Of a stretch of 64,000 bases of DNA, positions 1-64,000 are shown piece by piece. Source of the stretch: Camelus dromedarius (lineage: Eukaryota); the NCBI RefSeq assembly GCF_036321535.1, contig NC_087472.1:90832001-90896000 (forward strand). Direction: 5' to 3'. The stretch's first letter is position 1. Every line of letters starts with the position of its first letter. Both the position numbers and the translations under genes were made by a program. The notes beneath the pieces are model-generated. The model worked only from the letters and a program-made list of their open reading frames with translations. It made no database searches and was not told the DNA's origin.

Positions 1-415
1 CAGAGAAGCAGTATGTGAAGCTGTAAGAGCTGAGAATCTTCCAGAACTGGAGTGATGTGAGCCTTTAAGGAAATGGTCTCCAGAGAGAAATTTTAAACAT
101 CTGGGAAGGCCTGTGTAGAGCAATTGGTATTCTTTACAACTCAGCTTTGGGAAGCCCTGGCTGAGTTCAAATGTTATATTTTTCACAGGAAAACATAACA
201 GAAATGCAGTGTGTTGTATATGCTTAAACCGTGGTTTCTAAACAAGGACACTTAGAAATAACTCAGTAAAGGAGAGCTGTGTGGAAGAACCTGACCCAGA
301 GGAAGACCTCTCTAGAAAAGGTAGTCTCCTGTCAGTGACCCTGTGAAAAGCAGGCAGGAAGACAATAATCATTTGTTGTACTATCCTGAAGTCCATGTCT
401 AAAGACACCGTTTTC

Positions 416-416
<1 letters not shown>

Positions 417-447
<31 letters not shown>
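417..447 (+). repeat. Pure A31 tract
   Basis: Directly visible. Confidence 0.97.
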
Positions 448-449
<2 letters not shown>

Positions 450-869
450 CAGCTTTCAAAAAGGATTTCGTGGGTGACCCGATCTGATAGAAGAATTCTG
501 AAGAGGAGTCCATAAAAAGATGTCATCAGTTGGGATATTTCAGTGAAGGTGGATTTCTTATAGTCAATACTTCAATGGAAAAAAAGTAAAAGATAATTCC
601 TATCAAATGAAACCTTGTGAACACTGGATGCTGCTTCAGATTCATGACAACATTTAGGTAATTATCATTTAAATGGTCAGAAATGGGATGTAATTAATGT
701 GAACAACTACGTACACTGGTTCACACCCAGAGGACCGATGTGCAGAATCTGGCCAAGGGAAAACTTATTTTGATAAATTTCTTATTACTGCTTTGTCAAC
801 GCAGATTGCTGTGAAACAAACTGCACATATAACTCTCCTTGAAGATTGATAGCAAGTAGGATTTTAATC

Positions 870-3210
870 AATACAGATAGGAGATTACATTTCCTGTAAA
901 TGGAAAAGATCATAGATTTTCCTGCATGACTTTAAACAAATTCCTAGAAAACTTGTAACGTTAGGTACAGGGTAGAGCTTTAAACAAACAAAAGACAGCA
1001 CAGATTGGATTGAAATAAAATCTTCCATGTAGAGAGTGACCATTTTAAAACTGGGCATCTTGGAAGACAAGCCATCCCCTGCGGAACGTTCATTCCAGGT
1101 ACGAAACAACAGAAGATCCCATGTCACTAACAGGAAACCTGGTTATGAGACTGTCTTCCTTTCTCAAACTGGACAATGGGAAAACCCTTCTTGCCGACCC
1201 ACCACTTGCGTCGCATGTCTTTTCTTGTAGATAGAGATCTCCCACATTTGTGGATAGGACATTCTCTCACCTGATAAAATGTCATCTGTGAAGAACAGAA
1301 ATCTTTCCTCTTATTTTGGTACTTATCATAACTAGAAGAAACATATCAAGAGTTCTAATCAGTCACTGGGTATCAAAAGACAGAAGTGTCCTTAATCGGA
1401 AATGCATTCTCAGCAATTCTAAAGCAAGAAGGAAATCTATAACCCTAAATGTACTTATTAAGAAGCATAAAAAGAAAAAAGAAATGACTTAAGCATTCAA
1501 ACTGAAAAGCTAGAGGAAAATCCACAGTAAGTTACAGAACATTAACGGACATACAAGGAGACTAGAATAACTGAAGAGCTTCACCACGTTCCTGGATGTG
1601 AAGACTCAATAACACGAAGTCAGTTCTTCCCAGTTTAATTTATACATTCAATGTGATTCAAGCACCAGATTTCAACAAGGATTCTCATGAAATAGGAAAT
1701 TTTGACACTAAAATCATAGGCATAATCAGATAGATCTGAAGAGCCAAGACAATTTGGAGGCAGAACAAGTGGGACTGAGAGGGCCTGCCAGACAGCAGTG
1801 TATTTAAATACATAGTGTGGAATCTGCACAGGGACACAGATAAACAAGCAGAAGAGAATTGCTCAGAAGCACACTAGTGTACTTCTGGATGCTGGATGTA
1901 TTGTAGAAATACCATAGAAATCAGTGGGGGAAAGGTGGACTATACAATTAAATGGGCTAGCTTAGGAAGTTATCTTTGTGCGGGGGGTAAAATAAGGTTT
2001 TATGTTCACACCAAGCACAGAAGATTCTGGGTAAATTAAAGTCCTAAATGTGAAGAACAAAATTTTAACCTTCAAAGTATAAGTGTAAGGAAGATTTTCC
2101 TAAACAAAACATAAAAACCAGAAAACATGGAGGACTATTTTGAAATTAAAAATTATTGTGCAGTAGGATGCTATGACTAAAGATAAGCTGTGCTAACACA
2201 CGGGTAGGAGATATTTGCTGTGCACATAACGGGCAAAGGATAAGCATGTAGAACACATCCAGAACTGGAACTAGAAAAAGACAATCCCGTAGGGAAATAG
2301 ATTAAGGAAACATAAGAAGCCATTTAACATGAAAGAAGTCCAGCCTCATCAGTAATCAGAGATGTGCTCATTAAAATGCACCCATGACCCAGAACTTCAA
2401 TGTTTGGTAACACGAAGTATATCATGAGATGTGGCCAAATGGAGACTCTCACTCACTTCTGCTGGGAGAATGAATTGGTATAAAGCCACTTGGGGGAGCA
2501 ATTTGGTGATCTGTAGCAATGTTGAAGATGTTGCCAGAACCCAACAATTTCACATCTATGTATATTTTGTAAAGAATCTCTTAAACAGGTACCCAAGGAG
2601 ACAGGTAGAAGGAAGTTTATTGCGTCATTGTTTGTAATAGTGAAAAATTGGAAACAACCTAATGTTCATTGACAGGAGAATGTTGTTGGCATATTCAAGC
2701 AGCAGAATAATATCTTACAGCAGGTAAAATCATGAACTATTATGTGTCAACATGGATAAATCTCCAAAACGGTCTTGAAGGCAAAAAGCAACTCTTAGAA
2801 TGGTATGTACGTTCTTAAAGTTCTTAGACATAAAGTTTAAGAACACGCAAAATGATGCTATTAGATTTAATCACGTGAAATGGCCATTTTTGTAGCTTAA
2901 AAAAAAGCTGACTATCAGCATCTCTATTAAGTTCAACCTAGGGTTTGTGGATGCACTCATGGTAATGATGGACGTAGAATTCAGGATGGCATTATCTCCT
3001 TGGGGACATTGGTGGTGGGGGGACTGGTACCATATTAGGGAGAGTACATGGAGAAGCTTCTGCTTGAACTGTCATATTTTATGTCTTCAAAAATTTTTGA
3101 AGGAAATATGGCAAAGGTTAAATTTATTAAAGCCGTGTGGTCGGTACATGGGTACACTCTTACTGTGTTCTTATACATTGCTGTTGAAAATAGTCGATTT
3201 TTTTTAAGTA
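870..3210 (+). mobile_element. Ancient degraded L1 (L1ME/L1MC-like ORF2 and 3' end)
   Basis: A-rich decayed L1 motifs (e.g. ...cacgttcctggatgtgaagactcaata..., ...aattggaaacaacctaatgttcattgacagg...). Boundaries approximate; may extend to the window start. Confidence 0.65.
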
Positions 3211-3572
3211 AACCAAAGTGTTGATAGAGGTATAAGAATTATAATCTTATGACGTTATTAGGAAATATTTACAAAATGATGAACTCCTTTGCTGCTTCAT
3301 TATGTAAACATAGCACTCATAAGGCTTTTAGTATAAATCAAAGATTGAAAAGCATCTCCCCTCACACACACCAGACGCTTCAATTTTTTTTTTCCCTAGC
3401 ATTGCTAAAATCGTCATCATAAAAACCATTCATTAAGTGCCTCTCTTTTGCTTGCTACTGTGTTTGGTGGTGGTCAGATATATCTCTCTGGCATTTTATA
3501 AGAAATCTGGTGATGATATTCAGGGTTTTTTCCTTTTCTTTTCTTTTTTTGTACTTCTTTGATGCCAAACAG

Positions 3573-3816
3573 GAATCTGCAAGCAGAATATGATCGTCTC
3601 AAGCAGCAGCATGAACATAAAGGCCTGTCCCCACTGCCGTCCCCTCCTGAAATGATGCCCACCTCTCCCCAGAGTCCCCGGGATGCTGAGCTCATTGCTG
3701 AGGCCAAGCTGCTGCGTCAACACAAAGGCCGCCTGGAAGCCAGGATGCAGATCCTAGAAGACCACAATAAACAGCTGGAGTCACAGCTACACAGGCTCAG
3801 GCAGCTCCTGGAGCAA
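3573..3816 (+). CDS. DMD: Dystrophin exon 75 (C-terminal coiled-coil region), 244 bp
   Basis: Pyrimidine tract and AG at 3571-3572, GT at 3817. Translates [81 protein letters not shown], recognised as dystrophin. Size matches human exon 75. Confidence 0.98.
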
Positions 3817-4683
3817 GTGAGACCTGCAGCTCTCTAACACGAGATAGTCACCAAAATTTACTTTCCTCTCTTAAAACTATAATGTAGAACTCTGAGTCCT
3901 TTTCAGAAATGCAGCGAGCATCAGTTCGTTCAGTACCTTGGTATGTGCTAGCGAAGTGCTACATATCAGGGACATAAAAAAAAAGTAGGAAAACTAGCAT
4001 GTCTTTTTATATTTACTCCAGATTATTTCCTGCATAAATGTGTATTTGACCGATTGAAAATTCATGTTGGAAAAAAATACCGAAAGGTTTCCACTAGTTA
4101 TGTAAAAGTGAAAATTTTGCCTCTTGAAGTGGAACTCTTTTTTGCAATTAGTCTTATTTTCTGGTATGTCTTTGGGTTTTTTCTTTTGATAATCCCTAAA
4201 ACATAATTTTTTAAGTCTCCATGAAAAATGCAGCAGGCTACTGCATTGTAGGAGGCCCTACCTTACCTGTACATAGTCCTGACTTTTCTGGGAATTTTAA
4301 ATTTTCAGGTATGTTCTCTCCGTCTTATTAGTTAATACTTCATAGAAATATGAATTCTCCATTACATTTTTGTGGCCTCGTATGATTTCACCATTCTCCC
4401 CTGACCTTCTAAGTCTTTCAGTTGTTTTCATGACTTTTATGTATCTTATGCCACTGTAGCCGTGATGTTTTTCAAACTTGTAAGGGGACACAATTCAGGT
4501 ACAAAGACAGTATCCGTGGAGCTTATCACCAGTGAAACTTCCCTATTTTAACCATCTTTGGGAGGTTTCTAAGTAGGAAAGCTCATAATTTCTGAGTCTT
4601 GAGTATCTATAATAGGTTTATGTTTATATATTTGTGTGTTTATTATGAAAAATAATAATTCTATTTTCTTTTGGATGCCTTAG

Positions 4684-4807
4684 CCCCAGGCAGAGGCCAA
4701 GGTGAACGGTACAACAGTGTCCTCCCCTTCTACCTCTCTTCAGAGGTCCGACAGCAGTCAGCCTATGCTGCTCCGGGTGGTTGGCAGTCAAACTTCAGAA
4801 TCCATGG
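4684..4807 (+). CDS. DMD: Dystrophin exon 76, 124 bp
   Basis: TAG acceptor 4681-4683, GTGAGT donor at 4808. Translates PQAEAKVNGTTVSSPSTSLQRSDSSQPMLLRVVGSQTSESM(G), in phase with exon 75. Confidence 0.98.
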
Positions 4808-4889
4808 GTGAGTGTCCGTCTTTGCTGCTCTTGGAGTTTGTTCTCTCTTAAGGGCTGGAAATGGTGCACTGTTTGCTCAGAGGTTTTAA

Positions 4890-6250
4890 TCATCCAGTAA
4901 ATTATCCAGTATCAGTTCTGGACCAGGCATTGTCGTAAATGCCTTAGGGGTACAAAGATGGAGACACTGTTACAGCCCTTAAAGGGCTGGCTACTCAGTT
5001 ACTCAAAACAAGGCAGCGTGGTATTAAACTTTCGTGGATTTTGGAGACCAGAGGCGGCTTTTCTGAGGAACTGATATTTGTGAAGGGTTCTGGAAGATGG
5101 AATAGAAACTGGGCATACGCCAAAAAAGGGGTAGTGTAACTGAAAATTTAGAGACCAGGGCCGTGGGCTGGAAAGAGCCAGTGGTCCAGTTAGTAGAAAG
5201 ATAGGGTCCAAGCAGGAAGTGGGGGGAAGGACGGCTACAGAAGAAGGTTGGGGTCACATTATAGTGACATGACTGTTGGACAGAGATGTTTGGTCAGTGT
5301 CAGGGAGCCACTAAAATACACTTAGCAGGTAAGAAATACCTTAAAAAGAAAGGATTCCAGCAGCTTTCTCTGTCCTAAAGTAAACTGTTTATCAGCGGAG
5401 ACTAGTTAGGACGCAATCACAAAGGGCAAGGTATGGGGGTTCTGAGGACCCGTGCTTGAGAGATGTCTGGGATGGGAGGCGATGACTGTGAGACTTAATT
5501 GAAAATAGGGTACCCAAGGCCAGGGGACTGGCGGGAAAATGTGGAGGAAAGGAAATGAGGGGAGAAGAGCTGGTTGGAAGAAGGTAGTGATCCTTTTGAA
5601 TGTGGAAGTACTGTGTTTGAGGAAGTGGTCAACGGGCAGTCTGCAGAGACTGGAGAGAGACCTCCACAGAACTGATAGCTGAAAGGTGAGAGATGAGCAA
5701 TAGACAACAAAGGTGCCTGAATACAGTACCCTGGAGAGGACCTCCGTTTGGGTGATGGGGTAGCGAAGTAGTGCGGAGCAGTGTTGGAAGTTGGAGAATA
5801 AAGTAATAGCCTCCAAACGGAGAAGGAACTTTAAGACTGACAGATGAAACAGGCAACTCTGTAAAATAAGAAATACGAAGTTTATTGCAGTAACTTACAC
5901 ACAGGTAGGATCAGGTGAACGGTGATCCCAAAGCATTCCCGGCTGCACTCCCTGCCACGGAAAGCGGTGCAGGGGGACTTAAAGCGGCCAGAGCATGTCT
6001 GCAAGGATGGAAACGGGGGGCTTTTCTTTCCCCAGAGGTTTCCTGACCAGTAACCATCTGTCAGCAAAAGGCATTCTTCCTGTTTTCAAAAAGTTGAGAG
6101 GGAAGTTATCCGTCTTGGGTATGTTCCTTGTGAGGAGGCTACAGCTCAAGCATGTCGGGGGTGGGGCTGATGGTGGAGGTGACAAAATGGAGTCACTGTG
6201 GTCCAGCTGCATCAGCAGGCTTAGCTTGAAGGAAGAAGATGTGGGCAGTA
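4890..6250 (-). mobile_element. L2 LINE fragment
   Basis: Purine-rich + strand with antisense L2 3'-end pattern (...ccaggcattgtcgtaaatgccttaggggtacaaagatg...). Boundaries approximate. Confidence 0.6.
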
Positions 6251-8179
6251 GGTCAAATGTGGCAAAGGGCTCAATCACACTGAAAATAAATTACAGCTCA
6301 GTGGATCACTGTTACATGCATTAGCCACTTCTGAGAAAGCATTTTCAGCTAAGAGAAGGGAAGTTGGAGATTTTTTTCCCCAGTGAAAGAAAAGGTCAGG
6401 TAATACTGAAAATGAATATGGCTTGAAGACAGTGAAGAGACCCCCCCGTTGGAACATTATCGAGTAACACAGGGAAAAAGTGTGTTGAGGAAATGGGCAC
6501 TACGGCCTGGTGTCGTTCTTCAGTGGTGTTCTCTCCCTGGGACTGTGCTCTAAGAAAACCAGTAGTTCATGAGGCAGATAAAAGAAGGTCAGAACAAGTA
6601 AAGCACTTTGAAGTGGTAATGAATCCATTGTTACAATGACCATGACAGGGGTGGCCAGCCATCTGCTTACCGGTCCATCCCCCTCCTTTCTCTTCCTCTT
6701 AAGAGCCTGCAGTGAGTCAGCCCCATGCTTCCCCCCCCCCCACCCCGGGTCCTAAACTGGGTTCCCTTGACCCTCCTGACCTTACCTCACAGAAAGGAAG
6801 AAACATGAGTCTGATTCACACTTAAAGCTCTGTTGCCTGGGACCGTGGTGTGTTGAATTCATTTTATGCTTCAGATCTTCCATGAGAGTAGACTGTAGAG
6901 GCGAAGTGCCTAGTCAAAAAGGAAAGGTCAGAGGTGTCGGTGAGTTTTAGGGTGGAAGATTAGGGTAGGGGACCACGGTCAGGAATATTCGGAAGTTGGA
7001 CATCAAAGAAGTAAAATACTTTCCAGCGATGCGTGTGTCTAAGCTGTAGCCTCCCAGGGAACTGCTGCTGCGTGGAGGTGACTGAGGCCGAGCAGTGTGG
7101 CTCTTGGTGCTGGGAAGGCCAGGGCTGTCGGGAATGGGGAAAGATTCCTCAAGATACTGAGGAAGGCAGATGAGGGCATTGAGACTAGAGAACTCAAACT
7201 GTGAAAAAGGAGGCAATACTGGGCGCTGTTTTCCCGGCTCTACCACACGTCGGTGACGGCGAGCAGTCTCTGCGTCCGAGTCTCTTTCTCCAAGTGAGAG
7301 CTAGTGGACTGTTGGGACCATAAATGACAGCACAGCATATGAAAAAAATATTACATGCCTTTGTAAAGTCTATGAATTCCCAAAAAACGGAGTTTTAGTA
7401 CTCTGCTATTTCCTACTGCAGGATTTTTCCCTTAAGCAAAGTATGTGAAACTAAGTTGCATATTTTAGTGGTGAGACGCAGAGCCCCGGGTGCTTAGAAG
7501 CATTAATTATTTAGGCCTGTCAAGACTGGCAAAAAGGCGGTGTGCCCATGAAAGCACCCAAATTATAGTACCCATCCGGCCATGGGCTGGGTGATTTGTG
7601 GAGCTGAGAGGATTGTGGCAGGAGGACAGAAATGCTTTTTCCAGTGGCTGAGTTGGGCTAAGAGAGAACTTGCCAAAATAAAACAGATAGGCTCTGTTGT
7701 CAGTACATTTGTTCTCTGAGAAGACTGGATTCAAAGGTGAGTTTTTTCCAACTGGACGAGCCAACTGCATTTAAGAAGGGAAAAGAACCCACCATCTTCT
7801 TGAAGGATGCACACAGGTGTGTAAAAAATGGAGTGTGCATCCTCATGCGATAAGGCTGGGGGTTGCTGAACCATATTCTGGTAGAGTTGCACTCTTTTTG
7901 TAACCCCAATAACTTTTTAAAGAGATGTATGAGTGAAGTCATATTGGATGATAATACTCATCACTGGTAAGTCTGTCTCGTGTATACATTTTTAAAAGGG
8001 GACAGTGTCCTCAGTTCTATTTAAAAAGACAAATGAGCAGTCTAGCTTCTTTTAGCTCATTTAGTCACGTACACAGGAGTCTGACTCCTTCACTTCTACC
8101 CAATCACTTTGTAAAGAATATGTTATATTGTACTTATTTGCTTACTTTACACAATGTTAAAAGGGTCCTTAGCTTCTTA

Positions 8180-8730
8180 GTGTAGAATAATTTCAGACTT
8201 AGGGCAGAACTGCAATTAATTTAACATTTTGCCATGTTTGCTTTATTTTCAGTACCATGTTTATGTTTATCTATGTGTTAACATCGTTATACACACAAAT
8301 ACAAATGAATATATACTGTGTGTGTATATATATATATATAGTTTGACTCAGTAAAGATTAAGTTTCATACATAATGATGTGTTAACATATAGATCCTGTC
8401 TTACATAATCACAATAGGAAATTAACACTGCTACTGTTATCTAATATACAATTTAAACTCGAATATCCCCCCTCTGCCACTAATATTCTTTATAGCGTAT
8501 TACTTTTTTCATCCAGGATCCAGTAAGGGGCCAAGCTTTGCATCTAGATGTATGATGCTGAGCCTCATAGCCTGTAGGAGAGGTCAGGCCAGTTGCTTTG
8601 TAGAATGTTTCTCAGTTTCAATTTGCCTGCTTGTCTAGGCATGATCAGATTCAGGCTAAGTATTTTATGCCACATTACTTACCCCATGGTGATGATGGTG
8701 ATGTTGTGTCCATCACGTTAAGGCCATCCT
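8180..8730 (-). mobile_element. Old L1 3' end (L1MC-like)
   Basis: Antisense L1MC-type 3'UTR pattern, similar to 39270-40120. Confidence 0.5.
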
Positions 8731-8799
8731 CAAGATTGCCAGCCCAGAACTCTCTCCCGAGTGTCTTCTGGAAAATATAGATACATATGATAAGGTCCA

Positions 8800-9200
8800 T
8801 TTACCCCTCCCCTGGCTATTATACTTATCATTGTAAGACTTCTGCATTTTACATGAAGTGGTACAATATTACATCTAAGTAGACTGTGACCCCTTAATGA
8901 TGTATATTGTAATACCTCGATCAACTATTAAAATATAAGTGAAAGACACAGCAAATGCCAGTAGATACACTGAAATGGAATTCTAAAAAATACTGGAATA
9001 ATCGAAAAGAAAGTAAGAGAGGGGAACAAAACAAGCCAGACATACCAAATACACAGCACATAATAACATGGCAGACCTAAAACCAACCATGTCAATAATA
9101 GACTGTACAGTCCAATATAAGTCAGAGAATATCAGAATGTATACAAAAGCCAGACCTAACCATATACTGTCTATAAGACAGGTACTTTACTTTAAATTAG
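8800..9200 (+). mobile_element. Old L1 fragment (inter-ORF region and ORF2 start)
   Basis: MADLKPTMSII... resembles an L1 ORF2 N-terminus, preceded by a typical spacer. Confidence 0.55.
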
Positions 9201-10791
9201 GGAGTGGGGAAGGGGAGAAAGACATCACACATCATGATAACACACTTTGAATACATCTCCCTTCTGGGTAAGTCCCCCTCTCCCGGAAACGTAAAGGGGA
9301 CTTCTTTAAACAAAAGTGTGTTACTTAGTAACAGTACAGTTTCACCATTAAAGATAATATGTAGTTCAAGTCAGAATATTCTAATGTTGTAATAGTGACA
9401 GGCTAATAGCTTATAAATCTAGTATGAAGAATAAAAAAAAGTAGTAAGAAATAACAATAACCAAAGTAATTTCTTAATGGATATACAAGGTAAAAAGGTG
9501 TAAATTGTGTTATCAAAACATAAACCACAGTAACCACAAAAGAGAAATAAATCTAAGCATAACACTACAATCTTCAAATGACAAAGGGAGAGAGCCATAT
9601 AAGACAAGCACAGAGGAACTACAAAACAGACAGAAAACAATTTTAAGTGGCAGTAAGTACATACCTATGAAAAAGGTACTTTACATGTAAATTGACTAAG
9701 TTCTCTAATCAGAATCTATGCAGTGCCTAAATGTATTAAAAAACCGCAAGACTCACCTGTTTGCTGCCTAGAATAGATTCACTTTACTTGTAGAGACTGA
9801 GACTGAAGGGATGGAAAGAGATAGTCCATGCAAATGAAAATCAAAACAAACCTGGGAAAAGCTATACTTCTATCAAGCAAAACAGACTATGAAACAAAGA
9901 CTATAATGAGACACAAAGAAGACTATCACATAATAATTAAAAGGTCAAACAGGACTCTAACATTTATAAATATTTATGCACCCAACATAGGGACACCTAA
10001 ATATATAACGCAAATATTAACAGACCTAAAGGGAAGAGATAGCAATACAATAGTAGTGTGGGACTTTAATACCACTCTTATATCAATGGATAGATTATCC
10101 AGACAGAAAAGTCAATAAGGAAGCATTGGACTTGAACCATACATTAGATCACATACACATATACAGAACATTCCATTCAAAAGCAACAGAGTACACATTC
10201 TTCTCAAATGCACATGGAACATTTTCTAGGATACATCATAGGAATGATGTTTGTTAGGCCACAAAACAAGACTCAATAAATTTTAGGAAGATTTAAATCA
10301 TATTGAGCATCTTTTCTGACTACAGTGTTATGAAACCAGAAATCAAAGACAAGAATAAAACTAGAAAACTCACAAGCAGGTAAAGATTAGCAACATACCA
10401 CTGAACTACAATTGAATTGATGAAAAAAATCAAAAGAAACTTAAAAACATACCTTAAGACAAATGTAAATACCATGTACAAAAGTTATGAGATGCAGCAA
10501 AAGCAGTTCTGTGAGGGAAGTTCATGACAATAAATGCCTGCATCAAGAAAAAAAAAAATGTCGGGGATCAGCCAACATGGCAGAGTAGGACACTCATAGT
10601 TCACCCTCTCCCACCAACACTCACATCTACAGACACACCCAGCCAACCAGAGCACCCATCGCCCTCTTCAAAAGACAAAGACATCACGAATCTGTTTATT
10701 CCTGCATATTCTTTAGATAGATAAACTCCTTAAAGACCACAACAGATAACTGATACTCCTTAAGCCACAGTGCCAGAGAGATAGGAGTGAC

Positions 10792-11670
10792 ATGAAGAAG
10801 CAGAGGAACCACTCCCAATTAAAAGACCAAGAGAAATCCCCTGAAAGAACCATCAATGAAATAGACCTTGATGGACTGCTAGATCAAGATTTCAAAAAAG
10901 CAGTGATCAAAGTACTGAAGGAACTAACACAGATAGTGTTTAGAGATATAAAATGTCAAAAATGAAATTGCAGCTATAAAGAAAAGCCAAATAGAATTGG
11001 TAAACTCATTGGCTGAGATGAGAGCTGACCTAAAGGCTGTACAAAGCAGGCTAGATAATGCAGAGGAACGAATAAGTGACCTAGAAAACAGGACACCAGA
11101 AAGCACCCAATCAGAACAGCTGAGAGAAAAACAAATAAAAAACAATGAAAACAATATAAGGGACCTATGGGATAATATAAAGTGTGCCAATCTACGCATA
11201 ATAGAGGTTCCAAAAGGGGGAGAAAGAACAAAGGGGATTGAAAAGGTATTTGTAGAAATTATGACTGAAAACTTCCCAAACCTAAAGAAGGAATCAGATA
11301 TCCAAGTACAGGAGGCTCACAGGGTCCCAAACATACCCACACCAACACATATCATAACCAGGATGGCCAGAGTCAAGGATTAAGAAATGATCCTAAAGGC
11401 AGCAAGAGAAAAGCAAAGAGTGAGTTACAAGGGAACCCCCATAAGGCTCTCAGCTGATTTCTCTACACAAACACTACAGGCCAGAAGGGAGTGGCAAGAT
11501 ATATTCAAAGTCCTGAATGAAAAAAAGATGCAGCCTAGGATACTCTATCCAGCAAAGCTATCCTTTAGAATAGAAGGAGAGATAAAGAACTTCACAGATA
11601 AGAAAAAACTAGAACAGTTTTAGCAACCCTAAACCTATGCTAAAACTAATATTGAAAGGTCTACTATAAA
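10792..11670 (+). pseudogene. L1 ORF1p, disrupted
   Basis: ORF-track fragments 10997-11383 and 11387-11623 (ENFPNLKKE, PIRLSADFS, PRILYPAKLSF). Frameshift near 10950 and an in-frame stop at 11381-11383. Confidence 0.9.
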
Positions 11671-12062
11671 TAGAAAAGCAGCAGGATGCTACAGAAATGA
11701 GAAACTCATAACTAGAAAGGTGAAAACTACCATGAATTACAAATAGAATAAACAAAATTGTAAAAGAAGACAGCTAAATCATTAAGAGTGGGAGAGGGAA
11801 GCAAGAAAACAGAGTCTTTTTCTTTTTTAAATTTTTTGTTCTTCGTACCATAGGTTTGAGCTTCTATTACTATCTGTTTCATGTTTCAATTATAGTAATG
11901 GGTTAATAGACTTTAAAAAAGGGTGACCACAAGCCAAAAACTTACAATAGAGTCACAAAAACTAAATAAAATCCAAGATAATACAAAGGAAAATTACCAA
12001 ACCACAAAAGGAAGAAAGGAACAAAAAGAAAATGCCAAATCAACTGCAAAAATAAGTTCAAA

Positions 12063-15000
12063 ATGGCAATAAACACACATCTATCATTAATTACTGTAAA
12101 TGTCAATGGACTAAATACTCCAGTCAAAAGACAGAGTGGCAGATTGGACAATAAAGCAAGAACCTTCAATAGGCTGCATACAAGAGACCCACTTTAAGGA
12201 GAAGGACACATACAGATTGAGAGTGAAACGATGGAAAAGGATAGCCCATGCAAATAGAAAACCTAAGAAAGCAGGTGTTGCAGTACTGATTTCAGACAAA
12301 ATAGACTTTAAAACAAAGGCCCTAAAGAAAGATAAAGAAGGACATTATATAATAATTAAAGGAGTAATACAAGATGAAGATATTACACTCATTAATACAT
12401 ATGCACCCAATACAGGGGCACTTAAGTACACGGAGCAACTACTAACAGAGATAAAGGGGGAAACTGATGGGAATACAATCATTGTTGGAGATCTTACCAC
12501 CACAGTAACATCACTAGACAGATCTTCCAGACAGAAAATAAATTAGGCTACAGAAATTACAATAGAAAAATTAGACTTGGTGGATATTTTCAGAGCATTA
12601 CACCCCCAAAAATAGGATATACATTCTTTTCAACTGCACATGGAACATTTTCTAGGCTTTATCATCTACTTAGGCACAAAAGAAGCCTCAACAATTTTAA
12701 GAAGATAGAAATTATCTCAAGCATCTTTACTGACCACAATGCCATGAAACTAGACATCAACTCAGAAAAACAAAGGAGAAAAAAAGGACAGCATGGAGAT
12801 GAAACAGCATGCTACAAAAAAAAAACCAATGGGTCAATGATGAAATCAAAGTTGAAATTAAAAAACACCTTGAGACAAATGGCAATGAAAACACAACCAC
12901 ACAAAATTTATGGGACACAGCAAAAGCTGTGCTAAGAGGGAAGTTTATAGTGATACAGGCCTTCCTCAAAAAAGAACAATCTCAAATAAACAATCTAACC
13001 CACCCGCTAAAAGAATTAGAAAAATAAGAGCAAAAAAAAAAAAGCAGAAGGAAGGAAATAATAAAGATCAGGGAGGAAATAGATAAAATATTTAAGATTT
13101 AAAAAAATAGAAGAAAAACCAATCAAACCAAAAGCTGGTTCTCTGAAAATAAATAAAATCGACAAACCTCTGGCCAAACTCAAAAAGAAGAAAAAAGAGC
13201 ATAAATAAGCAAAATAAGAAAGGAAAATGGAGAAATTACAACAAATAACATAGAAATACAGAATATCATTTGAGAATATTATGAAAAACTATATGGAAGC
13301 AACATAGATAACCTAGAGGAGATGGACAAGTTTCTGGAAACATAAATCCACCAAGACTGAATCAAGAAGAAACTGACCACTTGAACACACCGATCACTAG
13401 AAGTGAAATCGAATTAGCAATAAAAAAAACCTCCCTACAAATAAAAGTCCAGGACCAGACAGCTTCACTGGGGAATTCTAGCAAACATACAAAGAACTCA
13501 TACCAATCCTCCTCAAACTCTTCAAGAAGTTTGAAAAGGAGGGAATACTCCCAAACTCATTCTATGCAGCCACCATCACCCTGATACCAAAACCAGGCAA
13601 AGACACTACCAAAAAAGAGAATTACAGACCAATACCAATGATGAAGATAGATGCCAAAATCCTCACCAAAATATTAGCAAATAGAATCCAACAGCACATA
13701 AAGAAGATTATACATCATGGTCAAGTGGGGTTCATCCCAGGGACACGAGGGTGATTCAACATACGCAGATCAATCAATGTAATACACCACATCAACAAGA
13801 GAAAGGACAAAAACCACATGATCATCTCAATAGATGCAGAAAAAACATTTGATAAAATTCAACACCCATTTATGATAAAAACTCTCACCAAAGTGGGTAT
13901 AGAGGGAACATATCTCAACATAATAAAAGCTATCTATGACAAACCTACAGCCAGCATAGTACTCAATGGTGAAAAACTCAAAAGCTTCCCAGTAAAATCT
14001 GGGACAAGACAAGGCTGCCCACAGTCACCACTCCTATTCAACATAGTCTTGGAAGTCCTCACCACAGCAATCAGGCAAGAGAGAGAAATAAAAGGGATCC
14101 AAATTGGAAAAGAAGAGGTAAAAGTGTCACTGTATGCCGATGATATGATACTATATATAGAAAACCCTAAAAGGTCCACACAAAAACTACTAGAGCTGAT
14201 CGAAGAATTCAGCAACGTAGCAGGTTCAAGATTAACGTACAAAAATCAGTTGCATTTCTTTACACTAATGATGAATCAACAGGAAAAGAAAACAAACAAT
14301 CCCCTTTAAAATAGCACCCAAATTAACAAAATACCTAGGAATAAATTAACCAAGGAGGTGAAAGAATTATACACAGAAAACTATAAACCATTGATGAAGG
14401 ATATTAAAGAAGACTTTAAAAAATGGAAAGATATCCCATGCTCCTGGATTGGAAAAATCAATACTATTAAAATGGTCACATTGCCCAAGGCAATCTACAG
14501 ATTTAATGCAATCCCTATCAAATTACCCAGGACATATTTCACAGAACTAGAACAAAACGTAATAAAATGTGTATGGAACCACAAGACCTAGAATTGCCAG
14601 AGCATCACTGAAGAAAAAGAAAGAGGCTAGAGGAATAACTCTCCCAGACTTCACACAATACTATAGAGCTACAGTCATCAAGACACCATGGTATTGGTAC
14701 AAAAACAGACATACACACCAATGGAACAGAATAGAGAGCCCAGAAATGAACCCACAAACTTTTGATCAACTCATCTTTGACAAAGGAGGCAAGAATATAC
14801 AATGGAATAAAGACAGTCTCTTCAGCAAATGGTGTTGGGAAAACTGGACAGCAGCATGTAAATCAATGAAGCTAGAACACTCCCTTACACCATACACAAA
14901 AATCAACTCAAAAGGGATCAAAGACTTAAACATAAGATAAGATACAATAAACCTCCTAGAGGGATATATAGGCAAAACATTATCTGACATACATCTCAAA

Positions 15001-15807
15001 AATTTTCTCCTAGAAGAAATAAAAGCAAGAATAAACAAATGGGACCTGATGAAACTTACAAGCTTCTGCACAGCAAAGGAAACCATAAGCAAAACAAAAC
15101 GACAACCTATGGAATGGGAGAAAATTTTTGCAAAAGATGAAACTGACAAAGGCTTGATCTCCAGAATATATAAGCAGCTCATACAAATTACTAAGAAAAA
15201 AACAACCCAATCCAAAAATGGGCAGAAGACCTAAACATACAATTCTCCAAGGAAGAAATACAATGATCAATAGGCACATGAAAAAATACTCAATATTGCT
15301 AATTATCAGAGAAATGCAAATCATAACTACAATGAAGTGTCACCTCACACCAGTCAGAATGGCTATCATTCAAAAGTCAACAAATGACAAATGCTGGGGA
15401 GAAAAAGGAACCCTCCTGCACTGCTGGTGGGAATGCAGCCACTGTGGAAAACAGTGTGGAGATTCCTCAAAAGACTAGGAATAGACTTACCATATGACCC
15501 AGGAATCCCACTCCTGGGCTTGTATCCAGAAGGAAATCTACTTCAGGATGACACCTGCACCCCAATGTTCATAGCAGCACTATTTACAATAGCCAAAACA
15601 TGGAAACAGCCTAAATGTCCATCAACAGGTGACTGGATAAAGAAGAGGTGGTATATTTATACAATGGAATACTACTCAGCCATAAAAACCGACAACATAA
15701 CGCCATTTGCAGCAACATGGATGCTCCTGGAGAATGTCATTCTAAGTGAAGTAAGCCAGAAAGAGAAAGAAAAATACCATATGAGATCGCTCATATGTGG
15801 AATCTAA
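12063..15807 (+). pseudogene. L1 ORF2p (endonuclease/reverse transcriptase), disrupted
   Basis: Fragments at 12136, 12809, 13818, 14358, 14569, 15049 and 15391 in different frames carry canonical ORF2 motifs (CIQETH, GTRQGCP, YADD, WCWENW). Confidence 0.95.
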
Positions 15808-16942
15808 AAAACAAAAAGAACATAAATACAAAACAAAACAGACTCGTTGACATAGAATACAAACTTGTGGTTGCCAAGGGGGAAGGGAGTGAGAAGGGAC
15901 AGACTGGGAGTTTGAAATTTGTAGATACTGACAGGCATATGCAGAATAGATAAACAAGATTATTCTGTGTAGCACAGGGAAATATAAACAAGATCTTGTG
16001 GTAGCTCACAGCGAAAAAGAACGCGACAATGAATATATGTATGTTCATGTATAACTGAAAAATTGTACTCTACACTGGAAATTGACACAGCATTGTAAAC
16101 TGACTATAACTCAATAAAAGAAAATACCTTTACACTTAAGTGAACTACAAAAAGAAGAGCAAACAAAGGCCAAAGTTAATAAAAGAAATACATTTCAGAG
16201 CAGAAATCAATGAAACAGAGATGTAATACACAATGGAAAAGAGCAACAAAACTACGAACTTGTTTTTTGAAAAGATAAACAAAATAGACAAAACCAGCTA
16301 GACTCACCAAGAAAAAGGACTCAAAATCAGAAATGAAAGAAGAGATATTACAACTTACACCACAGAAATACAAAGAATCATAAGACTGAAGAATAATTAT
16401 ATGCCAATTGGATAACCTAAAGGAAATGGGTTAATTCAAAGAAACATACAACCTGCCAGGAAAGAATCATGAGGAAATAGAAAATCTGAACAGATCAATA
16501 ATAAGCAAGGAGATTGAATCCATAATCAGAAGTCTCCCAGTAGAGAAAACCCCAGAATCAGATGGTTTCTCTGGTGAACTCTACCAAACATTTGAATAAC
16601 TAACACCAGTCCTTCTCAAACACTTTAAAAAAAACTGAAGAGGAAATAATACTTCCAAAATTATTTTACAAGGCCAGCATTACTTTGATCCCAAAGCTGG
16701 ATAAGGACACTACATGAAAACTATACACCAATATCTTGTGGATATATAGATTGAAAAATTCTCAACAAAATATTTGCAAACCAAATTTGACAATATATTA
16801 AAAAGATCATACACCATGACCAGTTGTATTGATCCTTCAGTTGCAAGGATGGTTCAACATATATAAATCAATCCATATGATATACCACAGTAAAAGAATG
16901 AAAGATAAACATCATCTGATAATCTCAAGAAATGCAGAAATA

Positions 16943-17838
16943 CAATGTTTTTTTTAATTTAACACCAAAAGCAAAGGCAACAAAACCAAAAATAAACAAA
17001 TGGGACTGTATCAAACTAAAAAGTTTCTGCACAGCAAAAGAAACCATTAACAAAAGGGAAAAATAACCTACAAAATGGGAGAAATATTTGCAAATCATGT
17101 AACTGTGACAAGTGGTTAATATTCAAAATAGACAAAGAACTTGCACAACTCAATAGCATGAAAAAAGTCCGATTTTAAAATGGGCAGGAGATCTGAATAG
17201 ACATTTTTCCAAAGAAGACACACACATGGCCAAAAGGTACGTGAAAAGGTGCCGAACATCACTAATCACTGGAAATGCACATCAGAGCCACCATAAGCTA
17301 GCATCTCACACCTGTTAGGGTGACCATCATCAAAAACACAAGCAGTGGGGCTGGGCCAGGAAGAGAGCCACGCCCGGAAGCTGTTCTTCAGGGGAGGGTT
17401 TGAGGAGCTGGCAGCAGTGGTCTCCCAGGAGGAATTCGAGACACCTTGCTGCTGCTGGGAAGAGTGGTTGGGGCGGCAGGGCCTCGGGCCTGACTCTGCC
17501 ACCCTGTGATGCTCACTGCATCCCTCACAGCTCCTCCTCTCCTGGCCCCTCTACCTGGACCTGCAGTTACTTCCCCCAGAACAGGGGAGTGAACTGCCCA
17601 TCCGAGGGCCACGCGCTCTCTGAAACTTTCTGGTATCATATACTGAATGAACTGAGTCCAGTGTTCTTATATCATTCATTTTGAAATCACATTTGTGAAA
17701 GCATACATTTTCAATCGGAACCTGAGACCCATCTCTGCAATTCATGACTATGCCAATTGCCACAAACATTTTAAGCACTTTAAACAAACACATGAATTAT
17801 TCCTCAATTCAACAAAAAAGTATTAAGACTATGAGTTA
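16943..17838 (+). repeat. Copy A of a ~0.9 kb direct duplication (partner 46558-47457)
   Basis: By-eye alignment shows about 15 substitutions and 3 small indels over ~900 bp. First ~400 bp is L1 ORF2, last ~500 bp is non-L1. Confidence 0.97.
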
Positions 17839-18876
17839 CGTTTACATTTGTAACTATAGTGATGAATGTTAACCAAGCTTATTATGGTAATCAATTAGCA
17901 GTATATACATATTTCAAATACTTATGTAGTACACCTAAAACTAACACAATGTTATATGTCAGTTATATCTCAATAAAAATAAATACAAAGGAATAATAGC
18001 TACTAATTTCAGTATCTTTCACCACCATTCAATACTCACCAGCTAATAATCAGCATCATTTATATACCATTAATATTATAAGAATGTAAACACACCATTT
18101 TTATGTAAAATTGAAACCATCTACCATAAATCATAATTTTAAAAGTCACTGAAGGTAAATATCAGGTACTAGATAAATTTTTTTTTTCCTTCTGAAAAAC
18201 TGGAGAAAGGCAGGAAAGGTATAGGTTGGAAATTGCCTAAAAACAAAATATGTGATTTAAATCACTAATCCAAAGGAAAACAATGTTGAGCATATTTGCT
18301 CATACACAGCCCCCCTTTTAAGAGAAAATCATATTCTAATACACAGGTTCTTTTTGTGTAAAGAGAAAATAGTTTGCTTGGGTGTAAACAAAATCATAAG
18401 TATAAGGATTCTTGTGTCTCAGCTGCACAGACTGGCTCAAATCACTTTTCAGGCAAGTAGAACCATTATCGTCGTTTCAATTAAGGAAAAGGAAGTGAGT
18501 TGGATGGCCTTTTATCCCTTCAAGAAAACCTACAACTATGGTGCATTTCGGAAGACTTAAAGAATATCTTGCCCATAGCAAACTATTTCATTTCTTTTAT
18601 CTCAGGTTAAATTGAGTTATTTCACTTCTTTTTTCCTTCAGTTCAGCAATGTCTATCATATCATGCTGTATCAGAGTACTTTTAAAACTTTGACTATGTC
18701 TTTCCTTATTTTGAAACATTCATTTTTAAGATGTTTCAGTCATTTCTTTGGCCCAACTTCATTGTAGCCATGAAACCTATAGCTAATAATCCAAAACGGA
18801 TTTTTATGCATGTCTGTGGGAATCACCTCGGAGTAAAGTCAAACTGAAGAATTAATGCTAAAGAATTGCCATTAAC

Positions 18877-19657
18877 TCACATGAAAAAAATGCTCAGTAT
18901 CACTAATTATCAGAGAAATGCAAATCAAAACTACGAGGTATCACCTCACACCAGTCAGAATGGCCATCATTCAAAAGTCCACAAATGACAAATGCTGGAG
19001 AAGGTGTGGAGAAAAGGGAACCCTCCTACACTGCTGGTGGGAATGCAGTTTGGTGCAGCCATTATGGAAACAGTATGGAGATTCCTCAAAGGACTGAAAA
19101 CAGACTTACCATATGACCCAGCAATCCCGCTCCTGGCCATATATCCGGAGGGAACTCTAATTCAAAAAGATACACACAGACCAATGTTCACAGCAGCACT
19201 ATTTACAATAGTTAAGACAGGGAAACAGCCTAAATGTCCATCAACAGATGACTGGATAAAGAAGTTGTGGTGTATTTATACAAGGGAATGCTACTCAGCC
19301 TTAAAAAAGAATAAAATCATGCCAATTACAGCAACATGGATGGACCTAGAGATTGAGTGAAGTAAGCCAGAAAGAACGAAAAATACCATATGATAGCACT
19401 CATATGTGGAACCTTAAAAATAAAAAAGATACAAGAGGACACTAATGAACTCATGTACAAAACAGAAAGAGACTCACAGACATAGTAAACAATTTCATGG
19501 TTACCAGGGGAAGGGGCGTGGGAAAGGATAAATTGCGGAGTTCAAGATTTGCAAAGGTTAACCACCATACATAAAAATAGATTTAAAAAACCAAGTTTCT
19601 TCTGTACAGCACAGGGAACTATATTCCGTATCTTGTAATAACCTTTAATGAAAAAAA

Positions 19658-19710
<53 letters not shown>

Positions 19711-19805
19711 TATATGTAGGTATATGCATTACTGGGACATTATACTGTACACCAGAAATTAACCCATTGTAACTGACTATACTTCAGGTTAAAAAAAAAA
19801 AAAAA
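18877..19805 (+). mobile_element. 5'-truncated young L1 with poly(A) tail and internal (TA)n
   Basis: ORF2 C-terminal fragment (18992-19360), 3'UTR similar to 15808-16120, A-tail 19791-19805, (TA)n at ~19663-19707. Confidence 0.93.
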
Positions 19806-21451
19806 GGTGCCTCCTCTTCCCCAGTTCGGCAAAATTTTGTATCGGTAATGGAACAAAGAGATGTGATCGACCCTGCGGTTGTCAGCCTCCTCTTCCTCCT
19901 GGAAGTATTTAATTCATTCCATCCTCTTCAGATAATGGCAGTTTAAAACCACAGGCAAAAAGAAACTAAAGATGCTGAATTTCATTTTTTCATTGCTAAA
20001 GGCATAAATATAAGCAAGCAGTATGTATATGTGGATGGGCAGATAGATATTGTACTTCCTTTTCCACCTTATTACCTAATTTCTTCAGCATTCATTTCCT
20101 CTCCTCAGAATATCAGAGGTTTCCTATGGTATGTTACCAAGATACAGACTCAGGGTTTTTGTCTACCCCAGGTCCTTACCCCTCCTTTCTAATAATGGTA
20201 TACAGCCTCACATCCACCTAGGATATGATTTTGTCTAAATGAGGAGCATTGCCAAAGATTCTTTTAGCTTGTACTTTAAGAAAGAACAATGAAAACTTGA
20301 TAATAAATGCAGGATTATAATCATAGTCGAAAATCCAAGTGGCATAGACCAAAGGAAATGACAAGCATATTTAAGTCATTAAATCACTGGCTCCCCAGTC
20401 ATTTCTAACTCTGATGTGAACCTGAGGTTGTCCTTAAGCATGTCCATTACTGTTGATTTGCCGAAGCAAGGTCTTGTTTTAAATGGAAGTAACAATGTGC
20501 AGAACAAACGGAGCTTCAAAAGGACTTATTTTCATTATTGGAAGATTGGATGTTATGAAAAATTACTTTCAAATGACCTTCAAAGTAAGTTCAAAATAAC
20601 TGTTTGCACTTAAGAAATTTCTTCCTTGCTGCAAGTGCTGTATTTCACTGACACATGAATACAGTAGAGACACAAATCGACAAAATCTACAAGGAGATTC
20701 CCACCCCCAGAGGAAGAACATCCATCACTAAGCTCCTTTCCATCCACTTCCTCATTCTCTCCTCCCATGAACAAATTCTCAAACATGGAAAAAACAATTT
20801 CCCTTTACAAGCCTCCAAACACATAATTATGATGAAGTAGCCCCATGTAACAAAGAAGAAAGGAACGTAACTTCCCAGGATAGCGCGTATCTACACTCCT
20901 TAGAATATCAGTATTTCATTACCGATATAGGTCATCCACAACTCTTATTTCTCCCTGTTACATTGGACTTTAAAGGTACTTGAGCTTTGTTTGTATTTTT
21001 GGTTAAATGTCACAGGAACAAGTGGGGAAAATACTGCAGTGTCTACACTCCTTTCTTACCTTCCTAAAGTGAATGCAAAATGTCACATTCTTCTTTTCTT
21101 TTGTGTTGAAGAGACACTGCAAGTGTGCGATAATAACTTTTTATTACAAGAGGAAACATTTCACATTTGTTAATGGGGCATAAACTTACAGCAAGTTTAT
21201 CTTAACTTCTAAGCAGATACACAGTTTTTTCCCCCAAAGATAATGACAGATAAATCCTGGCATGAAATTCTTCTTCCCTTGGAGGAACTGTTCCTGAATT
21301 ATTAAGCTTCGGGATTTTTATGTATGTTATTTATGAACAAGTAACAATGAATTTATAACGGATTTTAAAATGCCATCATGAACGTTTTCTCTAGTTCCTC
21401 TATTTTTCCCTTAAGTGTAATTTGCCATTATCTGTGTTTGCTTTCATTAAG

Positions 21452-21544
21452 GCGAGGAAGATCTTCTCAGTCCTCCCCAGGACACAAGCACAGGGTTAGA
21501 GGAAGTGATGGAGCAGCTTAACAACTCCTTCCCCAGTTCAAGAG
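21452..21544 (+). CDS. DMD: Dystrophin exon 77, 93 bp
   Basis: AG at 21450-21451, GTAAG donor at 21545. Translates (G)EEDLLSPPQDTSTGLEEVMEQLNNSFPSSR(G). Confidence 0.98.
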
Positions 21545-21769
21545 GTAAGCTCCGCTATCCAGAAGTCACTCAGACTTACTGGACATAGGCCATTTGTTTC
21601 CACACCCAACGAGGATGTGTTAGTTTCCATGTTTAAATAAACAGGTGCTGACAAACTTCCAATATGGGATCATTGTTACAAGATTTTATTTTCAAATGTG
21701 AACGTCTGGTTTGGAGTATTTTGAGTTCAAATACCTGTGTAATCAAGATGTTTCTAAAAATAAGAATAC

Positions 21770-21940
21770 TAACTACCATTTATAAAGTATTTTTACTTGT
21801 TTGGCACATTAGTCTGAAGAGTTAACTATGAGATAGCTTTCACTTCAAGAGCAATTATTAAGTGACTTTTAGAGACGAGGAAATTAATGCCCTGATGGTG
21901 CCTTTGCCAGGGACATACAGCTACTCTGTGATACAGCGAG
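21770..21940 (-). mobile_element. MIR SINE fragment
   Basis: ...aactaccatttataaagtatttttac... and ...ttttagagacgaggaaattaa... antisense MIR core pattern. Confidence 0.5.
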
Positions 21941-22395
21941 GTGCAGTACATGCCTAGTGTATGGTAGTGGTGGGGACTCTGGCTTGCAATCTGATGCCCT
22001 TCGTTTATATTTAAAACCTGTCTCTTACCCCATCAATTAAAGATAGGTACAATAAAATCTTTATGTAATACTTTGTTACTTTTTTCACCTCCATACCGTC
22101 TTCACAAAGAAAGGCATTAATATTATTTACTTTAAATATTAATATAGCTTAATATTGTTTAATATTATTATTTCTCCCCATCTCTTTGACCTTGTATATT
22201 TTGCCTCTGCTACCAAAAAAACAGCATTTTACGCTACTGATTTTTCCTACCAGCCAGTATCAGGTGCCTTGCTTCATCCAAAGAGGCATCTTGCTATTGT
22301 TAGTTTTTCAAAGTTTTTATTTTGGTCCATGGCCCTAACAGAAAACAGTCACTGACCCACCCACTCCCCTCTTCAGTGATTAAAAAGAATGGCAG

Positions 22396-22639
22396 ACAGC
22401 AATGGGGACTATAGTCAATAATACTGTATGGCAAATTTGAAATTTGTTAAGAAAGAAAATCTTAAGAGTTCTCATCACAAGAGAAAAAAAATTGTATGCT
22501 GAGAAAAAACTTTGTCTGTGACAGATGGTAAACAGACTCACCGGGGTGATCATTTCACCACGCATACAAACGTCCAATCACTAGGTTGTAACCTGAAACT
22601 CATATAATGTTGTATTTCAATTATACTTCAATTAAAAAA
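22396..22639 (+). mobile_element. Short L1 3' end with 14 bp target-site duplication
   Basis: AAAAAGAATGGCAG (22382-22395) vs AAAAAGAATGTCAG (22640-22653), TT|AAAA endonuclease site, A-tail. Confidence 0.88.
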
Positions 22640-24253
22640 AAAAAGAATGTCAGTGGTCACTCTGGGAGCTAATAGAGGAAATTCTGGAGAAGCCAAAGAG
22701 GGAAGCAGAAGGCTTTGTGGCCAGTGATTGGCACCCCTAATGGGCAGCCAGGGAGAAAAGGGCGACAGAGAATCTGGCTATTTGTTCCTCTCCATAAGGG
22801 CAACGAGGAGGGTGTTTTGAGTCATGTGTTTTTCCTATCTTTTTGTTCAGTGTCAGTTAACAATGGCCATTTCCCAGCTATTTGATGTGCGAGTGAACGT
22901 TGTGCAGCGCACATTAAAAGCAATAGTGTTCTGATAGAGCGTTGCTAAGGAACCATCAGGGGAAGCTAATTTTAAACGTCTGCACCAGCCACATTTTCAC
23001 CGCTGAGCACCTCTGATGTGTTGGTCTTAACAGATAAAAATCTTATGTTTTCCACCCACCTCCTTTCCCCCACCTGCCACCCTCTTCTCCATCCTGTCTT
23101 AGCTCTTTCCTCTCCCTAGATGCCATGATTTATAATGAGAAGACTGCAGACTGGCTTCACATAAATCAAATGTGTTCACCTCTACCCTGCCAGCCTTTAC
23201 TAGCACCTACTGTGTACCAGTGGAGGTGTTAGGGATGCAAAGAAGAAATGCCAGGCTCCTTGCCCTCAAGGTGCTTATGGTCAGCTGGGGGTACAGACTT
23301 CCCAAGAAGTTCATATCACAGCGCAGTAGTGTCACTGCTGTGACACAGAGGTGTGCGACAGGAGAGAGCCCTAGGAACGCCCTTTTACATCAACAGGACA
23401 GGGGTAGCCTTGAGCAGAGAAAAGTGTCTTCCTCAAGATCACAAAGCTACTAGCGGGGCCCGAACTCTGGGCCCCACACCTCACACACATTTCATTGACC
23501 CTAAGACGTGAATCATCCCAGCCCTTTGAACTGAAAGCTGGTTTCCCTGCTGTGGGTGAAGTTAGTGTCGGTGCCCTGGGCATTTCTTTCACATCTAAAC
23601 AGCTAGAGTATAGCAGAGGAGAGGCTACAGCAGGGCTCCAGCCTCTGCTTCCCCAGCACCAACCCTTTTGATCTCTGGGCCACCCTAATCATCTTTAAGG
23701 CGATATTTTTGTACCTTCTCCCTGCGTCCCCCCTTTTGGAGTCCCTGAAGCCAGACACCACATGAGTACGGAAGATTAGAAATATACCTCCTCTGATACG
23801 GCATTTCGCAGTCAGCATCTCTGATGTTTGTTATATTTACTTGTACAGTGTTATTTACATGGAAACCTGGGAAATTCTATTCAGGTCGCCTGGATAGTGT
23901 TTACTAAATTAGTGCTTTCGGAAGCATATCATCCCCTGACTGCTAACTTGAGTTCTCAAACACAGGATAAGGGGGCTTTGTCTGATACCGATTCCATTAA
24001 CTCAGTTCCTATTTACTCAGTAGTAACCCTGGTGACCTGAGAGAATTCATTCATTTCCCCGAAGAATACACAATCAAATAAATAAACAAAAAACATGTAA
24101 CAAGAGAGTAGATAAGGTGCTAGAAGATCTGGCTAGTTTTTCTGTGATGCCATGACCTTGACATTTTTTCCTTTTTTTTTTTTTTTTTTTTGGCTGCTTC
24201 CTACCAAATTATGTCTTATTATAGGACCTTTATGATTTTGCACCTAATTACAC

Positions 24254-25026
24254 TGTGTGGGTTTTCCCCCTCACCACCAAGCAATTCTCTTACACCAGCT
24301 GGGTGTCCTACAGTTCAACTCAATTCTCACGCTATCTACCCAGAGACAGGCTCAGAGCCCACAGGTTAACGGCTCAGTCTCACACGACTGCCTCTCCCTT
24401 CCTCACTTCTGAATGCCAATTGCAAGTCCAGGCTGTCCTCTGTGCTTCTGACCCACTGGCTGTAGACTAGAGATTCCCATGACTCTCTTCTTGGGTTTGA
24501 TTAATTTGCTAGAGTGGCTCAAAGAACTCAGAGAAACATTTTACTTACTAGATCACAGGTATATTATAAAAGGATGTAACTGAGGAACAGCCAGATGGAA
24601 CTGATGCTTACGGCAAAGTATGGGGAAAGGGTACAGAGCTTCCATGCCTCTCCAGGTGCACCACTCTCCTCACACCTCCGTGAATTCACCAACCCAAAAG
24701 CTCTCCAAACTCTTTCCTTTTGGGTTTGTATGGAGGCTGCATTATGTAGGCAGGATTTATTAAATCTTTGGTGATGACTGAACTCAACCTCTAGCCCTTC
24801 TCCCCTCCCTGGAGGTCAGGGGGTAGGACTGAAAGTTCCAACCCTCTTATCACTTGGTTGCCTCCCATGGCAACCAGTTGCCATCCTTAGGTACTTTCCA
24901 AAAGTCAGCTCCATAATGTAACAAAAGGCACCTTGCTGCTTCTCATCACAGGAAATTCCAAGGCACTCTGTGCCTGGAAACGGGATGAAGACTATAGTTT
25001 TCCTATTATAAAATCATAATATCATA
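24254..25026 (-). mobile_element. Solo LTR, MER21-like
   Basis: Characteristic ...caccaagcaattctc...accagctgggtgtcctacagttcaactcaattct... Reverse-strand start resembles TGTGATATTGTGA. Confidence 0.8.
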
Positions 25027-25321
25027 CCTTTTTCTCCATATATTTAAATACATAGAAAGTCTCATCATTGTAAGAATAGGCTGATCATCAGTGTACTCTA
25101 AAAAGTGCCTTTGTGTCTAACTAAAAGCATTTTTATTTTGAAATAATGGAGACTATATAAATACATATGTGGAGGATTTAGTGGGAACATCTTACCAATT
25201 AGTAGGTATATTAGGTTGATATTAAGCAGAAAATCTTAAAATTTCTAACATTGTGGGATCAACAGACTCTCCCAAATGGAAAGGTCTTGAAAGGTCATCT
25301 TCGCATCTTTGACATTCAAAA

Positions 25322-25796
25322 CAGTGGCTTTTGACCTTTTTTGACCATTATCCATAATTAAGAGAAACATTTTACACATCAAACTGCAATAAAGATATGA
25401 AACAAATTATTTGTGTGTATCTGTACACACACACATGTATATATCCACTGTGTATACACCACACATATATGTATATGTCACATAGATACAAAGGTCAGAA
25501 ACAAGTTTTATGAAACAGTTCTTTCTATACTGCATATAATTCACATTGTTTCTGTTTTATTTTTTTAAAAATAAAATGCTGCTTGCAACCCACTAAATTG
25601 ATTTTCTGATCCAGTTATATTCAATAACTTATAATAACCTTTATTGGAAAAGAATATGAAAACAAATATATGTATGTGTGTATATATATATATATATATG
25701 TATACATATGCATGACTGTGACATTATGCTATACACCAAAAATTGACACATTGTAACTGACTATACTTCAATTAAAAAAATTTTTTTAAAAAACTG
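25322..25796. mobile_element. Charlie4-like hAT remnant interrupted by a short young L1 3' end (~25613-25780, + strand)
   Basis: ...taagagaaacattttaca... and ...aaatgctgcttgcaacccactaaattgatttt... pattern. L1 tail ...aaattgacacattgtaactgactatacttcaattaaaaaaa. Confidence 0.65.
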
Positions 25797-27316
25797 TTCT
25801 AACTGATCTCAATTTTCCTTGCCCAGGTTAATATCTTTTTTAAAAAATTACATTTTAAAAGTTTTACCATGGAGGTTTCTGCCAAGACTTTGCTAAAGCT
25901 CAGAGGCCACTGTATTTTTAATATTTAAGTTTGCCATCCACGTTCCCATTGTAGTGTTAGGAAAAATGAAGTTCATGGTTGCTACAGCTGTTTCAGACAG
26001 CTGTTTGAGTAACTTGTAACAGATGTCAGAGCCAAAGGTCTGACATTTAGTGGAAATGTGCTATTAAATACCATCTCCTGGTTTACTTAACCCTGCTAGG
26101 TAATTGCCCACAGAGGAAAAGACTTGTTTGTAATATTATGTTTTTCATAAGTACAAAGCATATAAATAAGGGAGTTACTGTGTACTGTAAATTCACAACT
26201 TTTCTGTTACCCTTTGCCACAGTTTTGATTTAGTGCTTAAGTCTTAAAGTATCAGCTAATGTTCATCTTCCATTTCCACCAGAAGTGCCTGGATGCCCTA
26301 AGAAGTTAAGAGCCTTGTTCATGGCCATTCAGCAAGTTAAATTAGGCTTCAGGTCTTATCTTCATGGCCTTGCCACACTGTTACACAAATTAATAAAGGG
26401 TGGGTGCACGCTTCTCTACATAGTGATTAACTGATAGCCAGCAGTGTCCTGCATAATGGCCACTATAAACCGCAGGGAGTTCAAGGTGTGAATGTGCCCG
26501 TGTTTAGCTTGGCAATCATATCTTTCCTGATTAATCTTTATATACAGTTAGTTATTCATAACCACTTGAGGAGTTTGAGTGCCTTGGTGTATATTCAACA
26601 CAGACTATTAGCCAATTTCTATCTATATAATGTATTCCTCTGTCTATAAATAGATGTAGAAGTTGAATTCCACTGTGATAAAAATTATTATCTACCCTAA
26701 GACACTTTCTAAATCGCCACCATTATGCTATCAGAACACTACATGGCTACAACAACCAATAAACAATTTTAAAATAAACTTTTTAAGCGATTTGTTCACA
26801 CATCTCTGATCATTTAGCAGTCAAAGGTATTTTTATATGCATGTGTATTCATGAAAGAAATGCTCCCCTAGTCAGTAGTATGGTACTGGCCTCTCTAAAA
26901 ATTAGGTTCCACTGTACCTAGATTAGTGATAGGATCCAATGTAAGTTCCTAGTACAGTAAGACAACTCAGGAAGCACTGAGCATTGCTATGCGTGTATTT
27001 CTGCTGCCTGTACAGTCTCTTACCTGCTGACCTGTGCCACATTACTTTTATCCCCAACAGCCCATGCCATCCTCTTCCTCTCATATACCCCTTCCCAGAT
27101 AAGCCCACAAACATTCTGGTAAATGCTTCTCAAGCGACTCAACAGCTTTGCAAATCTGCCATTTTCTAAAATTCAAGTCTTGCCGGTGGTTCTTTCATGG
27201 AAGAGCCACATAAAAAACAAAGGCAGCCGGAGGTACCCCGTGCCCCCTTTCGGGCACCCTTTTCTTCCCCCTCGGCTTCCATAAAGGATTTGAGCTGTTC
27301 TGTTATTCCTTTATAC

Positions 27317-27554
27317 CAGGGGCCAGCCAACTACAGTCTGTGGGCCAGGTCTGGCCCACTGCCTGTCTTTATAAATAAAGTTTTATTGTAACACAGCCAC
27401 ACCCACGCATTTACATACTGTCTATGGCTGCAGTCTCACACCAGGTGCAGAGTAGTTGTGGCAGAGTTGGATAGTTGCTACAGAGACTGTGTTACTTGCA
27501 AAGCCTAAAATATTTACTATCTGGCCCTTTACAGAGAAAGTTTGCCAACTCCAG
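27317..27554 (+). mobile_element. MER58A-like hAT-Charlie MITE
   Basis: Termini caggggccagccaact / agtttgccaactccag, internal aataaagttttattg and aaagcctaaaatatttactatctggccctttacag. Degenerate 8 bp TSD ctttatac/ctttacat. Confidence 0.88.
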
Positions 27555-30224
27555 CTTTACATTATTAAATTGTTGCCTATTCTAGCTCATTACATATATA
27601 CAGCCACAGATTTCGGTGCTGATCAACCTTCAGGTCAACAAAACTTCTTTTGAATTGCTTCATACATTTATATCCATGTTCACCACAGATCCTGTGTGTT
27701 TCAAAAAGTATAGCCATTTGAATTTTCTTTCACTTGTAATGAAACAGAAATCCTACAATGGGATTCATTCTTCCTTAACTTTTTAAAGCAGTCAGTGAAC
27801 TGAGACAAAGAAACCAATAAAGATACCCCAAAACAGTAACGTCCCATGATTCTGACTCTCAAAAATGACTTACAAGCAACCATCACAAGTTCATCCGAGG
27901 AAATGAGACTTCCCCAGACCTCACCGTGCCCTTTATTTAGACTCGGAACTCCCCAGCACACTTCCCTTCTCTTGTGACTCATTTCCTGACAGACAGCACA
28001 CCACACTGCCAGATGGACTCCCTAACTGAAGGTCTAAGGCAACTCATTTCCCAAGAATGTATTTTTGAAATAAAAGTTTCATCTGGTACTTTACTTATTG
28101 GTAAAGACTTTTTTTTTAATTCAGCCAATGAGCCTCTATTTTTGTCAGTGCGGAAACTACTCCTAGTATACATAAAACACAGTATTTGTTAGAACTTTTT
28201 CTAAACAAAAAGTGGACCTTCCTTTTGTACTATGCTAATGAGCACATGGAAACCGAAGTGATGAGGGAGAATTGTGAAAGAGGCTAGGGTTCACCTCGCT
28301 CTGAGAGGTCCATTTCACATGAGTCTGAAGTACCTGAGACAAAACCCAGATCGTCTGCTGCATCTTCAGCGGTGACCAGTTGATACGGAGCTCCGAACGT
28401 GGTTTGCGGCGAAGTAATAAAGATAGCTAACTTTTATCATTCTAGGAACCACAATTACATTCTGAAACTAAATCATACGGTTTTCTAATAGCACTGTCCT
28501 GCCTAAAGTTCTGAAGTTTAAAACAACAGGCCCAAGTTACAAGTCAGAACGAGTTACCCGCTGTTGGCGTCCAAACTAAAGGGTAGCAGGCCAGGCCAAG
28601 TTGCCTAAAACACCAAAGGACTCTTGGCCGTGACCTAGTGGCTACCTTATTAATTCAGTTCAGCCAGCGTTTATCAAATACCCAGAGTGTCAAAGTATAG
28701 TAGACGTATCGGGGACAGACGGGGACATAAGCAAAGTGTGGGCCCTGCCTTCACGGAGCTCACAGTCTTGTAGGGGAAGGGAATGAACTCCACCACCAGG
28801 CAGTATGACCATGAACTAAGAGATTCTTTAAAATGTTTGCTAAAGGAGTCAAAAAGAATGGATAAATAATTCACGTTGGGATTTGTCTGAGCCATCAAGG
28901 ATGAAGTAACGTTCACCCCCTTCCCTTTCCCCCTCTTTTTTCTGGTTTGAGGAGCATCATGAGTATCTTGACCATGCTTATTACATGCACTTTTTGTGTC
29001 CCCAGGAAAACTCTGACTCAGGAAAATTTAGAAGGAAGGAAGGAAAAGAGGGAGATGGAGGGAGAGATGGTCTACTTAGTAAACCTTTAAATGTACACTA
29101 GAATTTTGAAACCCTAAACTTGAATTTTTAAAGGTTTCTTTAGGGGTAGTAGCTCCAGACCTCTACGTTCTAGACTAGGCCTTCTCAAACTGTTTCAGGG
29201 AGATTTAGGGATTCTTGGAGCCCCTGAGCATGGCTGGTCATGAGGGAAGAGAGATGCTGTACACGATCTCACAGCTCTGCCTGTATCTGCTCTAAATACT
29301 GGGATTTCATGGAAGATTGTTTCAGGAAGTGTCCCATTGCTAAAGCCAAAGTTTGAAAACCAGCATTTTACTTAGAAGACCCCAGAGATAAAAAAGAAAT
29401 TGCATGCCCAACATATGCTAGGTATGGTCAGAGATCCCTAATTTTCCGTCCATTTATAAATTTTAGCATAGAAAACCTTTCTCATCGTAATCTGCTTTTC
29501 CAAAATACATAAATGCATACACCTGTAGGATTATGTAAAACAAACTAGACCAATGGGTCTTTGGCCACCGACTCTCAAGGTTCCTGGTATCTGTTGAATT
29601 ATAAGGAGGAAGTTGAAGGCTCATTCCTAGATCTGGCTCTGTGTCTTGCCCATAAGTGGGACTTCCTCCTTCCTCCTTTGTTTCGATTTTCTCATATGTC
29701 CCCAGTCCCATCACGGGCATGCTCAGCTTCTATCAAATAGGACAAGTCTACCCTCTAAGGGCATTCTGCCTTGCATTTGGGGTGTGGACTTTTGGCACGC
29801 AAAGCCAACTACTGTTTGCGTTTTGGTGTGTTAATTGTCAAGTCCACAATAAAGGGATTCAGATATTTTTGGACAGTAAGCTTGAGATTCTACAGTTGCC
29901 CTTGAAAACAGTGCTCGATTTATCAGACTTCTATGCTGTGCCAGCATTCATCCAGCTTAACACGTGAGCTCTGTGGATTCTATAAGTGATGTCTCTTGGA
30001 CCATGTTATCTGTTGACACCAACTTTAAGTGTATGTAAAGGTTATTTGACTGGATGTGTCTTTTGGGTTTTTTTGTTCCTGTTTTTTTTTCCAGAAGGGA
30101 ATAAATGAATTGTCATCTCAACATTTGTTTGGTAAAAGCAGCAAATTGGTATGAAACTGTATATTTATGCATGTTTTTTTTCCCTTTCTGATATCTCTGC
30201 CTCTTCCTCTCTCTACTATTAAAG

Positions 30225-30256
30225 GAAGAAATACCCCTGGGAAGCCAATGAGAGAG
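30225..30256 (+). CDS. DMD: Dystrophin exon 78, 32 bp alternatively spliced frame-switching exon
   Basis: AG at 30223-30224, GTTAGT donor at 30257. Translates (G)RNTPGKPMRE. Confidence 0.97.
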
Positions 30257-30734
30257 GTTAGTGAGATTCAGGCTCACAGCCATGGCTTCTGTCTGTCTCA
30301 TCCCGCTTTGTTTGGCGTTTGTGTAAAAATTGTGTGCGTGCACGCGCATGTATGTATTACACATGTCATCACGCGAGGATGGTAGTCACCTCTCCACTTG
30401 CAGCTCATGACGAACATTCCTCAAATGTTCATTGGCATTGTCATCACCATGACGACAGGACCAGGGGTTGGGGGAATGAGAATCTCTTTAAAACAGCAAC
30501 CCTTTGCAGTCCCTAGGTTGGAATCCTGCAATTCATCATCTGTTGCCATTTGCAACACAAACAAAATCTTCAAAATAAATTAGGCTTGAACATAACAGAT
30601 AAGTCATGAAGCTTCCTTCTACTTCCAGGATCCTAGCTTTTTCTGCCAGCTGCCTTGATTTTTATTCTTCTGGGATGACTTCATTTTGTTTTTGTTACCT
30701 TTTTCCTGGTTCCTATACTCTTTCTTTCCCACTT

Positions 30735-30975
30735 TAGCTAACTTTTTGAGCACTTACTGTATGCCAAGGACTTCTCTAAGCACTTGCCATCCTTTACATT
30801 ATGTAATCTTCACAACAAACCTATAGGTTGGTACCCTTATTAACCCCATTTTACAGATAAGGAAACTGAGTCAATGAAAGGGAAAGCAGTGTGTCCAAGG
30901 TGACATGGCCAGGATTTGAATCCGGGTAGTCTGGGTCCAGAACCACACTCTTAACTTTTATGTTTTACTGCCACT
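30735..30975 (-). mobile_element. MIR SINE
   Basis: ...ttgagcacttactgtatgccaagg... and ...cccattttacagataaggaaactgag... core. Confidence 0.85.
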
Positions 30976-33900
30976 TAGAAAATGGTATATGAAAAGCATA
31001 TGTCATCTCGCTTACCTTTTTTTTTTTTCCCTTACTTGACATTTGGAGCCAGACAGAACAATAACCAACTAGGGATAAAAACTAAATGTCGGAGTCTTAA
31101 GGGATTTTTAATGCCTTTCATGAGTCGGGCACAGCATTATTACGGAGTCTGGTTTGGGGTTTTACAGTGAAAGCTGCTTCATACGTCTACCAGGAATACT
31201 GTCTATACATTGAATCACCTAATGAAATGACATCGTATGACAAAGTGTTGAGTGACAGCCCAAGTGAAACAAGATTGCCCTCACCAAGAGTGTAGCGTGA
31301 AGAACGTGAGAGGGAAAGAAAGGTCTCCCATAGGTGGCAAAAGCACATACTGTTGTGGAAGACGGATTGGATGGGATGAGAGTCCTTTATATGAGAAGGT
31401 TCTGGATCCTTAGCAACAGGCTAGACCGAAGTAGCCACTGATTCATTTAAACATAAGAAGTCATACTGGAAATCCTCCGACGCCATGCCATGCAAATCTA
31501 ATGAATTTAATGATCCTTCAGCGTGTCTATACCAGTGCTCCTCTCCAAGGCTTGCTTGGGGCAGTGGGGTCCGAGGGAGGGAGTGGTGGGCTGGGAGGAG
31601 AAACAGGAAACTCCTGAATCGGTGAAGCATTGACTGTTCCTGGCGGTTTGCCTTCTTATATGAGACTTCTTGGGGAATGATGGTAAGTGCCCCTTAAAAT
31701 TTATTTTAACTCGCGGTAAAAAGTTGCACCATATTTTTAACCACCCTGAACATATTTGTTTCACGAACGAATTAAAATTCTACAGAAAAGGCCAGCGCAT
31801 ATAGTTGAAGTCACGTAGGTATTTGGAAACTTTACTACCTGAGGTCTGTTACAGTCAGATACATTTCCAGAAAGCCAGAGAATCCAAACAAGAGTGATTT
31901 TTTTAATACTACGAAAATACCCCAAATGTATGGTAGACTACATATTTTTTCAAAGATTCAATTACCAAAAAGTAAAGATAAGCAAATTTCACTCCAGGAT
32001 GCTGGCTTTGCTTTGGCTAACTGAATGTTCACCATTTCTTTGGGAATGGTTTCTTTTTTAAATACAGCGCCTGAGTGCTAGTGAGGTCTTGGATCTCTGC
32101 CAGAAAATCTCAATCCCAGTCACTGGGGAAAACGACCCCCTGAGGCAGAGGTGGCTTGTGGGACCCAATGTGTCGGGTTAGTACCAGCTTGGAGAAACAC
32201 ACAACTTCCCTAATGTTAAACGCGGGGTGCCTTTCTGTTCAACAATCCCTGCTTAAGAACGGATTAAACGAATACTTTGTATATGCGAATTTTTATGTCA
32301 ACTTGTGCCTGAAGCTCCTCGCAGACACCCGACCCCTGCCTGCTTCCCAAGGCCTCGCATGCTCTTAGTACGAGGCTTTCATTTCGACTTTAGACGGATC
32401 TGTCAGGTAAAATTAATGACCTCACTCATTTTCTGCCTTACACACATAGGTAACAGAACCAGGATACAAATCTGCTTTCTGTGTCCCTGTCACAGTGTGA
32501 CTTTGTGCCTTCAGCAGGTTGAGGTATACGATTCTTTGGGGCAGTATTTTGTCAGAGAGAATTTTTTTCTGGCTCTAAGGAAAACCTCTATGAAACCCAT
32601 TGGAATTCTCATTGGGGTGAAACAGATACTTGTAAATAAAGTAATGAAAGGCATAATATAGACACAGTGAGGTGACTCCAAACGTTCATTATTCTAGCAT
32701 AGGGATGGCCATGAGGTCATTTGTGAACATTTCACGGTCTGGACAGGTTAAAGGCCACCTACCATTTTATGAGAGTATGTGTGTTGCATTAAGAATCATG
32801 AACCTTTGTTTGACCTGATCACTTGTAAACAGCAGATACCTCTAGAACTCAGGCTCTTGAGAAACTCAAGCATTTTCCTCCCATTTAGTAACTGAACACC
32901 ATTTGGAGGCACAGAAGCAGCACTGGGGTATGTCATCTATAAATATACTTACTTGTCTTTATGGTCTTTGGAACTGCAGTCTACACCTCCTAGCGCACCG
33001 TCTGAAATAGGCACTTTTGGATTGCTATCAATATGTCGATGGGAAAAAATGAGTTCCTCCCTCGTTTATGTTTGATAACACATTTCCTAGCTACCGGGTG
33101 GGCTGTACTATAGGCAGATGTGGGTAATGAGAAGTGGTTGTAATTATATTTTGGTATCAGGTCGTCATAGGCTTGCCTTTTGTTCTTACTGGCTTCGTTA
33201 GTTCCTGTTAAGATCGCAGGTAATTAAAAATTTGCAGTTAGTCCGTGTCTTCTCATTTATACGTGAATAACTGTGCAGGTTTCCCAGGGTTGTTGGGTAC
33301 TCAAAGATAGATACGAAGGGAGCCCTCTAGCCTGGTGGCATCAGTCATATATTTGTGCTCTGAAGAGCAGCAGAGGACCCACTATGTTTTCCTGTGGTTT
33401 TTCTATTTTAGAAAAGCCAAAGATGATTTTAGTTCTTCACTGAGGGCTGCCAAACTGTTGGCCCACTCTATGAATAGTGCATGTGCTTTGTTAAAAGTTT
33501 TTATATTTGCAATCTCAACCAAACTCCAGAGTGATTTTTAAAGGCATAATTAGTCCTCACTGAAACTCTCTGCTCTAATAAAACTCAAAGAGATTTACAA
33601 ACTTGGTCACCTTAATATAAATGGCTGAATGGCATTAGACTGTTAATAAGTCTTACCTTGATCTGGTGCCATTGCTGTTTAAGTGCCTGCCTGTGAATCC
33701 TCTTCAGATCCTCTCATATATTTAAAAACGATATGTCTGTTGAAATAAATATTAGAACAGAATACCTGCCCAAGTCTATCTTTAATTTTTATAGGGATTT
33801 TAACAGTTATTATGGGAATCTGTAAAGTTGATACATGGCAAGGTAGTAATAGCCTAGTAAAGCATTTTTAGTTTCAAAGGCAGTACTTGAATAGAAGAAT

Positions 33901-34865
33901 GATTTACTAATGTCCAAGAATTAAAATTAGCTGTATAAAAATATGGGGCATATACAGAAAGGCACGTAATAAAGTATGTCTCAGTTATCTTACTCTAGAT
34001 CTGAGTTTTGCCACCAAGTACCCAGGGACATTGTGCCACTTTTGTCCTCCGTGCTGGGGGGTTAACGCTAGGTCATGTCACATTATTATTAAAAGGCTGG
34101 TAGTTAAACCCTCTCTTAGGAGGAGACCAAAAATGGAGTCACAGGCTACCCACATCCGTGCTCTACATGTGGGTCATATTCTAATTAAGCTCTAGAGTTA
34201 TTAGGAACGCAAAGTGATTTTACTCAGAAGCTTCCTAATTCAAATATTAACAGTGTATAAAAAAAGTCATTCAAGGGAATATTTTTCAACCCAAGTAAAG
34301 ACAGAGAGACAATAGTCATCTTCACCATAGCCTTACAAGTGAGCCAACAGCTTGAAACAACCTTGAGATGAAGATTTCGTGTTGTGGTGGTGGTCGTGAA
34401 GATATGGTAATGGCAGTAGGGTGGTGGCGGCAGTGGTGATAGTTACAGTGGCGACTGTCTGATAGTCAAAAAAAAAAACTGTAGTACAAGTACATAGTAA
34501 ATCACCCCCCACAACAAGGTGGCAAAGAAACATCCCATCATTAATTATTCCGATTATGACAGGAATCCTGTGCTTATCCATAGAATCCTTTTGATATATA
34601 TTGACATTGGGAAGATGAGTGTAGTCTTTGACATTTTTCCATTTATATGACACTAGGAGCCTGATACTAACAATGTGGAATGGCTTCATTAACAAGGCTT
34701 TGCTTCTTCCTGGAAACTGGTGAAAAACCAAACCCTGTTGTGTAGACCCTCGATGCAGCGTCTGTGTTGTCTTCACTCGAAACGGGATGATTTCCCAAGT
34801 GGCAAAGAGTCGGGGTGACGTGATGTGCACCTTGTGTAAAGTCGGTCTTTCTTTTTGTTTTCCAG

Positions 34866-34877
34866 GACACAATGTAG
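34866..34877 (+). CDS. DMD: Dystrophin exon 79 coding part when exon 78 is included (DTM-stop)
   Basis: Pyrimidine tract and CAG at 34863-34865, then GAC ACA ATG TAG, completing the canonical C-terminus ...GKPMREDTM*. Confidence 0.97.
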   Translation, partial: DTM

Positions 34878-34963
34878 GAAGCCTTTTCCACTTGGCAGAT
34901 GATTTGGGCAGAGCAATGGAGTCCTTAGTTTCAGTCATGACAGATGAAGAAGGGGCAGAATAA
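34866..34963 (+). CDS. DMD: Dystrophin exon 79 alternative frame when exon 78 is skipped (Dp71f/embryonic-type C-terminus)
   Basis: Joining exon 77 to exon 79 gives (G)HNVGSLFHLADDLGRAMESLVSVMTDEEGAE, stop TAA at 34961-34963. Confidence 0.93.
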
Positions 34964-35325
34964 ATGTTTGACAACTCCTGATTCCCGCATGGTTTTTATA
35001 ATATTCATACAACAAAGAGGATTAGACAGTAAGAGTTTACAAGAAAAAAACTATATTTTTGTGAAGGGTAGTGGTACTATACTGTAGATTTCAGTAGTTT
35101 CTAAGTCTGTTATTGTTTTGTTAACAATGGCAGGTTTTACACGTCTATGCAATTGTACAAAAAAGTTATAAGAAAACTACATGTAAAATCTTGATAGCTA
35201 AATAACTTGCCATTTCTTTATATGGAACGCATTTTGGGTTGTTTAAAAATTTATAACAGTTATAAAGAAAGATTGTAAACTAAAGTGTGCTTTATAAAAA
35301 AAATTGTTTATAAAACCCCTAAAAA

Positions 35326-35333
<8 letters not shown>

Positions 35334-35356
<23 letters not shown>
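35334..35356. repeat. (CA)n microsatellite in DMD 3'UTR
   Basis: Directly visible run of about 11 AC units. Confidence 0.95.
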
Positions 35357-37373
35357 AATTCTGAGGCAGCGCATTGTTTTGCATCCTTTTAGCGTGATAT
35401 CCATATGAAATTCATGCCTTTTTTTTTCTTTTCTTGCATATTAAAGACAGGACTTCCTCTAACACCACCAAATGGCTACTTCACATTGCTCTTTTTGGAA
35501 CTGCTGACAGAGTGGGACTGGCTGTGGGTTTCCGTTTTATATATCTATATGTCTATAAGTATGTAACTACTATAGGTATATAGACAAATAGATATAAGTT
35601 TCCAGAGACCTTTTAAATTGCTTGTTCAAATGCTCTTGCCACTTCCTAATGGAAAGAAATTGCTTCTGGTCATCCAGGCTTACCTGCTTGGTCTTGAATG
35701 AATTTTCCCTGGAGCCTGAAGCCAGAAGGAAACTACCACACTAAAACATTGTCTGGGGCTCCAGCTGTTTCTCATTTTAAACTTTCCACTGACAACTAGA
35801 GTACTGAATTTTTTAAGGGACATATGAATGAATACACAGGACTTACTATGTCAGAGTGATCCGTTGGTTGATATATTCAGCTTCCTGAACCGTGGCAGTG
35901 CCATGGTTTAGATTTAATGATGCTTTAGTCAAAGTCAGAGCATCAGAAAGCATTCTTAACTCCCAGAAAAGAGGACAACTAGGGTAGAGCTGGGGGCTAT
36001 GGATTCCCAGCCGATCCCTGTCAGGGAGCCGGCCACTCTTGAAGGATTGGATGAATATTCACAACCTTACGTAGAGATCTTTATAATTACAACTAAATTA
36101 TTCTTTTCTCACAGTCAAACAGCAGTGGGTGTTTTGGTTTTCCGGGTTTTTTTTTTTTTTTTTTAGGATTTTCCCCCATTGCAGTGAGTTTGTAAATGCC
36201 GCAAGACTTCATTCAAAATAACCCTTGTGAAAATGTGTAAGACAGTAGCCCCATCGCATTGTGATGCTGTTAAATATCTACCCAGAAGCCCATGAACCAT
36301 GTTTCCCTCCTTCGCATTTCTCTACAAGTAATTCCAGACAGGTTTGTAAGTGGGAATGCAAACTGATTCAAATGTTCAAGAAGGTACTCCAAGCCCTTTC
36401 TGGTGGATTGGGCAGGTTAAATACATAAACAAACACAATCATTCAAAAAGAGGACATTCAAGAAGACTAACTGGTAGGAAAAAGCTTTACTCTTTCATTT
36501 CATCTTATTAGTCTTTGATTTTTTTTTATCATTCACTCAGCAGAAATCACTGACCTATCATTTTGCAAATCTGTTACCTCTTACATCAAGTGTAATTAAC
36601 TGTTGGAGAGTAGGTTTTGTTCATTATTTTACTAATGATAATTAACATCAAACATGGCTTCTCATGCTATTTCTACCTCACTTTGGTTTTGGGGTGTTCC
36701 TAATACTTGTGCACCTGATTTCACGGCTTCACCACTTGTCCATTGTGTGAACATTTTTCTCCATTTTCTTTTTCCTTTATAATTTGCAAAAGAAAACCCA
36801 AAGCTCTAAGGTAACAAATTACACGAACATTTGGTTTTAGTCTTGCGTTTTTTTTCCTTTTTGTGATGCTGGACTTTTTCTTTACCCAAGGATTTTGTTT
36901 TTAACCAGGACTTAAAACAAGGGGTTACTTTACTGCCTACTAAGAAGTTTAAGTTTCATTCTAAAATCAGAGGTAAATAGAGTGCTTAATTTTGTTTTAA
37001 TCTTTCTGTTTGATCTTTTAGACATTAGTTCTGGAGTGAGTCTGTCAAAATATTTGAATAAAAATTGAGAGCTTTATTGCTACGTTTTAAGCATAATTTG
37101 GACATTATTTCGTGTTCTTTATAACCACCGAGTATTAAACTGTAAATCATAATCAATGTAACTGAAGCATAATCATCACATGGCATGTTATGTCATTGTT
37201 TTCAGGTACTGGGTTCTTACTTGAGTATCAATATATTGTGTTTTAACACCAACACTGTAACATTTACTAATTATTTTTTTAAACTTCAGTTTTACTGCAT
37301 TTTCACAACATATCAGACTTCACCAAATATATGCCTTACTATTGTATTATATTACTGCTTTACTGTGTATCTC

Positions 37374-37379
37374 AATAAA
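37374..37379 (+). terminator. DMD: DMD polyadenylation signal AATAAA, cleavage near 37396
   Basis: AATAAA about 17 nt before GTTAC/A, with a T-rich downstream element at ~37423-37440. Confidence 0.9.
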
Positions 37380-37429
37380 GCACGCAGTTATGTTACAAAA
37401 AAATATTCAGTGGACTGCACTACTTTATT

Positions 37430-38000
37430 TTTATTTTAGATATTTAACTTTTAAATAGGGAAGACTTTCATCTGGTTAAAAAATGAAAAATCTAGAAAGC
37501 CAAACAGTCAGAAGACCCTGACAACCCTATTTCCACCTCAGCCTCACTGCCCTCTGAGTAAATACTATTTCCTGTGTATCCTTCCACAGTGTCATTATTA
37601 TATAAGCAATTATAAACAAATATTCCTACTTTTTCCCTTTTATTACACAGAAGAAAGCATTCTATGCACCCAGTTATATACCTTGGTTTTTTTTTAATTT
37701 AAGAATGAACTCAAGAGGTCCATTCTTAATTATACTGAAATAGATCTTTTCATTTCAATATGTAAAATGCTTCCTCATTTTTCATAGTTCTGTAATATTC
37801 CAGTGTGTGTTTGTGGGATATCATTTAAGTGGTCCCCTTTGGTGGGATGTGTGGGGTTTCAGTCTTTTGCTCTGACAAACAGTAACACACATCACTCATT
37901 TCATTATTTCATTTGTGAAAAAAATCTATCAGTGGAACATATGCCTAGAAGTGAGATTTCTACATCAAAGGTGGCAAGCATTTGTAGCTTGGGAGGTAAT
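37430..38000 (-). mobile_element. Old L1 3' region (L1ME-like) just downstream of the DMD poly(A) site
   Basis: Antisense L1 3'UTR pattern (...gtgtatccttcc..., ...tttcagtcttttgctctgacaaacag...). Confidence 0.55.
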
Positions 38001-39269
38001 TTCTGTGCAACAATGGTCATAGTGTTTGTTTTGTTTTCTGTTCCAGTAATAACAAGTATACAATTTAACCAGTTTGCAAGTTACACTTTGCTTTTCAAGA
38101 CGTCTGAGCAATAGAAGTCACGCCTATTCTGAGGAGGACAGCCCTCTCATACACAGTCATGACCACCACCAGAGGGAGATCCGCTCACCCCTGTCCCTCT
38201 CGGCTTCTGCCCTAGGCGCAAAGGAGGCTAGGAAACTTAGTGGCAATGTCAGCTCCTCTAGGGAGAGGCTGTCTTTGCCTCCCACCAGGATTCACGGAGA
38301 GGAGTCCCTCAACAGCGTTCAGATACTGCTGGTCCCATGAAATGACAAAAGTCCACTAGGTATGACCTATTCCAGTGATTTGGGAAATAACAGGAAATGG
38401 TCGAGCTGATTTAAGAATGGTGTTAAATGGGTGTGGCACCTGATATGAATCACTAAGTTTTGGAGGATGGGGTGATGATGCCAACCTAAGTGACTACACT
38501 GAAAGATTTCCCTTGAAGTCCACATATACCAAGACTAATTTCCATTCTATTTAAGTGATCAGTTATCACCCCTGCCAGTCCCCGAACCTGCTTTTGTTTC
38601 AGACGCCCAGACTGGCTGTTTTGATGGCACTCAACTGGGTAATGGAGGGATCTTCAACACTTCAACCTGTCTGAGACAACTGTGCGTGGATGACTCTGAG
38701 GAGGGCATTTGGCTTTCCTGTCCACGCCTGGCACAGGCTGGAGGGAGGGAATTATTTCAGTTAAAAATTACAACGGATCGAGGTGGTGCAGTCTGTGCAC
38801 CAGCCAGCAGAATGTGTGTTTGGGGGAGATCTCCAAGACGCGTGGCTGCGTTCTGTGGAGCTGCAGCAGGATTTCCCTGAAACTGCAATGCTCTGATGGC
38901 AGAATGAATGCCAAGGCAGGCACTGGCACACTTGCAAAGACTCTGCCTTCAAAGTAAGTGTAGGAAGGACAAGAATCGAATTCTTTCCCACAGTAGCAAA
39001 GCCAGTAGAGTAGGAAGCACAAACACATTCTTTGTTGCTCCTTCAGCTGCAGAGCACTGTGATCTCACAGACTTACCTGACAGCAGACGTGCCGCACCAG
39101 GTGATGTGCGGAGCGCGTAAAGTCTGGGCGTGTTTCAGAGTGGCTTTCACATACAGAAAACATACGGACAATAACTTTAGCCTTAATTTCTACACATATA
39201 TATGTCTGTGTGCATATGTATGTGTTTTACATATATTCAGGATAAAGTTTTAGTTCATCCACAACTTTC

Positions 39270-40120
39270 TAAAATGACATTTTAAAATAATTCAAACTTA
39301 TAAAAAAGTTACAATAGTACAAAGAACCCTCACATAGACTTTACTCAGATTCAACAACTGTTTACATTTTGTCCCATTTACTTTCTCCTTCCACACCCTC
39401 CCCTCTCTCCCTCCCCCACCTCAGAGCTGACCCTTGAACGACAAAGGGGTGGAGTGCCCAATCCCATATATGCAGTTCCTCTGTGTCTGCCGTCCCCCAC
39501 GTTGTAGACTCAGCCAGCCTCAGATCATGTCACACCGTAGTATTCACAGTATTCACTGCGATTAAGTGGACCCATGCAGTTCAAACCCATGTTGTTCAAG
39601 GGTCAGCTGTAGTCTGTTTTATTCCTGGACCATCCTGAGAGTAAGTTTCTTACATCATGCCCCTTTATGCTAAAATACATCAGGTACGTTTCCTAAGAAC
39701 TGACATTCTCTTGCATAAACACATTACAATTAACAAAAATTTTTAAATTAACCTTATACAAAGCTGTCATGTACTCCACAGCCCATATTCAAATGCTGAC
39801 AACTGTGCAATGATTTTTTTTATAGTTATGTGTGTTTCCCTGGTCTGCTCTAGGATATAATTAGCGATTTAATGACATTTAGTCATGTCTCTTTACTCAC
39901 CTTTGCACTTATAGGATGTGCCTTAATTTGGGTTTGTGTGATGTGTCCACATGATTAGATTCAGGGTATGTGTTTTTGGCAGGAATAGGACATAAGCAAT
40001 AATGTGTCAGTACATCATAGCAGGAGGCATGTATATAATGGTGGTATGTCCCATTCTCAGTGATATTAACTTTTATCACTTGGTAAAGGTGGTATCTCCA
40101 GGTTTCTCCACTTTGTAAAC
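39270..40120 (-). mobile_element. L1MC-like 3' end containing a Tigger2/MER8-like MITE (~39424-39609)
   Basis: MITE inverted termini gagctgacccttgaac / gttcaagggtcagctg followed by TA. Flanks are antisense L1MC-type. Confidence 0.7.
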
Positions 40121-41775
40121 ATTTTTAAAGCCTAATTATTCTTAAATTTTTAGGTTCAACTAGAAATCTAATTTTCCTGTATATCCTGTAGATGACCTCT
40201 GTATAATAAGAACACTCCCTTTCTGAGAGTTCCAGTTCAACATGGCCACATAGGAGCCTCCTGAACTCACTTCCTCCCCCAGGCACACCAAATCTATCTA
40301 CAAATAGAACAATTCCCTCTGCAAGAAGCTCACAATCTATCCCACTCCTACACGTCAGGCAAATTAAGAAAAAAAAAAAAAACCACATGGAAACAAGTAG
40401 AAGAAGCTGAGACAGGGTGTCACCATAAACCTCACCCCCTGGCATGGAAACACACAACCAGATGGAACTCGCAACTACCAGTTTCTCCCTAAATAGAAAA
40501 GGGTTTGAATCCATTATCTGGAACCCTAATTTTTAAGAACTCTACCAGAGACACAGGCTCCCCAAATATCTAGCTTTGAAAGCCAACAAAGCTTATGTCC
40601 ATGAGACCTACAAGGCTATAGACTAAGAGACAGTCCTTAAAGGGCTCATGGCGGACTCACCATGGCTAACCCCCCAGGACACAGAGGCAGCAAACAGAAA
40701 CACCCAGTCTTTCTTTGAAAGAGGCCAATTTGCTTATCTTAGTAACTGTGGCCTGAGGGGCAGTATCCTAACTGAACACACATCTAGGAGCTGACTACAG
40801 CGCTCCCTGGAGACCCCGGGCACCACACTGGTGCTCTCCTGTGCCTCGCTCCAGGTCACTGGTATCTCCCAGAAAGGAGCTTGTGAACACATCTGGCACC
40901 TCAGTTTCTGTGGCTACAGCCCAGGGGCCAGTATCATTTGGTTATTTGGTTTGGTAGCCAGCGGGGGGTACACATCACTGTTGGGTTCCAGAAGAGTGTA
41001 ACAAACATAGAAACAGTTCTTAACCAGCCATCCCCTCAGGGCGTCGTGTGGAGGCAGCAGACAGAAATGCCCAGTCTTTCCCCGAAAGATGCCTACTTGC
41101 TTATCGCAACACCTACAGCCCGAGGAGTGGGCTTCTACTATAATGCGCATCAAAGTCAGCCCGCAATGCTCTCCACGGACCCCAGAGCCAGTGCACATTA
41201 TCTTCGTGCTCTCCTCTGCCTTGCTCCAGGCTGCCTGTACCTCCCAAAAAGGAGCTTGTGAACACGCCTGGTGCCCCGGTTTCTGAAGCTATTGCCCAGG
41301 GAATGCCCCTTGATTGCCTGGCTCCGGTGCCCAGTGGGGCTTACATTCACGGGTCCCACAAGATTGTAACAAAGAGAGAAGTAGTTCTTAACCAGCTATC
41401 CCCACCAAGGCACAGTGCAGAGGCAGCAAACAGAAACAACCACCTCCCAGTTTCACCCTGAAAGAGAGGGGTGACTATGATTCAGCCTGCTTCTAGATGC
41501 TGATCGAGATCCTCCCCTCTGGGATACTGACAGACCTTGGCACACCTTCAACTGCTAGGAGCCACTAAGAACAAAGAAGTCTGCTTTGATAATTGCAAAG
41601 GTTGGAGAGACAACCTAGAGCTGGGCAGGACGGAACAACAGTTTTGATCTCCCACACAGACCACTCCTTCCAGACTAGGAGAGGTGGCAGTTTTATCTAA
41701 TGCATGGATACCTACACAGAGAGTGCAGGAAAATTAAGAAACAGAGGAATATGTTCAAAATGAGTGAACAACTTA

Positions 41776-42087
41776 CGAGCATACCTCATTTCACTGTACT
41801 TCACTTCATCCCACTTCACAGAGATTATGTTTTTTTTTTTTCAAATTGAAAGTTTGTGGCAACCCCGCATTGTCAGATGCTGGCTAGCATTTTTTAGCAA
41901 TTAAGTTTTTTTTAAATTATATATATTGTTCAGACATAACAACGGACACTTAAAACACTACAGTATAGTGTAAACATAACTTCTATATGCCCTGAGAAAC
42001 CAAAAAATTCACCAGGCTCACTTTATTGCTATACTCCCTTTATTGCAGTTCTAAAACCAAACAGGAGATATCCCCAAGGTATGCCTA
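41776..42087. mobile_element. Tigger1-derived MITE inserted in L1 ORF1
   Basis: Inverted termini cgagcatacct / aggtatgccta, TA on both sides (41774-41775, 42088-42089), internal Tigger1 motifs (aaattgaaagtttgtggcaacccc; actacagtatagtgtaaacataactt). Confidence 0.85.
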
Positions 42088-43919
42088 TAAAACGCTAGAA
42101 AAGGCCTTAATAAAATGGAAATAAGTGATTTACCTGATAAAGAGTTCAAAATAACAGTCATAAAGATGCTCACAGACGTCAGGAAAACAATGCATGAACA
42201 AAGTGAGGATTTCAATGAAGAGAAGATATAAAAAAGTACCCAACAGAAATTATAAGAGCTAAAGAACACAATAACTGAACTAAGAAATTCAATAGAGGGG
42301 TTCAACAACAGACTAGATGAAGTGGGGAAAGGATCTGTGAACTTGAAGACACGCAATAAGAAAAAGAATAAAAAAGAGTGAAGACGGCTTAAGGGACATA
42401 TAGGACCATAAAGGGGATCAATATTTGCATTAGAGGAATGCTAGAAGAAAAGAGAGAGACAAAGGGGCAGAAAACTAATTTGAAGAAATAGTGGCTGAAA
42501 ACTTCCTTAATTTCAAGAAGGAAACAGATAATCAGACCTAGGAAGATGAGAGGGTTCCAAATAAAATGACTCCAAAGAGACTCAAACCAAGACACATTAT
42601 AATTAAAGAATCAAAAGTTAAAGGCAATGAGAGAATTATAAAAGCATCAACAGAAAAGCACTTTGTTACCTCCAAGGGACCTCCCCCATAAGACTGCCAG
42701 CAGGGTTTTTAGCAGAAACTTTGCAAACCCAAAAGGGACTTTTGTGATATAGTCAAAGAGCTAAAAACAAAACAAAACAAAACAAAAAGGCAACCAGAAT
42801 ACTCTATCCAGCAAAGTTGTCCTTCAGAATTGAAGGATAGTTTTCCAGAGAAGCAAAAGCTGAGGAGTTCAGCACCACTAGACCAGCCTTACAAGATATA
42901 TTAAAGGAACTTCTTTAAGCCAAAACAAAAGGGTGCCAATTAATAATAGGAAACTGCATAAAAGTATAAATCTCACTGGTAGAGGTAAATATATAGTTAA
43001 ATTCAGAACAATCGAATGCGCTAATGGCAATGGGTCAATCACTTATAAATCTAGTGTGTGTGAAGTTTAAAAGACAAAAAGTGGTAAAAATAACAATAAC
43101 TACAATAATTTGTTAATGGATACACAAGATAAAAAGATATAAATTGTGACATGAAAAACATAAAACATTGGGCAGTAGAGTAAGAATGTAGGGCTTTAGA
43201 ATGTGCTCAGACTTAAGTTGTTATCAACTTAAAATTGATTGTTATAAATATGTTATATGTCAGCCTCACGGTATCCACAAAGCAAAAATCTAAAGTAGAT
43301 ACACAAAAGATAAAGAAAAACAAATCTAAGTGTACTACAGAAAAGCATCAAATCATAAAGAGGGAGAAGTAAGGAACAAAGGAATCACAAAAAAGCCAGA
43401 AAACAAGGAACAAAATGGCAATACATTCATATCTATCAATAGTTCTCTAATCAAAACACATAGAGTGGCTGAATGCATTAAAAAAAAAACCCAACTATAC
43501 ACTTCTTAAAATAGACTCACTTCAGCTCTCAGGATACACATATTGAAAATGAAGGGATGGAAAAAGATATTCCATGCAAAGCAAATCCAAAAGACCGTAA
43601 AGGTAGCTATACTATATTAGACAAAATAAGACTTAAAGGCAAAGCTGTAACAAGAGACAAAGGTCATTATAATAAAGGGATCAATTCATCAAGAGTATAT
43701 AACAATTGTAAATATATACACATACAACATCAGAGCATCTAAATATATTAATCAAATACAAAAGACATGAAGAGAGTAACAGGCAACAATGCAGCAGTAG
43801 TAGGGGACTTTTAACACCCTACTCTCACCAATGGATAAATCACCCAGATAGAAAGATCAATAAGGAAACACTGGGCTTGAAACACACGTTATATCAGATG
43901 GACTTAGCAGGCATTTACA

Positions 43920-44196
43920 ACAAGTTTATATAGTATAGCACTGGGAACTAAATTCAATATCTTGTAGTGACATATGGTGAAAAAGAATATGAAAACAAGT
44001 ATATGTATGCTCATGTATGACTGAAGCATTATGCTGTACACCAGAAATTGACACATTGTAAACTGACTATACTTCAATAAATATATACATACACACACAC
44101 ATATGTGTGTATATGTGTCTGTGTGTGTATATATATACATATATATATGTATATATGTGTGTGTGTGTGTGTGTGTGTATATGAAACAAGAAAAAC
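43920..44196 (+). mobile_element. Short young L1 3' end nested in old L1 ORF2; tail converted to a compound TA/CA/TG microsatellite
   Basis: TSD CAGGCATTTACA (43908-43919) / CAGACATTTACA (44197-44208). Microsatellite ~44081-44182. Confidence 0.9.
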
Positions 44197-46557
44197 CAGA
44201 CATTTACAGAACATTCCATCCAAAAGCAGCAGCAGAGTACACATTTTTCTCAAGCATACATGGAACACTCTATGGATAGATCACAGGTTAGGCCACAAAA
44301 CAAGTCAATAAATTTAAGAATACTGAAATTATGTCAAGCGTCTTTTCTAATTATAATGCTCTTAAACTAGAAATTAATTCCAAGATAAAACTGAAAAATT
44401 CATATACATGTGGAGATTAAACAACATACAATGAACAAAGAAGAAATCAAAAGAGAAATATCTTGAGACAAATGAAAATGGAAACACAACATACCAAAAT
44501 ATATGGGATACATAAAAGCAGTTCTAAGGGGGGGGAGTTCATAGCCAGAAATGCCTACATCAAGTAACAAAGTTGTCAAAAAAAAAAAAAAAACAAAACT
44601 AAATTTACACCTCAAGGAACTAGAAAAAGAAGAACAAATGAAGCCCAAAGTTAGTAGAAGGAAAGTAACAAAGACCAGAATGGAAACAAGATGAAAAACA
44701 CAGTAGAAAACATCAATACAACTGAGAGCTGGTTTTTTGAGAAGATAAGCTAGAGTCACCAAGAAGAGAAGAGAGAAGACTCAAATAAAATTAGAAATGA
44801 AAGAAGAGACACTCCAACTAATCTCATAGAAATAGAAAGGATCATAAAAGACTACTATGAACAATTATCCACTAACTAACTGGACAACATAGAAGAAATG
44901 GATAAATTCCTAGAAACATTCCACCCACAAAGACTGAATCATGAAGAAATAGAAAATCTAGACAGATCAATTATTAGTAAGGAGATTTCATCAGTAATCA
45001 AAAACTTGCCAACAAACAAAAGTTCAGGACCAGATAACTTCACCTGTGAACTCTACCAAACATTTAAAGAAGAATACCAATCCTTCTCAAAGTCTTCCAA
45101 AAAACAGAAGAGGGAATACTTCCAAATTCATTTTATAAGGCCAGCATTAGGGTGATACCAAAACCAGACAAAGACACTACAAGAAAAAAAAATTACATGA
45201 CAATACCCATATGAACATAGATGTAAAAATCCTCAGCAAAATATTAGCAAACTGAATCCAACAATACACTAAAAGGATCATACAGCAGGATCAAGTGGGA
45301 TTTTTTTTCCACGGATGCAGAAGGGCTCAACATCCACTAATCAATGTGACAGACCACATTTTAAAAACAAAGAATAAAAACCATATAACTATGTCAATAG
45401 ATGCAGAAAAAGCATTTGAAAAAATTCAACATCCATTCATGATAAAAACTCTCAACAATGCAGGTATAGAGGGATCGCACCTCAACATAATAAAGGCCAC
45501 ACATGATAAGTCCACAGCTAACATGATACTCAACAATGAAAGAGTGAAAGCTTTTCCTCTATGATCAGAAACAAGACAAGGATGCCTACTCTCACCCCTT
45601 TTATTCAATATAGTACTGGAAGTCATACCCAGAGCATTAGGCAAGAAAAAGAAATGAAAGAAACTCAAACTGGACAGAAAGAAGTGACACTGTCTTTATT
45701 TGCAGATGACATGATATTAAATACAGACAACCCTAAAGACCTCACCAAAAAAAAAAAAAAATAGAATAAACAAATTCAGTAAAGTTGCAGCATATAAAAT
45801 CAATATACAAAAATATCTTGCATTTTACACACAAATAAACTATCAGAAAGAGGAATGAAGAAAATAATCCCATTTATAACTGCATCAAAAAGAATAAAAT
45901 ATGTATGAATGAATTTAACTAAGGTGGTGAAAGATCTGTGCACTGAAAACTCTAAGACATTGATGAAAGCAGTTGAACATGACACAAATAAATGGAAAGA
46001 TACTGTGTGCTCATGGATTAAAAAATTATTATTGTTAAAATGCACATACTACCCAAATCTATCGACAGATTCACTGCATTCCCCATCAAAATTTCAATGG
46101 CACTTTTCACAGAAATAGAATAAACAATCCAAAAATTTTTATGGAACCACAAAAGACCCTAAACAGCTAAAGCAATCTTGAGAAAGAAGAACAAAACTGG
46201 AGGCATCACGTGCCCTGGTGTCAAACTATATTACAAAGTTACAATAATCAAAACAGTATAGTATTGGCATGAAAACAGACACATAGAAAATGGGGCAGAA
46301 TATGGAGCCCAGAAATAAACTCACACATACATGGTCAATTATTTACAACAAAGGAACCAAGAATATACAACGGGAGAACAGTCTCTTTAATAAATGGTGC
46401 TGGGAAAACTGTATAGCCAAATACAAAAGAATGGACCACTATTTTACACCATACACAAAAATTAACTCAAAATATACTGAAGACTAGAATGTAAGACCTG
46501 AAACCATAAAACTCCGAGAAGAAAACATAGAGGGTAAGCTCCTTGAAACTCCTCTGG

Positions 46558-47457
46558 CAATGTTTTTTTTTTTAAATTTAACACCAAAAGCAAAGGCAAC
46601 AAAACCAAAAATAAACAAATGGGACTGTATCAAACTAAAAAGTTTCTTCACAGCAAAAGAAACCATTAACAAAAGGAAAAAATAACCTACAAAATGGGAG
46701 AAATATTTGCAAATCATGTAACTGTGACAAGTGATTAATAGTCAAAATAGACAAAGAACTTGCACAACTCAATAGCATGAAAAAAGTCCGATTTTAAAAT
46801 GGGCAGGAGATCTGAATAGACATTTTTCCAAAGAAGACACACACATGGCCAAAAGGTACGTGAAAAGGTGCCGAACATCACTAATCACTGGAAATGCACA
46901 TCAGAGCCACCATAAGCTAGCATCTCACACCTGTTAGGGTGACCATCATCAAAAACACAAGCAGTGGGGCTGGGCCAGGAAGAGAGCCACGCCCGGAAGC
47001 TGTTCTTCAGGGGAGGGTTTGAGGAGCTGGCAGCAGTGGTCTCCCAGGAGGAATTCTAGACACCTTGCTGCTGCTGGGAAGAGTGGTTGGGGCGGCAGGG
47101 CCTCGGGTCTGACTCTGCCACCCTGTGATGCTCACTGCATCCCAGCTCCTCCTCTCCTGACCCCTCTACCTGGACCTGCAGTTACTTCCCCCAGAACAGG
47201 GGAGTGAACTGCCCATCCGAGGGCCACACGCTCTCTGAAACTTTCTGATATCATACACTGAATGAACTGAGTCCAGTTTTCTTATATCATTCATTTTGAA
47301 ATCACATTTGTGAAAGCATACATTTTCAATCGGAACCTGAGACTCATCTCTGCAATTCATGACTATGCCAATTGCCACAAACATTTTAAGCACTTTAAAG
47401 AAACAAACACATGAATTATTCCTCAATTCAACAAAAAAGTATTAGAACTATGAGTTA
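46558..47457 (+). repeat. Copy B of the ~0.9 kb direct duplication (partner 16943-17838)
   Basis: See copy A. Here the L1 half is colinear with the upstream ORF2. Confidence 0.97.
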
Positions 47458-48609
47458 GGTTCACTTCACCATGTCTTTGTTGTACTCTAAACTTGCTAGG
47501 CTTTCAAAGACTTACCTGGTAAGGCAGGGCTTCTCAGTGGTGTAGTCCCAATGTGTTCCAGGAGTGTCGAGGTCTGACACCTTGCAGTTGGGGGTGGACA
47601 GATACAGCCTGTAACCTTCGCCTCCTGCAGTCAACCAAGAATGCCCTACAATTAAAAATCTATTTCTCTGTATGCCATGATGCGAAAATAGCTGGGAAAT
47701 ACTGCATGGAAGGAATACTTTTACCCTCACAAGACTTGAGGTTACTGGTTCAATTCCTGTCCGTAATAAAACTAAACATCCCAGGCATGTTGACAATTTT
47801 TATCAGTCAGGAATTGGTGGCTAAGATGGGTAACTCTTCTTACACCACAGGTGGAAAGGTATTCCATCCCCTTTTATAGTCGACATGATAGCAGGGGGAC
47901 TTCAAGCCATAGACGAAGTAAGTTTTTGCATACATTCCTCACACCCTGTGTTCCCGGGTTTGGCTCACCCCTTTACCTGGGTGGGTAACTGCCGGCCCCT
48001 ATACTAGGGCTCAGAGTCCTAGCTCACTGGCTTCACTCATGGTTTACACTGGTCATATTGACATAACATTAATAAAAACCCTTTCAATCTCAAAAATTCC
48101 TTGGTTAACAGAATAAATTAGCTGCTCATCCTAAGTATAACCAGGTTGCACCTGACTTCCTTCAACCACAAGCGTTTCTCTGCAGAGACTGGCATTTGGG
48201 CTGGGACGATTCTGCATTATGCAGGATTCTCCCTCCTTTTGCCATTCTCCCAGTCACTGTCATGGGAAGGCCACCTCAACACATCTCCAAAGGCCTCCTA
48301 GGGAAGCCGTAGACAAGTACTGGTCTCCTTCCAGCCTGAATACAGGCTGTATTCTTTTCACACTCTCCCTAACTGGCAGGCTCCGGCTCTTAGAAATGTT
48401 TTAATGGCATTAGCTCTTGCATACTTTTCCTATTTTGTCCAAGCCTCCAGTCACTTCTCTCAAGCAATTTAATAGCACCACCCCAGATGAAAACACTAAC
48501 CATCTGATAAAAGCCAGCAAATAAAGAAATGTTTTCCACGAGTAGAGAAAGGAGCTATTCTCATTTTTTGCATTCACTTAAAGGGAACAACTGGTCTCTC
48601 CGTGCATTT

Positions 48610-49055
48610 TCAGCTTGTCCTCGGGGCCAGGACACCCACGCCTCAGCTTCTGAGCCAATCGGCTGCCGATGGTGCACAGCTGTGTCCCTCTCTAGGCACT
48701 GCCTTCAGCTCCAGGGACCTGTCTTGCCCAAGGCACCACCACCTCTCACGGGGGAACAGCCTGGGCCAACAACTGGCTGTTGTAATGATACAAAGACCCA
48801 GTCCCCTTACCTCAGTTTGGGACAATTCAGAAGGGCCATCCCACCTCCAGTACACCCTGTGGGGTCTGCTGAAGCCTTAGCTGCAAGCACCTCACCGTTC
48901 AATTGCTCTGCCCCACCTCCCCTCCTCACTTCCTTCCGGGGTATTTCCCATGAGCACTCTCCAGTATACCCCCTGCAGGTGAGCAATCCCAGTCAACTGT
49001 CTGCAGATGAGTACTCCGTCTCAGAGGCTGTTTCCAGGGAGCCTCATCTAAAGCA
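48610..49055 (+). mobile_element. LTR16-like (ERVL) solo LTR
   Basis: ...cctcagtttgggacaattcagaagggccatcccacctccag... motif shared with 60215-60642. Confidence 0.7.
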
Positions 49056-49359
49056 TCACTGTTAGTCTGACTGGGAAAAAGTTGCAAAAGAGAAACCTAA
49101 GCCGTTCTACCTGTCTCTCCATCCCGCTGCCTACTACAGGCAGATTGGCCCTCTAGCCATCAGCCTAGGCTTTTTCACTCACTGCTGCATTCTTATTTTT
49201 CCAGGCTTCATCTGTCTGGGCATGTTTTACCCATCAGGATCTTTTCCTTCCTCTATACTGGGCTGAATCATCCTTTCTCCAAAGTTTACTCACTCAGGGT
49301 TGTTTCCACCAAAATGCTTGTGTGTGATGTGTATGTTTCTATTTTTCCAAAGTCCATCC

Positions 49360-50895
49360 CCCTGTGGCATGTATCAAGGCTCACTTCTTGCACCTCTTCT
49401 CTTAAATGTGTATGCTACCTTGGCGATTTCATTCAGTCTCAAGGTTATAAATACCTTCAATATGATGACGACTCCAGGATTTGTATCCCTAGCCGGAACT
49501 TCATCCATGAACTCCATATCTGTAGATCCATCTGCCTCCTCAACATCTCTACTTGGAGGTCTAGCAATCTTCAGTAATTTACCGTATCTAAAACTGAGCT
49601 CCATCATTACCCACTACCACCACTTCCCTGTCACGATCTAAAACATTTTCCCCCCCCTAGCCATTAATGGCCTCTCCATCCTTCCAGTTACTCAGGCCAA
49701 AAACTTTGTTTTTTGTTTGTTTTTTACTCAGGCCAAAAACTTCGAATTAACCCTTGACTCCTCCTTTCCTTTCATACTCACATCCATTCCATTAGCAAAT
49801 TCTACCGGCGCTCCCTTAAAAACCTATCTAGAATCTGCCCACTACTCCCCATCTCTGCTTCCACTCCTCCCCATCTCTGCTTCCACTCATCTGGTCTCAG
49901 ACGTCAAAATGACGCTGCTGAATCATTGCAATAGCTTTCAGCTGGTCTCCCAATTGCCACGCTTTCCTCCCTCGTTCCAACCTCAACACAGGGTTATCCT
50001 GTTAAGGTATAATCAGATATGGTCAGTCCTTGCCTTAAAACCCACAATGGTTGCCCCTCCCAGAGTAAAAGCAAAGTCCTTCCAGTGGCATACAAGGTTC
50101 TACACAACCTGACCTGAACCTCTCTGTCTCCATCCCTGCTCCCCTTTCTCCTCCTTCACTCTGCACACCACCCATCTTACTGCCACCTCACTGTTTCTCA
50201 GACATGCCAGCCAGTTCTGACCTCAAGGTCTCTGTGCTGGCTATTTTCTCTGCCCTATACGCTCAACTCCAGATGACTGTTTTGCTGGCTTTCTCACCTC
50301 CTTGAAGTCTTTCCTCAAAATACACTTTGTTGCAACAAATTTCTAGGCCAGAGATGGAGCCGCTCCTGCCTGGGGTGCCATGTCAGTAAACTGAAACGTA
50401 GATCACTTTGTGCCCCTGTGAATGCTCTGCTGGACCAGAAACGTGGTACATCCAGTCAGCCAACCCCTAGACGCCAAGCCAGCTCTGGGCTTGATGCTTA
50501 TTTCCTTATTCTTTATCCTGTAAAAGCTTCCTGCCTTCTGTCCCATTCTGCAGTTCCCTGGGCTCTTGGGAACGAGACTGCCTGCTTCATGAACTGTTAA
50601 AGTTTGCTTGTATCACCTCAATTATCTTCTTTAATCATTTTTAACAACCTTCTCAGTCAAACCTATTCTAGCCACTATTAGAATTGCAACCCCAAACACT
50701 GTCTTTCCCCGCTCTATCTCTCTGCATCACATTTATTACCAGCTGGCATCTTGTGATTCTTTACTTCTATATGTTGTGTATTATCTGTCTCCCCCAGCTG
50801 AAATCTTAAGTTTGTGAAGGATTTGCATCAGTTTTGTTCATTATGATGTCCCAGAGCACCAAGAACCCCTGGCACATAGAATGTGCTCCAAGTGA
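49360..50895 (+). mobile_element. L2 LINE (RT end and 3'UTR), interrupted by a solo LTR
   Basis: RT remnant (...YKYLQYDDDSRI...) and L2 3' end (...cctggcacatagaatgtgctccaa...). Confidence 0.8.
50328..50646 (+). mobile_element. Short (319 bp) solo LTR, probably ERV1 class
   Basis: TGTT...AACA termini, 4 bp TSD ACTT/ACCT, L2 sequence resumes colinearly on both sides. Confidence 0.7.
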
Positions 50896-52864
50896 GGTAA
50901 CGAACTCGGAAAGGGGACAAGGACACAGAAACGTGACATCTAAGGATGTCATATACTAGCTTGTCTTTGCTGGGCATTTGTCACATTCTTGTTATGGAGT
51001 GGTGTTCAGAGCTTTAGGATGAAAGAGACAGGGAGGTGCCAGCAGAGAGTCAGAGACATGACTGCTTTGGAAATAAGATCCTCAAAGAAATAAATAGGGG
51101 AGCTGGACTTTCACACCAAAGGAAACAAAACTAACTGGGGTGATTTAACATCTTATGTGGAAAAGGATGACCAGTTCTCTAGCTCTACTGAGGAGAGACC
51201 CCCTAAAAAAAGAGCTGAAATCGCAGCTTAAAGCACCTGGGATTATATACAAGGAAGAATTCAAAAAAAAAAAAAAGAATTCAATAACAACCACCCTGGC
51301 TAAATACTAGGTGAGATGCATTCGTCTTCCTCTGGAAGTTGCTATAGGAGAACAGGTTCCCCTTCAGGTCTGGTCCTATCTGATAGCCGTGTAGGCAGGG
51401 TAAAAGTTAAACCAAGAATGTAAATTGGCTTCATAACAAACCTTTCTTTCCTCTGACCCTCTGGCTTCTGTTTCACTATCTTGTTTGGCTGAATGTCCAA
51501 GCCTGGCCTTTGTCACATATGATAGGACATCCCACCCGAAGTCATAAAATAATTAGCACCCTATGGCCCACTCTGGCATTTTTTCCCTCACACACAGGTC
51601 AATGTTTGGACCTTTAAATAATGTTACATTGTTTCTTAAATCTTTCGTCAACCTCCCACCATGTTTCTTACTACCCTAAAACCATATAAAATACCCCGAT
51701 GTAGTTATACAGAACCTGATTCATTTATATACGTGCTACATATAAAACTCAGTTAAACGTTAACTGTAAAGTAGGTGTCTAATTGTTTATTTTAAGGGAC
51801 TTTTCAAACTCTAAAAGCACAACAGTCTAAAAGATATTATCAATATTCATAAAATCCGCATTTACTGGGTTTCTGCTTCAGGCCAGGCACTTAGGATGTG
51901 AAGTTAAAAGGCGGTTGGTGTGCGCCCTCCTGGACCTCAGTCAGCTAGAGGAGCCAGGGGAGAAATAATTGCCATAGGTCATGATAAAAGGCTCACACAA
52001 GCTAAAGTGCTGGCACAGGGAGGGTGTACCAAGCAAACAGGGGGAATCAGGCAACAGCTCATACAGAAGATCCCTACAATGGATCAAATAATCACATTTG
52101 CAAGCACTAAGCTAATATCCTTTCATGTGTTTGGTTTGGAAAAGACCTTTTCAATTAATTTGATTTTCGGAGTAAATTAATGTTCCCTGCAGTGTATGAT
52201 GGTCATGAAAGGATCCTGTATGGAACTGGCAGCCAGATGTCTAATAGAGTAACATGCAGTCCAAGGATTATAATTGCCAATTAAAAATTCCATATTTCTG
52301 GTCACATTTAGCAAAGATTATTTAACAGACAGGCATCACTACAAGCAGCTTGAATCCACCAACGACCCCATCTGAATACCAACCGAAAAGAGCACTGCCG
52401 TACAACAAAACACACACAGTAGGTCCTAATTAATTTCTGGTTTGATTTCATCCTTACATAAATAAATCAACAAATTAAACACATAATGTATTCATGTGTT
52501 TGACAGAGTTGTATGACCCCCCCTTTTATCGAAAAGGCAGTGTATTTGGAGCTTTCTATTAAACATAGCAGATTTCCAAACTAAAAAAATTAAGCACAGA
52601 AGAAATGAAAGATTCATATTAATAGTAAGAATTGTTATGCTAATTGTGAGTTATTTGTGCTCTGTACTGTTTTTCGCTTTCTACTGAATAGTCATTATCT
52701 TACTCCATGTTTCCCTTTCAAATCATCTGGAAAACAAATGAAGAAGCTGAATAAGGAGATATGCTTCAACATCTGCATTCCAAAGTGTCAAATTAAAGTG
52801 ACCATGTACATCCTGCCCAGCTCAAAAACAAGCAGGGTTACAAAAGTTTCCTTGGAAGATGACG

Positions 52865-53215
52865 CAGTCAGGAGAAGCTAGGTTGTGGCTGAAATAACAA
52901 ACAGACCCCACAATCTCAGTTGCTAAAGTCAACAAAGGTTTATTTCTAGTCCACATCACAGATCAGGGACCAGGCTCACTCCATCTTGCAACTTCACCAT
53001 TTTAGAAATCTCTGAGTCCAGCCACGTGAACCAGAGAATGAGAATATGTAGAAGGCACATTTGTGAAAGACAGATCATTTCTATTCCTATTTCCATCAGC
53101 TAGAATTCAGTCACAATTTCCCCACCTAACTGGAAGGAAGGCTAAGAAAGAGTTTTCCTGGGTCCCTGGGAAAAGGAAATGTATTGGCAAACATCTAGCC
53201 AGTGTTTGACACAGA
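52865..53215 (-). mobile_element. MLT1-like (ERVL-MaLR) LTR
   Basis: ...agctaggttgtggctgaaataacaaac...caatctcagttgctaaag...aaggtttatttc pattern. Confidence 0.6.
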
Positions 53216-54347
53216 GGGAAAGAATCTAAAACACACTTTTTTATTCAAGCTGTATTATATATTATAATGAGGTTCTCAAGTCAACCCACTCCAAATGCAA
53301 GTGAAACACATTACTAATAGAGTAAGACCTCAGTGACTTAAGTGTCACCTCTCTGGCCATCTTGTTTACCAGGGCCAAGATTGAAAACTCACTAATAGTC
53401 ATAATAGAGATTCGGCAATCTACACACCCATTCATTCTTCATTCAGCAAACATTAACTGTGTCTACTTACGGTAAGTACTATTCTAGGCACTAAAAAAAA
53501 TCAAAGATTAAGATCTAGATATTGCTCTCAGTAGCAGTGATAAGACTAACTCTTGTCAGACCAAGATAAGAAGCAGGGTGTTCTCAGGAACTACAGATAA
53601 ATCAGTGTGGCTGAAACAGAGTGGACAAGACAGGTGCAGCAAGGGCCAAGGGCCAAGGCCCTGTGTGCCATTCTGACAACAATTTAGGTTTTAAGAAGGA
53701 ATCTATCAACAGAATTTAAGCACAGAAGTAACACAACCAGATGAGTACCTCTGGAAGGCCAGACTGCCTACTGCGTAGAAGATGGACTAGCGGGACCTGG
53801 AGAGAGGGCTGCAGCCGCTAACACAGCCACCACTCTTTTGTCATCAAGAACTTCCTATTGCAGACACCTTGACTTAAATGTTTTGGCATGGGGTAATTTT
53901 GAGGCAGTATAAAATGCACATCATTACACATACTCTTTCCATTTTCAAAAGGAAAACTGCTTCGTTGTTTTTTCCTCCTGGTTATATGCTCATTGTGAAA
54001 TATTTAGACAATACAAGGAAGTATCAAGGAAAAGCAAAAATCGCCCATAATCCACTGTCTGATGAAAATCGCTATTAACATATTCAGTGTATACATTTCC
54101 ATAACTTTCCCCATGCATACTTTTTCTAATAGAAATATGATACCATAAACGCAAGTGTAACCTGCTTCCTTTCTTTAGTAATACATTCTGAACATTTTCC
54201 CAAAGCAGTAAATATAGTTTGGTATCATACTTTTTAACAGCTATAGAGTATTCCATTGATTGACTGTTCCATGAGACAGTGTAGGGCAGTGGCTATGAGT
54301 GTAAGCTCTACATTTAAATTGACCACATTCTGATCCTGGCTCTTAGC

Positions 54348-55098
54348 CAAGGGTGAGCAAACTTTTTCAGTAAAGGGCCAAAAAAATATTTTAGGCTTTG
54401 AGGGCTGCATTAGGGTTCTCCAGAGAAACAGAACCAACAGGATATACAGATATAGAGATAGAGATCTCTCTATATAGATTCTGATATAGATAGATCTATA
54501 TCTCTGCATCTATATTTAGCTAAGTCTAGATATAGATACTGATAACTATATTTCTATAGATATCTATATCATCTATCTACCTACCTACCTACCTATCTGT
54601 GAGAGAGAGTATTTTAAAGAATTATGAAGACTGGCAAGTTTAGAATCTTAAGGGTGGGTCAGCAGGCCAGAGATCCAGAGAAGAGTTTCGGTTCAAGTCT
54701 GAAGGCAGTCTGCTGGCAGAATTCCCTCTTAATCCAGGGATGTCGATCTTCTGTGAACTGACTGGATGAGACCTACTCATACTATGGAGGGTGATCTGCT
54801 TTACTAAAGTCTACTGATTTAAATAGAAATCTCATCTATAACATACCTTCACAGAAATATCTAGAAAACTGACCAAATATCTGGGTTCTGTGGCCTAGTC
54901 AAGTTGACACATACAATTAACCATTACATAAGCCCTATGATCTCTGTTGCCAACTACTCAACTCTGTTACTGTTATGTGACAGCAGACAAATCCAGTTAT
55001 GCACACAAATGAGTGTGGCTGTGTTCCAATAAGACTTTATTTACAAAAACAGGTGGCAGGCTGGATTTGGTCCTTGGGCTATAGTTTGTTGACTCCTT
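54348..55098 (-). mobile_element. MER58A-like MITE with perfect 8 bp TSD, split by an MLT2 LTR
   Basis: TSD CTCTTAGC at 54340-54347 and 55099-55106. Reverse-complement similarity to 27317-27554. Confidence 0.88.
54406..54928. mobile_element. MLT2-like (ERVL) solo LTR with internal TAGA/CCTA microsatellite
   Basis: TG...CA ends, tagggttctccagagaaacagaaccaa and cctagtcaagttgacacatacaattaaccattaca termini. Confidence 0.85.
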
Positions 55099-55167
55099 CT
55101 CTTAGCTGCTTTCTAGCTGTGCGGCTTTGAATAGGTAATTTAAATTCTTTAAACCTCAGTTTTCTCA

Positions 55168-55961
55168 AAGGAACCCTCCTACATTGCTGGTGGGAATGTA
55201 GTTTGGTGCAGCCATTATGGAAAACAGTATGGAGATTCCTCAAAAAACTAAACATAGACTTAGCATATGATCCAGCAATCCCACTTTTGGGTATATATCC
55301 AGAGGGAACTTTAATTCAAAAACTGACATGCACCCCAATGTTCATAGCAGCACTATATACAATAGCCAAGACATGGAAGCAACCTAAATGTCCATCAACA
55401 TATGACTGGATAAAGAAGTTGTGGTACATTTATACAATGGAATACTACTTAGCCATAAAAAGAATAAAATAATGCCATTTGCAGCAACACGGATGGACCT
55501 AGCAATTGTCATTCTAAGTGAACTAAGCCAAAAAGAGAAAGAAAAATGCCATATGATATAATTCATATATGGAGTCTTAAAAAAAAAAGAAAAAAGGACA
55601 CTATGAACTCATCTACAAAACAGAAACAGACTCACAGACATAGTAAACAATCTTATAATTACCAGGAAAGAGGGTAGGAAGGGATAAATTTGGGAGTTTC
55701 AGATTTACAAATGTTAGCCACTATATATAAAAATAGATTTTAAAAGTTTCTTCTGTATAGCACAGAGAACTATATTCAACATCTTGTAGTAACCTTTAAT
55801 GAGAAAGAATATAAAAATGAATATACATATGCATATGCATGACTAGGACATTGTGCTGTACACCAGAAACTGACATATTGTAATTGACTGCACTTCAATA
55901 AATACAAAAACAAAACAAAAACAAATACAAACCAATACGATATTTGGCCAAAAAAAAAACC
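55168..55961 (+). mobile_element. 5'-truncated young L1 with 15 bp TSD
   Basis: TSD ACCTCAGTTTTCTCA (55153-55167) / ACCTCACTTTTCTCA (55962-55976). ORF2 C-terminal fragment 55203-55472. Similar to 19015-19805. Confidence 0.92.
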
Positions 55962-56163
55962 ACCTCACTTTTCTCATCTGTGAGAAATGGGAACAATAAT
56001 AGTTTTGAATTAAAAGTGTTACGGTGAGAATCAAAAGCGATGCTATTTGTAGAATGCCTGGCACAATATCAGGTACATGGTAAGTGTGCAGTAAATCTTC
56101 CCCTCGTTATTATTAGTTATCCATTATCTGCTGACAGAATTATTTTAAACACATTTATTAAGG

Positions 56164-56688
56164 TTTTGCAGCAAAGTGTGTTACACCTCAGTGTTACAGC
56201 TCAGTTGTGACAGCAACCTGGATCCTGACGAGAGACCAAACAGCACTCGGAGGGTTAGAGAACTCAGGTTTATTATGCTGACGGGCCCAGAGAAGTTAAC
56301 GCTCCAAGCTCTGGACCCTGTCTGTAGGTTTACACAGGCTTTTATAGGCTGCTAGTCTAAACTTTGCAACATCATATGCAAATAAGGTGTAAGAAACTTG
56401 ACTAATTAGGAATGAGCTTTGTAGAAATGGACCAATCAGGAGTGACAGAAATGGACCAATTGGGAGTGAGCTCCATGCAAATGAGGCACTACAAATGGAC
56501 CAATAAGGAGTTAGCTCAGGGAACCAATAGAATCTTAGGGGTAAGTTTCACTTTCCTAGAAGCAAGCTGTTGTACAGAAGCAAAAAGCGAGATAATGCCA
56601 CCAGGCCAGGGAACCAGATGGTGCTGGCAGGAAAGCAGTGGCCCTGCCTGGGGGTCTTGCCAGTCTTTTCATGGGGCTTCCCACCTCA
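56164..56688 (-). mobile_element. Solo LTR (ERV1-like) inserted into an antisense old L1 3' end
   Basis: 4 bp TSD AAGG (56160-56163 / 56689-56692). Minus-strand TATAAAA (~56340-56346) and AATAAA (~56269-56274). Host L1 reads through as tttattaaggtataactgacatataataaactgc. Confidence 0.8.
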
Positions 56689-58290
56689 AAGGTATAACTG
56701 ACATATAATAAACTGCATATATTTAAAGTGTATAATTCAAAAAGCCTTAATATATCTATACACTCATGAAATCAGCACCACAATCAAAGACAGTAAATAT
56801 GCTCATCACCCCAAAAGTTTCATCCTGGCCATTTGTAACCCTGCCCTCCTATCCCTTCTACCCCTCCCAGCCCCCACTCCCACTTCCATACAACCACTCA
56901 TCGTTTTTACATCACTATCTTACTAACAAAATTTTGATTGTCTGAACACTTGCACTATTAGAAATGACAGTCATTCACACCCATGGACATATCTCTGCAT
57001 ATGTGTTCAACTGCTTGCTTAGAATAAAATGCCGCAAGTAGGATCACTCATTTGTAGACGATGTTCACTTGATATTGTTATACATGTTGACAAATTGCCT
57101 TTCAGAAAGGCACCAATTTGCAGTGACTGTTTCTCCCTACCTATTTTCAATTGTTCTATTGACAGTGTGTCTGTATGCACCCAAGGTAATTCTGTGTGCT
57201 TAAGCTAGGAGTGTGAGTGTGGGTTCACACTCGAAGTATCTTAGAGATAGACAAGCAGCCCAATCGAGAATCAATGCCTTCAGAGGTGGTGACCTAGAAC
57301 TTTAATAATGAAAAGAGATGTTTTTAGTGGTGAGATGATTGGTGTTCTAGCTGGGAATGCTGTACAGGCTCCACCGCCCTTTAGGGAATAAGGTATAAAA
57401 TTCCAGCCCTGGTGCCTAACTCCACTGAAGCAGCATTCCAGCTCTACAGTCTTGCTGCTTCTGCCTGATCCTGACTCATCTCCAAAACCAGCCACTTACA
57501 TTCTCAGGAACAGAGGAGCATCTACCACAGAATAAGCCTTTCATCCTCTTTTGTACTTGCTTGCTAATAAATGTTTGTACGTTTGAGAGAATTTGGTAAA
57601 TTTGGTTTAATACTTAACTTCATAATAATAAACCAGCCACTAGCAAGGTTGGGAGGACAGGTACATACAGCCACCACCCAGCTTAATACAGTCACCACCC
57701 AGCTTTAATATGTTCACTAAAGGACCTTGACATTTGCTGGATTGCAAAATTAGCTTGGGTCTGTTTGCAACATTTTTCTTATGCCTCATTGTTTTCACTT
57801 GTATTTTTTATTAATAGTTCAGTTAAGGATATTTTCATATGGCTGTTGACTATTTGTATTCTTCTTTTGTGAATTACTTGTACATATCTTCTTTGGTATT
57901 AAAATTTTTCTTATTGGTTTATAAGAGATCTTATATTTAAGACATTAGTCTTCTATCATATGAGTTGCAAATGTTTTCCCATTTGTCAAATGTTTTAACA
58001 TTGTTTATGGTGGGCTTTTTTCTCAAGTAGTAAAGGTTATCAATATATTTCTTTACAGTTTCTGGCTTTGGTGTCATGCATAGAAACTTCTCTTGCAGAA
58101 TTATATACATAATCACCTAAATTTTCTTCTAAGGGTAAGAATGACTGTTTTACACATTCCTTGGAAAAAACATCTAACAGCTGAAAGTTTAATGGTTTAT
58201 AAAAGGTACTCAGTGGTTTAAAATTGCCTTCCTGATGGGCTGATAAAGTAGTGAAAACAGTTTTTGGTGTAATTTCTGAAATCTGGCCTT
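56689..58290 (-). mobile_element. Old L1 3' fragments (L1MB/ME-like), patchy
   Basis: Antisense L1 motifs at 56689-56920, 56930-57150 and 57770-58290. Confidence 0.55.
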
Positions 58291-60214
58291 CATGTTTTAC
58301 AATCTCTCTCTCATCCTTCTGAATAACTAATTCAAAATAGAAGGGGGGGGCGGGAATTTGTAAACCATGAGAGGCAGGGGACACAATAACACAGACATAG
58401 AAGCCTAACCTTCACCAATGAGACACTATGCCAGACTTTGAATCCAAAGCTGGTGACCCTTTCACCAAGTATAGGATTGTAAAATAAAAAAACAAGTAGA
58501 AAGGAAATAAAATTTTAAAATGAAAAATAAATAAATAAAAAGAAGTTGGTGATCCAAAGAAGCAGGCACTGCTTGAGTTACTGGGACACGGGCAGTAGCA
58601 GACATTCTGTTTCCAGAAGCATCAAGGGCAAGTTCCTAGCAGTTGTGTCCAGTGCCCAGCATCACTGATGTGATCAGAGCGGCCATCCCAAGGAATAGTG
58701 GCAGCACTGTCTCCACTAGAGCAGTTCTGCTGGGAGACTGCAGCCCCACTGCAGAGCATGTGAACTTTCTCATCTCTTATCTAACGTAAACTAACAAGAG
58801 AGGTTTTGTTGTTTGCAACTAAGAAACCTGAATGATACAGAAACAGGACCAGGAATGGCTATAGAAAATACAACCTCAGTGTAATAGGTGTCTGGGTTGG
58901 TTTTGCTGGACTAGAGAGCCTGAAGGCAGTGACATGTGCCCCAGCATCAGCCCCTCTCCTATATAGTGGTTCTTATTGTACACTGAGGGCAGAAAAAGCT
59001 AGATTGTATCTACCAAGCCATACCTCCCATCCCCCAAACCAACCCACTCACAAATGGTCAAATATTGTGAAACTCTTATCAGTTACACATAAGTGGAGAG
59101 GAGAACCATTCTGTTTTTACTGAAGCTGCAGCAGTAGCCAGAATAGCAGGAATCAAATTTCCACACAGCCAGCTTTTTAAAAAAATTGACCTCTGTGGTG
59201 ACATTATGCATTCGAATATTCTATACATACCTGTAACTGACTCAGTGTTTGTCCCCCCTCCATCCCCACTGAAGCATTCTTTTGCCAGAGATCCTGGAGG
59301 ACACTGGGGCTATCTGTACCCAGTGAGCTGGGATTCTAATACAAAACTTGCTAAAACATGCAATTAGACACATATAATTAAGACATCTGGTTACCTTGTG
59401 TTGAAAATATGACTGATTCTTCTAGCCTAAAAGTATTCATTTAAATATGGTGTGTACCAAGGTATAATTTCTTTGCACAAAAATCATAATCCATTCTTCA
59501 AAGACAGTAAATGAAAGCGTATGAAAAATATGTGGAAAAATAATGGCCTTGCCTCAACAAGCAGATCTTTACATCAAGCTGCTAATGATAACATATATTA
59601 GATGCTGGAAGAGCTCATGAGATTGTTTCCTAACGGAGGCTGTGTTTAGCTCATCCCACCTCTAGGAAATTGACTTAAGGGTGAGGTAATTCTTTAGGTA
59701 AACAATTTAGGAAGTCTATCCAAATTGCTCAAAGTGCTTTGCAGACATGAGCTAATTCAGCCTTGTAAATAAGTTTGTATAATTGGATTCATTTCTACCA
59801 TTTCCTTTGAAACTGTTTCATGGGTGGCAGTTTGTTGGGGAAAAGGCATCTGCGAATAACCCAGGGGCATTCCCAAACTCAGGGCATCTTTGGGAGTCCT
59901 GAGATGATCCTCGAATTTTGAGGCCAGACTTCCTGGTTATATCATAACACCTTCCTGTCTCCCCGTCTCCTGGGGCTTCAAAATGAGGAAACAGCTGTAG
60001 GGAAAACACCGCAAGGGAAAGGAGCCTTGTAATTGTTGTGTTTCTTTTAAAAACATCCTGAGACCACACAAACTTCGGCTCTTTTAGCCATAACCTCTGA
60101 ACTTCAGAGCTCCTGCATAACAATAGTTCAGTTCAATGGGGATGGTCACTTGGCTGTGTGCAATAGCTCCCAATCTATTCTCCTAGCACTCCACTTTGAG
60201 ATGATTCATACCCC

Positions 60215-60642
60215 CTCTGGTGGGGGCTCCGGTGTCAGCCCAGATGCCCCGTTCAGGACCGACGGATATATCCTCCCAGTTGCCGGCAGTGTCCACCAGT
60301 GCTGGCTCACTGCTCAGCCCTTCTCTGGGAATTACTCTCAGTTAAAAGTTGCTGTCTCATCCAAAGCAATGCCCCCTACCTGGGTGCAGCCCAAATTCAA
60401 CCACTGGCCAATGAGGGGCAGAAACGAGGTCCCCGTTCTCTCACCCCAATTTAAGACAACCCTAAAGGGCCACCCCAGCTCTAGAGCTTCCCACAGGGTC
60501 AGCAGAGGGCTCTGCGTCACAGTCCAACTTCTTCCTCTATCTGGGCCTGCAGCCTTCAGTTCCCCACAGGTGTATCTCTCTAGAGGACTCCTCCACACAC
60601 TCCTGTGCACCGCTCCTGTTTCCAGGGAACCCTACCTAACAC
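60215..60642 (+). mobile_element. LTR16-like (ERVL) solo LTR
   Basis: ...gcccagatgccccgttcaggaccga... and ...ccagggaaccctacctaacaca end. Confidence 0.78.
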
Positions 60643-62094
60643 ACACCCATTTTAGGTACAAGGCTGCATTTGGAAGAGTCAGAAAGTTAATTTTGCAGGT
60701 TTACCTAATTTAATCCTTTAAAAATGTTATCACCTATAATTAAGTCATCTCTGAGCGAAGTACTGACTAGCCTTGACCTTTGACTCATTATAGGAGACAG
60801 GGCCTCATGCCAAAAAGAGGCTTAGTCAGAGTTAGTAATTATCTAACTACAGCAAGGCCAGTAGGTTTAGAGTAGGACACAAAAGGGTAGTTCGTATATT
60901 AATTCCTCTGGGAATTAATGTCAAATGAGACTTGAAGAAAGAAGAAAGGAAAAAAAATAAAATAGATTGATAGATCAACAAAATACACATTAAGCACCTA
61001 CATTTTAAGCAATGGGGAACTAACAAAGAGGAAAAAACAATATAGCCCCTCTCTTGTGGAATTTACAGTCTAGCTGGGGGAAATAAAACACTATTAAAGA
61101 CGGTGTGGTAGGTTGTAATGGAGGAAATATAGTGCCATGACAGTACATAGGAAGAACACATAACTCTGTCAAGTATAGGGTTGGGACAGGAGAGAGAAGA
61201 AGTGCCTATATGGAACAAAATAAACAAGTAATGGACAGGGGAAAAGAGGACATTAAGGAAGCTAATTCAAGGAAATAATTTACAAGGCAAAAGAAGGAAT
61301 TTGCATGAAGACATCCTATTTATAATGCTGAAACATTATAAATATTATAAACATTATATTGAAGACAACCCAAATGCTCAACAATAGGGGAATAATAATA
61401 GAATATTATGAAGTAGTTCAAATAAAAATGATGATTACATTCACTTGTGGAAATGTGATGTGAAATAATATGAAATGAGTAAAGCAGAAATGGTATGCAT
61501 TCACTGGGCTAGAACTATATGAAAATATGTGTCTTTATAAACAATAACCAGAAAACTCCATGTACCAGAGAAACAAGGATTTAATATCTTGTGTTTCCTT
61601 TTTCCTCATCCCCCTTCGTTGGTTATGCCACCTTTCTGGTCTGATTTTCTTAATGTCTTTTTTTCCCTGTTATGAAAGCATTATATATGTAAGTATCTGT
61701 CTGGAAATATTTTTTTAATCTTTCTGAAATACTCAAAAGTTACTGCTCCTTACTACAGAATAGGAAACATGGCAATATCACCCTGGGGAAAGATCAGCAT
61801 CTTAGACTTTGTGGATTTTTTACTTGAAGGAAATTTAACATTTTGAAATGACATTACGGATATAAACAAGAAAGTTACACCCTTTTTGGAACGTTTTCTT
61901 GACAATATATATCACGGCTTTTTTTTAAGTGCATACACTTTGATTCATTAATTCCAATTCTAACGTATATCTAATGCTGTGGTGGTGTTTAACAGCTGGA
62001 TCTCTGGAGGAAAAGCCTTGAATTTGTAGTGTTTGCCAATTTCCAAGATATAGATACTCTGGTCACAGCCAATTCCAAGTTATCAATGTGATAT

Positions 62095-62635
62095 CAAGAG
62101 ATATGAAAACATATGTCCACACAAAGACTTATACAAAAATGTTCATAATAGCCAAAAAGTAGAAACAATCCAAATATCTATCAACCAATAAATGGATAAA
62201 AAAACTTGTGATATATCTAATCCAATAGAATAGAATAGATATATCCATACAATAGAATACTACTCAGCAATAAAAAGGAATGAACTTTTGGTACATGCAA
62301 CGATATGGATGCATGTCAAAACAATCATACTGAACGAAAGAAACAGAGAAAAGCATATACTGTATGATGCCATTTACGTACAATTCTAGAAAGTGCAAAT
62401 TATTTTAACAGAAAAGTGGTCAGAGGCTGCTTAGGGATGAGGAGGAGCCAGAGGGAGGGATTATAAAAGGGCAGGAGAAAACTTTTGGAAGCGATGGCTA
62501 TGTTCAATCTTGACTGTGGCGAGTTTCATATATACATATGTCAAAATTCATCAAATAGTACACTTTAAATATATATAGTTTATTATATATCAATTATACC
62601 ACAACAAAACTCATTTAAAAGAAAAACAAACAAAA
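62095..62635 (+). mobile_element. L1MB-like 3' end
   Basis: ...gaaaacatatgtccacacaaagactt...aatagaatactactcagcaataaaaaggaatgaac... with A-rich end. Confidence 0.8.
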
Positions 62636-62756
62636 AAAGGCTAATCGGTATCTCCTGTGCTCCTAGCCCACTTAAACTTCCCCTGTACTTCACCTGACTT
62701 CCAAAGGCTAACAGCCACATCTTGGTCAGAAGCCTGCCTCAGGCTGCCAGCACCCA

Positions 62757-63107
62757 CACTGTCCTATAAACTGGATGGAAGTGCCTAGAAGCTAACATTT
62801 CCCCACCTCCTGCCCTTCTGCCTCCACTCCCGTGGGCAGCCTTTAATGACTGACAGGTGCAGGGGCATAAATGCCCAGCTCCCTTTCCTCTTGGCTGGGC
62901 CCATTCTCAGGTAAATTGTTAATACTGGTGGGATTAAGTTTCAGTTGCTCCTGATGGTAGCTGGTCTAATAATAAACCCACTGCGGGCTGTCTTTCCTTC
63001 CCTATGTCACTTCTCCACTCCCCAACCCGTGTCCATGCACCCAAATAAACTACGTGTACTCCAATCCTTGTGCCAACGTCGGCTTCTAGGGGAGCCCAAT
63101 TCAGACA
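62757..63107 (+). mobile_element. LTR16A-like solo LTR
   Basis: ...aatgactgacaggtgcaggggcataaatgcccagctccc...ccaaataaactacgtgtact...ggggagcccaattcagaca. Confidence 0.7.
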
Positions 63108-63693
63108 GGGTCAAAGCCCTGGTGAAGATTTTCCCCAAGAAACTGGAAGAAGAGATTGATCTGAGTATCTGAGTTCTAAGGCACTGTCTCTCAGGTCCCT
63201 TTGCATTCAAGTACAGTTTCTAAAGCTAATACCTGGCACAAAGACATGGATGGGTAATAAAAAGCAAAGCATGAAAGGCAGGTCAGCATGATCCCACCCA
63301 CATTATTGGAAGACAATACTGGAAGAGATGGAGAAATTACAAGAAGAGGAACCATTGGTTTAAAAGACCAAGGTATTTGTGTAGATTGGATTTGGGAAAA
63401 AAATACTTGGCCTTCCAGTTCCTTCTCCCCTTACCAATATCTGCAGCTAACATTTGTTCTTATTAGGTACCTCATCTCAGCCAGAAACTGTTCCATGTGC
63501 TGGGAACATGGCATTGAAGAAGACAAATAACATCTTTACTTTCATAGAACACACATTCTTACAAGGGGAGACAGACAATAAACTTCATAAATAAACATAA
63601 AAATATCAGGGAGTAATCAATTATTCACAGAGAATTAAAATTGGGTGAGATGAGGGTGAGGACTGATGGTGTGGCTCCTTTAGATTTGACAGT

Positions 63694-64000
63694 GTGGTAG
63701 ATTAGATAATTGTTCCACAAATATCTCCCTCTGTGGGAAGAGGACCTTCCCTCCCCACTGATGCTGGCCATGTGGACTGATTTGGACAGTGGGGAGAAGG
63801 GCAGTGTGTGAGTGCAGAGTTTGGGCCTTAGAGCCTTGAGAACTTTCGTTTGCTTATCCGGGAGGCAATGTGGACCCTAGACTGAGATGCAGAGTAGGAC
63901 TGCCCCAATCATCTCATGGGCCTGTGGATGTGAGATTAATCCTTGTTCTTTTAAGCCACTGAACTTTGAGGTTGTTTTTTTATGAAACATCATTATAGTA
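63694..64000 (+). mobile_element. MLT1-like LTR, runs to window end
   Basis: tgtggtagattagataattg start, ...ttgttcttttaagccactgaactttgaggttgttt... near end. Confidence 0.7.

Follow-up and report, generated by a model that had tools for sequence, protein, structure and literature searches.

The window analysed here, i.e. the whole 64,000-nucleotide stretch of Camelus dromedarius DNA (90.83–90.90 Mb on a 114 Mb contig; assembly size 2.3 Gb), holds two copies of a 0.9 kb segment, one of them (copy A) lodged inside an old L1 (L1#2) and the other (copy B), 30 kb downstream, at the end of another L1 (L1_B). Self-BLAST of the window at E ≤ 1e-10 gave 19 pairs. The best of these, 16948–17842 against 46566–47461, was 97.3% identical in a 900-column alignment containing 15 mismatches and 3 gap openings, while the runner-up reached 83.5%. 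Global alignment placed the left edge at 16943 in copy A and 46558 in copy B, and the right edge at about 17845 and 47464, and showed that the copies differ by 15 substitutions (1.7% differing) and three 4-nt indels. The host L1s of A and B are merely 67–73% alike. Thus, the original prediction was right in giving 16943–17838 and 46558–47457 an identity of ~97–98%, and in placing this value far above the likeness of the two host L1s.

The segment consists of the last 400 bases of L1_B (S1), followed by 45 non-L1 bases (S2) and by 458 further non-L1 bases (S3). In total, 503 non-L1 bases were copied, in agreement with the earlier estimate that copying had run ~500 bp past the L1 homology. A search of the 2.3 Gb assembly, in which all seven candidates were scored, found two genomic copies of the complete segment (S1+S2+S3), namely A and B.

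Host L1s and joints at the two copies

All L1 fragments were mapped to one coordinate system, made of the B-side L1 and the tail of another copy. At A, where all features lie on the plus strand, the 5' part of L1#2 (9329..10557; L1 coordinates 2360–3972) is 83–84% identical to the corresponding DNA at two further loci, C and D, which are described below. It is followed by a nested, younger, full-length L1 (L1#1, 10558..16115), which sits in an A-run of L1#2 and is not in C/D, and then by the 3' part of L1#2 (16116..16942), which is 85% identical to C/D and 71–78% identical to 37 other L1 copies. This 3' part stops within the reverse-transcriptase region, at L1 coordinate 4810, which corresponds to 74 residues into the RVT_1 match of L1_B (E 4e-17). 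Next come S1 (16943..17342), from the C-terminal part of ORF2 in the B-type L1 (L1 coordinates 5959–6362), S2 (17343..17387), the first 45 non-L1 bases, common to A, B, C, and D, and S3 (17388..17845), the remaining 458 non-L1 bases, present in A and B only. The last piece, 17846..17998 (L1 coordinates 7069–7213), comprises the final ~150 bases of an old L1, which is presumably L1#2.

The L1 coordinates at A therefore pass from 4810 to 5959, L1 sequence ends at 6362, and non-L1 DNA intervenes before L1 sequence is taken up again from 7069 onward, the host L1 having lost ~2.26 kb. This is the layout that had been predicted, with a host L1 that jumps from the start of the reverse-transcriptase domain, resumes at its extreme 3' end (expected at ~17849), and has ~2 kb replaced. 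Neither an A-tail nor a target-site duplication was visible on copy A, again as anticipated, and the end of S3 carries no polyadenylation signal. When L1#2 and S1 at A were compared with Pfam, with stops written as X, no family was recovered (two proteins; also three frames). The missing 5' part of L1#2 was not found within the window, and no target-site duplications of L1#2 were recognisable. At the left joint, two bases belong to neither side (TA in A, CA in C/D), and the right joint has 0–3 bases of overlap; both joints are old and these stretches are short. Among the best 40 of 102 candidates scored for the right joint, A alone spans it.

At B, also on the plus strand, L1_B extends from its 5' UTR, whose 5' end lies at least as far as 40694, to the start of the duplicated part (40694..46557), and S1 (46558..46961) is colinear with it. 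The claim that the L1 half of the segment continues the upstream ORF2 at this locus was confirmed by independent L1 copies, which align straight through 46558. An RVT_1 domain was matched at ~45187–45834 in one frame of L1_B (Pfam, E 4e-17), this being the sole piece to give RVT_1. L1_B remains colinear to 46961 (coordinate 6362), ~850 bases short of the normal L1 end, and S2+S3 (46962..47464) are non-L1 DNA that continues into genome-unique sequence; a search with the right flank of B returned one candidate, itself. An exon-like segment of 109 nt lies on the minus strand at 47516..47624, outside the duplication. It has an AG acceptor and a GTAAGT donor and begins 52 bases past the end of copy B, so that copy B would be the start of the following intron.

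Other repeats were noted around L1_B. Its 5' UTR contains an internal direct repeat (40831–41067 and 41206–41436, 74.6%), as expected of a monomer-type L1 promoter. A module of ~190 bases is the terminal part of L1#1-type elements and occurs at 43919–44107, 15953–16142, 19659–19786, 25616–25775, and 55744–55926; within L1_B it also stands as an insert of its own. The non-L1 part of the segment opens with ~130 bases (17343–17470 and 46962–47090) of an old low-copy interspersed repeat, which in A/B is broken off where L1_B ends and which has other copies in L025 and L027 (at ~1446–1617).

B is supported as the original locus of the segment by comparison with other L1s in the genome. The best genome matches of L1_B just upstream of the duplicated part (45730–46557) are 76–80% identical (39 rows), and S1 lies equally far from the best other L1 copies (77–80%, 36 rows), L1#2 being farther from them (71–78%); the right flank of B is, in addition, unique. 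Because S1 departs in all four paralogues from the majority of 16 other L1 copies at the same 46 sites, S1 in A, B, C, and D can be traced to L1_B. At two unrelated loci, copies of the old low-copy repeat align through the S2/S3 point, which argues that the arrangement of A/B at this point is ancestral and the break in C/D derived. The choice of B as the source in the original prediction is in line with this equidistance of S1 and L1_B, with the unique right flank, and with the ancestral arrangement at S2/S3.

Two further loci with the same joint

L1#2, the left joint, S1, and S2 were also found together at locus C (94.654–94.665 Mb on the same contig, C37; minus strand), 3.8 Mb from A, and at locus D (96.233–96.243 Mb, same contig), 5.4 Mb from A. 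C and D form a 10.4 kb inverted pair, 97.6% identical, with 1.57 Mb between them. The duplication has its left edge close to the 5' end of the L1#2 copy, and there is a 200-N assembly gap ~4 kb from C. The left joint, S1, and S2 match base for base in position in A, C, and D. With a 141-base probe for the left joint, only A, C, and D spanned it among the best 40 of 950 candidates scored; of the other scored rows, 35 matched just the right half of the probe and 2 just the left half. The L1/non-L1 joint is thus present at no fewer than four loci and the L1#2/S1 joint at three or more, all on one contig and within 5.4 Mb; these copy counts are lower bounds, as only the best candidates of each search were scored. 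The original prediction had held that many genomic copies of the L1/non-L1 chimera would indicate a retrotransposed subfamily. Several copies do exist (at least four loci), but none carries the marks of retrotransposition, and they are not many dispersed ones.

C/D part from A/B after S2, where another near-full-length L1 follows with its 5' UTR, ORF1, and remaining parts. The 5' UTR of such elements starts at query 60–68 in 15 of 38 other rows, and earlier in none, while S2 ends at 61; the near-full-length L1 at C/D therefore begins 0–4 bases past S2. Two L1 copies of that 5' UTR type have unrelated upstream DNA. Past the near-full-length L1 at C, a search for S3 gave nothing credible. On its 5' side, L1#2 is longer by at least 360 bases at C/D than at A, and its 5' part passes at C/D uninterrupted into its 3' part, with a clean empty site in place of the nested L1#1.

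We also noted at C an inverted old L1 fragment (A-oriented 16545–16862) that starts at L1 coordinate 6351, close to the coordinate at which S1 ends (6362). No layout was found in which a simple inversion would link this piece to the end of S1, and the proximity may be a coincidence.

Divergence and relative ages

The substitution divergence between A and C/D was 11% in the 5' part of L1#2 and 13–14% in its 3' part, compared with 6.5–6.7% in S1+S2 (Fisher p = 5e-5 and 0.008 for the contrast between L1#2 and S1+S2). B differed from C/D in S1+S2 to the same extent (6.5–6.7%). A and B differed by 0.9% in S1+S2 and by 2.4% in S3, and C and D by 1.4–2.4%.

To polarise the changes, we used 16 other L1 loci as outgroups for S1, and three loci plus three L1s from fetched regions for L1#2; sites with gaps, with fewer than three outgroup letters, or with no 60% majority were left out. 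In the 3' part of L1#2, derived sites numbered 33 for A and 46 for C/D, and a further 26 sites stayed unpolarised. For S1, 46 derived sites were common to all four copies; the C/D stem had 17 derived sites, the A/B stem had 1, and 1 site was unpolarised. Private changes inside S1 numbered 1 in A and 2 in B, which favours neither direction for the latest exchange. The A lineage thus carries 33 derived changes over 717 sites in its L1#2 flank vs 2 over 390 in S1 (p = 5e-5), which indicates conflicting histories of flank and module. The A-private changes reach to within 11 bases of the joint (16921, 16929, 16931) and then nearly cease. On the C/D stem, the corresponding figures were 46/717 in L1#2 and 17/390 in S1; the stem is not significantly shorter in S1 (p = 0.18), and by itself this demands no second re-templating.

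The nested L1#1 served to order the events. The best genome matches of its 13400–14400 portion are 92–94% identical in all 39 non-self rows, which suggests that L1#1 has changed by ~3% on its own lineage; A and B carry ~0.8–1.3% per lineage. Because C/D are without L1#1, the split of A from C/D appears older than this insertion. The joint would then have arisen before the A–C/D split, the split before the arrival of L1#1, and the present similarity of A and B would be the youngest of all. It follows that the 97–98% identity of A and B does not date the paste, since the joint is shared with C/D and the nested L1#1 seems older than that identity.

The differences between A and B are unevenly spread: 4 substitutions lie in 16943–17122, none in the 315 bases of 17123–17437, and 11 in 17438–17845. 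The contrast between the identical core and the edges (0/315 vs 15/588) is significant (Fisher p = 0.002), and the chance of a gap as long as 315 bases is 0.006–0.008. This patchiness suggests at least two layers of exchange between A and B. Paralogous homologous segments were in place before the exchange, as seen from the shared joint, S1, and S2, from the 11–14% divergence of L1#2, and from the lack of L1#1 in C/D, and the 315-base core stands out by its higher identity from the less similar paralogous sequence around it. The near-identity of A and B most likely reflects later ordinary gene conversion between repeats, as judged from these sequence comparisons.

Rates clearly differ between the loci, to judge from the polarised changes and from the distance of S1 to its best L1 matches, which are 73–76% identical for C and 77–80% for A. 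Since parting from S1 of C/D, S1 of B has gained only 3 derived changes, where ~14–18 would be expected (P ≤ 6e-4) if the B–C/D split in S1 were as old as the split of L1#2 or the insertion of L1#1. Because of this small number, either a second re-templating at C/D, over ~4–5 Mb, or grossly unequal rates would be needed.

As to the kinds of change, A/T→G/C made up 66 of the 96 changes on the C/D stem (9535–10557 and 16116–17342), with 10 in the reverse direction, a pattern that resembles G/C-biased conversion; on the A lineage, the figures were 23/47 and 17/47. RNA/DNA editing was considered for the C/D stem, where A>G is the commonest change, and was discarded, A>G not exceeding T>C beyond what the A-rich composition of the strand gives. 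The A-private changes in the 827-base stretch 16116–16942, flanked by the nested L1 and the chimeric joint, comprise 24 transversions vs 9 transitions, A>C being the commonest; they match no particular outgroup. Neighbouring L1s share the C/D-private changes at one or two sites at most and so are poor candidates as their donors.

Origin of the chimera and comparison with known systems

The history that probably underlies these data is that of an old chimera in which non-allelic gene conversion has since re-templated the module that came from B. The layout and number of the copies, the joint they have in common, and the contradictory divergences are observed directly; the order of events and the conversion mechanism are inferred from them, as follows. 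L1_B, an old L1, would have lost its last ~850 bases and is now followed by ordinary intron sequence. At an early date, the final 400 bases of L1_B and ~500 bases of intron would have been copied and joined into L1#2, replacing 2.26 kb of it and leaving no tail and no target-site duplication, for which reason templated DNA repair may be proposed for the original joining. The chimera would then have been duplicated, one copy being A and the other giving rise to C and D. After the split of A from C/D, the full-length L1#1 would have inserted into the host L1 of A and, much later, the module at A would have been overwritten by non-allelic gene conversion from its partner 30 kb away, in a tract bounded by the limits of A–B homology. 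At least one still more recent tract, of 315 or more bases, would have followed. The C/D module seems to have been re-templated too, before a phase of fast, A/T→G/C-biased change in the C/D lineage. A scheme in which L1#2 split at ~4.6% per lineage and the module was exchanged at ~1.3%, followed by a 3–4-fold faster, G/C-biased C/D phase, is consistent with the data but unproven.

The templated repair or gene conversion proposed in the original prediction thus stands as far as the pair itself, B as its source, the lack of retrotransposition marks, and the loss of ~2.26 kb are concerned, but not as a single recent paste, the joint being present also at C/D and the flank being 11–14% diverged. 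Some observations sit uneasily with the old, re-templated chimera. S1 of B has too few changes, which calls for the second re-templating or the grossly unequal rates mentioned above; the longer 5' part of L1#2 at C/D implies that A lost that part later or that A is the copy; it is unusual for conversion to take in nearly all of the 900 bases and to reach heterologous edges; and the A-private changes in the flank are oddly transversion-rich.

It is unlikely that a single recent local event accounts for the arrangement, with a break in the host L1 of A repaired from B over ~0.9 kb, C/D as later duplicates, and the flank divergence due to local rate anomalies. A does show the features of a templated insertion, namely a copy of another locus at a break, a deleted target (2.26 kb), and neither tail nor target-site duplication. 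The A–B identity of 97.3% also speaks for a recent event, as do the rates, which are not clock-like (17 derived changes on the C/D stem of S1 vs 1 on the A/B stem; best L1 matches of 73–76% for S1 of C and 77–80% for that of A). However, a single event dated by the A–B identity is at odds with a joint that is common to C/D and appears older than L1#1: C/D are without this element, whose best matches are 92–94% identical, and their split seems older than an insertion that itself predates the A–B identity. Furthermore, the A-private changes come as close as 11–21 bases to the joint and are nearly lacking inside the module, and A differs in S1+S2 by 0.9% from B vs 6.5–6.7% from C/D. It appears quite unlikely that the module has been kept similar to its source, at loci 30 kb and ~4–5 Mb away, by repeated one-way re-copying. 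As the tracts reach heterologous joints, one-side-homology copying or an RNA template from the transcribed intron would fit such a process better than ordinary conversion, and B would be a persistent donor locus.

We consider very doubtful an RNA-mediated origin, a kind of 3' transduction, in which transcription of the 3'-truncated L1_B read through its end and the RNA was then placed in a break by reverse transcription or joined by template switching, giving a small retrotransposed family. L1_B lacks its own 3' end, so that sense transcripts would enter S2–S3, the L1/non-L1 joint occurs at four or more loci, and at C/D the block adjoins exactly the 5' terminus of a full-length L1. Template-switch chimeras are expected to show such a junction with the 5' terminus of a full-length L1. 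On the other hand, there is no poly-A, target-site duplication, or polyadenylation signal at the end of S3; the joint is known at four loci on one contig, within 5.4 Mb, two of which result from a DNA-level duplication of 10.4 kb; and the conflicting ages of module and flank would be left unexplained. The poly-A tail and target-site duplication that would mark a retrotransposed chimeric subfamily are both lacking at A, and the block at C/D runs into another L1. An RNA-mediated route may nevertheless apply to the first joint and to the joining of the block with the full-length L1 at C/D. An assembly artefact, in which one copy or the 315-base core would stem from mis-joined or cross-corrected reads, is highly improbable. 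The 200-N gap 4 kb from C could be taken as a hint of it, but A and B have 15 substitutions and 3 indels between them and distinct flanks on both sides. In addition, 20 of the 24 listed runs (nine studies) hold 81–93% of the words sampled from 16700–18100, including the private flanks of A, although this is a weak test in which joint-spanning words are inseparable.

The arrangement can be set beside several known systems. It resembles TE-mediated rearrangements in having old L1s at all breakpoints, in an L1-rich region (compare parts of PMC9675761), and differs from them in that the L1–L1 joint links position 4810 to 5959. These positions being non-homologous, the L1–L1 joint of A is not a product of homologous L1–L1 recombination. 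With L1 3' transductions and template-switch chimeras it shares the combination of an L1 piece and flanking non-L1 DNA at several loci, one copy of which adjoins the 5' end of a full-length L1. Poly-A, a target-site duplication, and a high copy number are the defining features of L1 3' transductions and chimeric retrocopies, and none of them is found here. The original joint is like a templated insertion, or filler-DNA capture, in that nearby sequence was copied at a break, with the target deleted and no tail or target-site duplication; parts of PMC2567098 document the capture of foreign DNA at evolutionary breaks in the case of numts. Unlike in templated insertions, the insert is 0.9 kb long, comes from 30 kb away on the same strand, and has a joint that is old and itself duplicated, so that any microhomology at its origin is no longer readable.

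Parts of PMC10172114 describe human non-allelic gene conversion as frequent, as raising variant density, as G/C-biased, and as able to act over megabases; parts of PMC4467073 and PMC3790853 are related sources on interlocus gene conversion and the concerted evolution of segmental duplicates. The likeness lies in paralogues that are closer than the age of the duplication allows, in patchy identity with an identical core, in an unchanged copy number, and in one G/C-biased lineage. The differences are that the block measures just 0.45–0.9 kb, has heterologous joints on both sides, and seems to be converted over nearly its whole length, and that an intron segment acts as donor to chimeric L1s. All mechanisms invoked are already known, and no new mechanism or element is revealed. 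The locus shows how a near-identical local duplicate can mask an old rearrangement, the identity of paralogues being unfit for dating a paste. As a small natural case of module-limited concerted evolution, it combines four copies, one heterologous joint, a nested L1 as an internal clock, and a fast, G/C-biased lineage, and conversion-tract models could be tested on it when the comparison is extended to related genomes.
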